In this document: one piece after another, positions 1 through 64,000 of the stretch
Numbering within the stretch: position 1 is the first letter of the stretch
How the letters are laid out: the number at the start of each line of letters is the position of its first letter
The notes under the pieces: model-generated
Told to the model about the DNA's origin: nothing
The model's input: only the letters and a program-made list of their open reading frames with translations
The model's database searches: none
Program-made: the position numbers and the translations under genes
Virus record (IMG/VR): IMGVR_UViG_3300045988_100778
Location: 1-64,000 of that record
DNA length: 64,000 nt
Strand: one strand, 5' to 3'
DNA from: a virus

Positions 1-86
1 GTTTCGTGTACATGGTATTAAATTAGTGAAATAACTATTGTTTATTTCTCTATTAAAACCTAACTTTGTGGGTAAAACTTCTATAT

Positions 87-1223
87 ATGGCAAAAAAGAT
101 AGAATATACTAAAGAGGACATATTAAAAGATGCGCCCGATTTCGTACTAATCGCTTCTCCTTACATGCAAGAAAAGTATGTGGCTTATGAGATGGTAAGA
201 AGGGAGCTTGACGAACACCCCGACCGTTTCATGCAGTATGAAGGAAACGAAGGGTATACCTATGTCATAGACCTTAAGCTTGTCAACATAAAAGGTATCA
301 TGGCGAAACGCGGAGCGTCCCAGGAAGCAATAAACGACGCTACAGAAATTCGTACAAATGTGATGTTGCCCCTTCTTGCCAAGTTCCACAGGGTAAAGAG
401 TGAGTATTTCCATGCTTTCGACTTGCATAACGACAAAGCAAAGGCACTTGCCAAACTCACCCCTATGTTACTGGACTTGTTTGGTTCCATGCATAACCCC
501 AAGGATATTATTAAGATTATCCGGAAAAAGGAAGGTTATTCGCTGGGAGAAGAAGATTTAGTAAAATTTTTCAACAACCACAAGTCACTCATAGAGGCAA
601 GGCAAAGCAAATACGTGATGCGTTCTGACCGCTATAAGGTGGCAACGGAAGCCGGAAGACTGGAAATCATAAATGACTGTATGACAGACTTGCAGCTAAA
701 ATATGAGGAGTTCTGGAGCAAAGGAAACGTAGGGAGTGCACTCAATATCCTAAAGGAAATACGCGCCTTATTGGAAGCTGCACGGAAGGAAGTAAAAGGT
801 AATGAAATTAAACTTACAGTTGACGGAAAGATAGATATAAACGCAACCCTGCACGGAGAGGAGAACATAAGCCGTGTAATGCGTGATATACCCGTAAACA
901 GTCTTATAGTGGGTATGGTGGCTGCCAAATCGGGGATAAGTCCCGAAATACTGATGCACCAGCTCTGCACCTCCTATTACAAGGACTTCAACGGATTTGT
1001 AAGTAACCCGGTATTGGGTTCCGAAAAAGTGATGCTGCCTGGAGCGCTTATAAAGACATATGACTGGGGTGAAATAAAAGAGGGAAACAAGAAGTTCGTC
1101 GAAGAGATGGCACCCGAAATAGTCGAGGCAGAAATAATCGAAGAACCGCCTAAATCAAAGACCAGGGAACGGCTTCTTAACCGCCTACGACAAATGAAGG
1201 GTGTGGAAATCGGAAAGAAATAA
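87..1223 (+). CDS. hypothetical phage protein (378 aa)
   Basis: Open frame 66-1223; first ATG at 87 (MAKKIEYTKEDIL...). No family recognised by eye. Confidence 0.6.
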   Translation: MAKKIEYTKEDILKDAPDFVLIASPYMQEKYVAYEMVRRELDEHPDRFMQYEGNEGYTYVIDLKLVNIKGIMAKRGASQEAINDATEIRTNVMLPLLAKFHRVKSEYFHAFDLHNDKAKALAKLTPMLLDLFGSMHNPKDIIKIIRKKEGYSLGEEDLVKFFNNHKSLIEARQSKYVMRSDRYKVATEAGRLEIINDCMTDLQLKYEEFWSKGNVGSALNILKEIRALLEAARKEVKGNEIKLTVDGKIDINATLHGEENISRVMRDIPVNSLIVGMVAAKSGISPEILMHQLCTSYYKDFNGFVSNPVLGSEKVMLPGALIKTYDWGEIKEGNKKFVEEMAPEIVEAEIIEEPPKSKTRERLLNRLRQMKGVEIGKK

Positions 1224-1330
1224 TTACATTTTGTTTTGACTTTTAGTTAATTTATGATTTTCAAAATTCATGTGGTGTACGGTCTGCGATAGATAGTACA
1301 CCTATTTAAACAATTAAAAATAAAGTAGTT

Positions 1331-1498
1331 ATGGTAAAGATATATGTTGAAGAAGTTATAAAGTGCATGATGGAAAGACTTACAAAAGAATATGGTCTGA
1401 CCGAACAACAGGCATTGAAAGAAATTGACATTTGTATGGAAAGACTGTACGTGAAATGGATGCAGAATGAACCGATACCGGAAGAATACAATGATTAA
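1331..1498 (+). CDS. small hypothetical protein (55 aa)
   Basis: ATG 1331 to TAA 1496-1498 (MVKIYVEEVIKCMMERL...). Below the ORF-track cutoff; fills an otherwise empty + strand gap. Confidence 0.35.
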   Translation: MVKIYVEEVIKCMMERLTKEYGLTEQQALKEIDICMERLYVKWMQNEPIPEEYND

Positions 1499-1521
1499 TT
1501 AACCCTATAATATATAAGAGT

Positions 1522-1719
1522 ATGATAATAGCAATTGCGACAATGAAAATGAATGAGGATGTGACTACGCAGGTGCATGTACCTATAAACGTGGAAATAA
1601 TGCAGGTTCCTCCTACAGACAAGGAAGTGGAGAAAATAAAGTCAGTCCTGGAAGAAGAAACCGGATACAAATTCGTATCTTTGGATTCGATAACATGTGA
1701 CATGGACTACGAAATTTAG
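1522..1719 (+). CDS. hypothetical protein (65 aa)
   Basis: ORF track; co-oriented with neighbours and followed by a hairpin terminator. Confidence 0.45.
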   Translation: MIIAIATMKMNEDVTTQVHVPINVEIMQVPPTDKEVEKIKSVLEEETGYKFVSLDSITCDMDYEI

Positions 1720-1777
1720 AATTAAACGAAAAACTTATGTTCATTTTTTGAGTATTAGTAGTTAATATTTAACTGAC

Positions 1778-1810
1778 AGCCAGCGGTTTGTGATAAATAG
1801 CTGGCTTTTA
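1778..1810 (+). terminator. intrinsic terminator hairpin
   Basis: AGCCAGC (1778-1784) pairs with GCTGGCT (1800-1806), followed by TTTTATTAT. Confidence 0.55.
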
Positions 1811-1824
1811 TTATATTCTCTGAT

Positions 1825-1919
1825 ATGTTAATTATATGTTAAAAACACATAAGCAGTTGCGTATGTCTGATTAACTACCTATATTTGCAATGTGATAAGG
1901 AAAACGATAAGTCAAACAA
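1825..1919 (+). promoter_or_regulatory. conserved promoter cassette, copy 1 of 5
   Basis: ATGTTAATTATATGTTAAAA, an imperfect palindrome CATAAGCAGTTGCGTATG containing the TTG (-33), TATATTTG (-7, 1880-1887) and GTCAAACAA (1911-1919). ATG at 1936. Confidence 0.65.
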
Positions 1920-1935
1920 GTAAAAACAAAAGATT

Positions 1936-2313
1936 ATGGCAAATCCTAAAGTAAAATTGGAAGGAAAGAAAATCGCAGAAAAGGTGATGGAGTTCATGGA
2001 CAATCAATCATTCGACCCCATCTATAAGGAGATAGAGGAGAACGGGGACGACACCTATATCAGCGAGATACTGAGATGTATTCCTACAAGAAGAATAATC
2101 GACGATTTGGACGAACGTGGAGAACTTCACGAGGCATACAACGAATATGTGAATATGAACGGAGTAGCTCTCATAAAGGATATGACAAAGATAATGACAA
2201 ACAAGGAAAAGCTCAAACTTGTATCGGAACTTTTTAAGATACCCTATCTGGCAAGTCCGGAAGAATACGGGGAAGCGATAGCGAAAGCAGTAAGGGAACA
2301 GTATTACAGATAA
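1936..2313 (+). CDS. hypothetical protein (125 aa)
   Basis: First ORF after cassette copy 1; AAAAGATTATG start context. Confidence 0.6.
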   Translation: MANPKVKLEGKKIAEKVMEFMDNQSFDPIYKEIEENGDDTYISEILRCIPTRRIIDDLDERGELHEAYNEYVNMNGVALIKDMTKIMTNKEKLKLVSELFKIPYLASPEEYGEAIAKAVREQYYR

Positions 2314-2340
2314 TCATTAGTCACTAAAATCAAAACAAAA

Positions 2341-2643
2341 ATGAAGACCTATACAGTATATTTCAGTGAACCCGTAACGATGAAGTACAAGGGTGACAGA
2401 TTCAACAAGGAATTGAAAAAGTGGGAATATAACGTGGAATGCGAAAAGACAAGCCCGATGTTTACCTTCCATTCCCTGGCACCTGCGAAGAAACTGATTA
2501 AAGAAAATATAGACAAGTACATAGATTCCTGCATAACGAAAACCTGGGCAAACGGTGACTGGGAGAATCTCGGCCCGATAAAACTTGCCGGGAACAACAA
2601 GACTTTCATAGCCAATACCCGTCAAAAGGTTGCGAATTATTAA
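2341..2643 (+). CDS. hypothetical protein (100 aa)
   Basis: ORF track; tightly packed and co-oriented. Confidence 0.6.
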   Translation: MKTYTVYFSEPVTMKYKGDRFNKELKKWEYNVECEKTSPMFTFHSLAPAKKLIKENIDKYIDSCITKTWANGDWENLGPIKLAGNNKTFIANTRQKVANY

Positions 2644-2734
2644 GAGTACGGAAAGAAGGGGTGAAAATCAGAGTAACCCCTATCTCTTTGATTTCCAATA
2701 TAGATATTTTACAAAACTTAAAAATAAAAAGGTT

Positions 2735-3658
2735 ATGGATAAGGAAGAATTCCAGAAAAAGTACGATAACAGTATTTTGGTATGCTGTACAGAAGACAAA
2801 ATCAAAAAAGTATTCAATATTTGCGATTTAATGGACTTAACAGCCTCTAACTCAAAACAAGCTACCGCTATATTGATAGGAAAACAGACGGCAAAAAGCC
2901 CATTGTTCCACGTGGAACAATTCTTGAATGATTTTTATAAGGAGATGGAAGAAGAAAAGAAAGAGACAAAGATGTTTGAACAGAGGATGAACAATGCCAT
3001 ATACAAGCTAAAGCAGAAGTACGAAAGCACATATATAATCAAGGGAACCGATATGGACACGGTAATACAGCTCATATCGGAACTTGGCATGAATACAGTC
3101 CAGAAAGAGGGAAAAGATACGATACTCATAGAAGAAGGGGACACCATACCATGTGTAAGGCATTCAGCAAGGCAGTTCATTACAGAATTGATGTCCAATA
3201 TGATTGATGTATTAGACCCTTTCATAAACGAGGAAATGATGGTTGAAGTCAAGGAAAAGAAAGATACGGAAATAATGATTAATGAAGTAGAATCCTACCT
3301 TACCAACACCCTAACAAAACCCCTACATAAGATATACAACACACAAAGAAGGGTATATTCAATCGGATATGGGTACAATGAAAAGGTAATGATAGATGAG
3401 AACGATTTCTATGTATTTCGGAAAGCGGTGTACCTCCTATACATGTGCAACAAATGGGTAATGGAAGACAACAAGAAGCAGTCAAAGGAACCCACTTTCA
3501 ACAAAGGAAACAAAATAATGTACACCATCAAGGACAGCAACAGCAACACATACCCAGTAAGCAGATTGTCGGAAAGAGTGTACGAATCAAAGGAGCACAA
3601 GACCCTATTCATAACGGACGAGGAAGGGACAGTGACCGGGATATACAAGGAGAAATAA
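2735..3658 (+). CDS. hypothetical protein (307 aa)
   Basis: Open frame 2630-3658. ATG at 2735 preferred: it avoids overlap with the previous gene and has the AAAAGGTTATG context. Confidence 0.6.
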   Translation: MDKEEFQKKYDNSILVCCTEDKIKKVFNICDLMDLTASNSKQATAILIGKQTAKSPLFHVEQFLNDFYKEMEEEKKETKMFEQRMNNAIYKLKQKYESTYIIKGTDMDTVIQLISELGMNTVQKEGKDTILIEEGDTIPCVRHSARQFITELMSNMIDVLDPFINEEMMVEVKEKKDTEIMINEVESYLTNTLTKPLHKIYNTQRRVYSIGYGYNEKVMIDENDFYVFRKAVYLLYMCNKWVMEDNKKQSKEPTFNKGNKIMYTIKDSNSNTYPVSRLSERVYESKEHKTLFITDEEGTVTGIYKEK

Positions 3659-3982
3659 AAAGAGAGAAACACCCTCCACGATACCTTACAGACCATATTT
3701 TATTATTAACCCGTTATACATTTGTTACAATGGTAATGAAGAGTGTCAAGGAGAAAAAGCAATGATAAGAAGAACCGGAAAGGGAACACGGACTGCACCA
3801 TAAAGGAAAAGAAAGGGTTGTTATATCCGACCCCTATATAAACAATATTATAAATCGTCAACCTATAATTGTTAATTTGCGAAATGGGAAGGATATATGG
3901 AAGCCGATATGGACGCAAGACGTGTCCTGGCACGGTTCTTGTATCATTGTACAACGTGGAACAATCATAAAAAGACAACATC

Positions 3983-4147
3983 ATGAAAAGAGAAAAAGAA
4001 TTCAAGGAATACCTAAAGAACAAGTTCATAGATTTAACACCTTGCATAGAGGCATACGAGGACTACAATCTGAGAATAACGGAAGTATTGGATGCACTGG
4101 AAGAACGTCGTACCAAGCATCATCAAACGTGGTTGACGGGAATATAG
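3983..4147 (+). CDS. small hypothetical protein (54 aa)
   Basis: ATG 3983 (MKREKEFKEYLKNKF...) to TAG 4145-4147, translated by hand. Confidence 0.4.
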   Translation: MKREKEFKEYLKNKFIDLTPCIEAYEDYNLRITEVLDALEERRTKHHQTWLTGI

Positions 4148-4152
4148 AATCT

Positions 4153-4380
4153 ATGGTTATCCAGATACCGTCATGGGAAGATAACTTTGAGATAATAGGC
4201 TATGACACATTTGTAGAGAAATATCGGGAATATGACAAGGAATATGAACCGGAACACTACCTAAAGGACGAGAACGGCAATATGGTACACGTGGAACTTG
4301 TAAGCGTCAAGGCAGGAAAGAATATGATAATAACCTGGAAGGACACGGAGACCGGGAAAATGTTCCAGACAATAGAATAA
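4153..4380 (+). CDS. hypothetical protein (75 aa)
   Basis: Internal ATG of the 3877-4380 frame (MVIQIPSWEDNFEIIGY...). The upstream part of that frame overlaps the better 3983 ORF. Confidence 0.45.
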   Translation: MVIQIPSWEDNFEIIGYDTFVEKYREYDKEYEPEHYLKDENGNMVHVELVSVKAGKNMIITWKDTETGKMFQTIE

Positions 4381-4408
4381 TAACCAACATATTAAAAGAC
4401 AAAAGATT

Positions 4409-4891
4409 ATGGAAAAAGATTTGAGAAACAACGTGAAGTTTATCTTATTCTGTACAGAATGCTTGCAGGCAGGCGTAGTAATGACACCAAAGGAATATGA
4501 GATTGCATTCCTGGCAGCATCCAAATTTGAAGGATTTGATGACAAGAGCTTTGAGAACATGAAGGCTGAACAATTTGCGCCCAGAATGAATGCCATGCTC
4601 AATGCAATGTCAAAGAGAAAGCAGATTATCGAAGGACTGACATTCAACCTATTGACAAAGAAAAGCCTGGGTGAATTGATTGAGAGCAACCTTGTAGAAG
4701 AGGTAATGAAGGCAAAGCACATAGCCGCAGCAATGGCAGATGAACTGTTGGAACCGGACGAAAAACTGGAAAAGGTTGTGACTGACGGAAGACGTGTAAT
4801 CGAACACTTCATAGACCAATGGAAGAAAGCCCCTATTGAAGAGGAAAAGAAAGAATACGAGCCAGAAAGCGATGCGGAAATTGTAGAATAA
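4409..4891 (+). CDS. hypothetical protein (160 aa)
   Basis: ORF track; AAAAGATTATG start; followed by a hairpin terminator. Confidence 0.6.
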   Translation: MEKDLRNNVKFILFCTECLQAGVVMTPKEYEIAFLAASKFEGFDDKSFENMKAEQFAPRMNAMLNAMSKRKQIIEGLTFNLLTKKSLGELIESNLVEEVMKAKHIAAAMADELLEPDEKLEKVVTDGRRVIEHFIDQWKKAPIEEEKKEYEPESDAEIVE

Positions 4892-4920
4892 ATCTTTCTA
4901 TATACTTATTATTTTCACAA

Positions 4921-4945
4921 AAGCCCCGAAATGGGGCTTTATTAT
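4921..4945 (+). terminator. intrinsic terminator hairpin
   Basis: AAGCCCC (4921-4927) pairs with GGGGCTT (4933-4939), followed by a T/A-rich tail. Confidence 0.55.
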
Positions 4946-4954
4946 CAAGCAGTT

Positions 4955-5266
4955 ATGGACAAGTCGAAATTAACAAAGGCAAATAAGCTATACAATAAAA
5001 TCGTAAATCTGAAAGAGGAAATAGAGCATATTTCCAGGTTTGAGATGGAGGGAAATATACTGATAACGAACTCCTACGATTCCTATTTCTATATTGACGA
5101 GGATATAGCGAAAACCTATTTCCCGATGATAAAAGAAAGCCTGGTTCAGATAGCTGCAACCCCTATTTTTATTCAAATTTTGTATCATTATGGAAAGAAA
5201 AGAGATTATTGGAAGACTGGGAAGGTATTTCACGCTTCCCGAACTTGTATGCTCCCACGTGTATAA
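4955..5266 (+). CDS. hypothetical protein (103 aa)
   Basis: Frame 4931-5266. The first ATG lies inside the terminator loop, so ATG 4955 is used. The 3' end overlaps the endolysin gene by 77 nt, so the true end is uncertain. Confidence 0.4.
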   Translation: MDKSKLTKANKLYNKIVNLKEEIEHISRFEMEGNILITNSYDSYFYIDEDIAKTYFPMIKESLVQIAATPIFIQILYHYGKKRDYWKTGKVFHASRTCMLPRV

Positions 5267-5657
5267 CAAGTATTCAGAATCGCAGATATGGAGCTTTTTT
5301 ACAACCGAAGCACTGGAGACGCTCCTTGTATTGAGGGAAGAAATCATATGCAAGCCCTTCATTATCAACAACTGGAAGAACGGAGGAAGCTATTCCCAGC
5401 GCGGTTTGCGGTGTAATGTCTGCATATTATGCAAGGAAAAGACGATACTTGAAAAGCCGTATATGAGTGCGCACGCATTGGGTCGCGCTTTTGACATTAC
5501 GGTTTCCGGAATGGAGGCAGAAGCAGCACGGAAAATCATTATAGACGATTCCGACAAGCTTCCTTATCCTATCAGACTGGAGGACGGTGTTAGCTGGCTA
5601 CATGTAGACACTATGGACTTGTGCAACGGCAAGAAAGTGACGCTATTCACAGCGTAA
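5190..5657 (+). CDS. peptidase M15 family cell-wall hydrolase (endolysin)
   Basis: SQRGLRC ... SAHALGRAFD ... SWLHVD matches the zinc-binding H-x-x-G-x-A-x-D / H-x-D layout of M15 (VanY / L-Ala-D-Glu peptidase type) phage lysins. Confidence 0.75.
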   Translation: MERKEIIGRLGRYFTLPELVCSHVYNKYSESQIWSFFTTEALETLLVLREEIICKPFIINNWKNGGSYSQRGLRCNVCILCKEKTILEKPYMSAHALGRAFDITVSGMEAEAARKIIIDDSDKLPYPIRLEDGVSWLHVDTMDLCNGKKVTLFTA

Positions 5658-5734
5658 ATATATTTTACTATATCCAAAAGGTATTCCCCCTTATAGGGCA
5701 ATCGATACTACAGTATGCTGTAGCCGCGATTTTT

Positions 5735-5750
5735 CAAATTTCGTATTTTT
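5735..5750 (+). promoter_or_regulatory. candidate promoter box CAAATTTCGTATTTTT
   Basis: Near-identical motif also at 23173-23187 and 51221-51235, each 20-30 nt upstream of an ATG. Confidence 0.4.
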
Positions 5751-5779
5751 ATCATTTGTAAATTTAAATTGAAATAATT

Positions 5780-6100
5780 ATGTATCCTAACAAAGTAAGT
5801 ATAGCAAATAACAAGGGTTTTGAGAGCATAACAGCGATTTCACGCGCTTTCGAGGTCGGCACACCAGCCGAAGATGTGGTACTGTCAAAGTACACCTTGA
5901 TTCCCGATGATAAAAGGGCGTTTCTTATTATTCCGTTGACTGCTGGTACTGTCAAAGTACACCTTATCGGTGAGACTGGTCCAGATACTTATACCATTTC
6001 CGAGACCGAGATTTCCGCTTATATGGGTTCTCCTATGCCTTATCTTGTTGATAAGGTGTTTGTTGACGGCACTACTGCACAATTCAATATAGGGTTATGA
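5780..6100 (+). CDS. hypothetical protein (106 aa)
   Basis: ORF track; overlaps the next gene by 4 nt (ATGA). Confidence 0.5.
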   Translation: MYPNKVSIANNKGFESITAISRAFEVGTPAEDVVLSKYTLIPDDKRAFLIIPLTAGTVKVHLIGETGPDTYTISETEISAYMGSPMPYLVDKVFVDGTTAQFNIGL

Positions 6101-6747
6101 TTGGTATCGGTACAAGTCTTTTGTTTGGCAGGAGGTCTGGCAAGGTCACGATACCGGAACCGGACGTCTATTACGACTTATCACTTAAGGACAATTCTTC
6201 TCCTACCCGTAACATCATAGACGATTTGTCGGGTAATAGACATGATGCAGAGATATTCAATGCAGCGTATACAGAGAGTAGCGGCTACAGGTCAGACGGT
6301 GCTTTTGTCTTTGATAGTATAGATGATTATGCGATAATGCAGAATGTTACGAAAGGATTCAAGACGTTGTTTATGGAAGTAATACCATCTTTAACTACCG
6401 ATAAAAGTGGATTCCTATATGACCAAAGAGTAAGTCAGACAAGTTTTGGAATAAGTATTTCATTAAATCATATAGCATATAATGCTTATAACTGGGGTGG
6501 GGTGACTTATATAAACGGAAAGTTGAATACCACTATGAATGGAAAAGAGGTCTATTTGAAACATCAAATTATCACGATAGTGAACGGTACAGATTTAAAG
6601 CCGCAAAAGGTGGTTCTTGGAGGTGATATAGGATTGGCCGGATATTTCTCAAACATGGCTCTCTACAAGCTTATCGGCTTCTATGACGAACTTACACCTT
6701 TGCAGATTGAGAAAGTAATTAATGACTATAAACTAAAATATGATTGA
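6097..6747 (+). CDS. LamG / concanavalin-A-like lectin domain protein
   Basis: DLSGNRHDAEIFNAAY...GAFVFDSIDDYAIM resembles the D-x-SG-x-x-x-x-A ... F-D-G-x-x-D-Y signature of Laminin_G_3 domains. Confidence 0.5.
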   Translation: MIGIGTSLLFGRRSGKVTIPEPDVYYDLSLKDNSSPTRNIIDDLSGNRHDAEIFNAAYTESSGYRSDGAFVFDSIDDYAIMQNVTKGFKTLFMEVIPSLTTDKSGFLYDQRVSQTSFGISISLNHIAYNAYNWGGVTYINGKLNTTMNGKEVYLKHQIITIVNGTDLKPQKVVLGGDIGLAGYFSNMALYKLIGFYDELTPLQIEKVINDYKLKYD

Positions 6748-6749
6748 TT

Positions 6750-6998
6750 ATGAAGTGGTTAGCTATACCTATAGAAGAACTGAAACAGTTCGATAAGGAC
6801 TGGAAGACAAGGAGAACGAACAATGACGGCACAAAAGCACTGCTGCATGAAGAGACGTATAACATGCTTGTACCTCCGGTTATGACGATTTCGGAAAGTG
6901 AAGAAGTTGTGGAAGACGTCGTTTATCCCTATCCTTTGATGGATGAAGACGAAATCAACGGTTCCGGTGACTGGAAAAGTGAAGAAGGGGTAATTTGA
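6750..6998 (+). CDS. hypothetical acidic protein (82 aa)
   Basis: Frame 6744-6998; first ATG at 6750. Confidence 0.5.
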   Translation: MKWLAIPIEELKQFDKDWKTRRTNNDGTKALLHEETYNMLVPPVMTISESEEVVEDVVYPYPLMDEDEINGSGDWKSEEGVI

Positions 6999-7012
6999 TT
7001 GTTTTCGGGATG

Positions 7013-7050
7013 CCGGGAATTTCGGGTGTTTTGTCCGGTTCCCGGTTTTT
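7013..7050 (+). terminator. intrinsic terminator hairpin
   Basis: CCGGGAA (7013-7019) pairs with TTCCCGG (7039-7045), followed by TTTTT. Confidence 0.6.
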
Positions 7051-7174
7051 CATTTTCCTTATTTTATTGTACACCGAAAAACAACACAATTTTCAGAGTT
7101 AGTGTTAACTGTCTGATAATCATATACCGTTTTCTCCTATTTCTGAAAAATATAATGTCACTGAAAGAAAGGTT

Positions 7175-7266
7175 ATGTTAATCTTATGTTAAAAGCACAT
7201 ACGCACTTGCGTATGTCTGATTAAGTACCTATATTTGCAATGTGATAAGAAATCAAGGTCAAACAA
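7175..7266 (+). promoter_or_regulatory. conserved promoter cassette, copy 2 of 5
   Basis: ATGTTAATCTTATGTTAAAAGCACATACGCACTTGCGTATGTCTGATTAAGTACCTATATTTGCAATGTGATAAG...GTCAAACAA. ATG at 7285. Confidence 0.65.
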
Positions 7267-7284
7267 ATTAAAAGAAATAAGGTT

Positions 7285-7509
7285 ATGAAAGCAGAATTTT
7301 ACAAGGTGAGAGGTACGGAAATGGAAGAGATGATGAAGAGAGGTAATAACAACGAAATCTTCTCTATGATTTCCAAGAAACAACAAGCACTTGCAGAAGC
7401 ACTTGAAAACGTTGAGTTTTACAAGTCTATCGGCAATATGGAGTTTGCAGAGAATGAGCAGAACCGCGCTAAACTCCTTCAAAGACAAATCGAAATGTTG
7501 AACAAATAA
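7285..7509 (+). CDS. hypothetical protein (74 aa)
   Basis: First ORF after cassette copy 2. Confidence 0.6.
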   Translation: MKAEFYKVRGTEMEEMMKRGNNNEIFSMISKKQQALAEALENVEFYKSIGNMEFAENEQNRAKLLQRQIEMLNK

Positions 7510-7522
7510 AAATTAAAGAAAT

Positions 7523-7699
7523 ATGAAACTTTTGGAAATACACAAAAACGGAATTAACGCCAATAACAAAACAGTAAGTTACTACGGTTTGGATTATGAG
7601 AAAAAGAAAGTGCTGTTTGAAGTAAAGACACTGGAAGAAGCCATTGAGAAGGGGTCTTGTCTTGGCTATAAAAACGGTGAAATAGTAATAATGTTCTAA
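7523..7699 (+). CDS. small hypothetical protein (58 aa)
   Basis: ATG 7523 (MKLLEIHKNGINANNK...) to TAA 7697-7699, translated by hand. Confidence 0.4.
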   Translation: MKLLEIHKNGINANNKTVSYYGLDYEKKKVLFEVKTLEEAIEKGSCLGYKNGEIVIMF

Positions 7700-7741
7700 A
7701 TTTAATCCGGTAGCCTTCGGGCTACCAATAGAACAAATAAT

Positions 7742-7975
7742 ATGAATATAAAAGAAATATGCTTGCTGATAGCACAGCTAAAGAAGGAGAATGAAACCAA
7801 TTCCCCGGAAGAAAAGGAATTCAACCTTAAATGGATTGAAATCCTAAAAGAAAGTATAGATAAATCTATAAACAAGTCTATAAACAAGTCTATTTTTGAT
7901 TACGGCTTCGATTCCAACCATATGTGGGTCAGTGAGAAGAAAAGCGGTAAACGTCTTATTCTTATCGAATTCTAA
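7742..7975 (+). CDS. hypothetical protein (77 aa)
   Basis: ORF track; contains an in-frame 12-bp tandem repeat (SINKSINKSI). Confidence 0.5.
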   Translation: MNIKEICLLIAQLKKENETNSPEEKEFNLKWIEILKESIDKSINKSINKSIFDYGFDSNHMWVSEKKSGKRLILIEF

Positions 7976-7988
7976 AATTCTTTATATT

Positions 7989-8171
7989 ATGAAAAAGCAG
8001 CTTATAAATTTCTTTCACGGTCGTTTCGGTAATAAAGTATTGAAAACAAAGTATCGTGAATGGTGGGTACGTTTCTGGTACGGAACCGGGGCAATCGCCT
8101 TTTGTTTCCTATTCTTCGGAATGATACAATTCTTGTCCTGGCTTTCTGATTTGATTAATTATGTTTTCTAA
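7989..8171 (+). CDS. small membrane protein (60 aa)
   Basis: Internal ATG 7989 (MKKQLINFF...). One hydrophobic span, GAIAFCFLFFGMIQFLSWL. Confidence 0.5.
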   Translation: MKKQLINFFHGRFGNKVLKTKYREWWVRFWYGTGAIAFCFLFFGMIQFLSWLSDLINYVF

Positions 8172-8189
8172 TAAAAATATTTTACAATT

Positions 8190-8714
8190 ATGAAAAAGGT
8201 TTTATGCGACAAAGACGGGAAATTCTTGTCTATTCATGATGAAGATTGTACTCTTACAAAACTGGAAGACGGTGACTGTCTGACACATGAAGACGGTACG
8301 ATAATGATATATAGAGAACACGAATGTAAAGAAGATATTTCTAAAGTATCTTATCATGTTTATTTACGAAATAATGAATTACGGTTTCTTCAAACTGGAA
8401 TATTATTTTCTTACTATGATTTTATCCCATCTTGCAGATTCTCTACGGCAGAAGAAAAGAGGTATATGAACAACGTTCTTTCCAAAAATGGAATGTACTA
8501 TGACGAAAAAGAGAAATACCTTAAAAAGCTTCGTTGGCGGGCCAAAACAGGTGATTCCTATTACTATATCGACTGGGACCGCTTTACAATATACAAGACT
8601 ATGGAAGTAGGAAACGAATCGGACAATATGCGGTACAAAAACCTTAACTATTTCTTGACCAAAGAAGAAGCGAAAAAGAAGTTGTTCGAGATTAAATCGG
8701 TTCTTAATGATTAG
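8190..8714 (+). CDS. hypothetical protein (174 aa)
   Basis: ORF track. Confidence 0.6.
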   Translation: MKKVLCDKDGKFLSIHDEDCTLTKLEDGDCLTHEDGTIMIYREHECKEDISKVSYHVYLRNNELRFLQTGILFSYYDFIPSCRFSTAEEKRYMNNVLSKNGMYYDEKEKYLKKLRWRAKTGDSYYYIDWDRFTIYKTMEVGNESDNMRYKNLNYFLTKEEAKKKLFEIKSVLND

Positions 8715-8868
8715 GAAAGAATACTACATCTGGGTCGGACAGATTGCCGAATACCGGGGAATGACATTGCGGAAGGTTCGTCCGGGCAAATATGTTGTCA
8801 TTTCCCCGTGTTCCCTTGTTTCGAGACCCGTATATATTGACAAGGACGAAAATTTGAACGTTCTTTAG
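8707..8868 (+). CDS. small hypothetical protein (53 aa)
   Basis: ATG 8707 overlaps the previous stop (ATGATTAG); MIRKEYYIWVGQIAEYRG... ends at TAG 8866-8868. Confidence 0.35.
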   Translation: MIRKEYYIWVGQIAEYRGMTLRKVRPGKYVVISPCSLVSRPVYIDKDENLNVL

Positions 8869-8905
8869 TATTAATTATTTGTTTTATTTTCATATATTTG
8901 CAAAC

Positions 8906-9208
8906 ATGATAACAGCGATATTTATATGTCTCGTTCTTCTTACAGTAATCCTTATCACCCTTCTTTTGTGGTGCATAGGGACGGTTACGGGAATTCAGAA
9001 AAGAATGGACGCTCTTCTTTATGTGGTCTCCTATATAGACCTTATCCAGAGAAAGCGGTTCATCCGGTATTTAGACCAACTTTCCAGGAAGATGAGCTGT
9101 AATGAGGACGAGATGGAGGACAATCAGAAACAATTCCTATTCCATTTAAGCCAGGAATTGACGAGCGAAATAAAAAGGATGGAAGACGATTATAAAGACT
9201 TGATATAA
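8906..9208 (+). CDS. membrane protein (100 aa), apparently leaderless
   Basis: ATG 8906 (MITAIFICLVLLTVILITLLLWCIG...), 5 nt after a TATATTTG -7 box (8893-8900). Confidence 0.5.
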   Translation: MITAIFICLVLLTVILITLLLWCIGTVTGIQKRMDALLYVVSYIDLIQRKRFIRYLDQLSRKMSCNEDEMEDNQKQFLFHLSQELTSEIKRMEDDYKDLI

Positions 9209-9609
9209 TGGCAAAGAAAAACGATTTTACATACAACGGAGGAAGCCAGTATATTGACTGGCTTTGCAGCTCCAATAAGCTTGTTTTGCTCCGTAATAAT
9301 GATAATATAAAGGGTGAGGACAAAACGACGATTGCACGCGCTCTAAAGTGCAAATCCGGCGATATACTTTGCCTTGTACTGGGTCGAAATATCAGTTCTT
9401 TCGCCTATCATAAAATCATTGAGGATATGGAAGGACGTACTGTTGAAAGTATCGTCCAGTCCAAGAACCCGGTATTTTCTTCCATCTACTGGACCGGGAA
9501 CAAGAAAGCGGCCCTTTCAGACCATACTATCTTTGTTTCCTGGGAAATACTTAAAGATACCATTAATGACTGGGATAACGCGCCTTATTTCTATCCGGAC
9601 ATTGTTTAG
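9208..9609 (+). CDS. hypothetical protein (133 aa)
   Basis: ORF track; TAATG overlap with the previous gene. Confidence 0.55.
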   Translation: MAKKNDFTYNGGSQYIDWLCSSNKLVLLRNNDNIKGEDKTTIARALKCKSGDILCLVLGRNISSFAYHKIIEDMEGRTVESIVQSKNPVFSSIYWTGNKKAALSDHTIFVSWEILKDTINDWDNAPYFYPDIV

Positions 9610-9645
9610 AACCTTCTTTCTCAATTTTTATATATTTGTTTGACT

Positions 9646-9698
9646 AACACCCGGTTACGCTTCTCGTGTAGAAATGTTTCCGGGTGTTTTCTTTTGGG
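9646..9698 (+). terminator. intrinsic terminator hairpin
   Basis: AACACCCGG (9646-9654) pairs with CCGGGTGTT (9680-9688), followed by TTCTTTT. Confidence 0.55.
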
Positions 9699-9702
9699 TG
9701 AT

Positions 9703-9805
9703 ATGTTAATTATATGTTAAAAGGACATAAGCACTTGCGTATGTCGTGATAACTACCTATATTTGCAATGTCTTCTTAAGGGAGATAGTTAATTAGGTCA
9801 AACAA
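9703..9805 (+). promoter_or_regulatory. conserved promoter cassette, copy 3 of 5
   Basis: ATGTTAATTATATGTTAAAAGGACATAAGCACTTGCGTATGTCGTGATAACTACCTATATTTGCAATG...GTCAAACAA (9797-9805). ATG at 9813. Confidence 0.65.
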
Positions 9806-9812
9806 CAAAAAG

Positions 9813-10286
9813 ATGAAGATTATGAAAAAAGGAAATCTGCCAAAACAAGAATACAAGCTTATCAGTATGTGCATGCAGGGAGTTGAGAATGGAATAGCCT
9901 ACAGTTGTTCAGATTGCGGACGCACGATATTCAATTTTGCAATAATCAAAGGGAAAATGGACAACAAGGAATATATCGTAGGTCTTACTTGCGTAAAGAA
10001 GCTGTTAAATAAAACCATCTATTTTTCAAATGAAACACAATGGGAATACGAGAAGGAATTAGCAGGATGGAATAACGCTATGAATTCAAGGAAATGGTTA
10101 GATAAGAACCAGTCCAAAAGAATCAAGGAAGGTTTAAAACCTTATGAACTGGAATACAAGGAATTTGCCGGACATGATGGATTGCAGTATTGCTATATGG
10201 AAATGAGTATAAACGGTAAATATGAAGGGCATACGGCATTTATCGAAACAAAATACAATTCCGTATTTAACGGAATCAAGAATTGA
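9813..10286 (+). CDS. hypothetical protein with a possible zinc ribbon (157 aa)
   Basis: First ORF after cassette copy 3. Cys pairs in CSDCGRT ... LTCVKK. Confidence 0.55.
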   Translation: MKIMKKGNLPKQEYKLISMCMQGVENGIAYSCSDCGRTIFNFAIIKGKMDNKEYIVGLTCVKKLLNKTIYFSNETQWEYEKELAGWNNAMNSRKWLDKNQSKRIKEGLKPYELEYKEFAGHDGLQYCYMEMSINGKYEGHTAFIETKYNSVFNGIKN

Positions 10287-10304
10287 ATAATCTATTAAAA
10301 TGAA

Positions 10305-10313
10305 GTCAAACAA
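10305..10313 (+). promoter_or_regulatory. stand-alone GTCAAACAA leader box
   Basis: Same 9-mer as at the 3' end of all five cassettes; 16 nt upstream of ATG 10329. Confidence 0.4.
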
Positions 10314-10328
10314 AAATTTTACAAGAAC

Positions 10329-10520
10329 ATGAGAACAATAAGAAAAGGGAATTTCCGGGTCGTATATGACCCGGCAAAAGGTGAAAGTATGAGTATGATT
10401 GCCGTCTACAAAAAGAACCTGGACGGCACGTTATCCCTAATCAGTAAGGAGATGGGAGAAGAAAATGATAACGAGGTTCTGAGAGAACAAGCAATGAAAA
10501 TCATTAATGAACTTAAATAA
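10329..10520 (+). CDS. hypothetical protein (63 aa)
   Basis: ORF track; preceded by a GTCAAACAA box. Confidence 0.5.
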   Translation: MRTIRKGNFRVVYDPAKGESMSMIAVYKKNLDGTLSLISKEMGEENDNEVLREQAMKIINELK

Positions 10521-10535
10521 TAGGAGGATTAAATT

Positions 10536-10760
10536 ATGAATGCAGGTATCGTATTTTTAACTATCATTATTTTTATCGTTCATCTTATGCTGAGTGCCGA
10601 GGTAGGTTCTACGGCAGAAAGGATGAACAGAAGTTTCGGAGTGTGGATGCTTATGGCACTTATCATTTCCCCGTTTATCGCAGCCATCTTTGTTCACTGC
10701 CTGGGACCTATTCCGGTTCTCGAAAAGAAAGAGGAAGAAGACGATGAAGCCGAGAAGTGA
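10536..10760 (+). CDS. small membrane protein (74 aa)
   Basis: AGGAGGA Shine-Dalgarno at 10522-10528. Two hydrophobic spans and an acidic tail. Confidence 0.5.
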   Translation: MNAGIVFLTIIIFIVHLMLSAEVGSTAERMNRSFGVWMLMALIISPFIAAIFVHCLGPIPVLEKKEEEDDEAEK

Positions 10761-10938
10761 TAGATATATCTACTATTATGACAAACGGTCGAAGAACAAG
10801 CCGTACCGGGTTATAATAGAGGTTGAAAAGAAGAAGTACAATATCGGTTATTTCCGGACCGTGGAAGAAGCAAGAACAGCCCGTGACGAATTCATTAGAA
10901 ATCATTTTTCTGTCTCCATAAGCTGGCAACGATTGTAG
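10744..10938 (+). CDS. AP2-like DNA-binding domain protein (64 aa)
   Basis: Internal ATG 10744. KPYRVIIEVEKKKYNIGYFRTVEEARTARDEF resembles the AP2 pattern (Y-R-x-x-I ... G-x-F-x-T-x-E-E-A-x-x-A-Y-D). Confidence 0.45.
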   Translation: MKPRSDRYIYYYDKRSKNKPYRVIIEVEKKKYNIGYFRTVEEARTARDEFIRNHFSVSISWQRL

Positions 10939-11156
10939 GAAATGAATGTGATTGTGGATAAGATTGCCGAACTTTCGGAAATTCTTTCTTCCTATAGGGA
11001 TATTTCCACTAATGAGGTTATTCGGAAAATCGGGAATATCAAGCAGAACGCGATTTCCATAAAGAAAATTATTGCATAAATATACATTCAATTTGTATAA
11101 TTATTCAATTTTGTTTTGTAGTATGAGAACCTGGGTTTAGCGAAACCCGACAGACT

Positions 11157-11187
11157 GGGACGTTGTGAAACGTCCCTTTTCTTTTTC
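11157..11187. terminator. bidirectional intrinsic terminator
   Basis: GGGACGTT-GTGA-AACGTCCC (11157-11176) followed by TTTTCTTTTTC. It lies between convergent + and - genes. Confidence 0.65.
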
Positions 11188-11205
11188 TAAATCTTGACAA
11201 TCGAG

Positions 11206-11688
11206 TTAATAATACTTGAAGAATGACAAAAAACCATAATCTACCAGTCCTTTTTCTACTGCATTCGCTTCTTGTTCAAATACGATTGCATGGTAACAGT
11301 CATGGTTTATAGCCTGGATTCTCTTAATCCACTTCTTTATACCGCCACTGAAACCTGGGTGATATTTGATTAAAGCTCCTATTACGCGTACAAGCCATTC
11401 CAGGACGTAGTATAGATAGAACGTTAACGGGATAAGGAGAAGGAGCCAGGGACACGAGAAAATGCCTGCAAGACCGCTAAAAAGCACGGTTCCCGGTATC
11501 ATTAATGATTTCCACTGGTAGGAGTGGGTTTCTTCATGTTTTAGGAATTCTTCGTCGTAATACTCTTTCGTTTTCTTGCAAAGCAACCAGCAAAAAATTA
11601 GAATTGCGGAAAAGGTCGGAATGATAATTTTCGCAATTTTCGATTCATAAATCACTTTCATATTTTTACAATTTTTAAGATTAAACAT
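11206..11688 (-). CDS. membrane protein with an HExxH zinc-metalloprotease motif (160 aa)
   Basis: LKHEETHSYQW (HExxH) and a distal FEQEAN, separated by hydrophobic spans. One of only two minus-strand genes in the window. Confidence 0.55.
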   Translation of the reverse strand: MFNLKNCKNMKVIYESKIAKIIIPTFSAILIFCWLLCKKTKEYYDEEFLKHEETHSYQWKSLMIPGTVLFSGLAGIFSCPWLLLLIPLTFYLYYVLEWLVRVIGALIKYHPGFSGGIKKWIKRIQAINHDCYHAIVFEQEANAVEKGLVDYGFLSFFKYY

Positions 11689-11854
11689 GTGTAAAGGTAG
11701 TCTTTTTCGAGGAAATTTCTGTCAATATTTATTACTATTTGTAACTGTCTGATTTACAATGCGTTTTGTCAACTTTGACCGTAAATATATCTATGAAAAA
11801 ATATTTTTCTTTTCTTTCTTTTGTTGTATAATAGGAGTTAATGATATTGGGTGA

Positions 11855-11930
11855 TATATACGCGCGTGCGCGTGCGAGCGTAGGCGAGCGCGCGCAACAT
11901 GTGTGCGTGTATGTGTGTGCATGCGCGCGT
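11855..11930. repeat. GC-rich alternating purine/pyrimidine (Z-DNA-prone) tract
   Basis: ATATATACGCGCGTGCGCGTGCGAGCGTAGGCGAGCGCGCGCAACATGTGTGCGTGTATGTGTGTGCATGCGCGCGT. Nothing comparable was noticed elsewhere in this AT-rich window. Confidence 0.8.
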
Positions 11931-12060
11931 AGGGAGGGGGACATGCAAAGTGTTAACGGAGGTGAAAGGAGGAAGCGGAGAGGATAGAGCGAAGTTTAGG
12001 GAAAATGGAGGAAGAAAGAGTGATAGAAGCTCCTATAAAGGGCTGAAAAGTGAAGGGAAT
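11929..12060 (+). repeat. purine-rich (GGAGG/GAA) tract
   Basis: GTAGGGAGGGGGACATGCAAAGTGTTAACGGAGGTGAAAGGAGGAAGCGGAGAGGATAGAGCGAAG...GGAGGAAGAAAGAG. About four-fifths purine on the + strand by eye. Confidence 0.75.
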
Positions 12061-12102
12061 TTTGGAAAAAGCGCGGCCCGGCAAAAATTTTTCCGAGAAA
12101 AT

Positions 12103-12133
12103 TTTGTGGATTAAAAAATTATCCCTATGTTTG
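12103..12133 (+). promoter_or_regulatory. canonical Bacteroidota-type promoter (-33 TTTG / -7 TATGTTTG)
   Basis: TTTG 12103-12106 and TATGTTTG 12126-12133 with a 19-nt spacer. Lies ~215 nt upstream of ATG 12350. Confidence 0.5.
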
Positions 12134-12349
12134 CAGTGCTTAAACAAATGGCGGCTCAGTTCTGAAAAGAGCTGGGAACCGCAAAAGAAAAGGGGTTATC
12201 TGTAAAATTGCACTTCTACAAATACCATTTTTTAAATTTTCCCCTTTTCTTTTTGTTTTGTAAGCAGGTGTTTGAAGAAGTGAAAATATCCTTAAGCAAG
12301 ATATTCGTAAAATTGAAAATTTTGTAGAAGAGGTGCAATTTTATAGAAA

Positions 12350-13528
12350 ATGAAAAAAGATACACAGAAGCGCAAAGCTTCAAAAATTAAGAACGAATAC
12401 ATATTAGTTTTGGAAGCAATTTCAAAAGTGCTTACACAGTTTACACGTGTAGAGAATCTGAATGAGCATAAATTCAACAGAGACCCCTATTACTCATTCA
12501 TTTATCCGGATTTAAGCACTAATGAAATGGTTAAGGCTGTTTCTGCATATACAGGTCTTGACAGAAAGAAAGTGCGTAAAAGTATTACGTTTTTGAGATT
12601 GAATGATTACATAGAATTTAAGGATAGAAGTTATTGTAAGATTATTAAGAAGATTGATTTTAAAGAGATTGTAAGAATACCCGAATATTTTAAGATTGCC
12701 GCTAAAAATAAGAAGATTGTCTGGACTGAATTCAACCAGAAGGTTTTAGATTACATTAGCAAAAGAAAAGGTTGTTTTGAATACGAAAAGAAAGAAAGCC
12801 AAGTTACGGATGAAGAATTGGAAGATTTTAGAGAGCATGGAATGACTTTTGACGATGAGAAGTTTTTAAGAATAAATCGCTATAAATGGCAGGATTGCGA
12901 CCCGGTTTTTTATGAAAAGAAGGCAACAATAGCCTTTAATTTAAAATGCAGTATAGGCACCGTAAAGAATACGATTAAGAAGCTTAAAGTGTTGTTTGGT
13001 AGAGAAGTAAGTTTTAAAGATACACCAGTAGAGAAAGTTAGACGCGTTCATTATTCGCATTCCTACAGGATAGAATTACCCGATAGAAGGGAATGGAAGG
13101 ATATTTTGCTTAAAGAGCTTAAGAGTTTATGGGAAAGTGTTGTAGATAGCAGGAGAAAGGTTATAGACACGCTTAAGGATATTGTTTGGGACAGACAGGA
13201 CGAAAGGGAAGAGAAAGAAAAGGAAGGTATTTTTTGTTCTGAATATACACGTATAAGCAAGCAGGATTTTGATGCAAATGTAGGAGTGCAGTATAGTGTT
13301 TTGATGGGATTTAAGAAGAAAACCTATACTGCCATTGAAGAAGAAGAGGAGGACGAGGATTACGAAGAAGAGAATAATTATACAGAAAAATACGAGGAAG
13401 AAGATTTTGATGATGATGCAGACGATTTAGAAGAATATGAAGAAAAAGAATACGGATGGAGCAAATATCGTTGCTATGAGGCACCGGAATATGAGGGTTA
13501 TGACCCTAACGAATTTGAAGCGTATTAG
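12350..13528 (+). CDS. putative DNA-binding protein with an acidic C-terminal tail (392 aa)
   Basis: Two HTH-like segments (LDRKKVRKSITFLRLNDYI; FNLKCSIGTVKNTIKKLKVLFG) and an E/D-rich tail (EEEEEDEDYEEENN...DDDADDLEEYEE). Confidence 0.6.
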   Translation: MKKDTQKRKASKIKNEYILVLEAISKVLTQFTRVENLNEHKFNRDPYYSFIYPDLSTNEMVKAVSAYTGLDRKKVRKSITFLRLNDYIEFKDRSYCKIIKKIDFKEIVRIPEYFKIAAKNKKIVWTEFNQKVLDYISKRKGCFEYEKKESQVTDEELEDFREHGMTFDDEKFLRINRYKWQDCDPVFYEKKATIAFNLKCSIGTVKNTIKKLKVLFGREVSFKDTPVEKVRRVHYSHSYRIELPDRREWKDILLKELKSLWESVVDSRRKVIDTLKDIVWDRQDEREEKEKEGIFCSEYTRISKQDFDANVGVQYSVLMGFKKKTYTAIEEEEEDEDYEEENNYTEKYEEEDFDDDADDLEEYEEKEYGWSKYRCYEAPEYEGYDPNEFEAY

Positions 13529-13531
13529 AAT

Positions 13532-13774
13532 ATGGAAACGGTAAGTGATTACATATACAGAGACTATGAAAGCGAAGATGTAGAACTGTACGCGGAACAG
13601 ATGATACGGGAACGCATAGCGCGTGACGAGAAGCGACGCGAACAGATAGAAAAGGCTTTGGCGAAAGCCGAAAGGACCAGGAAACGGGTAGAAAACAGAA
13701 GACGGAAGTATATAAAGACAAACCCTATCCGCGCGAAGTACAAATACCCAGTATTGGATAAATATTCAAGTTAA
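13532..13774 (+). CDS. hypothetical charged protein (80 aa)
   Basis: ORF track; 3 nt after the previous stop. Confidence 0.55.
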   Translation: METVSDYIYRDYESEDVELYAEQMIRERIARDEKRREQIEKALAKAERTRKRVENRRRKYIKTNPIRAKYKYPVLDKYSS

Positions 13775-13853
13775 AAGCTTGGTTATTTGACTGATAATGC
13801 CTATTTTTACCGTTGTAATTGCAATTTCGTTATAACTTAAAAAGGCATTATTC

Positions 13854-14546
13854 ATGGATAATAATAGAAAAGAAGAGAAAGTGTTCGGACGTGCACAATT
13901 TGAACAATTTCTCATTGACAACGACTACGAAGCGTTCACCGCAAAGCAGGTAGCGGCTTTTGCTACTGATGTTTTGAACAAATCGGAAAACAACGAATTG
14001 GACGAGTTCGAGAAAGCATGTGCGGCTGCGGACTGGAAATCACTGGAAACGGTTAAAGTGCTGAATGACCTCTACGAGGAAGAACCTATGTTTGTGAGAC
14101 CCTCACAGGTGGAAGTGATACCAGGAAAGGAAGGTATCTTTAAATCAATGTCCGGGAACCGTGATATGTTGCGATACAAGGAAACCCCTCTAAACATTTT
14201 CAAGGGCATAGCCGGAATGTGCGTATCTGATGATATAGAGAAGGCACGGAAGGGTGAACCTATCGGAACCGTAAAAAGCTGGGGAGGGAAAGAATATGTG
14301 AAGACCGCGAACGGCTGGGTACGACGCCAGGGAATCAAGACAAAGGAGACCGCGAAGGAGGAGAAGCCGAAAGAAAAGAAAGGCGGTTTCCCTACAGTTG
14401 AAAAACTCGTGGCTGCGGCCGCAAAGTCGGGGCACAACCCTAAAGAGGCAGAGAACGTTATCAGAGAACGCTATGACTATCTGAAAAAGAAATATCCGGA
14501 AGCCTCATCAAGTAAACTTGTACACATTGCATATACAATTTCCTAA
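13854..14546 (+). CDS. hypothetical protein (230 aa)
   Basis: ORF track. Confidence 0.6.
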   Translation: MDNNRKEEKVFGRAQFEQFLIDNDYEAFTAKQVAAFATDVLNKSENNELDEFEKACAAADWKSLETVKVLNDLYEEEPMFVRPSQVEVIPGKEGIFKSMSGNRDMLRYKETPLNIFKGIAGMCVSDDIEKARKGEPIGTVKSWGGKEYVKTANGWVRRQGIKTKETAKEEKPKEKKGGFPTVEKLVAAAAKSGHNPKEAENVIRERYDYLKKKYPEASSSKLVHIAYTIS

Positions 14547-14559
14547 AATTCCGTCGCAT

Positions 14560-15063
14560 ATGATTATGGGAAAACTACATAAAATAAGGGAATACGTAAT
14601 GAGTTTATATTTTCCCGTGTTGTTGAGCATACCTATCTCTTTTTCCAACACGACATCCTTCATTGAGAAATATGTGTTTCGGGACTGGGAGTTCTTGAAA
14701 TACCTAATGATTCTTATAGTGATAGACACACTTGTAAGCTGGGTATATCATATCAAGAACAAGGACTTTTCAAGCAAGGGCTTTTCAATGATTATCACAA
14801 AGCTTTTCATTTATTCCGCTATTCTGATTGTTTCGCATGTGATGGGGAACTTTACGGTGGAAGGCGGCAATGTGGAGATATACACATGGTTCCGTGCCGT
14901 GGTGTGTAACGCGCTTATAATACGAGAATCAATCTCAATCGTGGAGAACGCGGCAAAGGTAAGCCCTACTTTGGTACCTCAGAGAATTAGAAAATATCTG
15001 TCTGATTTCGACGAATTCGGAGACAAGAAACCGAAGGCGATAAAGGAAATGAAAGGAGAATGA
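14560..15063 (+). CDS. holin (Holin_4_1 / LL-H-like)
   Basis: Multiple hydrophobic spans and the C-terminal signature IRESISIVENAAK (E-x-x-S-I-x-E-N). ATG 14560 or 14566 follows the previous stop. Confidence 0.6.
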   Translation: MIMGKLHKIREYVMSLYFPVLLSIPISFSNTTSFIEKYVFRDWEFLKYLMILIVIDTLVSWVYHIKNKDFSSKGFSMIITKLFIYSAILIVSHVMGNFTVEGGNVEIYTWFRAVVCNALIIRESISIVENAAKVSPTLVPQRIRKYLSDFDEFGDKKPKAIKEMKGE

Positions 15064-15413
15064 TTATGGCACAAGGTGATTATTTGCCAGGAACCTATTC
15101 AAGGGTCGGAACAGAGGAAAATCCCGGTACATACTTTGGAGGAGGCGCAGGCGGTGGTACTTCACAGACAATGCCACCGAAGGTGAAGAAGGTATGGGTA
15201 CTGGACAACGATAAATGGAATATGCGCAACTATTGGATTTCTGGAGGGAAGTTCAGTATTCCGGCAGTATGGGTACTTACCAAAGGAATTTGGGACAACT
15301 TAGGCAAATGGATGAAAGACGGAGTTTGGAGAATGGGACAGACCATTTTCTCTACAGACAATATTTGGCGTGACAATTTCGTGTGGTACAATGATTTAAA
15401 ATTCAAATTTTAG
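15060..15413 (+). CDS. Gly-rich / Trp-repeat protein (117 aa)
   Basis: GGGAGGG linker followed by about 13 Trp at roughly 6-12-residue spacing (VWVLDNDKWNMRNYW...VWRMG...IWRDNFVWY). Overlaps the holin stop. Confidence 0.55.
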   Translation: MIMAQGDYLPGTYSRVGTEENPGTYFGGGAGGGTSQTMPPKVKKVWVLDNDKWNMRNYWISGGKFSIPAVWVLTKGIWDNLGKWMKDGVWRMGQTIFSTDNIWRDNFVWYNDLKFKF

Positions 15414-15418
15414 AGATT

Positions 15419-15940
15419 ATGAAAAAAGTAGCGTTTTATCAAATACAGGACGGTGATACTGGGGCACAGGTTGCACAAGGCTTACAGGGAAATTTCGAGG
15501 CTTTGCAACAGGAGATAGAGGCAATTCCTTCCTATTCCTTGCCTATTAAGATGGACCCTAATAGTGGAATTATCAACAGTGAGGAGGACTATAACAGTAT
15601 TCTCCCCGAATCCTATCTGACGGAATATCCGTGGCAGACTGAATATGCAGACGGTCTTCCTTGGTTATGGATGAACTTCAAAGCAAAGGTATCGGAAGGT
15701 ACTCAGATTTGTATTAAGCATAACAACAAGTTCTGCGAGTTCACCAACATTCCAGAAACTATCGGCACCGTATCTGTTGACAAGAAGATTCTGACAATGA
15801 AGGAGAAGAACGAATATCTGGGTTTCGAGTGTCAGAAGGATTTGGGTGTACAGAAAGTGGACTTGAAAGGCATTTACCAGGTTTACGTACTGGGTGCTGA
15901 CGGTTCCGTGGAACAGGAAATTGTATTTGAATGTAAATAA
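15419..15940 (+). CDS. hypothetical protein (173 aa)
   Basis: ORF track. Confidence 0.6.
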   Translation: MKKVAFYQIQDGDTGAQVAQGLQGNFEALQQEIEAIPSYSLPIKMDPNSGIINSEEDYNSILPESYLTEYPWQTEYADGLPWLWMNFKAKVSEGTQICIKHNNKFCEFTNIPETIGTVSVDKKILTMKEKNEYLGFECQKDLGVQKVDLKGIYQVYVLGADGSVEQEIVFECK

Positions 15941-15963
15941 AAACCATTAAAAAAGAAAAGATT

Positions 15964-16536
15964 ATGAGACTATACAGATTTTTGGACGAAGACAAGAATA
16001 TTGATGTGACATTGGTAACGGACGGAAGTTGCGACCAGAAGAAAGTGTTCATCACCGAATCACCGCGCGGAATTACCCCTAAAGGAAATGTGACGGACCC
16101 GGAAGGCGGTGCCGAGCTTTTGAAGCTTGGTTTCAAATGGAATGTAGGCGAAGCCGTGATGCATGAGGAACTTGTAGCATTTGCGGAAGAAAAGGGTTTG
16201 GAATTGATTATCGACCCCCAGGGATTGAATGAAATTGTTGCGGTAACGGCAGAATGGAACGAAAACGATGCATGCGTTATTACAATCAAGACAAGTGTTC
16301 CGGCAAAGAAGGATGTCGATATCTATTTCCCCAATAGCGTAGATTTGCAGGAAAGCGCAGAAAGATTTGGAGTAATCAGAGGAGACCGCAAGACCATTGC
16401 TACTAAAGTTATGTCCGGAAAGCCTATGGCGTTTACGCTGGCTGACCTTGGTTTGGATGCAAAGGAAGACTTGAACGTGGTTGTAATGACAGATAACAAC
16501 ACATGGCGCGAAGAACTCGTAGCCGAAAACAACTAA
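15964..16536 (+). CDS. hypothetical virion-module protein (190 aa)
   Basis: Its N-terminus (MRLYRFLDEDKNIDVTLVTDGSCDQKKVFITES) is paralogous to that of the next ORF. Confidence 0.6.
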   Translation: MRLYRFLDEDKNIDVTLVTDGSCDQKKVFITESPRGITPKGNVTDPEGGAELLKLGFKWNVGEAVMHEELVAFAEEKGLELIIDPQGLNEIVAVTAEWNENDACVITIKTSVPAKKDVDIYFPNSVDLQESAERFGVIRGDRKTIATKVMSGKPMAFTLADLGLDAKEDLNVVVMTDNNTWREELVAENN

Positions 16537-16543
16537 AGGGGTT

Positions 16544-18046
16544 ATGCTACGGTTATTGTTTACAACAGAAGATAATGTCCACCAAATGACTGTCGTAACT
16601 GACGGTATCGACAGTCAGATGAAGGTTTTCGTGACGGAAAGCCTCTATGGTGACGTGGAATATTATAAGGGGCTGGGTATCGTGATTGAACCCGGACACA
16701 CCTATAATATCGGACAGTTCAAGGAATGGGCGTTTAAGGCGCTTGTTAAGCTTATCTCATATCCGGAAGGATTCGGAGAAGAGGGCGCGGTATTGTCGGA
16801 CGTGCAGGAAGTTGTGGAATACGTATTGGAGACTAAAGAACCTACACTTAATTTCCCTGCAAAGGGAGGTGATGATATGTGCGTGGTGACGTCTTCAAAA
16901 CAGACATTCAAGAACGGACAGCCAGTAGGACACCCGGAAGGCGTCCCGGTTACATTCTCAATATCTGGGGCAGGATTCAAGGTTGACGGTGGAGGACAAG
17001 TAACGGTTGACGAGAACCCAAACAACACGGCAAGAAAAGCGGTAGTGACGGTTAAACAGAATGAAAGCGGAAAGACATTGCAGATTACATGCAACCAGGC
17101 TGCATCTACTGTAACCTACGAATATGCGCTTACAGTAGACCCGACAGCGGTAACGTTCGACGGTGCAGGAGGTGAAAAGCTGGTTACTGTGACTTCTACA
17201 AGAACAAAAGTTCTGAACGGGGTAAAACAGCAGGCAGAAAGCTATCCTACGGACATAGAGCTTGCAGGTGTGGGATTCAGCTATGAAGTGAGCGGAAACA
17301 ACTACAATCTGAAAGCCGAGGAGAATACCGGGACCTCACAGAGAACAGGAAAGGCAACCATTTCACAGGAAGGCGGAAAGACCGTACAGATGAACTTGAC
17401 ACAGAATGCGGCTACGGTGACGTATGACTATGCGCTTACAGCCAACTCACAGACCATACAGTTTGTAGCGCTTGGAGAAACGAAGAGTTTACAAGTTGTT
17501 TCAACAAGACAGAAAAAAGTTAACGGTAAACCGTCTGGTGATGTCGAGAAGGTAGATACGACTGCACAAATTACCGGAACCGGATTTAGCGAGACTTCAT
17601 CAGAAACCACCAATGGAGAGAATTATAGCATAGTGGCAGCAGAGAACAAGGCAGAAACAGCTAATAACGGTTCTATTACCATTACACAGACTGGAAGTAA
17701 CAAGACGGTAAAGGTTACGTTAACACAGCTTGCAGCGACAGTTACCTATGAATATACATTGACTACAGACCCGACAACACTTTCATTTGCAGCAGCAGGA
17801 GAAACAAAGATATTCGGTGTTTCAAGCAAGAAGCAGAAGAAAGTGAATGGGAAGAATGACGGTTCACCTATGACGGTTGACTACACTACTGTAGTGAGTG
17901 GTACGGGATTTACCAAGGGTTCTACTGAATATTCTGTAGTGGCGGATGCAAATACTGGCGCACAGCGTACCGGAACGGCAGTTGTTACGGCAGTAGAAGG
18001 AGGAAAGAAAGCGACGGTAAACCTTACACAATTGGCTGGAGAATAA
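16544..18046 (+). CDS. BACON/Ig-like repeat protein (500 aa)
   Basis: Four ~100-aa repeats, each ending ...(V/I)T(L/C)(T/N)Q(L/N/A)AA and restarting TVTYEYALT. The pattern of N-x-x-x-x-R-T/K-G/A ... Q resembles BACON domains. Confidence 0.6.
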   Translation: MLRLLFTTEDNVHQMTVVTDGIDSQMKVFVTESLYGDVEYYKGLGIVIEPGHTYNIGQFKEWAFKALVKLISYPEGFGEEGAVLSDVQEVVEYVLETKEPTLNFPAKGGDDMCVVTSSKQTFKNGQPVGHPEGVPVTFSISGAGFKVDGGGQVTVDENPNNTARKAVVTVKQNESGKTLQITCNQAASTVTYEYALTVDPTAVTFDGAGGEKLVTVTSTRTKVLNGVKQQAESYPTDIELAGVGFSYEVSGNNYNLKAEENTGTSQRTGKATISQEGGKTVQMNLTQNAATVTYDYALTANSQTIQFVALGETKSLQVVSTRQKKVNGKPSGDVEKVDTTAQITGTGFSETSSETTNGENYSIVAAENKAETANNGSITITQTGSNKTVKVTLTQLAATVTYEYTLTTDPTTLSFAAAGETKIFGVSSKKQKKVNGKNDGSPMTVDYTTVVSGTGFTKGSTEYSVVADANTGAQRTGTAVVTAVEGGKKATVNLTQLAGE

Positions 18047-18058
18047 AAATTGTTTACA

Positions 18059-19759
18059 ATGGGAAAGAGAAAAGGAAAGATAATACAAAAAGCGGAAAAG
18101 CCGGATTTGGTTGCAAGTCTTTCGAGTTTGTCCATTGAAGAGATAGACATGCTGCAAAAGGCTGCACCTATGGCATTCCAAAGCAAATTGCAGGCTGCGT
18201 TAAACTCAAACGATGCAGGGGAGATAATGAAGGCTAATTTGTATCTGGGAGAAATCAATAGACAGCCTACAAAAATTCAGTCTGTTTTCTTTGACCCTAA
18301 CGACATATCCGGTAACGGAAGAGGATTCAAGGATTCTAAAGGGGTTCTGTCCTTTTCCGTATTGCGCCGGATGGGGGACATTCATATAGTGAAAAGTATC
18401 GTGTCTACACGCGTGGAACAGATAATGAACTTTATGGATTTTTCGGAAGACGAGCAAAAGGAAGGCTTCACAATCAGAAAAAAGAAGAGCCTTTTTTCTA
18501 CCGGGGATGAGAAATTGACAAACGAGGACAAGAAAAAGATTTCAAAGATAGTTGATTTCCTGGAAAAGGGAGGATGGACGGACAAATGGGACAATGTGGA
18601 CAGCTTGCAGGAGTTTGTAAGCAAGATAATGTTGGACAGTCTCACATTAGACCAGTTGGCATTTGAGATGGTGCGCAACAGAATGTGGGAATTGCAGAAA
18701 TTCCGCGCTGTGGACGCTTCTTTGATACGTTTTCTTGACAGCGTAGACCCCAGACAAAGGGAAGGTTTCGAGCAGTACAGATTCAAGGGACATTTACCAC
18801 GTTACTGTATGGTATGGGAAGAGATGATTCTGCATAACCCTATAACGAAGGAACCGATATTGTATTATCCGTGGGAGCTTGGTTTCGGCATCAGAAACAA
18901 GACGTCTGATGTGAGAAGAAACGGGTATGGAGTGTCGGAATTGGAAACGCTGGTAAACATTATTACCTGGATATTATGGGGCTTTTCTTATAATGCGAAT
19001 TTCTTTAGCCAGGGGTCACAACCTAAAGGGTTTATCAATATAAAGAACCCCAATATATCAAACAGTACATTGCAGGAGTTTAGGCAGGCATGGACACAGA
19101 CGATGGCAGGCGTTTATAACAGTCACCGCACACCCGTTATAAACGGTATCGATTTGGAATGGGTTGATTTACAGAAACTTAGCAATCGTGATATGGAATT
19201 TAACGAATGGATAAAATTCCTTATTATAATGACATGTTCCGTATATCGTATAGACCCGTCCGAACTTGGATTCAATTTCAAGGAAAGTCAGCAGATATTC
19301 GGACAGGACGGACAGCGAGAAAGATTGAAGCACAGCCGTGAAAAAGGTTTGAAGCCTCTATTGATATTTTTACAGGGTATCATTACAAAGTATATTGTGA
19401 GCGAGTTGGATGAAAACTACGAGTTTGCATTTACCGGAATAGAGGTGGAAGACGAAGAAGCACAGGTAAAACTGGATTCTGAAAAACTGAGTAGCGGCAT
19501 GGTTTCTATGCAGGATATATTTAAGAAGTACAACGGACGAGACTTTGACCCGGAAAAGGACATCATTCTTAACCAGGTGTACCAGGGAATGAAGCAGGCA
19601 GAAGAACAGAATAAAATGTTCGGAGCTTCACAACCTGGACAACAGCCGGAAGGTGTACCGGAAAATGAAGAAGACCCGTTCGCACAGTACAAGTCATTTA
19701 ACGACAATCCTATAATGAAACCAGCAGTTGACTATTATTTAAAAAATCTTTACAAATAA
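18059..19759 (+). CDS. portal protein
   Basis: 566 aa. YNANFFSQGSQPKGFINIKN resembles the conserved portal motif, and it sits upstream of MuF, protease, scaffold and capsid genes. ATG 18059 preferred over TTG 18050. Confidence 0.8.
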   Translation: MGKRKGKIIQKAEKPDLVASLSSLSIEEIDMLQKAAPMAFQSKLQAALNSNDAGEIMKANLYLGEINRQPTKIQSVFFDPNDISGNGRGFKDSKGVLSFSVLRRMGDIHIVKSIVSTRVEQIMNFMDFSEDEQKEGFTIRKKKSLFSTGDEKLTNEDKKKISKIVDFLEKGGWTDKWDNVDSLQEFVSKIMLDSLTLDQLAFEMVRNRMWELQKFRAVDASLIRFLDSVDPRQREGFEQYRFKGHLPRYCMVWEEMILHNPITKEPILYYPWELGFGIRNKTSDVRRNGYGVSELETLVNIITWILWGFSYNANFFSQGSQPKGFINIKNPNISNSTLQEFRQAWTQTMAGVYNSHRTPVINGIDLEWVDLQKLSNRDMEFNEWIKFLIIMTCSVYRIDPSELGFNFKESQQIFGQDGQRERLKHSREKGLKPLLIFLQGIITKYIVSELDENYEFAFTGIEVEDEEAQVKLDSEKLSSGMVSMQDIFKKYNGRDFDPEKDIILNQVYQGMKQAEEQNKMFGASQPGQQPEGVPENEEDPFAQYKSFNDNPIMKPAVDYYLKNLYK

Positions 19760-19765
19760 AAAATT

Positions 19766-20695
19766 ATGGAAACTTTCGATGATTTAAAGTTGGATAGATA
19801 CATAAACAAGGCTCTTTTGGAAAAGAGCCTGGGAAGACCAGAAATGTATGACGGTCTTCTGGAGATTGCGAAGGCACAACAAGGCGTATATGTGAACAAC
19901 GCAGTAAACCGGAAGCTTGGCATTGTTGGACTGCCATATAAGAAGAGAAAGGCTACAGAGGAAGAGAAAGCCGACTTAACCAAGACAACAGAAGACCTTT
20001 ATAAAGAAGGTAGTGCGTGGAAGCGAGACAGACAGATTAAGGTACATAACAAAATAAAGTCTGAGTATTTTAAGAAAATGCTGTATGAGACCAAACCGCG
20101 TGCTTATCTTATGCTTGGAGGTGGTGGTTCTGGAAAAGGGTATTATCTTAAGAAGATGAAAGAGAAGGACCCGTCTATAGACAAGTTACCCGTTATTGAT
20201 GTGGACGATATGCGCGACATGATACCGGACTATGAAAGGGTGAAGGGGATAGACCCGAAGAAGGCATCTTCCTATGTGCATGAAGAGGTATCGGATATAG
20301 GAAAACAGATTGATAAAGAATATATTTCCAAAAAATCTTCTTTTGTGAAAGACGCTGTTTTCGGGAATCCAGCAAAACTTGAAAAATTGGTTGATGATTT
20401 GAAGGCACAGGGTTATGACGTTCATCTTGTAGGTGTGGCAACCGATTTCAGTACAGCTTTGGACAGAATACAGAAACGGTTTGAAAGAACGAAACGGTAT
20501 GTCCCTACAGAAGTGGCGAGAAAAGGACATAAAGGCGCGTCCGCATCTTTCAAGAAAGTTATCGAAACTCCATTGAAAGACAAATTCAAGTCCGTTAAAT
20601 TGTATGATGGGAATTCCGATAACGGGGTGATTTATGATAACAAAGTGTTAAATCAAAAAGAACTTGATAGGTTTCTTAAAAAAATAGACTTATAA
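19766..20695 (+). CDS. zeta-toxin-like P-loop kinase domain protein
   Basis: Walker A LGGGGSGKGY; VIDVDDMRDMIPDYERV; GYDVHLVGV; RTKRYVPTEV. These match the order of conserved blocks in the Zeta_toxin family. Confidence 0.6.
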   Translation: METFDDLKLDRYINKALLEKSLGRPEMYDGLLEIAKAQQGVYVNNAVNRKLGIVGLPYKKRKATEEEKADLTKTTEDLYKEGSAWKRDRQIKVHNKIKSEYFKKMLYETKPRAYLMLGGGGSGKGYYLKKMKEKDPSIDKLPVIDVDDMRDMIPDYERVKGIDPKKASSYVHEEVSDIGKQIDKEYISKKSSFVKDAVFGNPAKLEKLVDDLKAQGYDVHLVGVATDFSTALDRIQKRFERTKRYVPTEVARKGHKGASASFKKVIETPLKDKFKSVKLYDGNSDNGVIYDNKVLNQKELDRFLKKIDL

Positions 20696-20696
20696 A

Positions 20697-20728
20697 TTTG
20701 TTCAATTCTGAACAGTTTTGTATATTTG
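20697..20728 (+). promoter_or_regulatory. candidate promoter (-33 TTTG / -7 TATATTTG)
   Basis: TTTG 20697-20700 and TATATTTG 20721-20728 with a 20-nt spacer. ATG at 20757. Confidence 0.45.
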
Positions 20729-20756
20729 CATAGAAACTTAAAGAAAGGAGTTAATT

Positions 20757-20999
20757 ATGGAAAAGAAAAAGTACGGAATTGATATGACGGCTGATGAGTG
20801 GTTCGAGATTGAAGAGCGAGGAATGGGTGAAGACTGGACGATGGAGGAAATTGCGGCTATGGGTCCAGAAGGAAGGGAATTGCATAGAAGCACGCCTTCA
20901 AACCCTTATTTCCCTGCACCGGATATGTCAATGTGGGACGAATCGTTGTACGACGGTTACAAAATTAAAGGTAAGAAGAATGCCGGAAAAGAAAATTGA
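20757..20999 (+). CDS. hypothetical protein (80 aa)
   Basis: ORF track; AAGGAG upstream. Confidence 0.5.
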   Translation: MEKKKYGIDMTADEWFEIEERGMGEDWTMEEIAAMGPEGRELHRSTPSNPYFPAPDMSMWDESLYDGYKIKGKKNAGKEN

Positions 21000-21180
21000 T
21001 GGTATAAGAACACCTTTGGTATCGCGTCTTATTGGAGTGAAAAGACATGTGAAAGACCCTATCAGATACCCGAAAATACAATGCGGTTATGAAGGGCTTG
21101 CACAGACCATGTTCGCTACACAATCGGACGCGATGATAAAGGAGCTTATAAAAGAAATGATAAAAACGGTTGGAAAATGA
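20980..21180 (+). CDS. hypothetical protein (66 aa)
   Basis: Internal ATG 20980 (MPEKKIDGIRTPL...) of frame 20794-21180; overlaps the MuF start. Confidence 0.4.
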   Translation: MPEKKIDGIRTPLVSRLIGVKRHVKDPIRYPKIQCGYEGLAQTMFATQSDAMIKELIKEMIKTVGK

Positions 21181-22130
21181 TATTCACACCGGAAGAGATA
21201 CAAAAACTGTATGATATAATAGACTACCGTCTTGCAAGGATTGTAGCCGATGTAATGGGGGATGAACTGTTGACACCGGAAGACAAGTCCTTGTTAAGGC
21301 GGTATGGCTATAAATGGAGAAGGGAGATAGAAAAGTTACCACCCTATTTCCAATCCTATCTGTTTGGGAGATTGAGTGCGCAACTCACGCCAGCACAATT
21401 ATCAACACTCAATTTTGACGATTTTACCAAGTATATAGACCGTCACCAATGGGCAGTTCTTACACCCCTGGAAAAGGAAGTGTATTATGCGGCAGCAACA
21501 CGCACATATTCCTATATAAAGACGATGGGAGAACGGGCCAAAACGATAATGTCTAATGCCGTATCGGAAGAAGAGGTGAAAGCCCTTGTGGAGAAGCAGA
21601 GACAACTGGAGCTGGGAACGATAAAGAAGGAGATGATAGAGGGTGTCTTGAAAAAGAAGTCCGTTCAGAATATTGTTAGCAATATAGGGCATTCCTTGGA
21701 AGACTGGAACCGTGATTGGGGACGTATAGTGGAAACCGAGATGCAGAACATCTATCAGACCGGGGTAGCCCAGCAGATAATGAAGGAGCAGGGGGCGGAT
21801 GCGCTTGTATATAAAGAGGTGTTCAGTGGAGCATGCCAGCACTGTATAAAGTTTTACACCACAGCAGGGATAGGAAGCAAACCGAGGATATTCAAGCTTA
21901 TAGACCTTATAAGCAATGGGGACAATATAGGGAGGAAAGTTAAAGATTGGAAACCAGTGTTAAATAGTGTTCACCCTTTTTGCCGCTGTGACCTTAGGGA
22001 GGTGCCTAAAGGTATGGTTTGGAATGACGAGACGCATTCATTTGAACCGCCTAAAGAACCATACAAGAGACAGATAGAGAGAAAAAGTAAAGTAAAAATA
22101 TATGTTGGAGACAAAGTGTTTGAGGTATGA
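21177..22130 (+). CDS. minor head protein, Mu gpF / SPP1 gp7 family
   Basis: NSVHPFCRCDLREVP (H-P-x-C-R-C signature); located downstream of the portal. Confidence 0.8.
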   Translation: MIFTPEEIQKLYDIIDYRLARIVADVMGDELLTPEDKSLLRRYGYKWRREIEKLPPYFQSYLFGRLSAQLTPAQLSTLNFDDFTKYIDRHQWAVLTPLEKEVYYAAATRTYSYIKTMGERAKTIMSNAVSEEEVKALVEKQRQLELGTIKKEMIEGVLKKKSVQNIVSNIGHSLEDWNRDWGRIVETEMQNIYQTGVAQQIMKEQGADALVYKEVFSGACQHCIKFYTTAGIGSKPRIFKLIDLISNGDNIGRKVKDWKPVLNSVHPFCRCDLREVPKGMVWNDETHSFEPPKEPYKRQIERKSKVKIYVGDKVFEV

Positions 22131-22738
22131 TTTTCGGATATAAGGGAGATGTAGAGGTTCTGACCCTACGGAAGACAAGGGTAACAAAGGAACGTGTCAA
22201 GGAAAGAGAAGGTGAAGAGGTAGACGTGTATAACTGGGAGGTTATCCCGGTACGTCTGGACCAGATAAAGGAAGACGAGTATGTATTACTCTATTGTATG
22301 ATGAATGATACGAACCTATTCAAGAAGGGAGTGGAGTGCACCAATTTCAAAGGAGAGATGGAAAACGTTGTATTGGAAAGAGGAATAGTAATCTCCGTAT
22401 GTGAAGACGCAAAACATCTTACGTTCACTATGCCTCATCAAGTGATGATACCGCTTGTTGACGAAAAGACATTTGACGAATGGACTGACGAAGATTGTTT
22501 CGGAATAAACAGGGGAAGTAGTCGAAGAAGTCCCGATAAAGAGATAGAACAAGGGGATGTAGAGGAATACGTAAAATTCTATAATGATAATCCGGAATAC
22601 ATGCATATGGGTGCAGGAACAATAAAGATAATGGAAAGAGGTTTGTCTTTGTATGAAGGGAAACTGTATAACATAGAGGCTGGGACGGAATATGCGCTTA
22701 TAACAAAAGAAGGCTTGTTTCTGAAAACTGAACATTGA
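22127..22738 (+). CDS. hypothetical protein, possibly a degenerate Hint-fold (203 aa)
   Basis: GDVEVLTLRK... near the N-terminus, TMPH (TxxH-like) in the middle, and C-terminal LYNIEAGTEYALITKEGLFLKTEH resembling an intein C-terminal block. Confidence 0.55.
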   Translation: MIFGYKGDVEVLTLRKTRVTKERVKEREGEEVDVYNWEVIPVRLDQIKEDEYVLLYCMMNDTNLFKKGVECTNFKGEMENVVLERGIVISVCEDAKHLTFTMPHQVMIPLVDEKTFDEWTDEDCFGINRGSSRRSPDKEIEQGDVEEYVKFYNDNPEYMHMGAGTIKIMERGLSLYEGKLYNIEAGTEYALITKEGLFLKTEH

Positions 22739-22740
22739 TT

Positions 22741-23166
22741 ATGGGAGAAGGAGGATTCAACACCGGGTTTGTGGAGATAAGGACGCTTGAAGGCGAAAAG
22801 TTCCTAAAGGATATAAGGATTAATGAAGCCGTGAAGACAAGACATTCCTATACGCTTGTGGAAGGCTTGCATGTACGCGAAATGAAACCGCAAGAATCAG
22901 TGTATAACATCTATTTTAATGCAGGCAAGGAAGGTGTTCTTAACAGGATTTCGGGCGAACAAATGGTATGGACGTATGGAAAGAACTATCTTGTTCCGGT
23001 AAAAGTAAAGGAATTGAACATTTCCGACAGAATTGTTCTGTATGGGAATAAGGGGGGTAGGATTGACCGGATAGAAAAGGTGGAGACACTTAACAGGTAT
23101 TTTTATAAGCCCGAATTGAAGAAAAACACTTCCTATTATATTGATAATGTCTGTATTTTTGGATAG
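22741..23166 (+). CDS. hypothetical protein, degenerate Hint-fold candidate (141 aa)
   Basis: GFVEIRTLEGEKFLKDIRINEAVKT ... ISGEQMVW ... RIDRIEKVETLNRYFYKPEL...YYIDNVCIFG runs parallel to the terminase intein of this same window but lacks C1, the TxxH histidine and the terminal HN. Confidence 0.55.
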   Translation: MGEGGFNTGFVEIRTLEGEKFLKDIRINEAVKTRHSYTLVEGLHVREMKPQESVYNIYFNAGKEGVLNRISGEQMVWTYGKNYLVPVKVKELNISDRIVLYGNKGGRIDRIEKVETLNRYFYKPELKKNTSYYIDNVCIFG

Positions 23167-23172
23167 ATTGTG

Positions 23173-23187
23173 CAAATTTCGTATTTT
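23173..23187 (+). promoter_or_regulatory. candidate promoter box CAAATTTCGTATTTT
   Basis: Same 15-mer as at 5735; 19 nt upstream of ATG 23206. Confidence 0.4.
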
Positions 23188-23205
23188 AGCAAAAAATTTG
23201 TAGCT

Positions 23206-25005
23206 ATGAATTTAAAGAAATTATTTCATTTACAGACAGCAGAACAAAAGGTGTCTGAATACAGGGAGTTGCTGAGACGCTCCGAAAAGATAGAGGCAAG
23301 AACGGAAGAGCTTGCAAACGAATTTGCCGAAAGAAGCCAGGTATTGAAAAGCTTCTCCCTGCTTGACAAGGACGAAAGAGAGATTTCGGAAGAGAAATAC
23401 AACGAGTTCTTGAAGGAACATACTTCACGGGTTGCACAATTGCAGAAAGACAGGGACAAGGTTTTCAAGTCCATTGCCGCATTCCAGAAAGACGAAGATA
23501 TAGCGGAAGCCATTGCGGATGTATATGCAGTTCATGTAGCAAAGAAAGCATGGAAAAGTAAGAAGCTTTCCAAAAGCGCATACGATGATATCATGAAGGC
23601 AAAGACCGGGGTAGTAAAGTATGCGGACGTGCTTTTGTTCAGAGGCGGTAAGTTGCTTATCTTACAGAGAGCAGGGGAACACATGAACTATACGCCCGAT
23701 TGGTGCATACCGGGGGGACATGTGGACGAGGGAGAAGATTTCCGTACAGCCGCACAAAGAGAACTTTTCGAGGAGACCGGAATAGACGTTCCGGAAGACA
23801 CTCTTATGGAGGTCGGTGTAGCCAAAACGAAGAATGCGGAAATTCATTATTTTATGGGGCACGTTGATGATGAATCCCCGGCTTTCGTGGTGGTTGACGG
23901 TGAGGAAGAAATCGGCAGTATGTGGATTGACCCGGATACCGAACTGGAAGATTACGACTTCATCTTTGACATGAAAGACAATATCAAGAAGATTTTGGGA
24001 CTGGAAGTGCAACCCAGCCCGATAGAAATCGTGATGAAGGCTTTCCAGGAAAAGAAGGTGACGGAAGACGTGGTAAAGTCCGTGTGCGAGAAATACCCTA
24101 AGGAGATACGGAAAGCGAACAACAAGACCGATTTTTCACACAGTGAAAGAAAGGACTTGGCAAAGAAAGGCGAGGCAATGCCGAACGGGAAATACCCTAT
24201 CAGAAATAGACAGGATTTGAAGGACGCTATTAAGTTGTCCGGTGCTTCTGATATGCCGAAAGAAAAGGTTAAGGCGTGGATTAAGAAACGTGCTAAAGAA
24301 CTGGGTCTTGAAAGCGAATTGCCGGAAGACTGGAAAAGTAAGGAAGTTGAAAAGACGATGGACTGTAACGATGCGAATGCTATTTGCAAGGAAGATTTGG
24401 ACGACAAACCAAAAGGACCGGAAGGTGACGGAATAGCAAAGAACGAGGAAACGGAAACTACGGACGAAGAAACGAACAGCGAGGAAATAGAGAAGTCGGA
24501 AGACGGACTGACGGTTTCCATGAAGTTTTCTTCTGTAGAAGACGCGATGATATTCAAGAGCGTTATCTCCGAAATGATTCAAGAGGGGAAGGTGAAAGCC
24601 GATGTACTGGAAAAGGCAAAGAAGGAGAATAGGATGTATACGGTGTTTGCCGATTTCGCTAATTTCCTGGAAGGCGTTAAGACACGTTCAAAAAATGTGC
24701 ACTGGAAAGAGGAAGACAATGCCAAGCACAAGTATCTTGACGATTTGTTAGAGGAGCTTTCCGACTATGAAGATAAGATAATGGAAGCCGGACAAAGCGG
24801 TTTCGGCCGTTTCAAGGATGGGGAGATAAACGGTGAAGAAATAGAGGTGAACGACCCTATAGAATTGGTGGACCTCATTATAGACCGTACAAGGGAATTC
24901 TATTCCAAGCTTGACAATAACCCCGAATATGCAGGGGAAAAGTCGTGGGTAGAAGATTTCATGGCAACACTCAAGCAAACTAAATATCGTTTACAATTGC
25001 ATTAA
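23206..25005 (+). CDS. multidomain Nudix hydrolase protein (599 aa)
   Basis: Complete Nudix box GGHVDEGEDFRTAAQRELFEETGI. Coiled-coil N-terminus and an acidic linker. The C-terminus (NVHWKEEDNAKHKYLDDLLEEL...GEKSWVEDF) is weakly Dps/ferritin-like. Confidence 0.75.
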   Translation: MNLKKLFHLQTAEQKVSEYRELLRRSEKIEARTEELANEFAERSQVLKSFSLLDKDEREISEEKYNEFLKEHTSRVAQLQKDRDKVFKSIAAFQKDEDIAEAIADVYAVHVAKKAWKSKKLSKSAYDDIMKAKTGVVKYADVLLFRGGKLLILQRAGEHMNYTPDWCIPGGHVDEGEDFRTAAQRELFEETGIDVPEDTLMEVGVAKTKNAEIHYFMGHVDDESPAFVVVDGEEEIGSMWIDPDTELEDYDFIFDMKDNIKKILGLEVQPSPIEIVMKAFQEKKVTEDVVKSVCEKYPKEIRKANNKTDFSHSERKDLAKKGEAMPNGKYPIRNRQDLKDAIKLSGASDMPKEKVKAWIKKRAKELGLESELPEDWKSKEVEKTMDCNDANAICKEDLDDKPKGPEGDGIAKNEETETTDEETNSEEIEKSEDGLTVSMKFSSVEDAMIFKSVISEMIQEGKVKADVLEKAKKENRMYTVFADFANFLEGVKTRSKNVHWKEEDNAKHKYLDDLLEELSDYEDKIMEAGQSGFGRFKDGEINGEEIEVNDPIELVDLIIDRTREFYSKLDNNPEYAGEKSWVEDFMATLKQTKYRLQLH

Positions 25006-25053
25006 TTGTTTTGGGGAGGGGTGTAATCACCCCTTCTTTTATTAAGAAAAATT

Positions 25054-26088
25054 ATGGAAAGAGATATACTGAAAAGCATGTTGTGTGACAAGCTGGAAAA
25101 GGCAGTATCGCACAAGTATGTACGGAAAGAACCGGACGGAAAAGGCGATTTCAGATACATATATACCGAAAAGGAAAGAGAATCGACAAACCAGGTCATT
25201 AATAGAAGCGGTGACAAGTCCATAGAGAAGACCGGAACGAACCCGGCAGCAGTTACAAAAGGGTTGAAATCCTGGTTGGATAAGAATAGTATCGATTATG
25301 ACTACACCAAAGCGAAAACGACCGCGAGCAGTTATTTTAAGTTTGAGACAGGAAAAGGAAGCTATGAGATACGTGTTTCCAACCACACCAAGGCGAATGC
25401 AGACGAGAAAGGCGGTATAGATATTCAATCCTATGGTTCAAATGACGGTTTCAGTGTTTCTATAGATACGGCATACGGTTTTACTTCCAAGGATATACAG
25501 AATATCATCAAAGACGCTGAAAAGATAAACGGGGAAGTCCACAAGAACGAGAAGTTAAAGAAGATGCTGGAGGATGAAACCCTATTGGAGAGATTCTATA
25601 ATGAAAGATATATACCTTCCAAGCATACAAAGTTTATTGAGGATGCTGTTAACAGTATCGGAATAGAAGAATCGGAGTTTGGGATATTGGGAGATATCGT
25701 AGACAATATGTTCGACCAAAGTTTACACAAAAGCGGTGTATATAAAAAGATGTCCGAAGAAAGGGAAAAGAAGATACAAGAACAAAAGGAGAAAGAGGCG
25801 AAAGAAAAAGAAAGTAAGAAGGAGAGAAGGGATAAGGTGATGGAAGAATTGAGCAACCATATATTCAAGCAAGAAAGTTCGACCACACCACCGGAAAAGT
25901 TCGAGAAGATTGTACAAGAAAGAAGTAACGGAAGGGCAAAGGGCTTTACGGTAATCGGAGAACTGGGAGAAGGAGACAGAAAGAAATATTTCTATGAGTG
26001 GGCGTACCCAGTGCCGGAAGGCAAAAAGAACTACACCAAGCCATCCGATAAGTTCGTGGATAATTATCTGAAAGCGAAGGGTGAATAA
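25054..26088 (+). CDS. hypothetical protein (344 aa)
   Basis: ORF track; Lys/Glu-rich central region. Confidence 0.6.
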   Translation: MERDILKSMLCDKLEKAVSHKYVRKEPDGKGDFRYIYTEKERESTNQVINRSGDKSIEKTGTNPAAVTKGLKSWLDKNSIDYDYTKAKTTASSYFKFETGKGSYEIRVSNHTKANADEKGGIDIQSYGSNDGFSVSIDTAYGFTSKDIQNIIKDAEKINGEVHKNEKLKKMLEDETLLERFYNERYIPSKHTKFIEDAVNSIGIEESEFGILGDIVDNMFDQSLHKSGVYKKMSEEREKKIQEQKEKEAKEKESKKERRDKVMEELSNHIFKQESSTTPPEKFEKIVQERSNGRAKGFTVIGELGEGDRKKYFYEWAYPVPEGKKNYTKPSDKFVDNYLKAKGE

Positions 26089-26240
26089 TTTTTGCATAAA
26101 ACTTTGGCTATTTGCATAAAAATCCATACATTTGAATCGGTAAATACGTAAATAAATTTTTATTCAGTGTAAACAACTGATTATAAGATATTTACATAAA
26201 GATGTTTATTTTAATCCGTTGTATTTTAGATTATTAAAAG

Positions 26241-27017
26241 ATGTTTGAAGTAGATTCAAAATTTAATTTTTTCACAGAAGCAAACTTTGAAAAATCAGAT
26301 TTCAACCCTATGGATTACGCGGTAGGTGATGATAGAAGATACGAAAAAATGATTTTTGAAGGTTTGGCATCCGATTCTTCCATAGATTCGGAGGATGAAT
26401 CTATGAATCCCAACGGATTTGTAATAGACCGCTTTTTAAAACACGGTCTAATCAATTTAGACCATTTGCCATCACGAAGCCCTATCAATAAATCAAGGTT
26501 CTGGATAGGGCACCCACTGGATGCTTATGTAAAGAATAATAAGTTTTATGTACGTTGTCAGTTGTGGAAAAAATCTCCGGAAGCAAGAGCCTTTTATGAC
26601 AAGGCACTTGAAATGCTTGCAAGCGGCACCGACCGGAAACCCGGTTTTTCCGTTGAGGGGAGAGCGCTGGAAAGAGACAAGAACAACCCTAAAAAGGTAA
26701 CGAAAGCGCTTATCACAAACGTAGCAATGACAATGACACCCGTAAATGCAAATTCGTTTGCCGATATAGTAAAGGGCGTGCAGACAGTAGATTTCGTGGA
26801 GAGCAATAAAGAAGAAATTAGTAACGGTTCCAATAACGTTCTTGTAGAGCTACAGAAGGACGGATATAATATAAGGATAGACAAGTCTTTCAACGTTACC
26901 ATTAACCCTATCATAGTGGAAAGAGACGAAAGATTTCAAGAGCTTTATAAATATTATCTGAACGGCAATGTAGGATTGAACGTTATAAAGGACTATTTGA
27001 GAACCGTTAATAAATAA
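26241..27017 (+). CDS. prohead protease (HK97 / S78-like)
   Basis: DSEDESMNPNGF...LINLDH...IGHPLDAY...PGFSVEGRA...ITNVAMTMTPVNANSF follows the block order of HK97-type prohead proteases. It sits immediately upstream of scaffold and capsid genes. Confidence 0.6.
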   Translation: MFEVDSKFNFFTEANFEKSDFNPMDYAVGDDRRYEKMIFEGLASDSSIDSEDESMNPNGFVIDRFLKHGLINLDHLPSRSPINKSRFWIGHPLDAYVKNNKFYVRCQLWKKSPEARAFYDKALEMLASGTDRKPGFSVEGRALERDKNNPKKVTKALITNVAMTMTPVNANSFADIVKGVQTVDFVESNKEEISNGSNNVLVELQKDGYNIRIDKSFNVTINPIIVERDERFQELYKYYLNGNVGLNVIKDYLRTVNK

Positions 27018-27046
27018 GTTTGTACACAATTAAAAGTTTAATAAAG

Positions 27047-27721
27047 ATGGACGAAAAATATTTGAACGACCCTATCGTATCTCTGATGAAGTCTATGGGA
27101 TTTTCTGATGAGTACATTATGGCGAACGTGAAAATCGAAAAGTCTGAAAACGGAGCAGCAGCAGGAGACCATGAATCCGAAACCAAAGAGGAAAAGGATA
27201 TCAACAAGCTGGAAAAGGAAGCCGTGAAGGACGAAGAAAAGGTAAAGGAAGACGAGAAGAATACGGCCGAGGACAAGAATGCAGAAAGCGAAAAGGTGGA
27301 GAAATCCAACGCGGAAGATATTATGAAGTCTGTAGGTTCTGTATTTGCCCCTCTGATGGAAAATTTCCAGAAGTCTATGGAAAAATTCCAGGAGACAGTG
27401 GATGGTATCAGTGAAAAACTTGACAAGATGTCCGGCGTTACCCCTATGTTCCGTTCAGAAGGACTTAACAATATGACAGCCATTCAGAAATCTTTCGAGG
27501 AAAGAAAGGATGAAGCAGGCAAATACGAAGTTAACGTAGTGAAAGACAGACCTATGGCAGTAAAGCTTATTGAAAAGTCTTTGGAAGAGGCACCGGAAGC
27601 TATCGCTAAGTCACTGGAAAGTGATGCGCTTGCATATCTTATCAATCCGGACGCTGAAACAGTAGGTGAAAACCTGGCGCGTTACATGTACGAAAAGAAC
27701 GGTGTAAAATTCGTGAAATAA
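27047..27721 (+). CDS. scaffolding protein
   Basis: Acidic Lys/Glu-rich helical sequence between the protease and capsid genes. ATG 27047 preferred over TTG 27020. Confidence 0.55.
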   Translation: MDEKYLNDPIVSLMKSMGFSDEYIMANVKIEKSENGAAAGDHESETKEEKDINKLEKEAVKDEEKVKEDEKNTAEDKNAESEKVEKSNAEDIMKSVGSVFAPLMENFQKSMEKFQETVDGISEKLDKMSGVTPMFRSEGLNNMTAIQKSFEERKDEAGKYEVNVVKDRPMAVKLIEKSLEEAPEAIAKSLESDALAYLINPDAETVGENLARYMYEKNGVKFVK

Positions 27722-27742
27722 ACTCTATTAAAATAAAAGAAT

Positions 27743-29257
27743 ATGGATTTGTATAATTATAGCAATCAAAACGGTACTGGCGACGTACTGGGCGGCATGG
27801 ATTCAGCAGAAATCTCGAAAGCGATGGAAGCAGGTCTTAAGACCGGAATGCAGTATAACAACGAAATCAACAATGGTGGTGGTCTGAAAGTTGAATCCCT
27901 GGATTCAGTCTTGAAGATTCTGGGCAACCGTATGAACCAGTTGGTTTATTACATGGAAATGCCTAAACATAAGATTGACAACACTGTACACCAATACAAT
28001 CAGTTGTATAAGTATGGTGAGGAAGTCGGTATTTTCAACGCAGAAGGCGAGACCCCACAGGAAACCGATTCTCAATACAGACGTAAGTCAATAGTAACCA
28101 AGTTCATGGGTGTTTCCGGACAGGTTACACATCCGGGAATGTTGGCTAAATTGGCTGGTAACATGGATATGTACCAGAAGGAAGTAGAAAACAAGACTAT
28201 CCTTTTGAGTACCATTATTGACACACGTTTGGTTGACGCTGATTCTTCTTGTGTAGAAGAACAGTTTGACGGTGTTTTCCGTCAACACATGTTGGGTATC
28301 AACGAAATGGATGGCGGTACGGCAGAAGGTAAGACTTCTGAACAACTGTTAGACGGTTACTTCAACAGCCCGGCAGTTATCGACGCACAAGGTTCTGTGT
28401 TGAATGACAACTTGATTCAAGACGCTGCAAACGTTGTAGTGAACGTTTATAACGGTTATATCGACCGCATCATTTCTAACCCGATTGTGTTTAACAACTA
28501 CGTTAAGATGTTCCACGAAAGCAAGCGAGTTATCGTAGGTCTTGCAGCTTCTGTAACTGGTGCTACTATGGGTCAGTCTGTAAATGATGTTACAACCCAG
28601 TTCGGTAAAATTAACATTAAGAATGACCGTTTCTTCGACGAACGTAAACCTATCACAGTAGGAAAGGGAGCTTCAAGTGCAAAGGCCCCGGTTACTCCGG
28701 TTGTTAATACTACCATTAAGGTTAATACAGCCGATACCAAGACTAATTTCGGCAACCATGCTGGCTCTTATGGCTATTTGGTAACAGCAAAGAATCGTTA
28801 TGGTGAATCTGCACCTCTGAATATCACACTTACTGGTGCCAATGCTGTAGCTGCTTCTGATTCAGTAGAATTTGGCTTTACTGCTGGTGTGGGTGGTGCA
28901 TATCCGGCTACTTGCTTCGTGGTATACCGTACCAAGAAGAATGCGGTTCTGAATGCAAACACTGAATACTATCCTATCTTTGAGGTTCCGGCTTCACAGA
29001 TGGCAACTGGTTACGATGGCGCTGCTGAAAATTGTGTACGTGACCGTAACCGTATCATTGCTGGTACCAAGTCTGCATTGGTTTACTACAACGATAGTCA
29101 GATTAACGAATACTTGCAGTTTGCTGATACTATGAAGATGGACTTCGCTGTTACATCTCCAAGCAAGCGCTTTGCAATTCTGAACTACGGTACCCCCGTA
29201 CTGTATCAGCCTGCAAAGATTGTACGTATCGTTAACATTGGTGAAGAAGGCTTGTAA
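27743..29257 (+). CDS. major capsid protein (HK97-fold type)
   Basis: 504 aa. Position after protease and scaffold, ESLDSVLK and VTKFMGVSGQVT blocks, and a strong terminator downstream. Confidence 0.8.
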   Translation: MDLYNYSNQNGTGDVLGGMDSAEISKAMEAGLKTGMQYNNEINNGGGLKVESLDSVLKILGNRMNQLVYYMEMPKHKIDNTVHQYNQLYKYGEEVGIFNAEGETPQETDSQYRRKSIVTKFMGVSGQVTHPGMLAKLAGNMDMYQKEVENKTILLSTIIDTRLVDADSSCVEEQFDGVFRQHMLGINEMDGGTAEGKTSEQLLDGYFNSPAVIDAQGSVLNDNLIQDAANVVVNVYNGYIDRIISNPIVFNNYVKMFHESKRVIVGLAASVTGATMGQSVNDVTTQFGKINIKNDRFFDERKPITVGKGASSAKAPVTPVVNTTIKVNTADTKTNFGNHAGSYGYLVTAKNRYGESAPLNITLTGANAVAASDSVEFGFTAGVGGAYPATCFVVYRTKKNAVLNANTEYYPIFEVPASQMATGYDGAAENCVRDRNRIIAGTKSALVYYNDSQINEYLQFADTMKMDFAVTSPSKRFAILNYGTPVLYQPAKIVRIVNIGEEGL

Positions 29258-29299
29258 TTAGCTTGATATAAATTTATAAGTTTAAGAAGTGAAAGTGAA

Positions 29300-29333
29300 A
29301 GGGAGGGAGTAATTGAACTCCTTCCCTTTTTGT
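29300..29333 (+). terminator. strong intrinsic terminator after the capsid gene
   Basis: AGGGAGGGAGT - AATTGA - ACTCCTTCCCT, followed by TTTTGTTT. Confidence 0.7.
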
Positions 29334-29349
29334 TTAAAAAGTTTGTATT

Positions 29350-29907
29350 ATGGAAAAGGTAATTTTAAAAAGTCGGGTGTATAACAACCATAAGATTGTA
29401 CTTAATGGTGGCCCGGTACAGTTTGTTAATGGTAGAGCGGAAGTATCGGAAGAACTCTATCAAGAAATAGTAAGCCGTAAACTTCCCGATATTTACAAGG
29501 AAGGTGAGGAACCGGAATTTAAAACACGCCTTGAAGAAAAGCTTCGTTCAGAAGTGAAAGAAGGAAACAAGGAATATGAAGAGGAAATAAAACGTCTTAA
29601 GAATATCGTCGAGGCGCAGAAGGTTGAAATTTCCAAGAAAGAAAAGGAGATTGAAGTATGGAAGAAATGCGTTGAGGACTTGAAGGCAGGAAACAAGGAA
29701 ACGCAGGCAGTAGTCCCCGAACCGGAAGCAAAGCAGGAAGCCTCTATTAAGGAAGAAGAGGACGACGAGGTAAAGACGGCTCTTAAGAAAATGAAGGTTG
29801 ACGAACTGAAAGAACTTGCAATGACAGAAGACGGAGGTTCTTTCAAGGAAGAAGACCTTAAAGGCAAAAAGAAAGAGGAAATTATAGATATGATTTTGTC
29901 TAAATAA
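29350..29907 (+). CDS. hypothetical protein with a C-terminal HeH/SAP-like motif (185 aa)
   Basis: LKKMKVDELKELAMTEDG...KKKEEIIDMIL resembles Rho-N / HeH helix-extended-helix motifs. Confidence 0.55.
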   Translation: MEKVILKSRVYNNHKIVLNGGPVQFVNGRAEVSEELYQEIVSRKLPDIYKEGEEPEFKTRLEEKLRSEVKEGNKEYEEEIKRLKNIVEAQKVEISKKEKEIEVWKKCVEDLKAGNKETQAVVPEPEAKQEASIKEEEDDEVKTALKKMKVDELKELAMTEDGGSFKEEDLKGKKKEEIIDMILSK

Positions 29908-29922
29908 AAATATTTTACAAAG

Positions 29923-30729
29923 ATGGGTGGTCGATTGACGTTTACGATAAAATACAAGAAAAATTCCGGACTTGTGCTGTCTGTAGCCGAGATATGGCAG
30001 ACATACCTATACGGAATAACCATTGACGGAGGGCAGGGAGCATCATTTACGGACGAATCCATGCGCTCCTATATAGAATCAGCACAAAGAGAGGTTGAGA
30101 ATTGGTTCAATTTGAAATTTGTAAAGCAGTTAATCGACCAGTCTTTGACTTATTACCAAAAGGACTATTGGCAGCAATTCCCTATATTGTTTCCGTCATA
30201 TCCGGTAAGGGAGCCGTTAAGCATGATTGGGATGCTCAATAAGATAGAGCAGATTATATACCCCCAAGGATGGCTGTCATGCGAGTATGACAGTGGTATG
30301 GGACAAGGGAAAAGAAGGCTGAGTGTTGTTCCTACAGGGTCTTCCACGACACAAGGAAATGCGGAAATAATATTGACAGGCATAACGTCTCAGATTGGTA
30401 TGCAGCGTTTCCAGTATATACCGGATTATTGGAGGGTACAGTATATAACCGGGTGGGATGTAGACCAAATGCCTATGGACTTGATTAATCTGTTGGGAAA
30501 ACTTGCATCATTCGGGCCGCTTAACATAGCTGGAGATTTGGTTCTGGGTATTGCAGGCGTTTCTGGACAGTCTTTAAGTATAGACGGATTAAGTCAAAGC
30601 ATAAGCACAACGGCTTCTGCGACATCTGCCGGGTATTCTGCACGATTGATTCAATATCAAAAAGAGATAAAGGAAACGGTAGGAAGGTTGAAGTTGGTGT
30701 ATGACGAGGTTAAATTTGCAGTATTTTAA
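29923..30729 (+). CDS. virion structural protein (head-tail joining region)
   Basis: Assigned by position between the capsid and sheath genes; no motif recognised. Confidence 0.5.
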   Translation: MGGRLTFTIKYKKNSGLVLSVAEIWQTYLYGITIDGGQGASFTDESMRSYIESAQREVENWFNLKFVKQLIDQSLTYYQKDYWQQFPILFPSYPVREPLSMIGMLNKIEQIIYPQGWLSCEYDSGMGQGKRRLSVVPTGSSTTQGNAEIILTGITSQIGMQRFQYIPDYWRVQYITGWDVDQMPMDLINLLGKLASFGPLNIAGDLVLGIAGVSGQSLSIDGLSQSISTTASATSAGYSARLIQYQKEIKETVGRLKLVYDEVKFAVF

Positions 30730-30732
30730 GTT

Positions 30733-31518
30733 ATGGGAGAAACAAGAAATATATTACAGTCTCCATCTTCTGGATTGAGTAATTTCCGACCGGAATTTTT
30801 CAAATCGGAGTTCGACCAGGCGATACAAGCCAAAGGTTACGATGTGGAGATAATGCGCGCTTTACGTTGCCCGTGTCATGGAAAAGAATCTGCACTGCCA
30901 GACTGTCAGAATTGTTTCGGTACCGGATATTTCTATGTGAATGCGATACATACGAAAGCACTGATAACAGGGATTAATTTTACCGACAAATACAAATCAT
31001 GGAGCCAGGAGCTTTTAGGTACAATGGCGGTAACAGTGAGGGATATAGACAAGGCGAATTTATCCTATTATGACAGGATTTCTTTCAGAAATGAAATATC
31101 GTATTTTTCTGAAAATCTCCCTATAAGATACGATGATATGGGACAGCCGTTTGTGTTTACCACATACAAACCAGTACAGGTATTGGCTATGTATCTGTTT
31201 GAGGCTTCAAACAAACCTCTTATAAAGACGGACAAGGGACATGTAAGCGACGTCAACCCCTATTGTATCATATTGGACATGGAGATAGACGCTTTGCCCG
31301 AAAACGGTTTTGTGTCGGTATATTACAAGCATAACCCGGAATACCATGTTATAGACTTGCCGCATGAGATACGCGCTTCATGGGTTACCGACAAGAAAAG
31401 CGGACAACTTAATAAGATAGAGCTTCCGGTTCAAGCCATTGTAAGAAGAAGCCATCTTATAGCGATGGAGAAACCTAATTTTGACGGTAGCGGTGTGATA
31501 TATAATGAGGACATATAA
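30733..31518 (+). CDS. virion structural protein with a CxC...CxxCxGxG zinc-finger
   Basis: LRCPCHGKESALPDCQNCFGTGYFY; CQNCFGTG fits the DnaJ CR-type CxxCxGxG motif. Confidence 0.5.
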   Translation: MGETRNILQSPSSGLSNFRPEFFKSEFDQAIQAKGYDVEIMRALRCPCHGKESALPDCQNCFGTGYFYVNAIHTKALITGINFTDKYKSWSQELLGTMAVTVRDIDKANLSYYDRISFRNEISYFSENLPIRYDDMGQPFVFTTYKPVQVLAMYLFEASNKPLIKTDKGHVSDVNPYCIILDMEIDALPENGFVSVYYKHNPEYHVIDLPHEIRASWVTDKKSGQLNKIELPVQAIVRRSHLIAMEKPNFDGSGVIYNEDI

Positions 31519-31574
31519 TTTGCATCTTTGAAAGAAAATGTTTAGTTTTGTACAAATTTAAGCATTTTGTTAGT

Positions 31575-32030
31575 ATGAGAGCAAAGAAAGTATTGGAAGT
31601 CCTTGGTATAAGTCGGGCAACATTATCCAATTATGTAAAGGAAGGAAGGATAAAGACCCATAATTCCGCTACACAATGGATAGATTACGACGACGAATCC
31701 GTATATGCGATTGCATCTAAAGGACAAAGAAAGAATGTAATATATGCAAGGGTTATGAATAAACATAACCTTAACAAGCATATAGAAGCATTGGAAAGGT
31801 ATTGCAGGGAAAACGGACTGCACGCCAAAGATGTATATAAGGACGTGACGTTTAACGTTACATTGGCGCAAAGAAAAGGGTTCAACAAGTTGTTGGACGA
31901 TGTGATATCCTATAAGATAGGAACGGTAGTAACACTGAGCCGGAAAAGTCTGTCGGGAACGGACAGTGATTTTATAGAGATGTTGTTTGCAAAATTCGGG
32001 TGTGATGTAAGGTATATAACGGAAGAGTAG
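31575..32030 (+). CDS. IS607-type (MerR-HTH + serine recombinase) homologue lacking catalytic residues
   Basis: The HTH LEVLGISRATLSNYVKEGRIK is followed by VIYARVMNKHNLNKHIEALERYC, where active enzymes have YARVSSxxQ. The DR-x-x-RFG block is replaced by SRKSLSGTD. Confidence 0.6.
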   Translation: MRAKKVLEVLGISRATLSNYVKEGRIKTHNSATQWIDYDDESVYAIASKGQRKNVIYARVMNKHNLNKHIEALERYCRENGLHAKDVYKDVTFNVTLAQRKGFNKLLDDVISYKIGTVVTLSRKSLSGTDSDFIEMLFAKFGCDVRYITEE

Positions 32031-32031
32031 G

Positions 32032-32817
32032 ATGTTACCTCTATATGTTGACATATCGGAAACAGTTGCGGAATTCGCATTGACACCACAAGAAGCGGAA
32101 TTCCTTGGAACACGTCTTGTTGATGATGTGGTAAAGGAATATATGCGAAGATGGAATGCGCTTGTGGATTCTGAACTGCATCAGACACGGGGAATATATC
32201 GGTCTGCCATGCAGGTAGACCGGACTTCTGCCACCTCTGTAGAATTCGTGCTGTCTGCAAGGGCAGCAGGGCCGCTTCCTATGATGCTGGAAGAAGGAGC
32301 AACACCCTTTGATGAAAAGATAGGGTTCCAGCGTTCGGACAAGGCAAAGATAAAGAAGGACGGTTTAGGATGGTATCTGACAATACCGTTCAGACACGCC
32401 ACACCCGGAGCAATAGCGGAATCCGGAATATTTAGCTCTGTTATGCCTAAAGATGTGTACGATATGGCACGTAATGCAGGAGGACAGCCGTTGAAGCTTG
32501 CAGACTTGCCGATAAGCCAGCAAGTAAAGGGAAGCCGGAAGGAAATAAATATACCCGGACTGAACGTACCGGAATACATGCACAAGTCGGCAAAATATGA
32601 AGGTCTTGTAAGGGTTGAGGCTCGAAGTTCGGACCAGGAAAAGAGAGGTCAGTATATGACATTCAGAAGAGTTAGCGACAAGTCAGACCCTACAAGTTGG
32701 TTCAATGGCGGTATAACGGCCAAAAAACTTATGGACAGGGCTTTGGAAGAGGCTCAGATAGAATATGTTGCTGAAATGGCGATAGACGAGGCATTAAAAC
32801 GAATTAAAGGACTATGA
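32032..32817 (+). CDS. virion structural protein (neck / tail-completion region)
   Basis: Assigned by position; starts 1 nt after the recombinase-like stop. Confidence 0.5.
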   Translation: MLPLYVDISETVAEFALTPQEAEFLGTRLVDDVVKEYMRRWNALVDSELHQTRGIYRSAMQVDRTSATSVEFVLSARAAGPLPMMLEEGATPFDEKIGFQRSDKAKIKKDGLGWYLTIPFRHATPGAIAESGIFSSVMPKDVYDMARNAGGQPLKLADLPISQQVKGSRKEINIPGLNVPEYMHKSAKYEGLVRVEARSSDQEKRGQYMTFRRVSDKSDPTSWFNGGITAKKLMDRALEEAQIEYVAEMAIDEALKRIKGL

Positions 32818-33524
32818 TTGAAATTGTGAAAGTAAAGCAGTTTATAGTATCAATATTGAACTATATACCGGAAGATTACAGACTGCACCAGGGAGACGAA
32901 CAGAATACCTTCCTATACAGACTTCTTAACGGAATGAAGGAAGGGAATTTTGATTTTTACGACCAGGCGAAGAAATTGTTTTTAAGGGGAATGACAAACC
33001 CCCGTAATTTAAGGGTGTTGTTTGAGTTTCCGAAAGACAATACCGGATTGCCAGCCTATGTAATAAGGGAACCGGGTGCAGACCCAGGAGCAACCAATTC
33101 CATAGGAAAAATGAATGGACAGATATACGATGGCGGTGCATGGCAGATAAGAGACAGCCGTTTCCATAACTTTGAGATAATGTGTCTGTCGGACAACATG
33201 CTGGAAAGTATAATTATGTCGGAAGTTTTGTATGCGTTGATAATGGGTTCCTACAACTGGCTTTCTACCCAATATGATTTGGTAGAGGTGAGGATAACGG
33301 AATTAATGACAAATCAGAACGTACTGCCTATTCCTATATTCATAAAGTCAGTAAGGCTTGACTTGACTTTAGACCAGATTGTAGGTACATTGGTAAATGA
33401 AGAGTTGCTGAATAAGATTGCATTTGAGGATGGAGGGATAGCAGCCGACAAATGGGGTGCGAACAATTACGGACGTGATTATGAGTTACCCGGTGTGGAA
33501 GCAGATATAAATAAAGGGTTGTAA
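32814..33524 (+). CDS. virion structural protein (neck / tail-terminator region)
   Basis: Position immediately upstream of the sheath gene; ATGA overlap. Confidence 0.5.
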   Translation: MIEIVKVKQFIVSILNYIPEDYRLHQGDEQNTFLYRLLNGMKEGNFDFYDQAKKLFLRGMTNPRNLRVLFEFPKDNTGLPAYVIREPGADPGATNSIGKMNGQIYDGGAWQIRDSRFHNFEIMCLSDNMLESIIMSEVLYALIMGSYNWLSTQYDLVEVRITELMTNQNVLPIPIFIKSVRLDLTLDQIVGTLVNEELLNKIAFEDGGIAADKWGANNYGRDYELPGVEADINKGL

Positions 33525-33635
33525 CCCTTTGCATTATAGAAAGAAAAACGCTATCTTTATAGCGGCTTATATGAATGTGTGATTTGATAGGGAAATTGCG
33601 CAGAATTCCGTAGACAAATAAAAAAGAAAAATAAT

Positions 33636-35279
33636 ATGGCATCAACGTTTATTTTCAATGGTCGCCAGATTTCCTTACCAGGTGTTTACTCCACTATTGT
33701 AAGTGGGGAAATGAATCCGGCAAGAAATCTCGACTACGGAAAAGTCCTTATTATTGATACCGGAACGTACTCAGCCGGATTTGGCGGCGGTGCAGGTATT
33801 AATGGCGAAAATGCGCAGGGACAAAACGCTATCTATACTTTCGACAATATCGCGGATTTTCGTGCTTTCATGAAGGGAGGTCTTTGGTGGAGGGTTGCCG
33901 AAGCTCTGTTTGCACCAGACCCCTCAAACCCCGACGCAGTAGGAATTTCCGAGCTTGAATTTGTTCGTGCAGCGACAACTACAGGCGCAACAATGACGTT
34001 TGTGACGGCAGCAGGAGGCACGTTTGCGGTAAAAACATTGGACGAAGGTTTGGTAGCCAACGGTTCGTTATTGAACGACGAGTTATTGACAAAAGGTTAC
34101 GGTATGAACTTTATCGCAGGACGCGAAGACGCTACCAAGTGGATTTTGCAGTTCTGGAGAGGTACATATACTGGAAAATACAGCGACGGTTTACCCTACG
34201 GAGACATCACGCAGGAAAACAGCGACCCCGAACTTGTTCTTGAATCACCGGAATTCAGTACCATGCAAGAGCTTGTGGATTGGGCACAGAATGATTCTAA
34301 TTTTGCTTTGGCATTTGTGCTTGATTCAACTACCAATGTAAAAGGAAATGGTGAGATTACCGAAGGGGACATTACAATGGCACTGGACGGTAAGCCTTAT
34401 ATTTTGGCAGCAGGCGGTGCGGAAAGTTTCGACATGGACAACTTCAACGCTGTACTTGACCAGATTGTAGGTTTGGACTACAGTAACGTTATTTTAGACC
34501 AGGTAGGAGGCAACGCCTATTCAGCTACGACAAAAGCATACATTACACACATGAACGGTGCAGCCAAATTCCAGCATTTCCTCTATGTGGCAGGATATGA
34601 CAAGGGAGCGGATTTCTCAAAGGAAATCGATTTGGCGAAAAAGTTTGACAGTTCGTTCGTGCAGCTTGTACACGGTGGAGCTGGCGTAGTGTCCGCATTT
34701 GACGCTCAGAAGATACGGTGGTGGGGAGTTATGTATAACTTGTGCGCCATTGTAGGACGTATTAGCGGCAAGCCGCCTTATGTACCGCCTACATTCAAGT
34801 CTATAGGTGTTGACAGATTGCAACACTCGTTGACTGAATCGGAGCAGAAGAAGGCGTTGAAATATGGTATTCTGACAACTGTATTGAACGATTACACAGG
34901 AAAGTTCAATATCTTGCAGGGTGTGAATACATTGCAGGACAACGCTAACTTGTTCAATGCAAAAGGGCAGTCCTATTCCATTCAGTTTATGCGTATTGTC
35001 GCACAAATCAATAAGGAATTGATTGTAAATGCAACGCTTGACTTGCTGGGACAGGAAAACGGTGTTAACGCCAATACATTGACAGCAGGAGCGGTTAAGG
35101 ACTGGACTGTGGCATACTTGCAGTCAAGAACCGCAACGGACGCACAGGATAATCTGATTTTGTCGTTCAAAGATGTGGCGACAACAAGAAAGGAAGACGC
35201 TTATTTTACCACCTACAAAATTGTGGTAAATAACGAAATCACTAAGTTGTTCTTTACTGGATATTTAATTCGTGGATAA
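33636..35279 (+). CDS. contractile tail sheath protein
   Basis: 547 aa. N-terminal ISLPGVYSTIV (PGVY motif). Followed by a 160-aa tube-sized ORF. Confidence 0.7.
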   Translation: MASTFIFNGRQISLPGVYSTIVSGEMNPARNLDYGKVLIIDTGTYSAGFGGGAGINGENAQGQNAIYTFDNIADFRAFMKGGLWWRVAEALFAPDPSNPDAVGISELEFVRAATTTGATMTFVTAAGGTFAVKTLDEGLVANGSLLNDELLTKGYGMNFIAGREDATKWILQFWRGTYTGKYSDGLPYGDITQENSDPELVLESPEFSTMQELVDWAQNDSNFALAFVLDSTTNVKGNGEITEGDITMALDGKPYILAAGGAESFDMDNFNAVLDQIVGLDYSNVILDQVGGNAYSATTKAYITHMNGAAKFQHFLYVAGYDKGADFSKEIDLAKKFDSSFVQLVHGGAGVVSAFDAQKIRWWGVMYNLCAIVGRISGKPPYVPPTFKSIGVDRLQHSLTESEQKKALKYGILTTVLNDYTGKFNILQGVNTLQDNANLFNAKGQSYSIQFMRIVAQINKELIVNATLDLLGQENGVNANTLTAGAVKDWTVAYLQSRTATDAQDNLILSFKDVATTRKEDAYFTTYKIVVNNEITKLFFTGYLIRG

Positions 35280-35304
35280 AACAAACCCTAAAAGATAAAA
35301 GATT

Positions 35305-35787
35305 ATGGCAGTTTTTACAGCGCCTAAAGCGTATATTAAAATAGATAATCAAGTAGCCGGGTTTGTTCGTAATCTGCAATTTGCAGAAAACATCACCCGT
35401 GCGAATGTACAAGGGCTTGGCTCACTCCTTAACCAGGAGGTTCCGGCCGTACAGTATCAATGCACATGGACGGTAGACCAATTCTTTATTGACTTCAAAC
35501 AGCCAGTAATGGAAGGCATGATGCACCGTCTTGGTTCCGTCAAGTCTATTGTAGACACCTTGATTTTGGGCGAGCTTGGTTTTGCCATTGCTATTTATAG
35601 CAAGACAATTCAGAGCCAGGATTCGACTACAAAGATGGTGACAGCAGTAGACCCTACCGGACAGACTATGTGTATGTTGAATCCGTGTTTTGTAAATAAT
35701 CAAAATTTTTCATTACAGGAATCCGGGGTTGCTGGTTACAATATCAGCGGGATTTATCTTTACCCTATATCAACTTTGGAACTTTAA
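35305..35787 (+). CDS. tail tube protein
   Basis: 160 aa, directly after the sheath gene; terminator downstream. Confidence 0.6.
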   Translation: MAVFTAPKAYIKIDNQVAGFVRNLQFAENITRANVQGLGSLLNQEVPAVQYQCTWTVDQFFIDFKQPVMEGMMHRLGSVKSIVDTLILGELGFAIAIYSKTIQSQDSTTKMVTAVDPTGQTMCMLNPCFVNNQNFSLQESGVAGYNISGIYLYPISTLEL

Positions 35788-35812
35788 TTTTGATTATAAA
35801 CAATTGATAATT

Positions 35813-35846
35813 AGGGAGTTACAATTTAGTAACTCCCTTTTATTTT
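35813..35846 (+). terminator. intrinsic terminator after the tube gene
   Basis: GGGAGTTAC (35814-35822) pairs with GTAACTCCC (35829-35837), followed by TTTTATTTT. Confidence 0.65.
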
Positions 35847-35945
35847 GGTTATAAATAATTACAAAAGGATTAATTTCAGAATAATAAAATGTTATGTAAT
35901 TTGTAAATTATTTTTATTATAATGAATTATTGGTATTGTGAAATA

Positions 35946-36054
35946 ATGTTAATAAACTAACATTTTATACATAAGCACTTGCGTATCTCATAACATAATA
36001 TTATCTTTGCAATGTGGTTCTGATGAGGGAACCAAAAAATGAAAAGTCAAACAA
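35946..36054 (+). promoter_or_regulatory. conserved promoter cassette, copy 4 of 5
   Basis: ATGTTAATAAACTAACAT...ACATAAGCACTTGCGTATCTCATAACATAATATTATCTTTGCAATG...GTCAAACAA (36046-36054). Confidence 0.6.
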
Positions 36055-36071
36055 ATAAAAAAGATAAGGTT

Positions 36072-36341
36072 ATGAAATCAAATGTAGAAAGAATGACGGA
36101 AGATTTGAAAAAGGTGTTGTTTTCAAATGTATATAGCTTTGAGATTGAAACGAAAGATATAGTTTTCGGATTTAATAAGGTATTGAAGAAAAGAACTAAA
36201 TCAATGGCAAAGGCTATAGCTTTGGAACAAAAACTGAGAAATGATGTCGGACGTTATTTGTCCAGTACAGTAGTTGTTGCTTCTGTAAGAATGTACAGAA
36301 ACGGAGAGTTAAGAGGTGAATTTAAGGCTAATAATTTTTGA
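36072..36341 (+). CDS. hypothetical protein (89 aa)
   Basis: ATG 36072 (GATAAGGTTATG context, after the GTCAAACAA box) preferred over ATG 36039, which lies inside the cassette. Confidence 0.55.
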   Translation: MKSNVERMTEDLKKVLFSNVYSFEIETKDIVFGFNKVLKKRTKSMAKAIALEQKLRNDVGRYLSSTVVVASVRMYRNGELRGEFKANNF

Positions 36342-36343
36342 TT

Positions 36344-36352
36344 GTCAAACAA
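36344..36352 (+). promoter_or_regulatory. stand-alone GTCAAACAA leader box
   Basis: 17 nt upstream of ATG 36369. Confidence 0.4.
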
Positions 36353-36368
36353 ATAAAATTTTGAAGTT

Positions 36369-37010
36369 ATGAACGTTTACAGCAAGTTTTGTCCGAATGT
36401 ATTTTTAGCAAAGTGCGAAGAAAAGTATGAAAAGGGAGAAGTTATCGAAGTAACGACCAAGTATGGAAAGGAAAACGAATGTATTGTTTTCAATCTGATA
36501 TACGAAAAGGACGGATTCTATTACTATTCGATAGTACGTGCAGACGGGTTCAATGTCCAGGAATGGGCGAAGCAAAGAGCAGAAAGACGCAGAATGTGGG
36601 CGGCTTCGGCAGAGCAAAAGAGTAATGAGTATTACGAGAAATCCAATAAAGATAGTGATTTCCTCTCATTAGGAGAACCTATCAAGGTCGGACACCACAG
36701 CGAAAGAGGACATAGAAAAATGATTGACGAAGCCTGGAACAATATGGGCAAAAGTGTTGAGTTCAGCGACAAGGCTGTCGAACATGAAAGAGTAGCCAGG
36801 TATTGGGACAAGAAAGCGGAGGTAATTAATCTATCCATGCCGGAAAGTATAGACTATTACGAGCACAAGTTAGAGAAAGCCAAAGAATATCACGAAGGCT
36901 TGAAGTCCGGCAAATATCCACGGGAACACGTCTATTCTTTGACTTATGCGAAGAAGGCGGTTAATGATATGCAAAAGAACTATGATACAGCAAAAAGATT
37001 GTGGGGATAA
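36369..37010 (+). CDS. DUF3560-like protein
   Basis: LGEPIKVGHHSERGHRKMIDEAWNNMGKSVEFSDKA resembles the G-x-P-I-x-V-G-H-H-S-E-R core recalled for DUF3560. Confidence 0.5.
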   Translation: MNVYSKFCPNVFLAKCEEKYEKGEVIEVTTKYGKENECIVFNLIYEKDGFYYYSIVRADGFNVQEWAKQRAERRRMWAASAEQKSNEYYEKSNKDSDFLSLGEPIKVGHHSERGHRKMIDEAWNNMGKSVEFSDKAVEHERVARYWDKKAEVINLSMPESIDYYEHKLEKAKEYHEGLKSGKYPREHVYSLTYAKKAVNDMQKNYDTAKRLWG

Positions 37011-37101
37011 CAGGAGGATTGAAACAGCCATTGAAAGGATTATAGAATATCTTTTCAATTACACCCCCAACCTTAAGAGAACCCGGTCAAAAATAGAACT
37101 T

Positions 37102-37488
37102 ATGGAAAAGTTCTGGGAAAAGACCGGGATTTCCTCTAATAGGGCATTATGGGAATATATGGTGTTTCAAGGGTCAATGATAGAGAACAGCCGATATAAG
37201 GAAATGATGTTTGACCCCTATAATTTGATAGGACCAAAGGCGATAGAGAAATGGAATAAGAGGGGTAAATACCAGGTATTCATAGCCAATAAACGCCAGC
37301 GAGAAAGAGGATGGATAAGCCCGTTTAAGGAGAAGGAAGAGGGTTTATCTGAAAGATACAGGGAGATGTTGAGGAAAAAGTATTGGAACAAGGAGAAGGG
37401 GTTTATACTTTGCAGCCAGTACGGAGGATGGTTATTCGACAAAAACAGATGTAAGGATTGTATATTTTACAAGGCTTGTGAAAAATGA
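37102..37488 (+). CDS. hypothetical Cys-containing protein (128 aa)
   Basis: First ATG of frame 36946-37488 after the previous stop; C-terminal CKDCIFYKAC. Confidence 0.5.
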   Translation: MEKFWEKTGISSNRALWEYMVFQGSMIENSRYKEMMFDPYNLIGPKAIEKWNKRGKYQVFIANKRQRERGWISPFKEKEEGLSERYREMLRKKYWNKEKGFILCSQYGGWLFDKNRCKDCIFYKACEK

Positions 37489-37534
37489 CATACTAAAAGT
37501 TTATGTTATCAAATAATATTTGTATATTTGTGCC

Positions 37535-37594
37535 ATGAAAAAGACAGTGGGTAACTATATAGAACTTTGCACTAAAAATTATATAAATAAATAG
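37535..37594 (+). pseudogene. 19-codon stub, the displaced original 5' end of the HNH/NinG-like gene
   Basis: TATATTTG-TGCC-ATG AAA AAG ACA GTG ... gives MKKTV. AAGACAGTG recurs at 38871-38879 inside the start of the downstream HNH gene. Confidence 0.45.
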
Positions 37595-38870
37595 GAAATT
37601 TAAAATATTCTATTTATATTTGTGGTATGTATTTAACGGAACAACATATAATAACAGTTAATGATAAGAGGTACAAGGATTTAGACCGGATTTGTTTCTT
37701 ATCCAAGAACTTGTATAATGCGGCTTTATATATCATAAAGCAAGAATTTCTTGTTTCCGGGAAATGGATAAGGTCTGTAGAACTTAATAAAAAGATGGTT
37801 GCAGAAAACAATGTTGATTTTAGGGCTATGAGCGGTTCCTCTTCCCAGCAAATTTTAATGGCTTTGGATAAGAATTTGAAATCTTATTTTTCAGCCATTA
37901 AAGCATGGAAAAGGGATAACAAGAAATTTACCGGATGCCCTAAATTTCCGAAATACAAACATAAGACAAAAGGAAGAAATGTATTTTCTTATTCTTATGT
38001 GCAATTCAGACATAAAGGAGAATATATTTACTTTCCAAAGAAAGAAGGTCTGAAACCGTTAAAAACGAAATGCAAGGAAGGAACAGTTAAGCAAGTCAGA
38101 TTTGTGCCGAAAGCAGATTGTTATGTAATAGAATTGGTATATGAATCAGAAGTAAAGGAACAGTTACTAAACAACAATAGATATATGTCTATTGATTTGG
38201 GGGTTAACAATCTTGCTTCTATTGTAACGAATACGAGTAACAGGGCTGTTTTGGTAGATGGCAAGAAATTAAAGTCTATCAACCAGTATTATAACAAGAA
38301 AAAATCTAAAGTTCAATCACAATTAAAGAAAACAAATGGAAAGGAAAATTCGAGACGGCTAATGAACCTTACAAGAAAAAGAAACAATAAGGTCAAGGAT
38401 TATTTGCATAAGGCAAGCAAGGAAATTGTAAGCATGTGCTTGAAAGACAACATAACTACATTGATAGTAGGACATAATGACGGATGGAAACAAGAAGTAA
38501 ATATGGGTAAAAGAAACAATCAGAATTTTGTTTCAATTCCGTTTGAAACTTTCATATCAATGTTAAGGTATAAATCTGAAAGACAAGGACTAAGATTTGT
38601 TGAAATAAACGAATCTCACACGTCAAAATGCAGTTCTTTAGATTTAGAAGAGGTAAAACATCATGATAGTTATATTGGAAAGAGAGTAAAAAGAGGTCTT
38701 TTCAGAACAAAGGACGGAATTTTACTCAATGCAGATATAAACGGAGCCTATAATATTATGAGAAAAGTAAAGGGGGATGCAGCAATGCCACCCTATAGAG
38801 GGTTTGGGTATAACCCAGTTAAGAAATTTATTAACAAATAGATACAAGTGTAAACATGTATATAATTACC
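37550..38870 (+). mobile_element. tnpB cassette bounded by the 9-bp direct repeat AAGACAGTG
   Basis: The repeats lie at 37541-37549 and 38871-38879. The interval contains only a promoter and tnpB. Confidence 0.55.
37627..38841 (+). CDS. tnpB: TnpB (IS200/IS605-IS607 accessory RNA-guided nuclease family)
   Basis: SIDLGVNNLASI (RuvC-I Asp), VGHNDGWKQEVNMGKRNNQNFVSIPF, EINESHTSKCSSLD and GKRVKRGLFRTKDGILLNADINGAYNIMRK (RuvC-III). 404 aa. Confidence 0.85.
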   Translation: MYLTEQHIITVNDKRYKDLDRICFLSKNLYNAALYIIKQEFLVSGKWIRSVELNKKMVAENNVDFRAMSGSSSQQILMALDKNLKSYFSAIKAWKRDNKKFTGCPKFPKYKHKTKGRNVFSYSYVQFRHKGEYIYFPKKEGLKPLKTKCKEGTVKQVRFVPKADCYVIELVYESEVKEQLLNNNRYMSIDLGVNNLASIVTNTSNRAVLVDGKKLKSINQYYNKKKSKVQSQLKKTNGKENSRRLMNLTRKRNNKVKDYLHKASKEIVSMCLKDNITTLIVGHNDGWKQEVNMGKRNNQNFVSIPFETFISMLRYKSERQGLRFVEINESHTSKCSSLDLEEVKHHDSYIGKRVKRGLFRTKDGILLNADINGAYNIMRKVKGDAAMPPYRGFGYNPVKKFINK

Positions 38871-39296
38871 AAGACAGTGAAGGAAGAAGTAAGACCGTGT
38901 GTTTCTTGTAAGGAGAACCATTTCATATACGACCGTAACAGATGGTTATGTAAGGAATGCTACGACAATAGAAAGAAATTGAAGTTGAACCGCGCTTCAT
39001 TGAAGGAAGAGGAAAACAGGCTTAACGAAGTGTTTGTTAAGGTATGGGAGGAGAACCCCCACTATTGTTTCCATTGTGGAAAGTGGCTGGGGCTTGAAAT
39101 GAAACCTATTTTCTTCTCCCATATATTGAGTAGGGGCGCGCATCCCGGTTTACGTTGTGACCCGGAAAACATAGTTTTGGCATGTATGGAATGCCATCAG
39201 ATATACGATTTCGGAGACAGAAACAGTCTGAAGAACCAGATACCGGAAGAGAGGATAGAAAAACTTTTGGAGAAAGAGCATGGGAAAAGATATTGA
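38856..39296 (+). CDS. HNH / NinG-like zinc-binding nuclease
   Basis: CVSCK...CKEC...CFHCG...SHILSRGAHPGLRCDPENIVLACMECH fits the H-x-x-S-R-G ... N ... C-x-x-C-H layout. Confidence 0.55.
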   Translation: MYIITKTVKEEVRPCVSCKENHFIYDRNRWLCKECYDNRKKLKLNRASLKEEENRLNEVFVKVWEENPHYCFHCGKWLGLEMKPIFFSHILSRGAHPGLRCDPENIVLACMECHQIYDFGDRNSLKNQIPEERIEKLLEKEHGKRY

Positions 39297-39675
39297 TTTA
39301 CTGATAGGATGCGCAGAAGTGTTTACCGCTATAGGACTGAAAAGGATTTCCAGAATGATAGTGGATTACCTGGAGAACCCTAATAGCGAGAAGGCGGAAA
39401 TATTTCAGAAAGAGGTTGAGGCATGGAAGGAATACGAGGAACGTTCAAAAGGCAGAATGTTTGTGTTCAGTGACGGGGAACACGCCCTTATGAAGTATTT
39501 CATTATATCATATGAAAAAGACTGGTATTCGGACGGGAACCCGGCTATAGTGATAAACAAGCTGGCAGATGAAAGTGCATCATTCAAGGACAACCCTATA
39601 AAGAATTTATGGGTAGTGTATAAGAGTGAGGAAGACCGGGACAGGGATTTTGAAAGATTGTTGATAATAAAATAA
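39280..39675 (+). CDS. hypothetical protein (131 aa)
   Basis: ORF track. Confidence 0.55.
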   Translation: MGKDIDLLIGCAEVFTAIGLKRISRMIVDYLENPNSEKAEIFQKEVEAWKEYEERSKGRMFVFSDGEHALMKYFIISYEKDWYSDGNPAIVINKLADESASFKDNPIKNLWVVYKSEEDRDRDFERLLIIK

Positions 39676-39680
39676 AAGTT

Positions 39681-39947
39681 ATGGGAAAATTTTTAATAGA
39701 AGACGTAAACGCAAAAGGATTGCTTATCTGGATGAATAACAATTTCCGGAAGCAGAACGGGAAACGGTTTACCCGTAATGATGTGCAGGCATATATAATG
39801 AGAGGACATTTGCCCGAATATCTGGGAGGAAACGAGATTGTAGTAACCCCTAAAAAGCATTGCACAATCAAGATGTACAACGTATTGGAAAACGATAACA
39901 ACCCGGTAGTGGAGGAAGAAGAAAATGAATGTATTGGTAGCATGTGA
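39681..39947 (+). CDS. hypothetical protein (88 aa)
   Basis: ORF track. Confidence 0.5.
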   Translation: MGKFLIEDVNAKGLLIWMNNNFRKQNGKRFTRNDVQAYIMRGHLPEYLGGNEIVVTPKKHCTIKMYNVLENDNNPVVEEEENECIGSM

Positions 39948-40632
39948 AGAAAGTCAGAGAGTTTGTGAGGCTTTTAGAAAACGAGGACATAACGCCTTTA
40001 GTTGTGACATTGTAGACTGTAGCGGTGGGCACCCCGAATGGCATTTCAAGCAGGATGTTTTGCAGGTTATTCCCAATTTCGGAGGAAAGCTGCAAAACGG
40101 TGAAGAGTATTATTTGCCGGAAGGCGAAGAATGGGATTTGATGGTTGCACACCCACCTTGTACTTATCTATGTGTGTCCGGTGCTGCATGGTATTATCAC
40201 CCGGAAGATAAGGGGCTGCCGATAGAACAGAGAAGACCACATCCGAAATATCCAAACAGGGCGAAAGACCGAGAAGAAGCCGTTAATTTCTTTATGGAGC
40301 TATATAATTCGGGCGTAAAAAGAATTGCCATAGAGAACCCAGTAGGGATTATGAGTACAAGGTTCAGAAAGGCAGACCAAATCATAGAACCTTGGATGTT
40401 CGGGGATGAAGCAAGCAAGAAGACTTGTTTATGGCTTAAAAATCTGCCTAAACTCACTCCTACAAAGATTGTCGGGAAAGGTGAAGTGGTGGAAGGAAAG
40501 AATGGTTTTAGAATGCAGAAATGGTATTGTGATGCTTACGGACTGCCTAAAGAGGAAAGACAGAAGATAAGAAGCAAGACATTTCCGGGCATTGCGGAAG
40601 CGATAGCGGAACAATGGGGTAGTTTAAAATAA
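39925..40632 (+). CDS. putative DNA methyltransferase-like protein
   Basis: VLVACEESQRVCEAFRKRGHNAFSCDI...DLMVAHPPCTYLCVSG. The PPC motif and layout are recalled from phage proteins usually annotated as cytosine methyltransferases. Confidence 0.4.
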   Translation: MNVLVACEESQRVCEAFRKRGHNAFSCDIVDCSGGHPEWHFKQDVLQVIPNFGGKLQNGEEYYLPEGEEWDLMVAHPPCTYLCVSGAAWYYHPEDKGLPIEQRRPHPKYPNRAKDREEAVNFFMELYNSGVKRIAIENPVGIMSTRFRKADQIIEPWMFGDEASKKTCLWLKNLPKLTPTKIVGKGEVVEGKNGFRMQKWYCDAYGLPKEERQKIRSKTFPGIAEAIAEQWGSLK

Positions 40633-40643
40633 ATTTTGGTAAC

Positions 40644-41297
40644 GTGAAAACAAGTAGTAATTTCGTGATTGTCTATGACTTTGAAACCGGGGGATTGCCA
40701 AGCAAGGAGAAGCAGGCTTTTTTGGACATCCCTTTGGTAGAAATGGCTATGTCGTGCATAGACATGAAAAAGTTGGAAATAATAGACCGTGCAGAAATGA
40801 TATTCCCGTATAACTACAAGGAAGGACTTGCAGGATATTCGGAGGAAGCAACGGCAGTACACGGCATAACAAAAGAAGTCCAAGAAGAGAATGCGGTGCC
40901 ATTGAAAGAGATATACAGCACTTGCAAGAAATGGTTCGCCAAATACAAGAATCCACGCCAGATGTGTACGCTTGTAGGGCACAATATCGTAGGATTCGAT
41001 AACCCGTTTCTGAAAAACTTCTTCGCCTACATGAACGACGATATAGACAATTACGTAAAATACTACATAGACACGATGCAGTTTGCACACATGGTAGCTT
41101 TGGAGCAGATGGACTACAAGCTGGGCACGTGTTGCCAGGCTGCCGGGATTGACCTTGTGGAAGCGCACAGGGCGCAGCACGATGTGGATGCGAACGCGAT
41201 GTTGTTCATTTCCTACGTGAAGAAGTTAAGGGGTGAAGGCGTGGAAACGGTGGAGAAGAAAGAAAGGAGATATAGAGAGGACTTCCAGTTATGTTGA
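40644..41297 (+). CDS. DEDDh 3'-5' exonuclease (DnaQ-like)
   Basis: Exo I VYDFETGG, Exo II LVGHNIVGFDNPFL, Exo III AHRAQHDVDANA. GTG start. Confidence 0.8.
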   Translation: MKTSSNFVIVYDFETGGLPSKEKQAFLDIPLVEMAMSCIDMKKLEIIDRAEMIFPYNYKEGLAGYSEEATAVHGITKEVQEENAVPLKEIYSTCKKWFAKYKNPRQMCTLVGHNIVGFDNPFLKNFFAYMNDDIDNYVKYYIDTMQFAHMVALEQMDYKLGTCCQAAGIDLVEAHRAQHDVDANAMLFISYVKKLRGEGVETVEKKERRYREDFQLC

Positions 41298-43405
41298 CGG
41301 GTGACGGAAAAGGAATACTTACAAATAATCAGCTTACATATCTGTACAATGCGGTAGACAATATCATAGAGAGACTGCCGGAAAGGGCGCTTAACCAGTT
41401 GTTGGAAGGATATGGAAACGACGTTGATACCATGCTTAGGGAAATGGTGCATCAGTCGGAAAAGGCGCTGTATCTGGGTCGGACGCTGGATTCAGAAAGT
41501 TTATCCTATGTGGATAACGTGAAAGCCTCTATGGACAATACGCTTAAAATATTGTCCCTCAATTATTTCATAACAACCATGTTGCCTAAATTCCGGTTAG
41601 GGTGGCGTAATATAGAGTGGGGAAATCTCACTCAATTATACCCGTGGAGTTGTTATTTATGCGCCCGGGCGAGTGGCAAGTGCATGAGTGCTGATACATT
41701 GGTTGTAATGTATGATGGGGCTTTGAAGAAGATTCAAGATATAGAAGTTGGTGATAAAGTGATGGGTGTTGATTCAACACCGCGTACAGTGCTGCAATTA
41801 CATAAAGGTGTTGCACCTATGTATAAAGTGAGACAGTCCAAAGGAATGACTTATGAAGTGAATGAAGGACACTTGCTTTGCTGTTATTATAACGGTTATT
41901 TCATTGATGTAGAAGTAGATGCTGTATGTAGACAACAGAAAGATATAAGAAAGTTGTTTCTGGGATATAAAGTCAAGAATATAGGGAAAGGAACACCAGA
42001 ATTTGATTATTCTTCATTGAAGATTGAACCTATTGGAGAGGGGGAATATTATGGTTTTGCGTGCGATGGAGACCATAAGTTTTTATTGGAGGATGGGACG
42101 GTTGTACATAACAGTTATCAATGGTCTTATGCCTTTATTCTGTGGCGTTTATGGTCCTACACAAGACCGACTGCATATAGACAAGACACGGTAGACAATG
42201 CCAACCGGAAAGAAACATGCTATATTACCAATACTTTTACACTGGCAAAGGTGCAGATAGCGAAAGTGACGGAAGAGATAGAGGCGAACGACTTAATAAA
42301 GGAAAAACTGAACCCTTATAATAAGGCTTCAATCGGAGAAACAGCCATAAAGACGGAAACGGGGAGTACGCTGCATGTACGCGGTAAGGATTCAATGATT
42401 CGCGGTCTGCATGTGGGGGCTTGCTTGTGTGACGATATGCCGGATGAAAGCTCCCTATATTCGGACGAACAAAGAGAGAAATTGAAAGAACTTCTGAAAG
42501 GTACTATAGAACCGATTGTAGAGCCATACGGTTACTTTCTTGTAACTGGTACGCCTTATTCTTCTGCACCGAATGAATTGTACCAGATATTGAAGGCAGA
42601 CAAGCGTTTCTATTGTTTTGAATATCCGATATTGTTTCCGGATGGCAGACCGTTGGCACCAGACAGATACACGTTTGAACAGATATTGGCGAAAAAGGAA
42701 GAACTTGGAACGATTGTGTTCAACCGTGAATACTTGGTGGTTCCTATCAGTGACACGTCAACGATATTTCCGTATGAATATCTGATGCGTAGCGTTATAG
42801 GAATGGAAACGATACGTTTTGCGTCAAGTATAGACGATTTTCCTTTCAAGCTTACAAGGGTACATATAGGTGTGGACTTTGCGGTTTCCGGTAATATTGG
42901 AGCGGACTATACAGTGTATTCGGTATGGGGCAAAGATGCGATGGATAACTACTATTTGTTGTACTATTACCGGAAGCGCGGTATGTCGCATAACGAACAG
43001 GTGGATAAGATTGTACAGCTTGACCGACTTTTCCACCCCAATAAGATACGGTGTGAGGCAAACGGTTTCCAGTCCATATTGTCCGGACTGGCAAAGGAAA
43101 GAGGGCTTAAGAATATAGAACCATTTACGACAACGGAAGGAAACAAGAAAGATTTGTATACTGGACTACCTTCTTTGTCCGCAATGTTTGAAAGAGGACA
43201 GATAAAATGCCCCTATGCGATAGGAGAAACGAGGCAGGCGGTTGACTTGATGTTCGGTGAATTTTCTTCTATTACATTTAGAAGTGATAACGGGAAATTG
43301 GAGGCGGCAAGTGGTCACGATGACGTGGTAATGTCGTCGTTCATTTCCTTAAATAGCTTACGCGAAGACGATAAAGAAGTACAAGTAAGTGTAGAATTAA
43401 TATAA
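41291..43405 (+). CDS. terL: terminase large subunit, interrupted by an intein
   Basis: Walker A ARASGK|S split by the intein; Walker B LHVGACLCDDMPDE; nuclease blocks IGVDFAVSG and SGHDDVVMS. Confidence 0.85.
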   Translation: MLTGDGKGILTNNQLTYLYNAVDNIIERLPERALNQLLEGYGNDVDTMLREMVHQSEKALYLGRTLDSESLSYVDNVKASMDNTLKILSLNYFITTMLPKFRLGWRNIEWGNLTQLYPWSCYLCARASGKCMSADTLVVMYDGALKKIQDIEVGDKVMGVDSTPRTVLQLHKGVAPMYKVRQSKGMTYEVNEGHLLCCYYNGYFIDVEVDAVCRQQKDIRKLFLGYKVKNIGKGTPEFDYSSLKIEPIGEGEYYGFACDGDHKFLLEDGTVVHNSYQWSYAFILWRLWSYTRPTAYRQDTVDNANRKETCYITNTFTLAKVQIAKVTEEIEANDLIKEKLNPYNKASIGETAIKTETGSTLHVRGKDSMIRGLHVGACLCDDMPDESSLYSDEQREKLKELLKGTIEPIVEPYGYFLVTGTPYSSAPNELYQILKADKRFYCFEYPILFPDGRPLAPDRYTFEQILAKKEELGTIVFNREYLVVPISDTSTIFPYEYLMRSVIGMETIRFASSIDDFPFKLTRVHIGVDFAVSGNIGADYTVYSVWGKDAMDNYYLLYYYRKRGMSHNEQVDKIVQLDRLFHPNKIRCEANGFQSILSGLAKERGLKNIEPFTTTEGNKKDLYTGLPSLSAMFERGQIKCPYAIGETRQAVDLMFGEFSSITFRSDNGKLEAASGHDDVVMSSFISLNSLREDDKEVQVSVELI
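41681..42112 (+). mobile_element. 144-aa mini-intein in the TerL P-loop
   Basis: Begins CMSADTLVVMYDG, has block B NEGH, ends DGTVVHN, and is followed by Ser. There is no room for a homing-endonuclease domain. Confidence 0.8.
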
Positions 43406-43500
43406 TGTTAATTATATGTTAAAAGCACATAAGCACTTGCGTATGTCATAACATAATCTTATCTTTGTAATGTGAGAAAGAGATAAACGAAGTCAAACAA
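43405..43500 (+). promoter_or_regulatory. conserved promoter cassette, copy 5 of 5
   Basis: Starts on the last base of the terL stop codon: ATGTTAATTATATGTTAAAAGCACATAAGCACTTGCGTATGTCATAACATAATCTTATCTTTGTAATG...GTCAAACAA (43492-43500). Confidence 0.65.
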
Positions 43501-43516
43501 ATAAAAAGATAAGAAA

Positions 43517-43840
43517 ATGGAAAACGATATTAAGGTTCTCAAAGAGTTGTACAAGTTCATTTGTGTTAGTGAAGGTATCAAGGCAATTGCATTGAAGTTC
43601 TGTAAAGTTGGAAGGGGCGGTGCTTGTTGTTCTTATGTGGCTAACAAACCGAAATCAATCTCTATTGACTTGAATAGAATCAATGTCGGTTCTGCCTATG
43701 CTTTGTGCCATGAAGTAGCGCATCAGATTTGCATTGCAAATGAAGGTAATGCAACACATAATGCAAAGTTCAAAAAGATGGAAAAGGAATTGGTTAAGAA
43801 GTATGCCAATTGCACTATTGCAAGAAATTTAATTTGGTAA
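43517..43840 (+). CDS. small HExxH protein (SprT-like metallopeptidase motif)
   Basis: ALCHEVAHQI in a 107-aa protein. Confidence 0.45.
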   Translation: MENDIKVLKELYKFICVSEGIKAIALKFCKVGRGGACCSYVANKPKSISIDLNRINVGSAYALCHEVAHQICIANEGNATHNAKFKKMEKELVKKYANCTIARNLIW

Positions 43841-43858
43841 TGAAGGGAGGATAAGGTT

Positions 43859-44074
43859 ATGATTACTGATAGAAAGAAAGCCCCGGCATGTTTGAGATAC
43901 AATGTCAACAATAATTCCGGTTCAATCAACAAGGAATTTGGTAAAGACCAGCAAGCAGCATATGATTTTGCAAGCCAAATGAATGAAACAGCAATAATTA
44001 GAGGATATATGTTCGTGAAACATAAAGGTGAATGGGTAAGAAATACGATTTTTATAGACCATGTTTTTAAATAA
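43859..44074 (+). CDS. hypothetical protein (71 aa)
   Basis: GGGAGGATAAGGTTATG Shine-Dalgarno-type start. Confidence 0.5.
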   Translation: MITDRKKAPACLRYNVNNNSGSINKEFGKDQQAAYDFASQMNETAIIRGYMFVKHKGEWVRNTIFIDHVFK

Positions 44075-44091
44075 AGAAGGAGGATAATGTT

Positions 44092-44376
44092 ATGAAAAAG
44101 GATTTGGTAAAGACGGCTTTAGGATATAGATGTTTTCTATCTATTGAGGAAATTGAAGTAACAGACCCTAAAGATAAGAAGGAATGTAAGATACTTGAAG
44201 AATTTAACGATTCTACAACTATTAAGAAAATAGCATTGAAGTATACCGACAACAAGCTGTTCCACGAGATAACAAACCGATTGATTGAACTTGATAAGGT
44301 GGATTTGACAGAAGAAGAACATGCAGAAAGACAGGCGTTAATTACATTGTCTCAATATTTTAGAGTTAAGTTTTGA
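44092..44376 (+). CDS. hypothetical protein (94 aa)
   Basis: AAGGAGGATAATGTTATG Shine-Dalgarno-type start. Confidence 0.5.
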   Translation: MKKDLVKTALGYRCFLSIEEIEVTDPKDKKECKILEEFNDSTTIKKIALKYTDNKLFHEITNRLIELDKVDLTEEEHAERQALITLSQYFRVKF

Positions 44377-44384
44377 TTTAACCG

Positions 44385-44392
44385 ATTAATAG
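44385..44392 (+). promoter_or_regulatory. candidate -7 box TATATTTG
   Basis: 35 nt upstream of ATG 44427. Confidence 0.35.
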
Positions 44393-44426
44393 CGTATATT
44401 TGTAACGTATATAACATTTTGTGATT

Positions 44427-44765
44427 ATGGAGGATAAGATAATTAAGATTAAGGGACATGAATATAAGATGTCCTTCCCTACAGTAGGACAATATTACGA
44501 GATTGAAACGCAAAAGCAGTTTTTAGGTCGTGGATATTATAATACCTTGCTGGGAAACAGAACGCAGGCTGCGGCTGACGCTTTGGATATGATAGATATT
44601 GAAGCGACGCTTACAGTAATGTTGCCCGATTTGCTGGCAGATATGAAGGTAACTTCTTTCAAACAGCTTGGTATCAAGGACTACGTGGAGGTAAGGGATA
44701 TTTACAATAAGGAGGTTTTGCCTTTTATTAAGGAAGTTGAAAAAATGATGAACCCCAACCGATAA
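44427..44765 (+). CDS. possible tail assembly chaperone (112 aa)
   Basis: Size and position ahead of the tape-measure gene. ATG 44427 preferred over GTG 44421. Confidence 0.4.
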   Translation: MEDKIIKIKGHEYKMSFPTVGQYYEIETQKQFLGRGYYNTLLGNRTQAAADALDMIDIEATLTVMLPDLLADMKVTSFKQLGIKDYVEVRDIYNKEVLPFIKEVEKMMNPNR

Positions 44766-44818
44766 GAGTATTCGAGCGAGAATCACTATAGTTTGAATGT
44801 TTAGTTATTCAGAGGAGT

Positions 44819-44857
44819 GTGGGGGTATAGTCTGTTATGGGTTATACCCCCACTTTT
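44819..44857 (+). terminator. intrinsic terminator / attenuator hairpin
   Basis: GTGGGGGTATA (44819-44829) pairs perfectly with TATACCCCCAC (44843-44853), followed by TTTT. Confidence 0.65.
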
Positions 44858-44869
44858 GATTGATTTTGT

Positions 44870-45238
44870 ATGATGGAGCGAGATAAAAAGGAAGATTTCA
44901 GAACGTTTGTAGTCAGATGGAATAACAAGTTTCCGCTTGACAGATGGTATAGAAAGAAACATAACATTGCTTTCATGTCCGAGGAACACAAGAAATGTTC
45001 TTTTTTTCAACAACTTTTCGAGTTCGAGGAAGACCGGATGTTCAAGCAGGCTTTGGAGGACGAGGAAAAGAAAGTTGAATACGTTCCGAATATCGGTGAA
45101 TGGCTGAAAGATTCCTATGATGAAATGGTGGACCAGGAAACCGATACCAAGGAGATAACGCAAAGTCAGATTGAGGCTTTCCGTGAAGAAATGGCGCGGA
45201 TGGCTGAATACGAGGAAAGCCAAAAAGATAAGGAATAA
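44870..45238 (+). CDS. hypothetical acidic protein upstream of the tape measure (122 aa)
   Basis: ORF track; TAATG overlap with the tape-measure start. Confidence 0.55.
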   Translation: MMERDKKEDFRTFVVRWNNKFPLDRWYRKKHNIAFMSEEHKKCSFFQQLFEFEEDRMFKQALEDEEKKVEYVPNIGEWLKDSYDEMVDQETDTKEITQSQIEAFREEMARMAEYEESQKDKE

Positions 45239-48012
45239 TGGCAGAGGATAAGAGGATTAGGATTGCGGCCGATACCACACCGCTAAGACAGTTGAGAGAA
45301 GAAGCGGTTTCTTTGTACCGCGAGATAAACCAGACTTCCATGCAGAGCGCACAGGAAGCCGAGAAAAGCATTTCACAGCTACGGGAACAACTTGCATTGA
45401 TGGAAGACCGTAACGAGCTTGAAAGACTGTTGCTGGACCTTAAAAGACAGTCTGCCGCCATTGATGCAACCACAATGCAAAAACCGTCTCCGATGCCGGA
45501 AAGACCGATAAGGAGACAGCCGCCTACAGAAGAACTTCCAAGACCGGAACAACCTACCATAGACCCCGAAACCGGGTCTATTACATGGGACGTATCGCCA
45601 AGAAGAAAAGAGGAACCCGTACAGCCGGAACCAAGACTGGAAACGGATGTAGAAGAACCGGAAGAAAAACCAGCACCAAGAAGAAGGAGAAGGAAAGTCC
45701 AGGAACCTATACCGGACGTTGAACCCATCATAGACGAGGAAACGGGTTCTATGACATGGGACTTGACACGGAAACCGCAAAGGGAAAGAGTTACCCCTAT
45801 AGAAAGAGGTGTAGAAAGAGAAGAACCGACAACAAAGGAAACGCAGAAGGAAATATTAAGGGAAATAAACAGACACGTCGAAAATATAGATGAATCCGTT
45901 ACGAACGTTGACAATTCCAAGAACTTCCAGGACAACAGTGAAAACAGAACGGACAACTCACGGCATACGGAGAATATAACCGAGAATGTTGTAAATATTG
46001 AAAAGAATACCCAGACAATAACGGAGAATACAACCGCTATAAGGGAAAAGGGGAATTTGGAGGTCGTTTCAGAACAACCGAACAGACCTCTATTAAGGGA
46101 AGACGATAGAATACAGAGAAGACCGGAAATAACGGATAACGGACAGACGGAAATCAAGTTTTCCGACGAGGGGATAATACGTGCTATTACAAGACTGGGA
46201 GTGGTAACGGATAATATAGGACGTGATGTCATTTCCGCTTTAAGAGGACTTGAAAAAGGAACGGGCGAGGAAAACCAAAGAACCAGTATTACCCGTTACC
46301 TGGAAACTATTGCAAATTCCGTATCTGTTATAGAAGACAGTGCAGAAAACATATTAGAAGAAATACAGAAAGCCGTTTCCGGTTCGGGTTTCGGAGGTGG
46401 AACAGGGACACCTGGCGGCATTGTACCACCTACTGGAAGTACAGGTGGAATAGGAGGAGGACTAAATATATTCGGAGGAGGATTAAAAGGAATATTGGGC
46501 GGCCTGGGAGGTTTAGCGGCATTCAATACCGCTAAAAACGTATTGTCCGAGAGATATTTCAGAAACCAGGAATTCGAGGCAAGGTCGCAATACCAGGGAA
46601 CCGTGGAGACTGCCGCAAATTATACACGATTGCAAGCCGCTAACCAGGCAGACGCTTATAGATGGATTCCTTTAGTTGGAGATGTGATTGCAAAAAGTAT
46701 AGAATTGCCAGCACAGCTTGCAGCAGAAAAGATGATGGCAACTTTCGGGAAATACGCGGAAGGCGAAAGACGTGTTATCCCGTATGCACAGGTTATGGGT
46801 GTATCAGCCGGGGAAGCGTTCAGACAAGCCGGAAGGGAAGGAAGTTATGCAGCCGAATCACTTGGTATGGATTACGCTTCATACCTTGGAAGACGTGCCG
46901 AATTGATACGTGCAGGAGGAGGACGTTTTGTTGGTGGCAATGAATACGACCCGTATGCAGTAAGGGAAACGCAGTCCGTCATGGCTGCCGAAAGACTGTT
47001 CGGATTGTCACCTAATGCAGTCAACCGTTTGCAGGGAGCAATGAGGTTCGGAGACCAGAATTCGGGTACCGGGGCTTCTGCGATTATCAGAGAGTTCGAG
47101 CAGGCAATGAAAAATTTAGGCATTCCGTTCGAGCAGATAGCCTCTACAATGGAAGAAAGTTTAGATACTTTCATTACACAGTCGGACCAGATTCTTTCCA
47201 AACGTGGTGATTTTGATGCAAGACAGCTTGCAGCGATGTTTAGCGGAATACGCCAGGCAACCGGATTGCAGGGAAGACAGCTTGAAAGGGTACAGCAAGC
47301 ATTTACCGGACAAGGAATGTCAAAAGACGAGGTGACGAATGCAATGCTTGTACGGTCTATCCAGGAAGTTATGCCAGACAAAACATCCTATTCGGAAATT
47401 CAAGAAGAATTGGAAAAGATACGTGCAGGGGCAGCAAACCCCGAAGTTATGGAAAACTTTTTGAATAGGGTTGTAGAACGTACTGGGGGAGGTTCTGAAC
47501 AGTTACGTTTGGCAATGTCCGAAATATTCCCTAATTTGTCCTGGAATGACATTAATTCTACGATACAAAAGGATAGTGACCCGTCTAAGCTTGTAAGCAA
47601 TCTGTTTGACTTGTATAAACAGGCAAGTCAAAGGATTAAGGAAACGCCCGCAGAAGCTTATGACAGGGGTGCAGCACGGAGGACTGTAGGTGCTGGGGAA
47701 ACCATTTTGGCAGGTGATATGAATCGCCAGATGTCGGAAGGTGCAAAACAATTGAAAGAGATTGTTAGATTGTTGACTAATATTGACAATAATACGAAAG
47801 AAAAAGAGAAACCCGTAGAATCCGGTCCGGTTACGCGGTCTATGGTATCGGGTGGAGCAGGTCTTGTAAATGCGGAAAATGTTAGTTCGGGGGTTGAAGC
47901 TGGCAGAATGTTGTCACAATGGTTTAAGCGCGTTTTGGATGATTGGGCAAGGGAAAGAGTTGGTAATATGGCGGTTTCAGAAGCAAATAAAGTGATACAG
48001 CAAGAACGATGA
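45238..48012 (+). CDS. tail tape measure protein
   Basis: 924 aa. Coiled-coil N-terminus, Gly-rich hydrophobic block GSGFGGGTGTPGG...GGLGGLAAF, and position before the baseplate genes. Confidence 0.8.
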   Translation: MAEDKRIRIAADTTPLRQLREEAVSLYREINQTSMQSAQEAEKSISQLREQLALMEDRNELERLLLDLKRQSAAIDATTMQKPSPMPERPIRRQPPTEELPRPEQPTIDPETGSITWDVSPRRKEEPVQPEPRLETDVEEPEEKPAPRRRRRKVQEPIPDVEPIIDEETGSMTWDLTRKPQRERVTPIERGVEREEPTTKETQKEILREINRHVENIDESVTNVDNSKNFQDNSENRTDNSRHTENITENVVNIEKNTQTITENTTAIREKGNLEVVSEQPNRPLLREDDRIQRRPEITDNGQTEIKFSDEGIIRAITRLGVVTDNIGRDVISALRGLEKGTGEENQRTSITRYLETIANSVSVIEDSAENILEEIQKAVSGSGFGGGTGTPGGIVPPTGSTGGIGGGLNIFGGGLKGILGGLGGLAAFNTAKNVLSERYFRNQEFEARSQYQGTVETAANYTRLQAANQADAYRWIPLVGDVIAKSIELPAQLAAEKMMATFGKYAEGERRVIPYAQVMGVSAGEAFRQAGREGSYAAESLGMDYASYLGRRAELIRAGGGRFVGGNEYDPYAVRETQSVMAAERLFGLSPNAVNRLQGAMRFGDQNSGTGASAIIREFEQAMKNLGIPFEQIASTMEESLDTFITQSDQILSKRGDFDARQLAAMFSGIRQATGLQGRQLERVQQAFTGQGMSKDEVTNAMLVRSIQEVMPDKTSYSEIQEELEKIRAGAANPEVMENFLNRVVERTGGGSEQLRLAMSEIFPNLSWNDINSTIQKDSDPSKLVSNLFDLYKQASQRIKETPAEAYDRGAARRTVGAGETILAGDMNRQMSEGAKQLKEIVRLLTNIDNNTKEKEKPVESGPVTRSMVSGGAGLVNAENVSSGVEAGRMLSQWFKRVLDDWARERVGNMAVSEANKVIQQER

Positions 48013-50171
48013 AAGTAAATATATTTAACATACAGAGTTATAAGTACAACGTAGAACCCCAAACGTTTATAGACGATTGGCAAAAGGGACTGGGTCCAGA
48101 TACACCGGAAGCAAAGAAATTGTCGGTTCCGGAATTTATGGACGTGGTAAACGAGATTTCCAAAATTTCAAATCTGGATGCTATCTGGGCCACATATGAC
48201 GATTGGGAGAAAGAGAAGTACAAGAACGAGTATTCTAATAAGGATTTGCCGTATATCAAGCCGAATACCCCTCTTTCTTTTCCGATAAAGGATTCTCCTT
48301 TGCTTATACAAAAAGCGTCAAAGAGCGACATGTTCATGAAGCAACGCGATTTTTCGGCTTATTGGTCTGAAAATTTGACAAAGCTTCTACAGGATAAGGA
48401 AGGATATGTAGCGGACAATGTGGTTGCACTGGATGAAGAAATGTCAGTAAGGACAAAAGTACAGCCTATAAACATTAAGGTGTGGATATACTGCAAGGCT
48501 ATAAACAAGGTTGTGGATGTAAGCCAGTTCGTTAATACATGTTCTACCGACAAGGGGTTCAAGAACGGTACGTTTTCGATTAACATAACACCCTTTAAGG
48601 ACGCTAATATGTCGAACGTGTACGGTGCAGGATATTATGATATATTCCCGGTTGTAACACCGAAAGGATACGACTATAAATCCTATCTTGAAAAGGTAGT
48701 ACAGATAAACGATATAGTGTTTATCCGGTTTGAGCGGTTGAGACTGGAAGGAAGTTCGGACAGCGAAAATGCCAATGATTTGTTTGTACCGTTGAACAAG
48801 CTTGCCAATAATGGTCCGGACTATAATGTTTGGGACATGATAGGTTTTGTGGACAGTGTAATGGAAACCTATTCTTCGGAAGACAATTCAAAGAGTACCG
48901 TCATAAGCGGACGCGATATTGCAAAAATGTTTGTGGAGGATGGAAGCTACTTCATACCATTGGAAAACGTCAATGATACTGTACAGAACTGGTTATTAAG
49001 AAAAACAGGTGGTGTATGGAATGGACGTAATGTGTTCGGTGGTGAGTATCAATTTGTATGGAATTTGGGGTACAAAACGATAAATGAATGTATTTGGTTT
49101 ATTATTAATATAATGTCTTCTATCGGATTGTGTAGTGATGAAGTTTTTTCTTCATGGGGTGACAAGCGGATAACGGCATACAGTATTCCGGGACAGCAGG
49201 ACTTGAAGGTGAGGGGAATATGGCAGATTGTCAAGCTGCAAGTGTCTGGGGATATAATGGAAAGGATTGTGACAGATACGGGGCTGGGGAACCCGAACGG
49301 AACACTGATGCAGTACATGGAACGTATTTGTCAATATCCTTTGACAGAATTTTTCTTTGATACCTATATAAACACGATTGATGTCATTGTAAGACAGCCA
49401 CCGTTTACGGAGAAGGCAATAAAAGACGCTTTCAAGTCGGAAAACTATATTACGATAACACCGGATAATGTAATATCGTATAATTTGAGCTACGACCCAC
49501 GGGTTTACACCTGGTTCCAGTTACACGCGCAGAATGCGCAGGTGGGCGGACGTGATAAACCGGGGTTGGCTTTTGTCCCTATTGTGTACCTGGAAGAATA
49601 TGTGGAACGATGGGGTAACAGGAAAATGGATTTCGTGGACATGTACTGTATTCGCATGATACAGAACGGAGCGGAAAACCAGAAGATATTTTCTACCTAC
49701 CAAGCAACAATGCTGAATGACTTGATTTATCTTGTCGAAAGCAACATGTATGTACCTTTTACCCGGTGCGGAACGATAGAGATAAACGGGGACAGACGCA
49801 TAAAGGTGGGAACTTTCGTGCTGAACCAAAGTACGAACGAGTTTTTCTATGTGACGAACGTAACCAACACTATATCATTTAACCGTGACGGGGTAGACAG
49901 GCGTACCGTTTTACAGGTGGAAAGAGGATTCTATGTACCTATACTTAAAGGAAATCTGATGGAAGCGGTAAAAAGAAACGACAATTCGGTTTCTGAAAAA
50001 TCAGCGTCCGGATTTACACCCGATTACTTTAAGTTGGTGGATTTAAGCGGTTTGAGACAGAAGGCGAAGGAAGCGGAAAGCGGACAGATAACATCCTATG
50101 ACAACCCGACGGTTGACAAGCAGCAGTTTGATTATTTTTTGAACAGGAAATTTTTTGGAGGACTTGAGTAA
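48009..50171 (+). CDS. tail / baseplate hub structural protein (720 aa)
   Basis: Position directly after the tape measure; ATGA overlap. Confidence 0.5.
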   Translation: MKVNIFNIQSYKYNVEPQTFIDDWQKGLGPDTPEAKKLSVPEFMDVVNEISKISNLDAIWATYDDWEKEKYKNEYSNKDLPYIKPNTPLSFPIKDSPLLIQKASKSDMFMKQRDFSAYWSENLTKLLQDKEGYVADNVVALDEEMSVRTKVQPINIKVWIYCKAINKVVDVSQFVNTCSTDKGFKNGTFSINITPFKDANMSNVYGAGYYDIFPVVTPKGYDYKSYLEKVVQINDIVFIRFERLRLEGSSDSENANDLFVPLNKLANNGPDYNVWDMIGFVDSVMETYSSEDNSKSTVISGRDIAKMFVEDGSYFIPLENVNDTVQNWLLRKTGGVWNGRNVFGGEYQFVWNLGYKTINECIWFIINIMSSIGLCSDEVFSSWGDKRITAYSIPGQQDLKVRGIWQIVKLQVSGDIMERIVTDTGLGNPNGTLMQYMERICQYPLTEFFFDTYINTIDVIVRQPPFTEKAIKDAFKSENYITITPDNVISYNLSYDPRVYTWFQLHAQNAQVGGRDKPGLAFVPIVYLEEYVERWGNRKMDFVDMYCIRMIQNGAENQKIFSTYQATMLNDLIYLVESNMYVPFTRCGTIEINGDRRIKVGTFVLNQSTNEFFYVTNVTNTISFNRDGVDRRTVLQVERGFYVPILKGNLMEAVKRNDNSVSEKSASGFTPDYFKLVDLSGLRQKAKEAESGQITSYDNPTVDKQQFDYFLNRKFFGGLE

Positions 50172-51217
50172 TGGCAGGAGGAGCACCAAGAATAAGCAGT
50201 AACAATTTGCCGCCTATAATGAAGGGGTATATAATGATACCTACGGATGTAGGTAGGGAAGCGTATATAGATACGGTATTCAGAACGAATATAGTTGCCG
50301 TGATGATGGAAGGCGGTATATTCCGTAATGATGCACGTATTACCAACGAGGCTATCAATAACATATGGTTTCCCGAAAAACCGGGTGAGAAGGGATGCCA
50401 GGTAATGATAGCGAGCAGCGATTTTCTTAACCAGCCTACAGTCATAGGCACCTTTATAGGGAATGATGAGGTTCCGGCATGGAGCGAGGATGTTATACGG
50501 ATGAAAAAACAGGTGGAAGGAGTAACTATGTCTATGACGATAGACCCACGCAACCAGGAATGGAACATGAACCTTACCTCTATAGAGAAGCCCGTAAATT
50601 TCAACGTTACATTAGGAGGTAACGAAAAACATAAGATAAGATTGCAGAGTTCGGGAGAAGCCGAGATAGTGGCTTCCAAGAAGGTGAAGGTAACCGGATA
50701 TAACGAAGTCATTGCGGAAGTCGTTAACGTGGTCGAGGACGTGAAAGAAAAGGATAAGGAGATAAGGCGTTTTACTATGAACATGGAGGGAGCCAATTTT
50801 ACGTGGAAGACCCAGGACAAGACAACCGTAATAAAGGCCGACCCTAACACTGTGGATGTTAATTTTCACGACGGGAAAAGCCATATGACTATAGACGATA
50901 ACGGTGTGGTATTGGGTTATGACAACGATACGGAAATGATTCAGTTAACGCAGAATCTAATAAAGCTTATGACCGGACAGAAGGTCAACATAAACAATGC
51001 GAAGGAGCCTTTAACACTGGCGAACACTTTGATACAGCTATTGAATAATGTGGAGAACCAGATAATGACGCTAAAGAACGCATGGCAAACAGCGCTTGCA
51101 GGTTCAGCAGCGATGGACGGGGGTAAAGCCGGATTCGGTGCCGGGGTCGGTGCGGTAGCGGCAGTTAACCCATTGCAGTTTGATGGAATAAAAAGCACGG
51201 TAACTTTTTCGGATTGA
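50171..51217 (+). CDS. baseplate spike / gpV-like protein
   Basis: PEKPGEKGCQVMIASSDFLNQPTVIGTF resembles the OB-fold block P-x-x-G-x-x-V ... P-x-V-x-G of gpV/VgrG-type spikes. Confidence 0.45.
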   Translation: MAGGAPRISSNNLPPIMKGYIMIPTDVGREAYIDTVFRTNIVAVMMEGGIFRNDARITNEAINNIWFPEKPGEKGCQVMIASSDFLNQPTVIGTFIGNDEVPAWSEDVIRMKKQVEGVTMSMTIDPRNQEWNMNLTSIEKPVNFNVTLGGNEKHKIRLQSSGEAEIVASKKVKVTGYNEVIAEVVNVVEDVKEKDKEIRRFTMNMEGANFTWKTQDKTTVIKADPNTVDVNFHDGKSHMTIDDNGVVLGYDNDTEMIQLTQNLIKLMTGQKVNINNAKEPLTLANTLIQLLNNVENQIMTLKNAWQTALAGSAAMDGGKAGFGAGVGAVAAVNPLQFDGIKSTVTFSD

Positions 51218-51220
51218 TAA

Positions 51221-51235
51221 TTATTTCGTATTTTT
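51221..51235 (+). promoter_or_regulatory. candidate promoter box TTATTTCGTATTTTT
   Basis: Shares ATTTCGTATTTT with 5735 and 23173; contains TATTTTTG. ATG at 51256. Confidence 0.4.
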
Positions 51236-51255
51236 GAAAACGATAAGAAAAGATT

Positions 51256-52032
51256 ATGGCAAACGTCGCGCAGGCAGCAATACAAAAAGCAGGGTCTTTG
51301 ATAGAGACGGCTGGAAGAGCTATATTAGCATCTCAATTTCCGAACGATTTTGAGGTATATCTCTGTACACTTGAACTGGCAGATTCAAAGAATAATACGA
51401 TAGATTTTTTCACATTTCCCATCACCCCGAATGCGATAAGCAAGACGGAAGCGAAGAGGGAAAATATAAGGAACACGGCAGGAGGCGTAACGGTATTGTC
51501 TTCTCCTACCTTTGTACCACAGGACATTACAATAAGAGGCGATTTTGGACGAACATTTAAATTGCTATTGTCGCTTGGTGGCGGTGCGTCAAGTCTGGCA
51601 GGAGCGGCCTATAGTCTATCGGCTGGGAAATGGAGTTTGAGCGATATTTCGGGGAAAAATACGAACTCTTTGAAGTCAGCTTCGTTCGACCCGTCCGTCA
51701 AGAACGGGTATGGATGTACGAAAATATTACAAGCTATCATATCAAAAAGTAATGGTGTGGATAAGGACGGTTTGCCATTTCGTCTTTACTTCTATAATAT
51801 GGCTTTGGGTGAGAGTTATTTAGTGACTGTCCCTCCTACTGGATTGGTACTGAACCAAAGTTTACAGCGTAATATGATATGGGAATATTCGCTTACAATG
51901 ACAGCGATAGCCCCTATAGAAGCGGTGGCAGGAGAACAGAAAGCAAAAACAGCACTTACTAAAATTTGTACGGCCGCAGCAATACAGAAAGGTGTGAACG
52001 ATTTGGCGGCTTCTTTAGCAACGTTGTTATAA
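51256..52032 (+). CDS. baseplate structural protein (258 aa)
   Basis: Assigned by position only. Confidence 0.45.
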   Translation: MANVAQAAIQKAGSLIETAGRAILASQFPNDFEVYLCTLELADSKNNTIDFFTFPITPNAISKTEAKRENIRNTAGGVTVLSSPTFVPQDITIRGDFGRTFKLLLSLGGGASSLAGAAYSLSAGKWSLSDISGKNTNSLKSASFDPSVKNGYGCTKILQAIISKSNGVDKDGLPFRLYFYNMALGESYLVTVPPTGLVLNQSLQRNMIWEYSLTMTAIAPIEAVAGEQKAKTALTKICTAAAIQKGVNDLAASLATLL

Positions 52033-52046
52033 AAGGAGGATAAAGG

Positions 52047-52964
52047 ATGGATGCAGTAATGGAAACGGCATACGCCAAATTCAAGAATATTACAGGGTAC
52101 GACATAAAGAAGTTCTTCCAGGATTATGTTGATTTTTGTAATAATCATTACCCCTATATAGTGGATTATTACCAGGGAGGAGAACTGAATGCAGAATCAT
52201 TCTATCAGTTGGATAAGATGATAGCGCAAATTAATATCGTAGAGCCTATGTTCCAGCTTCACGAAAACAAGTTGGACGATATTTCTATGTGGGAAATATT
52301 AGACAACTTTTCGGAAGTGGAAACAAAGATATTGACAATAAAAAATTCTGACAGGTGGTTAAGAAGCGCAACCATAGGAAGACAGAACACCCTACAACTT
52401 GACAAGCAGTTAAGGACAGGAGAAACATTCGAGAATGTTGCGGAAGAAATTGCAATGACAGACCCGGAAGACGACTGGACTTCTATAACTACACCACAAT
52501 ACATCATAGAAGAAGATTATGAAGCAGGACGGGGAAGTAATACATTTGCCGTGAATCTTCGGAATGTCGGTGTGAATTATGTGGATAATGTGGTAGATAC
52601 GCTTGTAGGGGAGAATGTGTTAGGCAAAGACATAGATACCGAATTCGAGTTTAAGAATGACGATTTGAAGGTGAAGAAATTCGGTACGTCTATGGAACAA
52701 GCGTTGAAAATTATATTGGAAGCCTTGAAAGGCTGTATTCCGGAATTCAAGGATTACGGGTTACCATCCGATTTTATCGGACAGACAACGAACGCAATAC
52801 AATATCCGGTGATATTTAAGGCTCTTATGAACATGTTCCAAAGGGATAACCGATGGGCGAGTGCAGAGCTTTTGGATTTGGTAAAAAAAGAAGACGCGGT
52901 ATTTATGAAGGTAAAGGCTACAACCGTGACGAGAGAAGATTTTGTTATTAATGTTCCTATTTAA
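52047..52964 (+). CDS. baseplate structural protein (305 aa)
   Basis: Assigned by position; AAGGAGGATAAAGGATG start. Confidence 0.45.
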   Translation: MDAVMETAYAKFKNITGYDIKKFFQDYVDFCNNHYPYIVDYYQGGELNAESFYQLDKMIAQINIVEPMFQLHENKLDDISMWEILDNFSEVETKILTIKNSDRWLRSATIGRQNTLQLDKQLRTGETFENVAEEIAMTDPEDDWTSITTPQYIIEEDYEAGRGSNTFAVNLRNVGVNYVDNVVDTLVGENVLGKDIDTEFEFKNDDLKVKKFGTSMEQALKIILEALKGCIPEFKDYGLPSDFIGQTTNAIQYPVIFKALMNMFQRDNRWASAELLDLVKKEDAVFMKVKATTVTREDFVINVPI

Positions 52965-52976
52965 ATATATTCAAAA

Positions 52977-55900
52977 ATGATTACTAAGACAGCGAATACG
53001 ATTGCAAATTTAAAGAATTTGTGGATTGAAATGTTTTTAAACAAGACCGACCGTGTTTCAAACATTGCGGACGGTTCTGTACTTAATGGCGTCGCTTATG
53101 GTACCGCAAAGGTGGCGCAAAAAGCGATAAAGGATATTGCCATAGTGGAGGCGCAGATTTTCCCAAAGTCGGCAACAGGCGATTATCTGGACAAATCGGC
53201 CGCGTTGTTCGGTGTAAGTCCGAGAAAAGAAGCGCTTGGCTCCTCTACTTATGTACGTGTTTTTGCCGAGCCTGGCACGCATTATGAGGTAGGAACAAAG
53301 TTTATTTCAAAGAACGGAGTGCAATTTACTGTAGACCAACCTTTTACGGTTGATAAGTCGGGATATGGATATATCAGTGTAAGAAGCGTTATCACTGGGT
53401 CTGCTACCAATGTGGAGGCAAACAGTATTACGGAAGTATCGCCAAGACCATTGACACATATAGAGTGCACGAATGAATATGCGGCTATCGGTGGACGTGA
53501 TTATGAGGACGACGAGACATTCAGAAACAGAATAATAAATTATAATAACAAGCTTTCCACTGACACTATGGAAGGCTGGACGCAAATATTCCAGGATTTA
53601 GACCCGCGCATTTTAAAGGTAATGAATGTTGGGCTGGGTGAGGACGGAAAGACACACATTTACCTTGTAACCCAAAACGGGTCTTTCTTTACGGATGATG
53701 AATTGGAAGAATTGCTTACAAAAGCTACACCCTATTTCGGACTGACCGAACTTGACTTGCAAGGGAATACGCTTGGAATTGTGATAGAAAATGCAAAATG
53801 GATGTATGTAGGCGGTGAAGAGGGGGTGGATTTCCGTGTGGAATTGTCGCCTAATGCAGTGATTGCGGATGTAAGAAAAAATATCCAGATTGCAATGACG
53901 AAGTATCTGGATTTCCGTTTCTGGGAAGCAGGCAAAAAGGTAGAATGGGATGATTTGCTGGAAGTGGTGAAGACTGCGGAAGGCGTTAAGTATGTACCGG
54001 ACGAATATTTCTTTCCCTATTTTGACGAAGAGGTGCCTTTGAACATGTTGCCGCGTATCAAGGGATTCAGAATGCGAGACTTGGAAGGGAATATTCTGTA
54101 TGATTCGGGCAGCAGTTTGTCCAATATTTTTTATCCGGCAGGAGAAAGCGACATATATAAAGGTTCTCAATCGGTTATAGCGTCACAGAAATATTTGTGT
54201 TCATTTACCGTAACCAATACCAAGAATGTAGCCGTACCGGGCGCATATATAACAATAGGAAACAAGGTAATCATTACGGACAGTAACGGTACGGCAAACA
54301 TTCTTTTGGAAAATGGGGAATACACATACATATTGTCAAAAACGAACTGGACACAGAAGACAGGGGAGTTTGTTGTTCTGAACAATCCTATTTACATAAA
54401 CATAAATGATTTTATTGCAACACCCTATCCGGTTACGTTTACTGTATATGAAGGTGAAGCGCCCTTGCAGGGAGTGACTGTAACTACAAGCGTTTACACG
54501 TCAGAAACGGACGATAAGGGGCAGGCAGTCATTAACCTGGAGCCGGGAACCTACGAATACAAGCTTGAAAAGTCGGGTTTCCAGACCATAGAAAGCGTAT
54601 TTACGGTCGAAAATCAGCCAGTAGACATATTTCAAAGAATGTTTCTTACAAAAATGAATGTAAATTTTGCTGTAATTGACAGAAACAGAAGTATTTACAT
54701 TCCGGAAGCAAACATCACAATAAATGACATAAAGGAAAAGACGGATAACGAAGGGCAGGCAAGTATGGGATTGCAAACCGGGAAATACGAAATGAGGGTT
54801 GCAAAAGAAGACTATCAAGACCTTGTAAAGGAAATTGAGATTGTTGGGGAAGACCCTAATTGTATTCTCGTCGAAATGACGGCAATTCCGTATGCGATAA
54901 AGTTTACGGTGCTGGATTCTGCTACCCACATGGTTCTGGAAGGAGCAACGATAAAGATAAATGGTTCTACCTATCTGACCGACAAGGAAGGTATAGCGAT
55001 TATAAGTTTGCCGAACGGAACCTATGAATATACGGTTTTCAAGTCCGGTTATATGTCCGTTAATGATTTTGTAGTGGTGGAAGGTTCGGAAGTTTCTAAA
55101 ATTGTGGAATTGGAACAAGCTTTCTATACATTCCGCTTGACTGTACGGGACATTGAAAACGGTAACTATATCCAGGGTGCAGAATTGCAGATAAACGGAG
55201 AGACGCGTGTAACGAACGTCAACGGTGTTGCAAGCGTAACACTTGGAAACGGTGACTATGAATATACGGTAACGCACAGAAACTATAAGAGATATACCGG
55301 AACTGTGACTATCAAAGACCAGGACGTGCCGGAAACAATTTACTTGGAATTGAGAGATACGGTAATAACATACACTGCAACGGACGCGATAACGAAGGCT
55401 CCTATTTCCGGCGTATATATCGAATTGATAAACAAGGGAACTGGAATTAAGGTGGATTCCGGTTACACGAATGATATAGGTGTATTGCAGCTTGGAGCGG
55501 AAGCAGGGGAATATACTTGGAATGCGACACACAGATATTATGATGCGGTAGAAAACCAGTCGATAACGCTTGAAAAATTGAAGGATATAGACCTTCCCTT
55601 TACTATGACAAGAAGGGAAATCGAACCGGAAGTTGACGTAATAGAGAATATCCCCGGTGTGTCCGGTGATGCTACTACAGTAAGGTTCAGTGGTGAAAAT
55701 ACGGCTGAGACGTTATCTAATGACAGTTATTATTACATAGTTCATACACCGGAAAACTTCGTTATTCCTAACAAAGGGGTGACGTTTGATTTGATGGAAC
55801 ATGTAAAAACTTTTCGACGTGCAGAAATTGGCGGTGAGGACGAGCCATACGATTTTGCAAGTGGAGGTGCAGAATTGGTATTCAACGTATCGAATGACGA

Positions 55901-58900
55901 AATAGCTTCTTTGGAAGGTACGATGTTGACAGTGCAGCCGAATGTGACACGTGATGCACAGCCGAGAACTTTCTATGTGGATGTGACGATAACGACTCCG
56001 GTAAGCCAGGTGACTGTAAAGATAACTGCTGAACAGAAAGCTGCTCTGAACTTCAATCCGGTTAAGGACGGAATTGTCGTTTCGGTAAAAAATATGTACA
56101 ATGATAATGTACGGGAATATACGACGAACGCGGCAGGAAAGATATTTCCGGAAGTGATGTTGGGTATTGACTATCAGTTGACAATAAAGGAGAAAGGTTT
56201 CTACGAGAACAACGGCTTGCTGATTAAGAACTGGGGCTTCGGTGCGAGTGTACCTACACTGATGGAAATAACGGCTTCAAAAAGGCTTGAATTGAGAGTA
56301 AAACAGCAGAATACCCTAAGACCGCTTGAAAATGCGACTATAAAGGTGTCCGGAATGTCACTGCCTCAAACCGTTACGTCCGGAAGTGATGGTTCGGCAA
56401 GAGTGTACATTTCACCTATTGCAATGAGCTATGAGTGTACAGTAACAGACCATACGAAAAAGACTGGAACATTCACACCCCCGTTGTCGGCTGATTATAT
56501 GGATATAATCATGGGTTATGCTGCAATGACATTCAGTCTGACATTAACAGCAAGTAACCCCTATTCCAAGGCGGCAGAAAGTTGTCCGGTAACGGTTACG
56601 AGTGCATGGAGCGGAACATCTTCACAATCATATAGTTTTTCTGGAACAACGGATGCAAGCGGACAATTGACATCACAAGGAAATGGAAATTTCAATATAC
56701 CGCCTGGAAATTATACGATAACCTATGGAGGTGGAAACAGTAATTTCGACGGTAAGACAGAAAATATCTATCTGCCTACGGACAAGACGCATTCAGCAGT
56801 ATTAACAAGAAGAACGAAATCAGTCACATTCACGGTAAAGGAAATAATACCCTCTATTTCGACTACAGCATCAAATCCGGTAAAGACAGGTCTTGTGCTT
56901 GCATGCTATTACAACGACAATAGTACATCTTCGGGTGCGAATGTAACGACGAATGCAAGCGGACAATTTACAAAAACAGTGTATGCAGGAATTGCAGAAC
57001 GTTTCCAGGTGCAACCAATAGGATTCTATTCTGGAAACGGTGCAATAGCTACAGTCAATTATAAAGATGCAAACACAAAAGACCTTGTATATACATGTTC
57101 AAAGAGAATTCCGGTATATATCACATCCAATCTGTATGGTGAGTTAAGTGGCGCATCAGTGACGTTCAACGGAATGTCTGTGAACCAGACAGGAACGACC
57201 AATACGGACGGGATAGTGCAAATGTACATATCTCCGGTAAATATGTCTTACAGTGTAAGCAAGCAGCATTACAATACCAAGACTGGGAATTTCAAGCCTA
57301 CCGGAACAGAAACAAGAATGGATATTGAATTGGAGGCGAAGGAGTACCCGGTCACTTTCCATGTGTCAACACAAGGAGTTTTGCCACCGGACGGAATTTT
57401 GGTACGTGTGACAAACAACGCATTGCCGGACATTGTATTTGAGGGCGAGACGAATGTGGAAGGAACGATAGTCATGCCGAATGTTCCGGTAGGAGAATAC
57501 ACCTATGATGTTCTTGCAGGTGAGGTTTCATCCGACACATTCTTCCATCCTCAAAGTGAAAGTGGTACAGTGTTGGATGTAGAAGTGCAATATGAATTGA
57601 TTAACGCAGGTATTCAAGTTTCGGAGGTGTATGGTACGGCAGGAAGGGCGTATCTGTCAAATCAGACTATTACAATGACTTCCAAGGCAGGAACGATAAA
57701 GCTTACTTTGGATGAGAACGGTTATACCAATCAGTTATTAATAAAGGGATTGGAATACACGTTTACGACTGATTCATACCCGGCTTTTTATAGCAACCCG
57801 ACACAATCCTATACATGGACCGAAGACGGTGTGATATGGCCGTTCAACTTGAATGTGACCTCAAAGATAACGGTCAATGTAAAGGATGTATATGTGAAAA
57901 ACAATATCCAGGGAGTAACGGTAGCTTACAACGAACAGATAGTGACGACGGATGCAAGCGGTAACGCTTCATTGTTCCGGTCAGCACTGACAAAGGACTA
58001 TTCTTTGGATAAAGAGGATTATAGTACAGTAAATGGAACCATTGCACCTACCACGGCTTCACCACTCAATGTCACGATGTTGAGAAACAAACATGTAGTG
58101 ACGGTACAGCAGTATGAAGTAATACCAGGTGGTGCGAGTGTAATTTTGGACGGTGGTTATAATTTTACTCTTAATTATACATCAGCAGCAGGAAACGGAA
58201 CTATTAGTAGTGGTACAAATACATTTGAGGCATATATCGGCATTCCTATCACATTTGCAATAGTAGCAGAGAACAGAAGGGTATTTTATAGTAATCCAAC
58301 TCAAACCCATACATTTACATCGGCAGGTGAGAAATGGAACATGAATCTTACTTGTGCGAAACAGATAACCGTAAATGTGAAAGACAATGTGCCTGGCGCG
58401 AATGTACAGGGAGCTACGATAAACTATTTTACACAGACAAAAACGACGGATGCGAGCGGAAACGCAGTCTTTTATTGGAGTGGTTCAGACCCACGTAATA
58501 TATCAGTAAGTGCTTCAAATCTGGAATCTTATACCGGACAGATAGCTTACAATTCACCAAATCCGTTCAATGTTGTAATGACACGTGCAGCCAATCCGGT
58601 TACACTTGTAGTAAGAGAAATAACGCCAGCACAAACAACTTATTATCAGAACTTACAGATAAAATACACGGTAGGAAGTGCAACCGGAACACTTACTACA
58701 AATGCGAACGGTGCAGTGACATTCAATGGATATATAGGTACGGAAATGACGTTTACGGTAGTGGGACATCCGGAATTTTACAGCAACCCGACACAGAAAC
58801 ACACCTATACAGCCGCCAATCAGTCATGGACTATGGATTTGACGGTAACAGCAAAGATAACGATTAATGTCAAATCGAATGTACCGAGCGGAACAAATTT

Positions 58901-61900
58901 GAGTAGAGCTACCGTATCATATTTTCATCAGACAGGGACAACGGACAATAGCGGTAATGTATCATTGTATAGGAGTTCTGTAACAAGAAATGTAGATATT
59001 ACAGCGACATATCACGGTAATTATAGAGGCAGTATAACGTCAGACACCGCGTCTCCGTTCAACGCGGTAATGACGCGTTCAACCGCGACAGTAAGTCTTG
59101 GAGTGAGTGAAGTTGTTCGGGTTACTCCTAAATACATGCTCGAAATCACTACGGATGCAAGTTCTGCTGTAACTCCTAGATTAGGTGGCTTCTATTTTGG
59201 TACACCAACAGCAGCAAATAAGGAGTTTGTGGCGTATTTTAGAGCAAAGATTCCGGCTGATAGAAAGCTTATTTTTGCAAGTAATGCAACAGGTGACAAC
59301 CCTATAAGAAAATGGGTTAATTCAAATGACGGAAAAGGAACAGGAGGATGGTACACTTATGCCTACTATGTAAGATGCGGTTCTACTGGAAGGTTTTCAA
59401 CAACCAATTTTTTCTATATAGAGGGTGGAAGTAGACCGATTACATGGTATCTCGAAATGGCAACGGTATTCGACATAACCGGAAGCAATGTTCAGAATAA
59501 ATCGGATGCCGAGATTTTAAGTAAGTGTACTTTTGATAGAATGTTGTCTGGCAATAAAGACTTTTTGTTCAATGAAGGCTCGAACAGAATAAGATGGTAC
59601 AATAATTCTAATACAAATGCTGTAACAGTGACAAGAAAGGCGGCTTCTGGAACAGACACGTTTAATTTCACGATGGCAACTTATGCGTCTATGAAGATGA
59701 ATTTCAGTCCGGCAGCTTCTACAAGTCCTTTGACACTTGATACAAACGGTAATGTGTCTTTTGTATGCTATTTAGGTACGCCAGTAACATTCACACCGAC
59801 AACAAGAGCTAATTATTACAGTAATCCAAATACTGCACTGACTTATACAGCAGCAGGACAGTTCCAGGGAATATATCTGATTTGTAACCAAAAGATAACC
59901 ATTAATACAGTAGCGAATATCTACAATACAAGTAATGCACTTGCAGGAACGATAACCTATTTCGGACAGACACTTCCGTCTGGAGGAAGCTTCTATAGAA
60001 GCGGATTAGACAGACAAATGACCGCCACGGCACAGTATTTCAACAACTACGTAGGAACAGTTACCGCCACACAGACATCACCCTATACAGTGACGATGAA
60101 CAGGACGACAAGAACAGTAACATTGATTGTTAGGGAATCAGTAGGTAGCAATGAATATACATTGAGTAATGCGGTGATAGTAAGAAGTGTTCCGTCTACT
60201 TCAAATGCTCCGGCAGGAGAAATAACACTGGACGCAAACGGAAAGAAAACGAATACTGTATATGCAGGTATAAGCTACACCTATACACCAAAGAATTACG
60301 CAAGCTATTACAGCAATGCAAGCCAGGGTCATACATGGACGAGTGAAAACGAGCAATGGATTATGACATTGAATGTGACGGCACGTCTGACATTCAACAT
60401 AAAGAGTTCTAATTATGGGACAAATATAAGTGGAGTATCATGTTCCTATTTAGGACAGACTGGAACGACTGATTCCAGTGGTAACTGGACTGTATACAGA
60501 AGTGGTATAAGTAGAAGCTACTCATTCTCGAAAACAAATTACAATGCGTTATCCGGTACATTATCGGCAGCACAAGCAAGTCCGTTGAACTTGAAAATGA
60601 GTGAGACAAGTTCTTCTATCACTATAACAATAAAGGACTATTATCAGAGTGCCGTAAAAGGAAATGCGAACGGATGTCCGGTAACGCTGACGAACAAGAG
60701 CCTTTCTTCTATCACGTTCACGGGAACGACAAACAGTAGCGGACAGGTGAGTTTCGGACCCATGATAGCAGGTTCATATACATTGTCATGGGGTGGAGGA
60801 ACAAGTTATTGGGTAAATGGAAGTACCACGATAACAATGCCTACAGCAACAACTACACAGAATGCTGTAAGATTGACGAAGATTGTAGGTAATGTATTTT
60901 ATTTCCAAACACCAGCTACAGGAACGGCATTCAAATATTGGGCCGTAAATACTTTATTGAAGCCAGTATATACCACTGGAGGAGTGGCGACAACAGTAAC
61001 TTTGGTAAAATCGGGTGCGACATATTATGATATAGGAAACTACACGTACATTGCAGGTATAGCAACGACAATAAGTACGGCAGTAGCGACATATTTCAGA
61101 ACCGGAAGTTCTACCAACACTGCTTCCGTATATTCTGTCACTCCTACGTACAACTTTAACAATATACCGGGTGTCACAAGTTCAGCGCCTTTATGTTCGT
61201 ATGCGATAAAGGGTATTGTAGTGACTGTACAGAACAGCTATACAAATGCGGCTGTAAATGGAGCCACAATAAAGATGTATGGTATAAACGGTAGTAATGT
61301 TGTTGGAGGCGCAGGAGATGGTGCAGTACAGACTGTAACGACAAACAGTGCAGGACAGGCGACAGTATATATATCTGGACTGACAAACAGATACATAGTA
61401 AGTGCGACAAGATACGTGACATTAAACACCACCAACACGAACACCTCTAACTTTACAATCAAGCTGGTACCGTCGGAAGTGACAATAACAATAAACGTAA
61501 ACAACGCGAGTACAGGTTCAAGAGTAGGAAGTGGTGTAATAGTGAAGCTGTCAAGTAACAACACCAGCACGACATATAGCGGCACTACAAACTCGTCCGG
61601 ACAGGTGGTACTGAAGATAAAGCCGGGCAATTATTGGTGGGAAGCAGGAGGTAGCACGACCTGGGGAGGAAACGGAACAGGAACATGGAATTATCCGAAC
61701 CGTTCCACTACCTCAATCTCTCTCATCAAAGACCAGTCCATAACAATAGAGGCTCTAAAGGTAGGGGTGTGGGTTGATAGTGGAAGTGTGTATTTTGGAT
61801 TTAAAAATAACGAAAGTTTTTATACTGGTATAAATAGAGAAAATGGAGGGTCTGATTATATAGCTCATATCGGCAGTAGTCAAGCATTTATGATGAATAT

Positions 61901-63257
61901 ACCGTCTGATGTAAATACTTCAAATTATACGGTAAAAAAATTCTTATATTCATTTTCAAGACCTGGAATTGCTGCTCCATTTATAAATGCTTCTGTAATA
62001 ACAACTTCTTCCAATGGTTCTTTTCAATATAATATCGGAACTGACTTTAGTTCAAGTGAAGTCTTAATGGCAGATTTTCTTTATCTGTCTCTTTGGGGTG
62101 AAGCTTCTTATAATTACACTTTTGTAATGTATAGTGTAACAAGATATTCATTAGCGGCTTATTATTGTCAAATAAGAATTTTAAAACAGACTGGTCAAAT
62201 GCAACAATCTACATATTTTTTGCAAGAAGTTAGTTATGATGATTTGCCATACATAAAAGATATTTTAAATAATTTTTGTTACAAGAATTATTACGTTCCT
62301 TTATTGAATTATGGAGAAAACCAGGATGATAATTATATTTATATAGTAACGGGAATGGATTGTTTCGAATCTACTGATTATGTAATAAGTTATTCTATAG
62401 ATTATCAGAATACACCTGGGAGTCTTTGGAGCAGAAACCGTCTTCAAATTAGTGGTAATTCGAGAGTAAGTTCTGGTGCTGTAAAGAGATTCTTGTTTAC
62501 ACAAAGTAGTCACGAACTTTCCGTACTGGTATATGGTAAAAGAAATGATGTAAATAATAAATGCCATGCTGCTGTGTTATCGTTTAAAAGTTCAGAATGG
62601 AGTCATATAAGAAGTGGTTCAATCGCCAATAATGTTTGGTCTGTATATGACAATTTCCCGGCTGCATTTACTGACAAAATGGGTAATAATATGTGGGTTT
62701 CAAGTAATCTGAAATGGATGTTTGCTGTTTTGTATGGAACAACAGACAAACCGTATGGAAAGGGCCTCGTTACTGTAAAGAGTGCAACACCTATTATTGG
62801 GAAAACTGGCTGGTCTTTAACTACTTATTATATAGATGATGATTCAACATTGGAAATACGAAATGCAGTTGCTAATAAATACGTTCTTGATATTATTTTC
62901 AATAGCACTGACTATAAGATGATTGTATTATGTAACAGTCTGATAGGTTCTGGATTAGACCAAGATACTTATTATTCTTTTATCAGTCCAGATTATTTAT
63001 ATTGCTTTGTTTATAACGGAAAGAAATGGATGGAATTTTCAAAAGAGAGTGTAGGAATGAGTACGTTGTGGAATAGATATGATAATTATAAGACAATACC
63101 TGGCGGTGGAACGTTTGTCGATTACAAACCTTATTTTAATGTTATGGGTGTTACTGGTATATATGATAGTAACAGAAATATTTCTTTTGTCTATCCAGCA
63201 AAATATTCAACTTATGAACCAACAGCTTATGAATATAGTCTGACATTTGGTGATTGA
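52977..63257 (+). CDS. giant baseplate-J-like / tail fibre fusion protein (3,426 aa)
   Basis: Single uninterrupted ORF. The N-terminal ~390 aa are Baseplate_J-like (DGSVLNGVAYGTAKVAQKA...GDYLDKSAALFGVSPR). Dozens of beta-sandwich repeats follow, then a distinct ~500-aa C-terminal tip. Confidence 0.85.
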   Translation: MITKTANTIANLKNLWIEMFLNKTDRVSNIADGSVLNGVAYGTAKVAQKAIKDIAIVEAQIFPKSATGDYLDKSAALFGVSPRKEALGSSTYVRVFAEPGTHYEVGTKFISKNGVQFTVDQPFTVDKSGYGYISVRSVITGSATNVEANSITEVSPRPLTHIECTNEYAAIGGRDYEDDETFRNRIINYNNKLSTDTMEGWTQIFQDLDPRILKVMNVGLGEDGKTHIYLVTQNGSFFTDDELEELLTKATPYFGLTELDLQGNTLGIVIENAKWMYVGGEEGVDFRVELSPNAVIADVRKNIQIAMTKYLDFRFWEAGKKVEWDDLLEVVKTAEGVKYVPDEYFFPYFDEEVPLNMLPRIKGFRMRDLEGNILYDSGSSLSNIFYPAGESDIYKGSQSVIASQKYLCSFTVTNTKNVAVPGAYITIGNKVIITDSNGTANILLENGEYTYILSKTNWTQKTGEFVVLNNPIYININDFIATPYPVTFTVYEGEAPLQGVTVTTSVYTSETDDKGQAVINLEPGTYEYKLEKSGFQTIESVFTVENQPVDIFQRMFLTKMNVNFAVIDRNRSIYIPEANITINDIKEKTDNEGQASMGLQTGKYEMRVAKEDYQDLVKEIEIVGEDPNCILVEMTAIPYAIKFTVLDSATHMVLEGATIKINGSTYLTDKEGIAIISLPNGTYEYTVFKSGYMSVNDFVVVEGSEVSKIVELEQAFYTFRLTVRDIENGNYIQGAELQINGETRVTNVNGVASVTLGNGDYEYTVTHRNYKRYTGTVTIKDQDVPETIYLELRDTVITYTATDAITKAPISGVYIELINKGTGIKVDSGYTNDIGVLQLGAEAGEYTWNATHRYYDAVENQSITLEKLKDIDLPFTMTRREIEPEVDVIENIPGVSGDATTVRFSGENTAETLSNDSYYYIVHTPENFVIPNKGVTFDLMEHVKTFRRAEIGGEDEPYDFASGGAELVFNVSNDEIASLEGTMLTVQPNVTRDAQPRTFYVDVTITTPVSQVTVKITAEQKAALNFNPVKDGIVVSVKNMYNDNVREYTTNAAGKIFPEVMLGIDYQLTIKEKGFYENNGLLIKNWGFGASVPTLMEITASKRLELRVKQQNTLRPLENATIKVSGMSLPQTVTSGSDGSARVYISPIAMSYECTVTDHTKKTGTFTPPLSADYMDIIMGYAAMTFSLTLTASNPYSKAAESCPVTVTSAWSGTSSQSYSFSGTTDASGQLTSQGNGNFNIPPGNYTITYGGGNSNFDGKTENIYLPTDKTHSAVLTRRTKSVTFTVKEIIPSISTTASNPVKTGLVLACYYNDNSTSSGANVTTNASGQFTKTVYAGIAERFQVQPIGFYSGNGAIATVNYKDANTKDLVYTCSKRIPVYITSNLYGELSGASVTFNGMSVNQTGTTNTDGIVQMYISPVNMSYSVSKQHYNTKTGNFKPTGTETRMDIELEAKEYPVTFHVSTQGVLPPDGILVRVTNNALPDIVFEGETNVEGTIVMPNVPVGEYTYDVLAGEVSSDTFFHPQSESGTVLDVEVQYELINAGIQVSEVYGTAGRAYLSNQTITMTSKAGTIKLTLDENGYTNQLLIKGLEYTFTTDSYPAFYSNPTQSYTWTEDGVIWPFNLNVTSKITVNVKDVYVKNNIQGVTVAYNEQIVTTDASGNASLFRSALTKDYSLDKEDYSTVNGTIAPTTASPLNVTMLRNKHVVTVQQYEVIPGGASVILDGGYNFTLNYTSAAGNGTISSGTNTFEAYIGIPITFAIVAENRRVFYSNPTQTHTFTSAGEKWNMNLTCAKQITVNVKDNVPGANVQGATINYFTQTKTTDASGNAVFYWSGSDPRNISVSASNLESYTGQIAYNSPNPFNVVMTRAANPVTLVVREITPAQTTYYQNLQIKYTVGSATGTLTTNANGAVTFNGYIGTEMTFTVVGHPEFYSNPTQKHTYTAANQSWTMDLTVTAKITINVKSNVPSGTNLSRATVSYFHQTGTTDNSGNVSLYRSSVTRNVDITATYHGNYRGSITSDTASPFNAVMTRSTATVSLGVSEVVRVTPKYMLEITTDASSAVTPRLGGFYFGTPTAANKEFVAYFRAKIPADRKLIFASNATGDNPIRKWVNSNDGKGTGGWYTYAYYVRCGSTGRFSTTNFFYIEGGSRPITWYLEMATVFDITGSNVQNKSDAEILSKCTFDRMLSGNKDFLFNEGSNRIRWYNNSNTNAVTVTRKAASGTDTFNFTMATYASMKMNFSPAASTSPLTLDTNGNVSFVCYLGTPVTFTPTTRANYYSNPNTALTYTAAGQFQGIYLICNQKITINTVANIYNTSNALAGTITYFGQTLPSGGSFYRSGLDRQMTATAQYFNNYVGTVTATQTSPYTVTMNRTTRTVTLIVRESVGSNEYTLSNAVIVRSVPSTSNAPAGEITLDANGKKTNTVYAGISYTYTPKNYASYYSNASQGHTWTSENEQWIMTLNVTARLTFNIKSSNYGTNISGVSCSYLGQTGTTDSSGNWTVYRSGISRSYSFSKTNYNALSGTLSAAQASPLNLKMSETSSSITITIKDYYQSAVKGNANGCPVTLTNKSLSSITFTGTTNSSGQVSFGPMIAGSYTLSWGGGTSYWVNGSTTITMPTATTTQNAVRLTKIVGNVFYFQTPATGTAFKYWAVNTLLKPVYTTGGVATTVTLVKSGATYYDIGNYTYIAGIATTISTAVATYFRTGSSTNTASVYSVTPTYNFNNIPGVTSSAPLCSYAIKGIVVTVQNSYTNAAVNGATIKMYGINGSNVVGGAGDGAVQTVTTNSAGQATVYISGLTNRYIVSATRYVTLNTTNTNTSNFTIKLVPSEVTITINVNNASTGSRVGSGVIVKLSSNNTSTTYSGTTNSSGQVVLKIKPGNYWWEAGGSTTWGGNGTGTWNYPNRSTTSISLIKDQSITIEALKVGVWVDSGSVYFGFKNNESFYTGINRENGGSDYIAHIGSSQAFMMNIPSDVNTSNYTVKKFLYSFSRPGIAAPFINASVITTSSNGSFQYNIGTDFSSSEVLMADFLYLSLWGEASYNYTFVMYSVTRYSLAAYYCQIRILKQTGQMQQSTYFLQEVSYDDLPYIKDILNNFCYKNYYVPLLNYGENQDDNYIYIVTGMDCFESTDYVISYSIDYQNTPGSLWSRNRLQISGNSRVSSGAVKRFLFTQSSHELSVLVYGKRNDVNNKCHAAVLSFKSSEWSHIRSGSIANNVWSVYDNFPAAFTDKMGNNMWVSSNLKWMFAVLYGTTDKPYGKGLVTVKSATPIIGKTGWSLTTYYIDDDSTLEIRNAVANKYVLDIIFNSTDYKMIVLCNSLIGSGLDQDTYYSFISPDYLYCFVYNGKKWMEFSKESVGMSTLWNRYDNYKTIPGGGTFVDYKPYFNVMGVTGIYDSNRNISFVYPAKYSTYEPTAYEYSLTFGD
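54200..55610 (+). repeat. array of ~7 carboxypeptidase-regulatory-like (~85 aa) domains
   Basis: Recurrent pattern x-V-x-G-A-x-I-x-I-N-G-x-x-x-x-T-D-x-x-G-x-A-x-x-x-L-x-x-G-x-Y-E-Y-x-V-x-K-x-G-Y. Confidence 0.65.
57785..60800 (+). repeat. ~495-bp two-domain super-repeat ((F/Y)YSN... units)
   Basis: The motif (F/Y)YSN(P/A) starts at about 57785, 58284, 58776, 59812 and 60305. The 58776-59812 interval carries an extra ~540-bp unique insert. Confidence 0.7.
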
Positions 63258-63263
63258 TTTAAT

Positions 63264-63319
63264 AAAGAGTAACTATATACCTAAACATTCTTGATGTAAA
63301 TGGTATATAGTTACTCTTT
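63264..63319. terminator. perfect 18-bp inverted repeat between convergent fibre-tip ORFs
   Basis: AAAGAGTAACTATATACC (63264-63281) and GGTATATAGTTACTCTTT (63302-63319), separated by a 20-nt spacer. Confidence 0.6.
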
Positions 63320-63341
63320 AATTAATATGAACACTTATTTA

Positions 63342-64000
63342 TTAGTCTCCGAAAGTCAGTTTAGCGTAATAAGCTGTCGTATTTTCGTTATATGAAGGGA
63401 AGGAATAACTCATATCCCAAGAACCAAGATAATTAGGATTGACATTAAAGAATGGTTTGTATTTTGCACCAGAACTTCCAGAGGATATATATTTATTCCA
63501 GAAATTAGTAAATCCTACTGTACTATAAGGTATATTTACCCATTTTTTACCATTATACATAAATGTAAATAAATGAGTTGGATGAATACCTTCTATATAT
63601 TGGTCTAATGTCTTTCCTCCTTGTGCTCCTACTGTATCGTTACAGAGAACAATCATTTTATTTTCATTCTTATTAAACTGAATTTCAAGTACATAATAAT
63701 TTGCAAGTGTATTTCTTAAATCTGCTGTAGAGCTATCGTTAATGGAATAAGTAGCTATCTCATTCCAACCAATATTTACGCTAAAAAGTGAATTTGAACT
63801 TGTAACTGTATTAATACCTTTCCCTATTCCGTAATTCCCCCTTTTGCAATACATCAGTGTCTTCATATCTGTTGTTACCCAAGCATTCAAACCAAAATCA
63901 TCTGTAATTGCAGAAGGAATATTATTGTAAAAAAACCAAAAATTATTTCCTTGATTATCATCTATATAATTCCATGTAGGAGCACCTCTAAATATAAATA
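63342..64000 (-). CDS. fibre-tip paralogue (partial; 5' end beyond the window)
   Basis: The frame stays open to nt 64000 (hand translation ...FIFRGAPTWNYIDDNQGNNFWFFYNNIPSAITDDFGLNAW...). It ends ...AYYAKLTFGD* and is homologous to the last ~220 aa of the giant fibre. Confidence 0.7.
   Translation of the reverse strand, partial: FIFRGAPTWNYIDDNQGNNFWFFYNNIPSAITDDFGLNAWVTTDMKTLMYCKRGNYGIGKGINTVTSSNSLFSVNIGWNEIATYSINDSSTADLRNTLANYYVLEIQFNKNENKMIVLCNDTVGAQGGKTLDQYIEGIHPTHLFTFMYNGKKWVNIPYSTVGFTNFWNKYISSGSSGAKYKPFFNVNPNYLGSWDMSYSFPSYNENTTAYYAKLTFGD

Follow-up and report, generated by a model that had tools for sequence, protein, structure and literature searches.

The promoter P_BfP1 of the phages B40-8 and phiB124-14 reportedly gives high constitutive expression in Bacteroides. 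Papers that cite P_BfP1E6 describe a strong promoter from a B. fragilis phage that is constitutively active in several Bacteroides species without phage, credit it with an output 70-fold above that of the 16S rRNA promoter, and refer to its upstream part as UP elements. On the host side, promoter recognition in the Bacteroidota has so far been defined mostly by a -33 TTTG and a -7 TAnnTTTG, the elements near -33 and -7 that are recognised by the primary sigma factor, sigma-ABfr (PMC7366714). Two features of T4-type phages provide more distant points of comparison: the early promoters of T4, which carry UP, -35, TGn and -10 elements, outcompete those of the host and lie ahead of many non-essential small genes (PMC2988021), and the PeSL (promoter-early stem-loop) elements, which are mobile regulatory cassettes (PMC2839356, PMC4122927).

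We analysed a window of 64,000 nucleotides (positions 1 to 64,000 of IMG/VR record IMGVR_UViG_3300045988_100778), corresponding to about 60% of an uncultured myovirus of ~105-108 kb, of which ~40 kb lie outside the window. An identical TerL sequence was found on 77 contigs, the longest measuring 107,881 bp. Deposited sequences come closest in an unannotated human-faecal scaffold, with 65% TerL identity, followed at 35% by the B. thetaiotaomicron phages DAC16/19/20/22/23. Besides the portal, the major head protein and the tail sheath (Table 1), recognisable products include a lysin-like tail protein, a baseplate protein and a 3426-aa Baseplate_J/CarboxypepD_reg tail protein; tRNA genes were not found in the window. 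From a BACON-domain protein encoded in the window and from the promoter type described below, we infer that the host belongs to the Bacteroidales, a host type for which a sigma-70 promoter scan was uninformative.

Exactly five near-identical cassettes of ~110 bp each, far above chance, occur on the plus strand of the window, all of them intergenic and on the coding strand. They lie where a preliminary description of this DNA had reported five copies (1825-1919, 7175-7266, 9703-9805, 35946-36054 and 43405-43500), and a scan of the whole window with an nhmmer profile built only from the cassettes of relatives recovered these five and no other (E ~8e-15 to 3e-21, the next-best match in the window having E>1). 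The 18-nt core CATAAGCACTTGCGTATG was matched five times in the window with at most one mismatch, against 0.02 matches expected from shuffles, and TAnnTTTGYAATG was matched exactly at the five cassettes only. The order and spacing of the elements were also as first described in every copy. An upstream repeat, ATGTTAA-N4-ATGTTAAAA, which in copy 4 is indeed inverted (ATGTTA...TAACAT), precedes a palindrome; the -33 TTG is followed after exactly 20 nt by TAT(A/C)TTTG and (C/T)AATGT in 5 of 5 copies; and GTCAAACAA sits 20-36 variable nt past the -7 box. Copies 4 and 5 have the variant spacer CATAACATAAT in common, and the stop codon of terL (43403-43405) overlaps the start of the ATGTTAA of copy 5 by its final base, 43405, two details already noted in that description. 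It had further placed an ATG shortly downstream of GTCAAACAA, which proved correct with a distance of 16-18 nt. The start of copy 3 is likely the ATG at 9822 and not the one at 9813, the former fitting the 16-18-nt spacing and agreeing better with relatives.

Table 1. Positions in the window of the cassettes, the terminator-like hairpins and the genes discussed in the text.
Feature	Position	Strand	Details
Terminator-like hairpin and U-run	1778..1815 (hairpin 1778-1806)	+	directly upstream of copy 1; MFE -15.3 kcal/mol, z -2.2
Cassette copy 1	1825..1935	+	repeats 1825-1831, 1836-1844; palindrome 1848-1865, TTG 1857-1859
Copy 1, downstream parts	-7 box 1880-1887; GTCAAACAA 1911-1919; ATG 1936	+	125-aa ORF
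Hairpin GCCGGGAA...UUCCCGGU and UUUUUCAUUUU	7012..7057 (hairpin 7012-7046)	+	~120 nt upstream of copy 2
Cassette copy 2	7175..7284	+	repeats 7175-7181, 7186-7194; perfect palindrome CATACGCACTTGCGTATG 7198-7215
Copy 2, downstream parts	-7 box 7230-7237; GTCAAACAA 7258-7266; ATG 7285	+	74-aa ORF
Strong terminator hairpin and UUUUCUUUU	9646..9697 (hairpin 9646-9688)	+	directly upstream of copy 3; MFE -21.4 kcal/mol, z -3.55
Cassette copy 3	9703..9821	+	palindrome 9726-9743; -7 box 9758-9765; GTCAAACAA 9797-9805; likely ATG 9822
Copy 3, leader		+	5' hairpin (CUUCUU...)
Portal	18050-19759
Major head protein	27743-29257
Tail sheath	33636-35279
Strong terminator	35813..35846 (hairpin 35813-35838)	+	~100 nt upstream of copy 4; z -4.15
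Cassette copy 4	35946..36071	+	inverted upstream repeat; palindrome 35970-35987; -7 box 36002-36009
Copy 4, downstream parts	GTCAAACAA 36046-36054; ATG 36072	+	leader hairpin GGUUC...GAACC
Putative copy-4 transcription unit	36072..43405	+	89-aa ORF, DUF3560, TnpB, DNA methyltransferase, exonuclease, TerL
TnpB	37627-38841	+	404 aa, copy-4 unit
DNA methyltransferase	39925-40632	+	copy-4 unit
Exonuclease	40644-41297	+	copy-4 unit
TerL	41291-43405	+	copy-4 unit
Cassette copy 5	43405..43516	+	palindrome 43428-43445; -7 box 43460-43467; GTCAAACAA 43492-43500
Copy 5, first gene	ATG 43517	+	107-aa ORF, weak sub-threshold SprT-like match
Strong terminator, 16-bp stem and TTTT	44819..44860	+	closes the copy-5 small-gene unit; tail module ATG 44870 next

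The core of the cassette corresponds to a promoter of the host type. The -7 box reads TATATTTG in copies 1-3 and TATCTTTG in copies 4-5, all fitting TAnnTTTG, and the TTG that lies 20 nt before it is preceded in the five copies by C or G (CTTG/GTTG), the consensus being TTTG; the CTTG form is also common among the sampled host promoters. A scan of species genomes with CASTTGCGTATNT-N13-TATNTTTG, which combines the -33 surroundings and the -7 box of the cassettes and keeps the distance between them, yielded 111 matches against 9-24 estimated by chance, nearly all of them in Bacteroidales MAGs and upstream of tRNA and ordinary genes. In those loci, which were picked for holding one such site and stem mostly from rumen or gut Paludibacteraceae or unclassified Bacteroidales that may not be the host of the phage, TTGC(G/A)(T/C)AT is present in ~45% of 84 more promoter-like sites whose spacer measures 20 nt, the TTG being followed by CGTAT (13 sites), CATAT (14), CACAT (8) or CGCAT (3) and then usually by (A/G)T(C/G), whereas sites with 19-nt (25 sites) and 21-nt (13 sites) spacers are without that enrichment. 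Because of this enrichment at the 20-nt spacing, TTGCGTATGTC, which comprises the right arm of the palindrome and three more nucleotides, can be read as an extended -33 of the host. In its -7 box, in the TTG at -33, in the extension of the latter to TTGCGTATGTC and in its spacing of 20 nt, the cassette agrees with sigma-ABfr promoters of Bacteroidales chromosomes, and it differs from the host promoters in the sampled loci by its tandem TGTTAA repeat, the left arm of its palindrome and its GTCAAACAA leader, none of which they possess. It is to be noted that an extended -33 of consensus TTGC(G/A)(T/C)AT(A/G)T at a fixed 20-nt spacing is present on Bacteroidales chromosomes.

The upstream direct repeat might be taken for a regulatory site private to this phage, a view that did not survive a wider search. 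GTTAA-N5-TGTTAAAA followed by a -33/-7 promoter was found at no fewer than 120 diverse, unrelated-looking viral loci, from many samples and contig sizes and with a gap setting that leaves out the family of the window, against a single locus for a composition-matched scramble of the repeat; it can therefore hardly be a private operator. The repeat-bearing loci among the matches listed belong to many sequence families, which have little in common other than (A)ATGTTAAAGnnnTGTTAAAA, the core promoter and the leaders, the latter being short, A/C-rich and furnished with CAAACAA-like words among those same matches. The simplest reading would be that the TGTTAA repeat is a helically phased UP-like element. 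No tandem TGTTAA repeat was encountered in a small sample of host loci from Bacteroidales, which amounted to 839 kb and included 788 TAnnTTTG boxes, and on account of this absence it may not be an ordinary UP element of the host.

Both ends of P_BfP1E6 were taken from primers in the supplement of PMC12596196. The 3' 23-mer matches viral contigs of 44,929 bp, the size of the B40-8 record, and of 47,159 bp. The latter is presumably the size of the phiB124-14 genome. The native P_BfP1 was found to consist of a terminator, GGTTAATCTATTGTTAAAA, 13 nt, the TTG of a CACTTG, 19 nt, TATATTTGCAGTGT, an A-rich AAACAAA leader and an ATG. Cassettes of this type occur in three copies in B40-8, with which the copies of the window align colinearly. 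What P_BfP1 and the window cassette share is a terminator, the GTTAA-N5-TGTTAAAA tandem repeat, CACTTG at -33, a spacer of 19-20 nt, TATATTTGCA(A/G)TGT / TATATTTGCArTGT, and an A-rich AACAA leader that leads to the ATG without a Shine-Dalgarno sequence; both are, in addition, repeated in their own genome in a phage infecting Bacteroidales. They differ in the gap between repeat and TTG (13 nt in P_BfP1, 12 nt in the window cassette), in the CATAAGCA...TGCGTATG palindrome, from which the B40-8 copies are free, and in their carriers, a 45-kb B. fragilis phage and a ~105-kb myovirus. Homology at the sequence level extends over the -7/start region only (nhmmer E 0.0075-0.05) and was undetectable elsewhere, for which reason we consider the cassette an analogue of P_BfP1 and a separate family. 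Furthermore, megablast of positions 1-20000 of the window and blastn of copy 5 returned no matches in INPHARED, so that at the sequence level the cassette is absent from the cultured phages deposited there, and text searches of the literature returned no description of the cassette motif or of the TGTTAA repeat. Since P_BfP1E6 is active without phage, a promoter of such a layout needs no phage protein. T4 early promoters resemble the cassette in matching every element of the host RNA polymerase and in carrying extra conserved upstream positions (PMC2988021), although the T4 sigma factor and consensus differ from the Bacteroidota -33/-7 of the cassette.

The palindrome that overlaps the -33 element had been put forward as a good operator candidate. 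We examined it in 120 unique cassettes, among the matches listed, that had been anchored on the upstream repeat and CATA, leaving the inner core unconstrained. Of the eight mirrored pairs, seven are virtually invariant, which makes them uninformative on whether the two halves are kept symmetric; the outermost is C/G in 97 of the 120. The variable pair (positions 5 and 14) is AG in 58 cassettes, CT in 25, AT in 25 and CG in 10, and is thus complementary in 35 of the 120 when ~55 would be expected from independent columns. Judged from these alignments, the symmetry appears to bear no sign of selection and would offer no support for a hairpin. It is rather unlikely, in our view, that the 18 bp over the -33 are bound by a dimeric repressor of phage or host that would jointly shut off the cassette units. 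The invariance of seven mirrored positions speaks for such an operator, as does the placement of the palindrome over the sigma region-4 site, a classic position for a repressor, and nothing equivalent to CATAAGCA is seen in promoters of the host or in cassettes of the P_BfP1 type. Against it, the right arm is accounted for by the host-type extended -33, the variable pair is mismatched more often than matched, and the window offers no convincing candidate for the regulator: no significant HTH regulator was found among the scanned window ORFs, the 12350 product, one of the DNA-binding candidates suggested earlier, gave weak HTH hits only (E 0.03-0.06), and the sole solid HTH is that of a serine recombinase (HTH-resolvase, 31548-32030). 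An operator would in any case be compatible with a host-type promoter. Once the right arm is attributed to a -33 of the host type, the left arm CATAAGCA (~-43 to -36) alone remains specific to the family; it is the only conserved part with no counterpart in the host or in other phages, most other phage families among the matches listed being simply A/T-rich at this position, and it may contact a family-specific regulator or RNA polymerase. Two other explanations of the arms were discarded. An inverted repeat around the -33 is not a general feature, one B40-8 copy having an unrelated imperfect repeat and the other two none, and a divergent minus-strand promoter through the left arm would have GTG/CTG in place of TTG, with no TAnnTTTG at the right distance.

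We also considered whether the palindrome might act through its structure, either as a DNA hairpin or cruciform for an N4-like phage RNA polymerase or as an RNA hairpin. An 8-bp inverted repeat with a 2-nt centre has the appropriate form, and the window contains an ORF of 3426 aa, similar in length to the virion RNA polymerase of N4. This ORF carries Baseplate_J, CarboxypepD_reg, PEGA and Big_1 domains and was rejected as such a polymerase. Compensatory changes are missing, the variable pair preferring mismatches, and the palindrome lies upstream of the presumed start and would be absent from the mRNA. A structural role is thus very improbable, and with neither covariation nor a match in Rfam the hairpin and RNA-structure reading of the palindrome was abandoned.

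Downstream of the promoter core, no structure is predicted for the RNA between the beginning of GTCAAACAA and the end of the start codon; this stretch is A-rich and devoid of a Shine-Dalgarno sequence. Further upstream in the leader, copies 3 and 4 have small 5' hairpins. A residues occupy -3 (in three of the five copies), -6 and -11 to -14, positions at which A favours translation in the Bacteroidota without Shine-Dalgarno pairing (PMC7366714). Words resembling GTCAAACAA are found in 165 of 178 unique cassettes among the matches listed and recur, among those matches, in the leaders of other phage families.

The positions of terminators and genes around the cassettes delimit the corresponding units. 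Hairpin terminators had been assigned to copies 1-4; hairpins do exist there, yet only those of copies 1 and 3 adjoin the cassette, the hairpins of copies 2 and 4 being found 100-130 nt upstream, and copy 5 has none. The hairpin before copy 2 is weak and local, the whole 116-nt stretch having a z of -0.3, and is likely the end of the copy-1 unit, while the terminator before copy 3 closes the copy-2 unit and the one before copy 4 ends the head/sheath module. Behind copies 1-3, one after the other, come three units made up of unknown genes (~1936-6998, 7285-9609 and 9822-10938). The statement that all five copies drive small ORFs of unknown function applies to the first ORFs (74-154 aa) and fails for the units as a whole, which hold larger and recognisable genes: the copy-1 unit includes a 342-aa ORF, and within the copy-4 unit we found no convincing internal terminator or other sigma-A promoter, for which reason transcription from copy 4 appears, as judged from the DNA, to run through the TnpB, methyltransferase and exonuclease genes into terL. 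Copy 5 lies inside the structural region and heads four small genes ending at the terminator at 44819-44853. With copy 4 apparently driving terL and copy 5 so placed, the proposed class of early genes that are all small finds no support. Neither Pfam nor PHROG assigned functions to the small ORFs next to the cassettes, the exceptions being an unnamed PHROG for the copy-3 gene and a sub-threshold SprT-like motif in the copy-5 gene. The geometry of the -33/-7 elements, the intergenic placement on the coding strand and the colinearity with P_BfP1 all uphold the original proposal that these are promoter cassettes heading transcription units, and the location of most copies after terminators adds to it.

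In a scan of viral contigs, the core pattern and the repeat pattern were each found at 113 loci or more. In 187 unique cassettes among the matches listed, conservation is highest in the repeats and the core, in parts of the spacer, and in the -7 box together with the TGT that follows it. A terminator-like hairpin lies within ~200 nt upstream of 60% of the family cassettes as compared to 14% of control windows, and the first genes downstream differ, ~25 or more having been counted across relatives. It is quite possible that the cassette is also a mobile regulatory element, its repeats acting in addition as patches of homology through which recombination swaps, inserts or deletes small-gene units in the manner of PeSL. 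Beyond the ~25 or more first genes found behind the same cassette, the variants of the upstream repeat, spacer and leader occur in most combinations, including all four of S1/S2 x L1/L3, and in at least one relative terL is not followed by the copy-5 cassette. Moreover, 51 of 509 homology breakpoints (10%) between the window and its relatives fall within 60 nt of cassettes, a territory of ~2.5% of the compared DNA, an approximately 4-fold enrichment that derives from partial loci of related genomes and is uncorrected for phylogeny; hot spots are seen at 9800, the junction of copy 3 and its gene, and at 43400, between terL and copy 5. Weighing against mobility, 90% of the breakpoints are elsewhere, many of them inside units, and copies 2 and 4 stand apart from their terminator while copy 5 has none. 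The cassette in part resembles the PeSL elements, short composites of a terminator and a strong promoter that flank small ORFan units and mark modular exchange; it differs in that its terminator is not always contiguous, the breakpoint enrichment is only ~4-fold and the phage and host lineages are unrelated. By analogy, the mosaic behaviour of the cassettes hints at a recombination role like that of the T4 PeSL, and a mobile cassette and a host-type promoter are mutually compatible.

We conclude that each cassette is probably a self-contained and very strong promoter with its leader, read by the host RNA polymerase carrying the Bacteroidota primary sigma factor. By analogy with P_BfP1, whose construction they share, the cassettes would most likely be an ordinary kind of phage signal. 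Transcription would start near the A/G of CAATGTG. The tandem TGTTAA(AA) repeats, 11 bp apart at ~-62 and ~-51, would function as UP-like elements ahead of the extended -33 cACTTGCGTATGTC, the fixed 20-nt spacer, the -7 box TAT(A/C)TTTG and the conserved start region CAATGT. The leader would then comprise a variable 5' segment, sometimes with a small hairpin, followed by GTCAAACAA and an unstructured A-rich stretch, with the ATG 16-18 nt on. As all of these elements fit the host consensus, the cassettes could fire without phage factors, presumably immediately on infection and possibly throughout. They would split the genome into accessory-gene units between structural modules, and it is reasonable to treat the five as one co-regulated class. 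Direct repeats with an 11-bp period beside a palindrome in AT-rich DNA also resemble iteron-type origins; yet a non-transcriptional repeat, be it a set of replication-origin iterons, packaging sites or relics of mobile elements, is highly unlikely given that the five dispersed copies all occupy the coding strand, keep a constant distance to a start codon and combine a perfect -33/-7 geometry with a conserved leader, and given that the same layout is active as a promoter in P_BfP1.

Some of the features considered above could be combined into a regulatory layer of Bacteroidota phages that has not been described so far. It would unite a phage-restricted tandem TGTTAA(AA) element with 11-bp phasing, common to phages of the Bacteroidota and read by the host alpha-CTD in a non-host mode or by a conserved injected or early factor, with a CATAAGCA operator for coordinated shut-off and with PeSL-like modules. 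We regard this combination as speculative and doubtful. If it were true, CATAAGCA would turn a host-type -33 into an operator, and the cassettes would spread accessory genes within a gut-phage clade that is abundant.

For engineering, the cassettes offer beside P_BfP1 a second, sequence-independent family of Bacteroidales promoter and leader parts that are probably very strong. For promoter biology, the extended -33 and the widespread viral tandem TGTTAA constitute testable statements on promoter recognition in the Bacteroidota. For annotation, the cassette marks the starts of transcription units in an abundant uncultured clade of ~105-kb gut myoviruses, whose 90%-identity clusters count 453 members for TerL and 2153 for the capsid, and flags those accessory-gene units that are likeliest to act on the host.

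Among diverse IMG/VR loci, the tandem repeat GTTAA-N5-TGTTAAAA was detected 5' of -33/-7 promoters, the Bacteroidota sigma-A type with TTG and TAnnTTTG elements. At least 120 such viral loci, originating from a wide range of environments, were obtained, as compared to 1 viral locus for a shuffled control of the same repeat. It was not found in 839 kb of Bacteroidales host loci. The literature, as far as its text could be searched, yielded no account of the repeat, except that UP elements are mentioned for P_BfP1E6, a Bacteroides fragilis phage promoter colinear with the cassette (the putative promoter and leader present five times in the window). In the B. fragilis phage B40-8, the P_BfP1-type cassette was located three times, at 66, 18975 and 32541, each copy being followed by the start of a short ORF that carries no annotation in the GenBank record.

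In Bacteroidales genome loci picked for holding one such promoter site (L114-L224), the chromosomal promoters display an extended -33 consensus, TTGC(G/A)(T/C)AT(A/G)T(C/G), exactly 20 nt from TAnnTTTG, whose counterpart in the window is found at 7207-7217 within cassette copy 2. A nearly identical promoter of about 60 bp, TTTTTTATAAAAAGTACGCGCGCACTTGCGTATATAAAAAAAATGTTGTATCTTTGCAGGC, is reused before many different genes in Paludibacteraceae and rumen MAGs. Additionally, one palindromic -33 is common to both promoters in some divergent pairs, e.g. TTGCATATATGCAA in L124.

The inferred transcription unit behind cassette copy 4 (36072-43405) includes a TnpB gene, around which homology to relatives breaks at about 37400 and 38800, indicating that TnpB is present in some relatives and absent in others. 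In one locus, L102, an end of the TnpB element identical to that in the window (TATATAAATAAATAGGAAATTT...) is inserted immediately behind the GTCAAACAAA of a cassette, which places TnpB directly behind that cassette. The serine recombinase resembles in its layout the TnpA of IS607-type elements or a DNA invertase; its gene is flanked by structural genes and two ORFs come next (32032-33524). The 3426-aa ORF encodes a giant baseplate or fibre protein.

Coordinates and properties of features in the window
Feature	Position	Description
Tandem upstream repeat	1825-1844	equivalents in the other copies
Two genes, 160 and 69 aa	11206-12350 region	minus strand; the only minus-strand genes
BACON-domain protein, 500 aa	16544-18046	within head-gene block
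NUDIX + DUF5856 protein, 611 aa	23170-25005	within head-gene block
Small serine recombinase, 160 aa	31548-32030	N-terminal HTH_17/MerR-like and Resolvase catalytic domains
TnpB, 404 aa	37570-38841	inside copy-4 unit; OrfB_IS605 and Cas12f-like TNB domains
Very strong terminator	44819-44870 region	16-bp stem; first tail-module gene only 17 nt downstream
3426-aa ORF	52977-63257	Baseplate_J, five CarboxypepD_reg repeats, PEGA and Big_1 domains

No sigma-A-type promoter was present between the terminator and the first tail-module gene, and expression of the tail genes may require read-through or antitermination from cassette copy 5 or from a promoter-like site at 44395. At 12126, a sigma-A-like promoter (TTG, 19 nt, TATGTTTG) heads the head module along with a 392-aa ORF, and the minus-strand genes, whose products gave no family matches, are divergent from this promoter. 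The region could act as a regulatory switch.

Follow-up and report, generated by a model that had tools for sequence, protein, structure and literature searches.

A Z-DNA-prone tract that alternates with a G-run cassette at one position in a mosaic intergenic region of an uncultured human-gut phage lineage

In the twin-domain model, divergent transcription drives negative supercoiling, and (CG)n/(TG)n tracts that form Z-DNA are used as sensors of it; Rahmouni and Wells reportedly worked in plasmids with Z-DNA-forming inserts as such supercoiling sensors. The locus that we describe here shares with these sensor tracts an alternating CG/TG run placed between outward-pointing promoter-like sites. 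It differs from them in that the run is natural, phage-borne, polymorphic and interchangeable with a cassette of G-runs, and in that the structural transition is predicted from sequence.

In lambdoid phages, the initiator-origin modules consist of the O protein with its iterons and, after these, an A+T-rich region that is strand-asymmetric. The present locus is similar in that a divergent allele of a probable DNA-binding protein comes with matching repeats, an asymmetric tract adjoins these repeats, and modules are exchanged among close relatives. Unlike in the lambdoid modules, however, the repeats are upstream of the gene rather than within it, the asymmetric tract has a G+C content of 47%, and no homology to an initiator was found. 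The immunity-type modules of temperate phages are heteroimmune repressor-operator sets with no long purine-rich spacer. What we found resembles them in that divergent alleles of a putative helix-turn-helix protein are linked to divergent palindromes, in a gap between divergent promoter-like sites and within near-identical genomes, but the protein has 392 aa with two helix-turn-helix-like units and an acidic tail, the spacer is long and purine-rich, and the window shows neither integrase nor lysogeny genes.

In each of the T4 origins oriF and oriG, a promoter is followed by an unwinding element at which a persistent R-loop forms, and a heterologous element can take its place (PMC3016281). An element that is set by its physical property and that can be swapped parallels the exchange of CG/TG and G-run cassettes reported below, whereas the T4 element is A+T-rich and lies past a mapped promoter, and the sequence here is G+A-rich with no inward promoter recognised.

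The tract and its genomic setting

The locus belongs to a tailed phage with a genome of roughly 105-108 kb that is known only from human-gut metagenomes, and of which we analysed one stretch of 64,000 nucleotides (the window). A gene scan of the window recognised the portal (18050-19759), capsid (27743-29257), holin (14518-15063) and large terminase (41291-43405, split by an intein) genes, together with genes for a BACON-domain protein and a TnpB-like protein. The capsid protein is distant kin (about 33% identity) of the capsids of Bacteroides phages DAC19-23 and SJC03, and is also related to those of SPO1-like Bacillus phages. A megablast search of positions 11000-14000 against the INPHARED phages returned no match and no annotated close relative. 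A tRNA scan found none, and neither integrase nor lysogeny genes came to light in the window. The full Bacteroidetes-type promoter motif, TTTG-N17-23-TAnnTTTG, has seven matches in the window, five of which are intergenic and on the + strand.

The features of the locus, from left to right, are the following.

11206-11661, - strand: gene for a 151-aa membrane protein with a HEETH (HExxH) motif; the listed open reading frame (ORF) reaches 11688, and relatives back a start at 11661.
11689-11751, - strand: upstream region of the 151-aa gene, with a Bacteroidetes-type -7 box, TACCTTTA, at 11692-11699.
11752-11835, no strand: left module, allele 'a', made of a nested palindrome ATTTAC...GTCAActTTGAC.GTAAAT (11752-11786), an AT-rich stretch, a pyrimidine run and TATAAT at 11827-11832.
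11854-11931, no strand: alternating CG/TG tract, prone to Z-DNA and cruciforms as judged by sequence, composition and folding.
11932-12060, + strand: purine-rich, C-poor tract defined by composition, which opens with the G cluster GGGAGGGGG (11932-11940).
12061-12133, + strand: near-invariant block, conserved in relatives, with the Bacteroidetes-type promoter P1, TTTG-N19-TATGTTTG, at 12103-12133.
12134-12349, + strand: structured leader of the downstream gene, comprising a hairpin (12151-12182) and then a stem (12183-12195/12241-12253) that, with the T-run after it, resembles a terminator.
12350-13528, + strand: predicted hypervariable gene of 392 aa, with two probable winged-helix units and an acidic C-terminal tail.

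The preliminary description had placed the tract at a strand-switch point within the only large non-coding region. The 151-aa gene does lie on the opposite strand, but relatives indicate that it is probably a lone inverted gene: it is the only clearly opposite-strand gene here, the frame at 10708-11091(-) being likely spurious. As for the region, the window contains several ORF-poor gaps and that of the tract is one among them. The 151-aa protein matches a PHROG 'protease' family (E=1e-5) and has no match in Pfam or NCBIfam. Its upstream region, 11689-11751, is 93-97% identical in most close relatives, while a minority have a different 11689-11719 and match only from 11720. Distant relatives carry TATCTTTA or GATCTTTA 35-40 nt ahead of the start codon, at the same distance as TACCTTTA. 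The -7 box (- strand) and P1 (+ strand) are two divergent promoter-like sites, and the CG/TG tract lies upstream of both, in the ~350 bp between them.

We found that the tract holds two alternating purine/pyrimidine runs, of 23 nt (11854-11876, GC 0.61) and 35 nt (11897-11931, GC 0.54), compared to a maximum of 14 nt elsewhere in the 64 kb. The chance expectation in 64 kb is 2e-3 for runs of at least 23 nt and 3e-7 for runs of at least 35 nt. We counted as Z-DNA-forming any alternating run of about 12 bp or more that is rich in CG and TG/CA steps and, on sequence alone, both runs belong to this class. The 75-nt GC content reaches 0.68 at 11860-11934, a value that ties with the highest of the window (mean 0.40), and the CpG density there is the window maximum. 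Collectively, these values bear out the first impression of an alternating GC-rich run of ~75 bp that stands out from its surroundings. As single-stranded DNA the tract is predicted to fold at -25 kcal/mol (z=-2.6), and the G4Hunter score of the window allele is 1.24 against a window-wide maximum of 1.52.

The ~130 bp that follow had been described as about four-fifths purine, and indeed 11929-12058 measures 79% purine, compared to a + strand mean of 58% (sd 6%). This is the third-highest 130-nt purine window, the two higher ones being inside long ORFs. The base counts at 11931-12060 are G 52, A 51, C 9 and T 18 (47% G+C), and the core AAAGTGTTAACGGAGGTGAAA (11947-11967) is common to different alleles. 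The sequence is purine-rich but not a true polypurine tract as it had been called: its longest unbroken purine run is 14 nt, and the window has 107 runs of at least 12 nt, one of them of 26 nt. H-DNA (triplex) was rejected on the same ground, a 14-nt homopurine run being ordinary for this genome. The pyrimidine run noticed ahead of the tract (19 nt, 11804-11822) exceeds every other homopyrimidine run on the window's + strand.

The translated frames at 11735-12147 had been regarded as low-complexity products of these tracts, and we agree that they are not real genes since they are not conserved among alleles. A small protein from the ORFs 11899-12114(+), 11735-11944(-) or 11953-12147(-) was rejected because neither frame nor start is conserved. 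Furthermore, of 13 alleles examined, four lack any + strand ORF of at least 30 aa and another contains just an unrelated one; given its low T content, the tract would be expected to hold open frames anyway. No gene is called in the gap of the distant relatives.

Cassette exchange in close relatives and composition in distant ones

Close relatives were collected as 64 IMG/VR contigs through the neighbouring 151/160-aa gene (at least 94% protein identity), and the typing of cassettes covered 65 near-identical phage genomes. We found the CG/TG tract in 17 of the 65, and a G-run, G4-prone cassette (GGGGGTTTGGGGGAGGAAGGGG...GGGGAAGGGGG) at the same position in the other 48; none has both or neither. 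The G-run alleles reach G4Hunter scores of 2.1-2.4, against the window-wide maximum of 1.52. In the alignment the edges of the CG/TG insert, which spans 57-85 bp, are ...ATATA / TAGGGGG.... The sequences at 11689-11751 and 12052-12198 are kept in nearly all 64 contigs, and the 300 bp between them, with the tract, are replaced in most. The CG/TG tract is an optional, dispensable insert, interchangeable with the G-run cassette at one fixed position. It is real and stable, and its replacement is another extreme structure-prone sequence.

Among the carriers, the 37-mer at 11860-11896 is identical in every case, as is its left flank, while at least three versions of the 3' half of the tract (11897-11930) occur, with different sequences and lengths, for a total tract length of 57-85 nt. 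The 37-mer occurs in 16 IMG/VR contigs and its 24-nt core in 15 more metagenome contigs, one copy each and all at this locus, and it is no assembly artefact. Carriers fall into three genetic backgrounds, and the invariance of the 37-mer over all three could reflect either a sequence-specific function or a recent spread by recombination. The CG/TG tract is absent from 185,579 bacterial and archaeal genomes of GTDB; with this absence and a single copy per contig, a miniature mobile element or a host-derived sequence was rejected.

Two other candidates were discarded. The sequence is not the target of a diversity-generating retroelement (DGR): there is no template copy in the window, the changes are mostly A<->G and not from A to any base, and no reverse transcriptase was found among the ~30 ORFs scanned in the window (the remaining ~42 kb of the genome lie outside it). 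A restriction-site decoy was also rejected: in the rest of the window GCGC and CGCG show no avoidance (observed/expected 0.85 and 0.74), so that finding them clustered here is nothing out of the ordinary.

The whole gap is a mosaic. The modules that reassort among close relatives are the left palindromes (a, b or c), either of the two cassettes, a tail of one of three types, a leader of one of two types and several alleles of the downstream gene, and the earlier suggestion of a recombination hotspot is supported by this reassortment. In the purine-rich tract of the G-run alleles the substitutions are mostly A<->G; transversions number 10 out of 60, against about 17 expected, so that the A<->G bias is modestly above neutral.

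Four distant lineages, in which the 151-aa protein is 52-58% identical, all have the same gene order and retain a gap of 500-700 bp. In none of the four does the longest alternating run exceed 9 nt, and neither the CG/TG tract nor the G-run cassette is found. They have repeats and palindromes of their own: L089 holds many iteron-like copies of GGACCAC/GGACAAC, L091 two TATAACC-N3-GGTTATA palindromes with a weak purine tract, and L084 GAGATTTGAG repeats. The repeats are followed, on the same strand, by a purine-rich stretch that cannot be aligned between lineages and whose 100-nt maxima are 0.72, 0.74, 0.81 and 0.66; the first three values rank within the top ~1% of windows at their loci and the fourth is weak. 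The order in these lineages is repeats, purine stretch, a TAnnTTTR box, a segment of ~100 nt with a strong intrinsic terminator at its end, another such box and the gene. The layout of pyrimidine run, AT box and purine run is sharp only in the focal lineage. Purine richness, in sequences that do not align, is thus a composition that most of the clade has in common without conservation of sequence.

These comparisons bear on the functions first proposed for the tract, a replication origin or a packaging or terminus region. An essential role of this kind for the Z-DNA-prone tract is contradicted because it is absent from 48 of the 65 close relatives and from all four distant lineages, its 3' half varies, and skew and contig ends give no signal; the preliminary description had named such a pattern as one that would refute its proposal. 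GC skew is positive on both sides of the locus, and the cumulative skew is monotonic, rising across it without an inflection, which is a weak indication given that the window covers 64 of about 106 kb with co-oriented genes. Only 1 of the 64 IMG/VR contigs ends in the tract, and the large terminase gene is 29 kb away.

The same data can be read as those of a neutral CG/TG tract, that is, a simple repeat made by slippage or hairpins that arose once and then spread by recombination, in a segment whose purine richness would be mutational or residual. That the tract is missing in most relatives, that its 3' half differs in sequence between carriers and its overall length changes as expected of a simple repeat, and that a shared 37-mer and left flank point to a single origin are all in keeping with such neutrality, as is a surrounding segment ~3 times as variable as the neighbouring gene (57/153 versus 57/456 columns). 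Compact phage genomes would, however, hardly be expected to keep a 500-700 bp gap across divergent lineages, and neutrality fits poorly with a replacement allele that is also extreme in its structural propensity (G4Hunter 2.4), with purine richness that recurs in unalignable sequences and with the presence of the tract in three genetic backgrounds. We consider a neutral tract to be unlikely.

Another reading starts from the composition. The tract may be transcribed into a non-coding RNA, rich in purines and poor in C, that would start close to the TATAAT/AATAGGAG box (11827-11837). Past the GC hairpin this RNA would be largely unstructured, and it could serve, for example, as a decoy, as a sponge or as an untranslated segment that resists Rho. 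Its purine loading would match the coding-strand bias (the + strand is 58% purine), and a composition that is conserved without sequence conservation would suit such an RNA. All three left-module alleles end with an AT-rich box followed by AATAGGAG(G), but AATAGGAG was rejected as a recurrent phage promoter motif, with 7 matches against 3 expected and not at intergenic + strand sites. No promoter of the Bacteroidetes or the sigma-70 type was found facing into the tract, where TATAAT (11827-11832) is an AT box with no further support, and the counts of sigma-70 promoters and terminators in the gap are at or below chance. While the + strand RNA of 11836-12100 folds somewhat better than its shuffles (z=-2.3), no terminator was found after the tract, and the separate, invariant P1 lies just downstream. 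A search of Rfam at gathering score gave nothing, and a scan at E<=5 gave only compositional microRNA matches (26 bits versus a gathering score of 90). Such a transcript seems to us improbable.

Linked palindromes, a winged-helix gene and its leader

The left module of the window contains one nested palindrome, whose sequence GTCAACTTTGAC occurs once in the 64 kb, and no direct repeats; an AT-rich, T-rich stretch follows at about 11787-11835. We found three unrelated alleles of this module, each with palindromes or repeats of its own, the other alleles holding two or three palindromes. The linkage of left modules a, b and c to the 392-, 432/473- and 187-aa alleles of the downstream gene, respectively, is complete (64 typed genomes and 15 metagenome contigs), and it stays so while the intervening cassette, tail and leader modules reassort. 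Because the palindrome alleles always travel with the matching gene allele, the palindromes are most simply read as the presumed binding sites of the winged-helix protein.

The alleles of 392, 432/473 and 187 aa are found in genomes that are otherwise at least 94% identical. The 392- and 432-aa forms are only 31% identical to each other: the acidic/aromatic C-terminal tail is kept between them and the DNA-binding part diverges. All forms, those of the distant lineages included, align as one family, and this family is an orphan, with 12 matches among 1.84 billion representatives. Helix-turn-helix Pfam models match 7 of 16 family members below threshold. A first AF2 model had a pLDDT of 41 and was unusable; with a more diverse alignment the value rose to 55.8, and the model consists of two helix-turn-helix-plus-hairpin units. 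Winged-helix regulators make up most of the top 50 Foldseek matches, of which none is significant. A profile search against PDB sequences gave a match to EGFR as its sole result, which we rejected as spurious. Each of these signs is weak, but they agree with one another, and from them the 392-aa product is probably a DNA-binding winged-helix protein.

The leader of this gene adds a second, RNA-level covariation. An allele-specific loop of ~45 nt (12196-12240) is predicted to pair with 12326-12349, just 5' of the ATG. For the 39 distinct leaders, the loop-distal duplexes have a mean energy of -29.0 kcal/mol in cognate combinations versus -15.1+-4.5 kcal/mol in non-cognate ones. The + strand RNA is favoured in 37 of the 39 leaders, and about 10% of the pairs are G-U. 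RNAalifold found the conserved hairpins of the leader and missed the allele-specific pairing, and the comparison of cognate and non-cognate energies was used instead.

Linkage of a protein allele to its own repeats invites the hypothesis that the whole gap is a replication origin with a cognate initiator. The winged-helix protein would bind the repeats of its own allele, the AT-rich/pyrimidine run and the purine/G-cluster tract would form an opening site or a stable RNA-primer R-loop, the cassette would aid opening when the DNA is negatively supercoiled, and the leader would hold the initiator level tight, as in plasmid Rep systems. The co-variation of protein and DNA repeats recalls the specificity of lambdoid initiators and origins, and the many iteron-like GGACCAC/GGACAAC copies of L089 are in line with it, but the window allele has a single nested palindrome with no direct repeats. 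A strand-asymmetric tract adjoins the sites in most lineages, and in the window this tract, rich in G and poor in C, has its G clusters at the 5' edge. At 47% G+C the purine tract itself is not an A+T-rich unwinding element, although an AT-rich stretch is present at about 11787-11835. T4 oriF and oriG offer a precedent for a promoter joined to a swappable, non-specific unwinding element (PMC3016281), yet here no recognised promoter reads into the tract.

For the protein itself, an acidic/aromatic C-terminal tail that is conserved next to a divergent DNA-binding part would fit an initiator, as would a leader whose covarying long-range pairing hides the start codon. No match to a Rep or initiator family was found in Pfam, PHROGs, NCBIfam or PDB, though, and the top Foldseek matches, none significant, are transcription regulators. 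The locus also shows no change in skew, and the Z-DNA-prone tract is dispensable. Taken together, we hold an origin to be possible but doubtful. A bolder version appears improbable to us: the gap and the downstream gene would constitute a Bacteroidales-phage origin and initiator with a swappable non-B cassette (Z-form or cruciform in a quarter of the genomes, G-quadruplex in the rest) placed before an R-loop-prone tract, with specificity and dosage exchanged as modules between co-circulating strains.

Preferred reading and biological meaning

Our preferred reading, to which we give a rough probability of 0.4 and which is accordingly tentative, is that the CG/TG tract, an optional structure-prone insert, lies in a compositionally constrained spacer between the regulator sites and the divergent promoters, and that this spacer, if it acts at all, would do so via its structure. 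Under this hypothesis, the constrained part of the spacer would be the strand-asymmetric, C-poor, purine-rich tract with the G clusters at its 5' edge, and the CG/TG sequence would be an add-on. Diverging RNA polymerases would generate negative supercoiling in the DNA between them, which would drive the CG/TG sequence into the Z-form or into a cruciform; in genomes with the majority allele, it would be the G-runs that fold. Such a transition may take up torsion, and in this way tune or insulate both promoters and the nearby protein-binding sites. The spacer would thus act through DNA structure and not through a specific sequence.

We propose this supercoil-buffering role on the strength of the twin-domain model and of the plasmid work with (CG)n inserts. 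The preferred reading gives no account of why the spacer is purine-rich and not merely structure-prone. The descriptive part of the work is solid, and the mechanism is what we infer from it.

By itself, the Z-DNA-prone tract is of minor import, being a dispensable insert that resembles simple sequence. The occurrence of two chemically different structure-prone cassettes at one position is a natural swap experiment on non-B DNA in a bacterial virus. Furthermore, with a fast-evolving winged-helix gene locked to the palindromes upstream of it, and with a leader RNA whose long-range pairing covaries, the locus is a compact and experimentally tractable candidate for a specificity module, regulatory or replicative, in an uncultured and widespread phage lineage of the human gut.

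The variable gene and its leader RNA

The gene 3′ of the intergenic gap is hypervariable, and its leader carries elements that differ from allele to allele.

12350-13528, + strand: hypervariable gene of the window and of its close relatives (L004-L067), with alleles of 392, 432/473 and 187 aa
12134-12349, + strand: leader of the variable gene, with a terminator-like hairpin whose loop is allele-specific

The 392-aa and 432/473-aa alleles share 31% identity, and in genomes with differing alleles the neighbouring gene is at least 94% identical. The gene belongs to an orphan family, for which 1.84 billion representatives yielded 12 matches. The 392- and 432-aa forms have the motif KYRCxEAPEYExYxPNEFEAY in common at the C-terminus.

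The allele-specific loop of the leader hairpin (12196-12240) pairs with the 24 nt immediately 5′ of the start codon, and has 12267-12285 as an alternative pairing partner. Both partners of the loop pairing co-vary between alleles, and the mean duplex energy is -29.0 kcal/mol for cognate pairs, compared with -15.1 for non-cognate ones. Nearly all leaders (37 of 39) favour the + strand RNA. The leader looks like an element of translational or attenuation control and resembles plasmid Rep leaders.

The opposite-strand gene and the G-run cassette

On the other side of the gap lies a gene that is divergent from the variable gene, which probably encodes an HTH protein.

11206-11661, - strand: small membrane protein gene with a HEETH (HExxH) motif, the sole clearly opposite-strand gene

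Its product has a weak match to a PHROG annotated as “protease”, and a search for Pfam and NCBIfam families returned no match. With the two genes pointing away from each other, the arrangement is a possible counterpart of protease/repressor pairs.

Within the gap, at the equivalent of 11854-11931, the majority allele of the close relatives L004-L067 contains five runs of G4-5 in about 50 nt, with G4Hunter scores of 2.1-2.4 versus a maximum of 1.52 in the 64-kb window.

Other genes, assembly pattern and tetranucleotide counts

Four further genes were recorded in the window.

19766-20695: ORF matching the Zeta-toxin/AAA_33 kinase domain at E=1.5e-34, immediately 3′ of the portal gene
37627-38841: TnpB-like ORF with OrfB_IS605 and Cas12f1-like TNB domains, within the phage structural region
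41291-43405: large terminase gene with a Hint/intein insertion
52977-63257: single ORF of 3426 aa

In a more distant relative (L084), an intein with a LAGLIDADG domain is found in the portal gene.

Many IMG/VR contigs of the lineage are 83-89 kb long, with the locus lying some 38-42 kb in from one end, whereas complete-looking contigs reach 105-108 kb. The difference suggests that assemblies repeatedly break, or that a repeat or variable region lies, at some other place in the genome than the gap locus.

The whole window contains not one GATC, although about 218 would be expected; GGCC, at 25 copies, is scarcer than the 98 expected, and CCGG is enriched (253 versus 98 expected). This pattern suggests that the phage strongly avoids a GATC-specific host restriction system.

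Follow-up and report, generated by a model that had tools for sequence, protein, structure and literature searches.

A tnpB cassette in a crAss-like gut phage has the features of a transposase-less IS1595-type element and may home between phages

What brought a solo tnpB into the beginning of a phage HNH gene, and what could the TnpB do for the element that carries it? To address these questions, we analysed a window of 64,000 nucleotides (positions 1–64,000 of IMG/VR virus record IMGVR_UViG_3300045988_100778), whose replicon is a crAss-like gut phage and in which the cassette interrupts a NinG/Rap-like HNH gene. The benefit of TnpB has been worked out for IS200/IS605 elements, in which the target-adjacent motif (TAM) is also the target of the transposase and no duplication is made. 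To our knowledge, cooperation between an RNA-guided nuclease and a target-duplicating DDE transposon is largely unexplored in prokaryotes. The account that we favour, with a probability of roughly 0.8, is that the cassette is an IS1595-derived, non-autonomous tnpB element that would be mobilised in trans and would home in a TAM-dependent manner. The features of the locus are collected in Table 1.

Relatives for the comparison of the HNH site were collected via the upstream gene, giving 54 sequences. The initial annotation, whose descriptions of the sequence all proved correct, had deleted 37550–38870 in silico to predict an uninterrupted HNH gene. The search for this empty site found exactly that allele (…TATATTTGTGCC ATG AAA AAG ACA GTG AAG GAA…) in 42 relatives, while the other 12, like the window, carry a 1330-bp insertion with identical junctions. 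The size difference between occupied and empty alleles equals a 1321-bp element plus a 9-bp duplication, the latter being the direct repeat at 37541–37549 and 38871–38879 that had already been recognised. The same insertion in 12 relatives and its absence from 42 confirm that the solo-tnpB cassette is a real mobile-element insertion in the phage HNH gene. All occupied HNH sites share one common proximal upstream haplotype, which also occurs empty. One insertion passed on by descent or recombination fits the occupied sites as well as homing does, and comparing the haplotypes around the site failed to tell homing apart from descent combined with recombination. The INPHARED phage collection contained no close relative of the host phage and a single 81% copy of the element, which lies in a different phage; the mutated right terminus of this copy misleadingly placed the element end at 38864, a placement that we rejected.

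Table 1. Features of the tnpB element, its insertion site and a second target site in the window
Feature	Position	Strand	Basis or remark
Ancestral promoter-like −7 box TATATTTG and original HNH ATG	37523–37537	+	Found unchanged at the start of the uninterrupted gene in the 42 relatives with the empty site
19-codon stub, reads into the element	37535–37594	+	Headed by the original HNH ATG
TAM-equivalent position, AAA in the window	37538–37540	+	TAA at 32/40 family sites
Target-site duplication, left copy, AAGACAGTG	37541–37549	+	Single copy in empty sites
Left terminal inverted repeat, GGTAACTATATAGAACTTTGCACT	37550–37573	+	Kept in all family copies and in transposase-bearing IS1595 elements
Putative −7-box-like promoter of the element, TATATTTG	37615–37622	+	4 nt 5′ of the tnpB ATG; conserved in L001
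tnpB, 404 aa	37627–38841	+	Pfam OrfB_IS605 and Cas12f1-like TNB
Omega-RNA-like scaffold 3′ domain, four hairpins	38772–38861	+	RNAalifold
Hairpins H1, H2, H3, H4	38772–38794, 38800–38816, 38818–38835, 38842–38861	+	RNAalifold
Right terminal inverted repeat, AGTGTAAACATGTATATAATTACC, includes ATG 38856, now presumably used by HNH	38847–38870	+	
Present NinG/Rap-like HNH ORF (MYIITKTVKEEV…)	38856–39296	+	PHROG 5034 and HNH families
Target-site duplication, right copy, 9 bp	38871–38879	+	Single copy in empty sites
Candidate guide segment AAGACAGTGAAGGAAGAAGT (duplication and downstream flank)	38871–38890	+	Predicted from OMEGA architecture; equals the empty allele
Empty target of another same-family insertion, TAA followed by AAGAAATG	21149–21159	+	Occupied in relative L145

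The HNH gene survives the insertion as an open reading frame. As annotated, a box-N4-ATG design with the same box stands upstream of both the old HNH start (box 37523–37530, ATG 37535) and tnpB (box 37615–37622, ATG 37627); its pattern, TAnnTTTG, is presumably the Bacteroidota −7 box. Also as annotated, the interrupted gene retains an intact ORF from an ATG inside the right end of the element, from which it would now be expressed. The right inverted repeat encodes MYIIT, which takes the place of the N-terminal MK; the ORF is 97–100% conserved in occupied and empty relatives alike. The suggestion that the element rebuilds a start codon for the HNH gene was not borne out: the same ATG variant of the right end is common to copies of the subfamily at other sites, so the rescue is best seen as an in-frame accident kept by selection.

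The ends of the element identify its vehicle. The terminal inverted repeats are about 24 bp long with the pattern GGTAAYTATATA-N4-TTTRCAC, and the left repeat matches the reverse complement of 38847–38870 at 19 of 24 positions. ATTACC, previously taken for flank, is the terminus of the element, and the TGTATAT seen on both sides is coincidental, belonging to the −7 box of the host gene on the left and to the terminal inverted repeat on the right. Across 40 distinct sites of the tnpB family, 8-bp duplications (16 exact and 6 near-exact) abut the inverted repeats, and a matching right-hand repeat is absent at about 16 of the 40. The pattern GGTRAYTATATA-N4-TTTRC bounds elements with a Pfam PF12762 transposase in bacteria and phages. 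Furthermore, 41 tnpB-less elements from bacteria and gut phages have the same termini together with exact 8-bp duplications, and 26 of them encode a transposase (Pfam DDE_Tnp_IS1595, E = 1.4e-44, in a Cloacibacterium element), and IS1595 termini also bound elements with passenger genes and MITE-sized derivatives. ISfinder gives 8-bp duplications, ISNwi1-type ends and passenger genes for the IS1595 family.

Since termini and 8-bp duplications are shared with transposase-bearing elements, the cassette at 37550–38870 is, as judged from sequence, a transposase-less, non-autonomous IS1595-type element whose sole cargo is tnpB and an omega-RNA-like structure. What had been called an atypical IS200/IS605 or IS607 junction is better read as that of an IS1595-family DDE element with inverted repeats of about 24 bp, and its duplication is accounted for by membership in a family in which 8–9 bp is normal; the window copy has 9 bp versus 8 bp elsewhere. 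A second empty/occupied pair comes from L145, a relative in which the flanks of a same-family insertion, when placed on the window, share exactly 8 bp (21152–21159). Neither the 64-kb window nor the retrieved parts of close relatives yielded a transposase. Mobilisation in trans by an IS1595 transposase is made plausible by at least five phage contigs in which a tnpB-only element co-resides with an autonomous IS1595 copy. tblastn against 120 bacterial loci with these termini found no tnpB, and the autonomous phage elements have no tnpB inside. In the P0111 relatives, a more distant TnpB subfamily (33–54% identity), IS1595-type ends were not found.

The cargo protein is predicted to adopt the expected fold. 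The AF2 model (pLDDT 80.7) matches Cas12f, ISDra2 TnpB (8h1j), ISFba1 TnpB and Fanzor2 in Foldseek, confirming a TnpB fold at the level of the model. In the family alignment, RuvC-I residue D190 and RuvC-III residue D370 (NADIN) are invariant, G282 stands in place of the canonical RuvC-II Glu, and an invariant alternative, E329, lies 46 residues downstream; the C4 zinc finger is lost. The G282/E329 arrangement resembles the published RIIr rearrangement, and a Glu-to-Gly change in RuvC-II with an alternative Glu is described in the main text of PMC10691335 as a rearrangement thought to be still active. The invariant D190, E329 and D370 would suit an active nuclease; the missing canonical RuvC-II Glu counts against one.

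Comparative folding with RNAalifold revealed a structured RNA overlapping the 3′ end of tnpB, as had been anticipated, in the form of four covariation-supported hairpins. Specifically, 99.1% of cells are paired and 6 pairs are compensatory, and the observed values were reached by 0 of 500 shuffles. The abundant G·U pairs indicate an RNA of the + strand, and the DNA of the scaffold region is near-invariant at synonymous sites. H4 lies over the right inverted repeat; 27 of 28 right ends of tnpB elements have it, and neither their left ends nor 72 ends of tnpB-less elements do. The structure rests on comparative folding, as single-sequence folding is uninformative (38700–38890 folds no better than shuffles, z = −0.6). 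An Rfam scan of 37300–39100 at a permissive threshold gave chance-level matches and no omega-RNA family. The initial annotation had also named results that would speak against it; we looked for them and found instead 42 relatives with the empty site and a structured RNA across the end of tnpB.

According to the main text of PMC10691335, OMEGA guides are read just beyond the right end of the element. By this architecture, the guide boundary would fall at 38871, and a guide read from the right flank would have the duplication as its 5′ part, matching the empty site. The right flank does match the empty site in the 42 relatives, as annotated. Any target duplication yields such a match, which is therefore meaningful only with an adjacent TAM.

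A candidate for this motif is present across the family. At 32 of 40 tnpB sites TAA directly precedes the duplication on its 5′ side, versus 14 of 82 tnpB-less sides (Fisher p = 2e-11); on the right side of the same tnpB elements it occurs at 2 of 44. In addition, AA occupies positions −10/−9 at all 23 tnpB-family sites with a clear duplication, and the looser family motif at the TAM position is NAA then A. The possibility that TAA is the stop codon of the upstream gene was rejected: the motif keeps a constant distance, neither TGA nor TAG ever takes its place, and the TAA of the L145 site is out of frame and not a stop codon. The one-sided TAA fits a candidate TnpB TAM, and the sites that the family occupies suggest an influence of the nuclease on the persistence of insertions.

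The window site departs from the family pattern, with AAA at the TAM position as well as the 9-bp duplication, so that TnpB may cut its empty allele poorly. Of the earlier claim that the guide matches the empty site, the match itself stands; the significance attached to it does not, the TAM position in the window being AAA and not the family TAA.

These data fit the following mechanism. An IS1595 transposase acting in trans, encoded by an autonomous copy resident in this phage, in a co-infecting one or in the Bacteroidales host, would make a staggered cut in HNH codons 3–5, and 9 bp would be duplicated. The insertion would be tolerated because the right-repeat ATG of the subfamily is in frame with the duplicated codons, which keeps the HNH ORF open, while the left part would remain as the 19-codon stub. 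The omega-RNA scaffold would overlap the 3′ end of tnpB, place its final hairpin over the right inverted repeat and take its guide from the flank. Such a guide would start with the duplication and exactly match the unoccupied allele, with the bases 5′ of the duplication serving as TAM. TnpB could then cut empty alleles in co-infecting phages, favouring copying or retention of the element (homing). That TnpB makes a DDE transposon a homing element among gut phages, with the one-sided TAA as the footprint of this drive, we consider slightly better than an even bet.

The most serious competitor keeps the IS1595 vehicle but ascribes TAA to the preference of the mobilising transposase, leaving TnpB passive or otherwise used, for example in inter-phage competition or regulation. 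TAA occurs at 17% of tnpB-less element sides against a background frequency of 2.9%, an excess indicating that part of the signal is indeed a transposase taste for AT-rich targets, and the duplications are AT-rich. The spread of the window insertion to 12 of the 54 relatives, although its site lacks TAA, would also suit this explanation. However, near-symmetrical repeats should not give a motif so one-sided (32/40 left, 2/44 right), a TAM before a duplication-led guide would require precisely this side and this spacing, and phage autonomous elements with near-identical termini show no bias. We regard transposase preference, with TnpB passive or otherwise used, as unlikely.

Still less probable is an analogue of CRISPR-associated transposons, in which TAM recognition by TnpB and its omega-RNA steers IS1595 integration to a point 8 bp downstream of TAA. 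The strict spacing, the near-universal TAA on the tnpB-reading side and the link between motif and tnpB presence would be expected of such steering, which, if true, would mean that in phages a DDE transposase is naturally coupled to an RNA-guided nuclease with no involvement of CRISPR. Yet the guide of the donor copy does not match the new site before insertion, so the RNA-guided step would be unavailable; tnpB-less elements transpose with the same duplications; and post-insertion selection is a simpler account of the same pattern.

Finally, an IS200/IS605 (IS1341-group) or IS607-type element with a Y1 or serine TnpA acting in trans and a chance 9-bp repeat has almost nothing left to recommend it: the solo tnpB with its Pfam OrfB_IS605 match, the omega-RNA-like structure at the tnpB 3′ end and the absence of TnpA nearby would agree with it, but inverted repeats and duplications are both present at many sites, the subterminal hairpin is found at the right end only and is missing at the left, the flank motif is separated from the end by 8 bp instead of abutting it, and identical ends bound IS1595 DDE elements. 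IS200/IS605 and IS607 elements lack terminal inverted repeats and do not duplicate their target (PMC13565253, PMC6188088), and both identities are contradicted by the inverted repeats of about 24 bp together with the 9-bp duplication proven by the empty site. No serine-recombinase TnpA gene, as IS607 would have, was found in or near the element.

Under the favoured account of a trans-mobilised tnpB element with TAM-dependent homing, the family offers a natural experiment, as elements with identical ends either carry or lack tnpB and occupied alleles coexist with empty ones. The TAA enrichment is tied to tnpB-bearing copies, on the side required for a TAM, and hundreds of family copies, at least 341 of them in IMG/VR, reside in abundant human-gut phages. 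The roles proposed here, with the duplication as 5′ part of the guide, TAA as TAM and TnpB as driver of homing, are directly testable. The compact 404-aa TnpB, with a 3′ scaffold domain of about 100 nt and a short candidate TAM, is a possible editing tool, and the family provides markers for tracking mobile-element flux in crAss-like phages.

The element can be compared with several known systems. With the IS1595 family it shares inverted repeats of about 24 bp starting GGnnA(T/C)TAT and 8-bp AT-rich duplications. Autonomous IS1595 copies have the same ends but contain a DDE_Tnp_IS1595 transposase, whereas the window element has none, carries only tnpB and the omega-RNA as cargo and resides in a crAss-like phage replicon; the tnpB elements further differ from the IS1595 family in the extra right-end RNA hairpin and the one-sided TAA. 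With IS1341-group OMEGA systems of the ISDra2 type it shares a solo tnpB, a scaffold that overlaps the 3′ end of tnpB and terminates at the right end, a presumed flank-read guide, a candidate TAM 5′ of the target in the empty site, and the TnpB fold. In contrast, IS1341-group elements lack inverted repeats and duplications, have subterminal hairpins at both ends, integrate immediately 3′ of a 4–5-nt target that doubles as the TAM, and move single-stranded via Y1 TnpA, while the elements described here have an 8–9 bp duplication between the TAM position and the left end and a DDE vehicle.

DDE-borne TnpBs are already known at survey level. The main text of Altae-Tran et al. 2023 (PMC10691335) describes prokaryotic TnpBs inside inverted-terminal-repeat transposons, and solo TnpBs whose ends resemble those of transposase-bearing copies and which are proposed to move in trans. 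The DDE-associated TnpB branches in that text share with our family the Glu-to-Gly RuvC-II change with an alternative Glu and an NADXN RuvC-III motif. IS630 is the only vehicle named there; IS1595 is not mentioned in the main text, nor are a duplication-in-guide geometry, a TAM enrichment relative to tnpB-less elements, or empty and occupied phage alleles. Our literature search found no work linking IS1595 with TnpB cargo or describing TnpB element ends in crAss-like phages.

Eukaryotic relatives come close in form. Yoon et al. 2023 (PMC10711439) place Fanzor1/Fanzor2* in eukaryotic TIR/TSD transposons and describe Fanzor-only non-autonomous elements in ascovirus. In those Fanzor elements, as here, a TnpB-family nuclease is the sole cargo of a non-autonomous viral inverted-repeat transposon, and the inverted repeat is part of the guide RNA scaffold (PMC10711439). 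They differ in that the duplication of Fanzor elements is proposed to be absorbed into the scaffold (PMC10711439), while our hosts are bacteriophages and the vehicle is IS1595; the 8-bp duplication here differs from site to site and so, unlike that of Fanzors, would have to lie in the guide. The proposed outcome equals that of the free-standing homing endonuclease genes of phages, in whose intronless homing a nuclease encoded beside its own insertion cuts the unoccupied allele of a co-infecting phage so that repair copies the gene in (PMC13565253), except that recognition by the TnpB element would be RNA-guided and reprogrammed with each transposition.

Relatives of the crAss-like phage from which the window derives, contigs of ~105 kb, were fetched through the upstream 180-aa protein, and the spacer up to the HNH gene was measured. 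The site is empty in 42 loci, with a spacer of 60-62 bp that runs …TATATTTGTGCC ATG AAA AAG ACA GTG AAG GAA GAA GTA…, and 12 loci carry the same insertion with junctions identical to those of the window, the occupied spacer exceeding the empty one by 1330 bp. The comparison establishes an insertion with a 9-bp duplication. The initial annotation, whose reading of the window sequence holds, had proposed looking for the empty site in related phages, and the product of its in-silico deletion is exactly the empty allele of the 42 loci. At the level of sequence, the ancestral start of the HNH protein is established as MKKTVKEEV; the intact protein as reconstructed, with its MKKTV… N-terminus, belongs to the NinG/Rap-like HNH endonucleases (PHROG 5034, E = 8e-8).

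Junctions were aligned among TnpB relatives from IMG/VR (257, then 341 confirmed stretches), which cover many distinct sites in several phage groups. The left terminus reads GGTAAYTATATA-N4-TTTRCAC and the right terminus reads …GTGYAAA-N4-TATATARTTACC, its reverse complement. The window element is 1321 bp long, and its two inverted repeats agree at 19/24 positions. Because the ends are inverted repeats, ATTACC, previously assigned to the flank, belongs to the element. A boundary at 38864, first suggested by L001, the sole INPHARED copy (81% identity), is wrong, as the right terminus of L001 is mutated. The direct repeats adjoin the termini and, among 40 distinct left flanks, are exact 8-bp repeats at 16 and near-exact at 6, the exceptions in length being the window (9 bp) and one site of apparently 7 bp. 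At a second target, empty in the window and occupied in relative L145, the insertion flanks have exactly 8 bp in common, at 21152-21159.

Features of the window discussed in the text
Feature	Position	Strand	Details
Element	37550-38870		
tnpB ORF	37627-38841		404 aa; between direct-repeat copies; Pfam OrfB_IS605 and Cas12f1-like TNB domain
Direct repeat AAGACAGTG	37541-37549, 38871-38879	+	Read from window
Left terminal inverted repeat	37550-37573		Junction alignment
Right terminal inverted repeat	38847-38870		Junction alignment
Hairpins of 3′ domain	38772-38794, 38800-38816, 38818-38835, 38842-38861		RNAalifold and pair count
146-aa ORF	38856-39296		Contains right AAGACAGTG copy
Second target	21149-21159		TAA, then AAGAAATG; empty in window, occupied in L145; same element family
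704-aa ORF	41291-43405		
Palindrome	63268-63315		48 bp, AGTAACTATATACC-N20-GGTATATAGTTACT

Inverted repeats and duplications are both lacking from IS200/IS605 and IS607 elements (PMC13565253, PMC6188088). In a terminus-pattern scan of one genome per prokaryotic species, in which many matches are single and at chance level, an IS1595-type transposase adjoins a match in 25 loci. Specifically, a 2295-bp element of Cloacibacterium rupense has perfect termini (GGTAACTATATATAAATTTACAC), an 8-bp duplication, a KilA-N passenger and a 306-aa protein matching Pfam DDE_Tnp_IS1595 (E = 1.4e-44). Autonomous IS1595 elements also occur on gut phage contigs (216 confirmed), with termini that hardly differ from those of the tnpB elements and with exact 8-bp duplications, and at least five phage contigs carry an autonomous IS1595 copy as well as a tnpB-only element. 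The duplication, called atypical in the initial annotation, is thus what a DDE transposase normally leaves and is ordinary for an IS1595-family element. Neither the 64-kb window nor the retrieved portions of close relatives yielded a transposase; we propose that a DDE transposase acts in trans on this non-autonomous derivative and thereby gives the duplication, the 9-bp product being a minor variant of the 8-bp one.

As a control set we used 41 elements with the same termini, all with exact 8-bp duplications and none with tnpB: autonomous copies (2.1-4.8 kb), MITEs (70-334 bp) and one cargo-only element. The last, from Streptococcus oralis (L209, 3026-5755; 2730 bp), has no transposase, and its sole cargo is a 770-aa ORF of unknown family; it is a further cargo-only IS1595 derivative, beyond Bacteroidota. 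On a gut phage contig (L333, 191-1333), an autonomous IS1595 element has a different tnpB (39% identity to that of the window) ~1.5 kb upstream. In the window, the 48-bp palindrome directly past the stop of a 3426-aa ORF, in the size class of virion RNA polymerases, corresponds to two IS1595-type termini back to back, continues into its flanks and lacks a clean duplication; its origin may be a MITE, of which it is either a remnant or a derivative acting as terminator.

In a family alignment of 30 sequences (at least 52% identity), TnpB does not vary at D190 (SIDLGVNN), E329 (INESHTS) or D370 (NADING); the sequence at the canonical RuvC-II position is LIVGHNDGW, with G282 invariant, and the zinc finger (CxxC…CxxC) has been lost. 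The pattern matches the 'RIIr' rearrangement of a published survey (Altae-Tran et al. 2023, PMC10691335), in which Glu becomes Gly, another Glu compensates and the nuclease is judged likely still active. The AlphaFold2 model (pLDDT 80.7) has structural matches to Cas12f, ISDra2 TnpB (8h1j, TM 0.70 on target), ISFba1 TnpB and Fanzor2.

Across 29 distinct copies aligned over their final 270 nt, the DNA at ~38765-38845 is nearly invariant, synonymous positions included, unlike the upstream coding sequence. A four-hairpin model has 99.1% of cells paired, with compensatory changes in six pairs; 0/500 shuffles reach these values, and slid controls give 28-48% pairing. The abundant G·U pairs are consistent with an RNA of the tnpB strand, which has no match in Rfam. 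Within the right inverted repeat, the terminal hairpin occupies the inner half, nine nucleotides (ATAATTACC) from the flank. It is present at 27/28 right ends of tnpB elements (6-7/7 pairs) and absent from their left ends (2-5/7 pairs) and from tnpB-less elements (72 ends, mostly 2-5/7), indicating that it was added for the RNA and not for the transposase.

OMEGA guides are read immediately beyond the right end, as stated in the same survey (PMC10691335). Since the target is duplicated, the guide would open with the duplication, continue into the flank and so be identical to the empty allele, and the TAM would be the bases directly 5′ of the duplication, 8 bp upstream of the left terminus when occupied. 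TAA is found there at 32/40 distinct sites (80%) on the left of tnpB elements, compared with 2/44 on their right, 14/82 (17%) on both sides of the tnpB-less elements (32/40 vs 14/82, Fisher p = 2e-11) and a background trinucleotide frequency of 2.9%. Where the duplication is clear (23 sites), the motif is TAA (20), CAA (2) or AAA (1); the AAA is that of the window, an outlier in both motif and 9-bp duplication. In addition, A is the first duplicated base at 33/40 tnpB sites vs 28/82 sides of tnpB-less elements. That TAA is merely a stop codon is ruled out, since TGA and TAG never occur at this position and the TAA of the L145 target, within the 3′ end of an ORF, is out of frame. Most simply, TAA, perhaps TAAA, is read as the TAM of this TnpB.

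We propose that insertions beside TAA are the ones retained or spread, since the matching empty alleles of co-infecting phages would be open to cutting by TnpB. At the HNH site the occupied alleles all have a single proximal upstream haplotype in common, which is also found empty. Homing and one insertion passed on by descent and recombination account equally well for this site.

A matching right-hand repeat is missing at about 16 of the 40 sites, and certain left flanks occur with several different, unrelated right flanks. This suggests rearrangements on the right-end (guide) side, by recombination between copies, adjacent deletions or breaks. One left junction is shared by L124, L126, L128, L133 and L141, with unrelated right flanks, and a second by L125 and L134/L136, with differing ones. 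Odd right ends are seen in L164 and L183 (~3700-3760) and in L126, one having a further terminus nested within it (…TATGTATATAGGTAACTATATATCAGTTTACTATATACATAATTACC) and the other tandem TTACC TTACC past the terminus.

The left AAGACAGTG copy is preceded by the ATG AAA of a 19-codon stub, which ends inside the left repeat. The duplicated AAG ACA GTG is in register with the codons, and the right repeat of the window's subfamily reads …ACATGTATATAATTACC, so that ATG TAT ATA ATT ACC is joined in frame to it; the HNH ORF remains open, with N-terminal MK changed to MYIIT. This start codon had been regarded as rebuilt for the HNH gene, but the ATG variant is common to subfamily copies at other sites and thus pre-existing. 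No TAnnTTTG box lies upstream of 38856 in the window. On contig 3300045988_085021 (L017/L150), the right-end ATG is TTG, creating TAAATTTG, a −7-box-like motif pointing outwards, and GTG of the right duplication is GTA; the HNH gene there may be differently expressed or decaying. The HNH-site copy on contig 3300045988_092628 (L006/L172) is 13 bp shorter (spacer 1378 vs 1391), with TnpB 99% identical. Elsewhere in the window, the 704-aa ORF looks like a large terminase with an intein-like interrupting segment (…GKCMSADTLV … VVHNS…).

Survey-level work has described TnpB within DDE transposons that have inverted ends, and solo TnpBs whose movement is probably in trans; its text names only IS630 (PMC10691335). 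TnpB genes of crAss-like phages were noted only as 'transposases' (PMC11054128), and our literature search found no paper linking IS1595 to TnpB. New here are IS1595 as a TnpB vehicle, the hairpin grafted onto an inverted repeat, the one-sided TAA specific to tnpB-bearing copies, the abundance of empty and occupied alleles in gut phages, and a variable duplication that would serve as the 5′ part of the guide. Fanzors of eukaryotes and their viruses are likewise carried by TIR/TSD transposons, but for those the proposal is that the scaffold takes up the duplication (PMC10711439), whereas in the IS1595 tnpB elements it would form the start of the guide.

Follow-up and report, generated by a model that had tools for sequence, protein, structure and literature searches.

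A human-gut phage that probably swaps its host-recognition fibre tip by DNA inversion without a recognisable invertase gene

Introduction

Host-range switching by fibre-gene inversion is a textbook trait of a handful of temperate phages of enterobacteria, each with an invertase of its own. In the G segment of Mu, with its invertase Gin, and the C segments of P1 and P7, with Cin, the constant N-terminal part of the fibre lies outside an invertible segment of about 3 kb, which is bounded by inverted repeats and holds two opposed alternative C-terminal parts, and inversion joins either part in frame. In P1, the repeat is itself coding and forms part of the constant region. The multiple-inversion systems, namely p15B Min, the R64 shufflon (Rci) and the Bifidobacterium prophage shufflon Rin (PMC6109161), use DNA inversion to swap the C-terminal modules that give an adhesin or receptor-binding protein its specificity, to combinatorial effect, with several segments and crossover sites per genome and a dedicated recombinase. 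Bacterial gene-altering inversions and intragenic invertons also swap the C-terminal part of specificity proteins, with prophage tail fibres enriched among them (PMC9881135, PMC10028968); these are chromosomal or prophage loci, usually with a recombinase nearby. In virulent Anabaena cyanophages, a segment of about 30 kb between repeats of about 500 bp isomerises without a recombinase (bioRxiv 10.64898/2026.02.14.705889); close relatives carry either orientation with no phylogenetic pattern, no recombinase devoted to the flip has been identified, and recombination-prone replication has been proposed as the cause. For gut viral genomes, the authors of a 2026 survey described the putative invertons they found as the first, the worked example being a Microviridae capsid gene (PMC13501310).

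Here, we describe a fibre locus that we regard as a host-range switch of the Mu G and P1 C kind in a new form. All the layout features listed above for Mu, P1 and P7 recur, including the coding repeat of P1. Unlike in Mu G and P1 C, there is no gin- or cin-type gene beside the segment or elsewhere, the segment holds no U/U' fibre-assembly genes, the phage looks virulent, the fibre is a 3,426-aa Baseplate_J fusion, and the repeat arms are homogenised over their whole length in a population whose tip library counts at least eight members, paired in many ways. The exchange of C-terminal modules is shared with the p15B, R64 and Rin systems, but each genome here has two arms and two tips, and the diversity lies between genomes. 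The Anabaena phages resemble it in the occurrence of both orientations among close relatives and in the lack of an identified recombinase, but their repeats are long and whole genes lie in the segment, whereas here a 78-nt coding repeat puts alternative ends on one protein. The present case shows this protein-splicing layout in a gut phage family that is abundant and looks virulent; it sits on a giant baseplate fibre with no invertase gene, and comes with natural evidence of repeated flipping and of a shared library of interchangeable tips.

Anatomy of the cassette

The window, the whole 64,000-nt stretch of phage DNA analysed here, ends inside the locus. Its source contig, L001, carries the sequence onward, with 21,024 of 21,024 overlapping bases identical, and window positions equal L001 positions plus 42976. 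The features are collected in Table 1.

Table 1. Coordinates of the giant fibre gene and its two-tipped cassette in the window; positions beyond 64000 are extrapolated
Feature	Position	Strand	Description
Constant fibre part, aa 1-2906	52977..61696	+	ORF; N-terminal Baseplate_J, then ~2,400 aa of CarboxypepD_reg/PEGA/Ig-like repeats
Left repeat arm, 78 nt	61697..61774		Inside the fibre ORF at the constant/variable junction; encodes NRSTTSISLIKDQSITIEALKVGVWV; L001 18721-18798
Tip A, ~494 aa	61775..63257	+	In-frame continuation of the constant part (expressed position); C-terminal end ...TAYEYSLTFGD, then stop
Hairpin	63257..63326		In the 84-nt spacer 63258-63341 between the convergent stops; bidirectional, terminator-like
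Tip B (silent alternative), last 218 aa and stop	63342..64000	-	3' part of the ORF
Right repeat arm, 78 nt	extrapolated 64831-64908 (L001 21855-21932)		Past the window end; minus-strand frame shared with tip B

The fibre ORF was re-derived at 52977-63257 with the 3,426 aa originally reported for it, and its constant part matches Baseplate_J (E = 5.8e-18) and CarboxypepD_reg (E = 5.7e-32). The minus-strand ORF described opposite it was seen again, ending at 63342 and running off the window edge; further on, it extends up to extrapolated position 64830 (L001 21025-21854), where it abuts the right repeat arm. As the original prediction held, the two are paralogous: the last ~222 aa of the fibre (from nt ~62589) align with the minus-strand ORF at 38% identity (86/226; E = 8e-41), the sequence blocks quoted as shared occur in both tips, and a wider alignment recovers weaker homology over the full ~490 aa. 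The facing stop codons lie 84 nt apart, just as claimed. The module had also been called AT-rich, and GC content does fall from 0.40-0.44 to 0.29-0.34 after ~62000, with the shift starting at the inner end of the left arm; the segment has 30.8% GC, whereas the constant fibre part has 42.0% and the next gene 42.8%. The description of tip B as one of only two minus-strand genes was not confirmed: a greedy ORF pick leaves about a dozen unannotatable minus-strand candidate ORFs (e.g. 4261-4812 and 11206-11688).

A crossover inverted repeat had been proposed with one partner within ~61.7-62.6 kb, and the left arm lies at the low edge of that interval. The two 78-nt arms are 100% complementary, stand 3,056 nt apart and encode the same 26 aa in frame; no further inverted repeat reaching 30 nt occurs in the 64-kb window. 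With its arms, the cassette measures 3,212 bp (61697-64908), of which the final 908 nt fall past the window end. The segment consists of the two convergent tip ORFs and the 84-nt spacer, with no paired fibre-assembly genes. On the far side of the cassette, past 64000, follows a second fibre-like gene of 1,822 aa, so that the cassette has fibre-type neighbours on both sides. The frame of tip B opens exactly at the right arm, a TAG stop lies directly upstream, and there is no anchor domain; the silent ORF is therefore not an independent fibre gene, whereas a complete independent gene is what the original prediction had named as speaking against a switch. A megablast search of 60000-64000 against GenBank phages returned no match, and a scan for sigma-70 promoters and terminators stayed at shuffle level; that consensus is ill suited to a phage whose host is probably a member of the Bacteroidota.

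The spacer had been said to hold a perfect 18-bp inverted repeat; we found 25-nt arms matching at 92%, 18 nt of them perfectly (AAAGAGTAACTATATACC). On one strand the predicted fold has an energy of -32.1 kcal/mol (z = -7.5) and on the other -29.2 kcal/mol (z = -7.9). This hairpin is kept across different tip pairings, and some other pairings have a GC-rich hairpin with a T-run in its place. The central repeat is a terminator-like hairpin between the tips. We considered it as the crossover site and ruled it out: it lies between the stops, its fold is that of a bidirectional terminator, and some genomes have a GC-rich hairpin of unrelated sequence instead.

Orientation and repeat arms in related genomes

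We compared the locus across roughly 50 related contigs from human-gut viromes and metagenomes, many of them near 105 kb. Every genome has exactly two arms, 2,965-3,060 nt apart, and in every genome examined the frame compatibility of both arms is exact. At least eight tip classes occur, in many pairings, and seven of these (A/B, A/D, B/E, D/F, A/C, E/F and C/F) are found in both orientations. The same tip pair is flipped between closely related genomes from different assemblies, with segment identities of 99.08% (L001/L011), 99.05% (L027/L033) and 98.9% (L006/L024) and, in a further two cases, 95.6% and 89.5%. For the A/B pairing, both orientations occur in each sub-lineage. Among near-identical segments, we count at least five independent flips in 16 genomes, three of them at 1% divergence or less. 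Genomes whose right arm is only 59-62 nt long, with the outer 16 nt missing, also occur in both orientations (L322 versus L324). Together, these data show how the cassette is built, that it is designed for in-frame fusion and that it has flipped repeatedly in natural phages, and with this a layout of the Mu G and P1 C type, as first claimed: a constant body and two opposed tips between in-frame inverted repeats. The other main expectations of the original prediction were likewise borne out, and none of the findings it had named as telling against it, where these could be looked for, was observed.

In most of 26 genomes, the two arms match each other from end to end, the L351, L026 and L349 types being among those in which they differ, and at least ten sites vary between genomes. 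The right arm of L011 has the variants of that genome's own left arm, though its right flank is 100% identical to that of L001 over 600 nt, a case of gene conversion. The arms evolve in concert within each genome over the whole 78 nt rather than over a core alone. Perfect repeats above the minimal pairing length and arms homogenised within genomes are features expected of general homologous recombination, and both are present.

Recombination genes and the route of inversion

To cover the ~107-kb genome, Pfam scans were run on picked ORFs of at least 100 aa in the window and of at least 70 aa in the rest, which was reached through near-identical relatives; the exact protein of the first ORF in the window has no record. 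No match to Phage_integrase or Recombinase came out of these scans, and none to a Resolvase with an intact catalytic site, so that neither a tyrosine recombinase nor an intact serine recombinase was found. The window had been said to lack an active recombinase, which agrees with its single Resolvase match (31548-32030, E = 1.6e-7), which has no catalytic serine. We rejected this ORF as the invertase, as its YARVS motif reads YARVM (Ser to Met) and the protein is truncated; it sits 30 kb from the cassette. Searches of the window by tblastn and with a small HMM, based on approximate Gin, Hin, gamma-delta and Tn3 resolvase sequences, returned no match with E under 2. The suggestion that a recombinase gene might follow past 64000 failed: the 1,822-aa fibre-like gene lies there, and the scans of the rest of the genome gave no invertase either. 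The shufflon hallmarks of a third arm and a Phage_integrase match are both missing. The repeat core has no match in GTDB genomes, which gives no link to a host or prophage, and with no integrase found, the phage looks virulent. The genome carries two TnpB genes, one at 37627-38841, and a RecA gene (E = 1.9e-74) that adjoins SbcD-like and SbcC-like genes.

The phage can probably swap its host-recognition tip without a recognisable invertase gene. Our best guess is that no dedicated invertase does the flipping and that the repeats recombine by general homologous recombination, and on balance we lean, by a modest degree, towards reading the whole of 61697-64908 as an invertible host-range cassette moved in this way. 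The baseplate-anchored fibre would have a constant 2,906-aa body ending in the 26-aa joint encoded by the repeat, with two ~490-aa tips lying tail to tail between the inverted copies. Recombination between the copies would invert the segment and join the other tip in frame to the constant body, and the displaced tip would become a silent copy with neither promoter nor start. The likely agent would be the phage's own SbcD-RecA-SbcC module, acting during replication. At the population level, the conserved repeat and the central hairpin may serve as homology handles by which single tips are shuffled between phages.

A repeat of 78 nt offers RecA-type recombination little length for frequent switching, which counts against this explanation.

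With the same anatomy and purpose, a site-specific recombinase could instead act in trans on a core site within the repeat, supplied either by a Bacteroidales host or by an unrecognised phage protein. Bacteroidales genomes encode many trans-acting invertases such as Mpi, and many ORFs of the phage are without a Pfam match, so that a novel recombinase may lie among unmatched or short ORFs. The repeat is also highly conserved across the family, somewhat better than its flanks (mean pairwise identity 0.955 against 0.81-0.90), and flips are frequent relative to sequence divergence. The inner ~30 nt of the repeat are invariant in every arm recovered, a result that the 24-nt search pattern partly imposes. 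Serine-invertase switches such as Mu G, P1 C and e14 P have 26-bp gix- or cix-type crossover sites with a 2-bp core and a Fis-bound enhancer; here, the eye picks out only a pair of small palindromes, GAACCGTTC and TAGAGGCTCTA, the latter within the invariant core, at roughly chance level. Together with the conservation of the repeat, they would equally fit a site recognised by a protein. Against this stand the empty genome scans, the missing nucleophile of the sole resolvase-like ORF and the concerted evolution of all 78 nt, and a virulent phage relying on a host enzyme would lose its switch at each host change. We consider such an enzyme unlikely, though a serious candidate.

It is improbable that there is no switch at all, the minus-strand ORF being expressed in its own right, as a second tip or an accessory protein, and the flips rare recombination accidents at a duplicated joint. 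Gene callers do annotate the silent-tip ORF as a gene of 451-514 aa, and some 40 nt upstream of the right arm the minus strand carries a TAATTTTG motif, which we take to fit TAnnTTTG, the -7 consensus of Bacteroides. The TAG stop nevertheless abuts the arm in most genomes, an upstream ATG is out of frame in L002, L029 and L033, and the ORF lacks an anchor domain. Exact frame compatibility in every genome examined and the recurrence of flips, three among the least diverged segments, are also hard to square with accidents. One lineage, L317, has an in-frame ATG (MNFIQSLIKDQ...) just upstream of the silent arm, which supports independent expression and counts against inversion as the explanation.

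That the opposite orientations are assembly artefacts at the repeat is very improbable: several short metaSPAdes contigs begin or stop inside it (e.g. L327, L335 and L343), as is typical of graph breaks at repeats, but its 78 nt are shorter than typical reads and than the k = 99 implied by the source contig name k99_95822, dozens of independent full-length ~105-kb contigs from different projects support each configuration, and orientation always matches an intact in-frame fusion. Contigs broken at the repeat were also considered as a sign of within-sample heterogeneity and set aside, as metaSPAdes graphs with k of 55 or less break at any 78-nt repeat.

Tip evolution and possible role

With one exception, the silent tips are intact ORFs of 487-503 aa. 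Between close tip alleles, silent or expressed, the differences are almost all nonsynonymous (8N:0S, 12N:0S and 21N:3S) and fall at recurrent sites. Both tips are thus kept functional, and they evolve under diversifying selection. A diversity-generating retroelement was rejected as the source of the nonsynonymous excess, as no reverse transcriptase was found: no scan gave an RVT_1 match, and the sole related match was RVT_3, an RNase H-like domain (E = 5.6e-4).

Fold searches with a model of tip A gave only weak β-propeller matches, with TM of 0.33 or less, which hint at a β-propeller-like fold and allow no enzymatic or lectin assignment; a search of PDB sequences with the tip profile returned nothing. 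Given their position on the fibre and this weak resemblance, we infer that the tips may bind receptors, and the two would then confer different receptor specificities.

More tentatively, and with rather less confidence than an even chance would warrant, we suggest that this is a widespread family of virulent ~105-kb human-gut phages, probably growing on Bacteroidales, with an invertase-free programmed switch in which RecA-type flipping would place both tip states in every burst. The repeat and hairpin would dock the eight or more rapidly evolving tips, traded between co-infecting phages. Bacteroidales hosts change their surface by phase variation; a flip-flop on the phage side would match it and would help to account for how the two persist together in the gut over the long term. 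The 78-nt joint and the hairpin also offer natural module boundaries for engineering receptor-binding tips, and metagenomic strain and host-range calls for these phages should consider orientation.

Protein lengths gave no count of expressed against silent tips: the homologue search yielded short ORFs but not a single full-length fibre, although a 797-aa fragment, P0017, runs out of the constant region into a tip.

An invertible two-tip cassette ends the fibre gene

The giant fibre gene terminates in an invertible two-tip cassette. By BLASTP, the last 498 aa of the fibre and the 218 aa of the minus-strand ORF that fall inside the window are 38% identical over 226 columns (E = 8e-41, with the alignment starting at nt ~62589), which bears out the paralogy proposed in the original prediction. 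The two convergent stop codons lie 84 nt apart, also as described there, and the 18-bp perfect inverted repeat noted between them proved to be part of one with 25-nt arms. The AT-rich shift was likewise recovered: the GC fraction drops from 0.40-0.44 to about 0.30 past 62000, with 30.8% in the segment, 42.0% in the constant part of the fibre and 42.8% in the next gene. The claim that the window holds only two minus-strand genes was not confirmed.

The ENA contig ERZ27261566 k99_95822 (L001, 105,344 bp) encodes the exact fibre protein and is identical to the window at 21,024 of 21,024 overlapping bases (window = L001 + 42976). Extending the sequence past 64,000, as had been proposed, revealed the partner of a 78-nt inverted repeat, 100% complementary, whose arms enclose 3,056 nt; the recombinase gene also sought there was, however, absent from the L001 flanks adjoining the segment. 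No further inverted repeat of at least 30 nt occurs in the 64-kb window. Read on the minus strand, the right arm continues in frame into tip B, the silent alternative (NRSTTSISLIKDQSITIEALKVGVWV followed by SDEWSGGD...), and the identical 26 aa precede tip A, the fused C-terminal part of the fibre. Inversion would therefore keep the frame while exchanging tip A (about 494 aa) for tip B (about 496 aa). The minus-strand ORF lacks an anchor and, at the arm, a start codon; in L001 a TAG stop abuts the arm immediately upstream. Past this ORF, after an 80-nt gap, a second fibre-like gene follows the cassette directly, so that the phage probably has receptor-binding proteins of two kinds.

Features of the cassette and of the wider phage genome (positions in the window unless a contig is named)
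Feature	Position	Strand	Remarks
Giant fibre ORF	52977-63257	+	3,426 aa
Left arm	61697-61774		inside fibre ORF; inner end at GC break; L001 18721-18798
Tip A	61775-63257		recurrent sites 24, 234, 357
Minus-strand ORF (tip B)	3' end at 63342, runs off window	-	complete in L001 at 20366-21862; recurrent sites 74-97, 151-155, 221-222 (tip at L001 20369-21854)
Right arm	64831-64908 (extrapolated)		starts 831 nt past window end; L001 21855-21932
TAATTTTG motif	~64951-64958 (extrapolated)	-	L001 ~21975-21982; about 40 nt upstream of right arm
Second fibre-like gene	64989-70457 (extrapolated, outside window)	+	L001:22013-27481; 1,822 aa; CarboxypepD_reg repeats; weak, sub-threshold DUF285 match near C-terminus
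Right arm region of L317	L317:4001-4074		JGI 3300076361 contig, 105,737 bp; 59-nt arm, in-frame ATG before (MNFIQSLIKDQ...)
Portal gene	18050-19759
Zeta-toxin-like kinase	19766-20695	+	E = 1.5e-34; directly after portal gene
Resolvase-like ORF	31548-32030	+	160 aa; HTH_17 + Resolvase N-terminal domain (Pfam, E = 1.6e-7); IS607 TnpA-like architecture
TnpB	37627-38841	+	OrfB_IS605 + Cas12f1-like TNB; second copy at L200:2090-3301
HNH-like ORF	38856-39296		after first TnpB
Terminase large subunit	41291-43405	+	Hint/homing-endonuclease intein
SbcD-like, RecA, SbcC-like genes	L125:17886-19882; L254:3434-5431		in a row, in relatives
PolIII alpha gene	L125:11030-15110		in relatives; intein splicing domain
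Frame-broken fibre end	L340:2925-4342		PPYF01267469.1

The tips have no Pfam matches and no sequence relatives in the PDB. AlphaFold models built with 19-20 homologues reached confidence only in the ~270 conserved residues at the C-terminus (mean pLDDT 74.9, pTM 0.77), and their Foldseek matches were exclusively β-propellers, GH43, PL25, GH74, sialidases and WD40 among them (E-values 1e-4 to 1e-2, TM ≤ 0.33). A propeller-like glycan-binding tip is plausible but not established. The fibre itself begins with a Baseplate_J domain, followed by ~2,400 aa of CarboxypepD_reg/PEGA/Ig-like repeats.

Both orientations occur among related phages

Searching two collections with a 24-nt core of the repeat recovered 43 stretches on about 30 contigs in IMG/VR, many of 105-108 kb, and 39 stretches in human-gut metagenome assemblies; GTDB genomes gave no match. 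Orientation was called for each contig from its constant-fibre and right flanks. Every genome carries two arms and no more, spaced about 3.0 kb, and between them a pair of convergent tips. By N-terminal sequence, the tips sort into at least eight classes: A (DSGSVY), B (SDEWSGGD), C (EWSSSNF), D (EKDYVGQ), E (NRRVEQ), F (DVESANMNPYF), G (DFATYTNMN) and H (DFSIEDIT). Of 12 different pairings, seven are known in both orientations (A/B, A/D, B/E, D/F, A/C, E/F and C/F). Flipped segments can be almost the same in sequence: those of L001 and L011 are 99.08% identical over all 3,056 nt, and the right flanks of these two match at 100% for 600 nt; the segments of L027 and L033 share 99.05% and those of L006 and L024 98.9%. 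The A/B pairing comprises two sub-lineages about 96% apart, each with both orientations, so orientation is not inherited with lineage, and at least five independent flips are needed. The cassette very probably inverts in nature, and a role in host range is likely. In one further contig, L340, the fibre ends three codons past the repeat (VWVFTK, then stop) and the +1 frame runs on into a tip of a ninth type (YLPSEESKLYAISNSF...); this reflects either a sequencing frameshift or a disabled tip in the expressed position.

The central hairpin, GTAACTATATACC-(20 nt)-GGTATATAGTTAC, recurs in different tip pairings and folds very stably whichever strand is read (-32.1 and -29.2 kcal/mol; z = -7.5 and -7.9). 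Each tip retains its own short 3' tail beside it, and some other pairings carry a classical GC-rich hairpin with a T-run instead. Bounded by the repeat at one end and the hairpin at the other, each tip forms a cassette whose ends are conserved, which would explain the many pairings.

With its in-frame arms and pairings in both orientations, the cassette has the Mu G / P1 C-like layout originally predicted; it works as those segments do but does not qualify as a member of their family. Fibre inversions have been described for Mu, P1, P7, prophages and tailocins, gene-altering inversions in bacterial genomes (PMC9881135, PMC10028968), the Rin shufflon in bifidobacterial prophages (PMC6109161) and, in cyanophages, isomerisation between repeats of ~500 bp without a recombinase (bioRxiv 10.64898/2026.02.14.705889). 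A 2026 paper presents its candidates as the first putative invertons from viral genomes of the gut (PMC13501310). We found no literature on this phage family or on an invertase-free fibre-tip switch.

Mechanism of inversion

Both arms lie on a single locus in 26 genomes. Across these, the repeat is polymorphic between genomes at no fewer than 10 positions, yet within most genomes the arms are identical over their full length. The right flank of L011 is that of L001, yet its right arm carries the variants of its own left arm; this is gene conversion across the whole repeat. Heteroduplex repair in the course of homologous recombination should produce such conversion, and conservative exchange at a fixed core should not. 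In a second right-flank lineage the arms measure just 59-62 nt and lack the outer GAACCGTTC, and there, too, both orientations occur (L322 vs L324). On the other hand, the repeat is somewhat better conserved than its flanks and has a TAGAGGCTCTA palindrome within it, so that inversion by a trans-acting, site-specific enzyme is a less likely possibility. On balance, we lean towards homologous recombination.

A Pfam scan of the window ORFs identified one resolvase-like ORF, in which the nucleophile motif reads VIYARVMNKH rather than YARVSS, replacing the catalytic serine; it is truncated at the C-terminus, covering about 100 of 145 profile positions, and may be a domesticated DNA-binding remnant. 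This ORF lies within the structural gene block. The other ~43 kb of the genome was reached through relatives L046, L125, L200, L246 and L254 (marker proteins 98-100% identical), where ORFs of at least 70 aa gave no Phage_integrase, Recombinase or Resolvase match. This region encodes a set of replication and recombination proteins: an intein-bearing PolIII alpha, UvrD, SNF2, ligase and a second TnpB, together with an SbcD-like/RecA/SbcC-like cluster (RecA, E = 1.9e-74), a recombination module of the phage's own that is comparable in role to T4 gp47/UvsX/gp46. Neither of the two TnpB genes has a functional TnpA beside it.

Possible expression and selection of the silent tip

Independent expression of the minus-strand ORF was considered as an alternative to its being a silent tip. 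In one lineage (L317) an in-frame ATG lies just outside the arm, and the silent tip may thus be translatable on its own in some genomes. The TAATTTTG motif matches the Bacteroides -7 promoter consensus TAnnTTTG, and as a putative promoter could drive antisense or silent-tip transcription. In most genomes, however, either a stop codon stands at the arm or the ATG does not share the tip's frame, as in L002, L029 and L033, where the 2-nt offset sits in a short (TC)n run. That the opposite orientations arose in assembly is unlikely, since the name of the source contig implies k = 99, longer than the 78-nt repeat, and many independent full-length contigs back each state.

Silent tips are intact ORFs of 487-503 aa, with L022 the sole exception. 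Close alleles differ almost entirely by nonsynonymous changes (8N:0S and 12N:0S for tip A, 21N:3S for tip B), and these hit the same sites repeatedly, most of them in the N-terminal half, whether the copy is silent or expressed; among more distant tip A alleles, dN/dS is about 0.25. Diversifying selection on a contact surface, with the scaffold beneath it constrained, would fit this pattern, which one would not expect in a copy that is always silent. The analysis detected neither a reverse transcriptase nor a DGR.

Phage lifestyle and host

With no integrase and no match in bacterial genomes, the phage looks virulent. The host is probably one of the Bacteroidales, to judge by a BACON-domain protein and by the human-gut origin of the sequences. 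The portal protein is about 35% identical to those of Bacteroides phages of the DAC/SJC group and of SPO1-like myoviruses.
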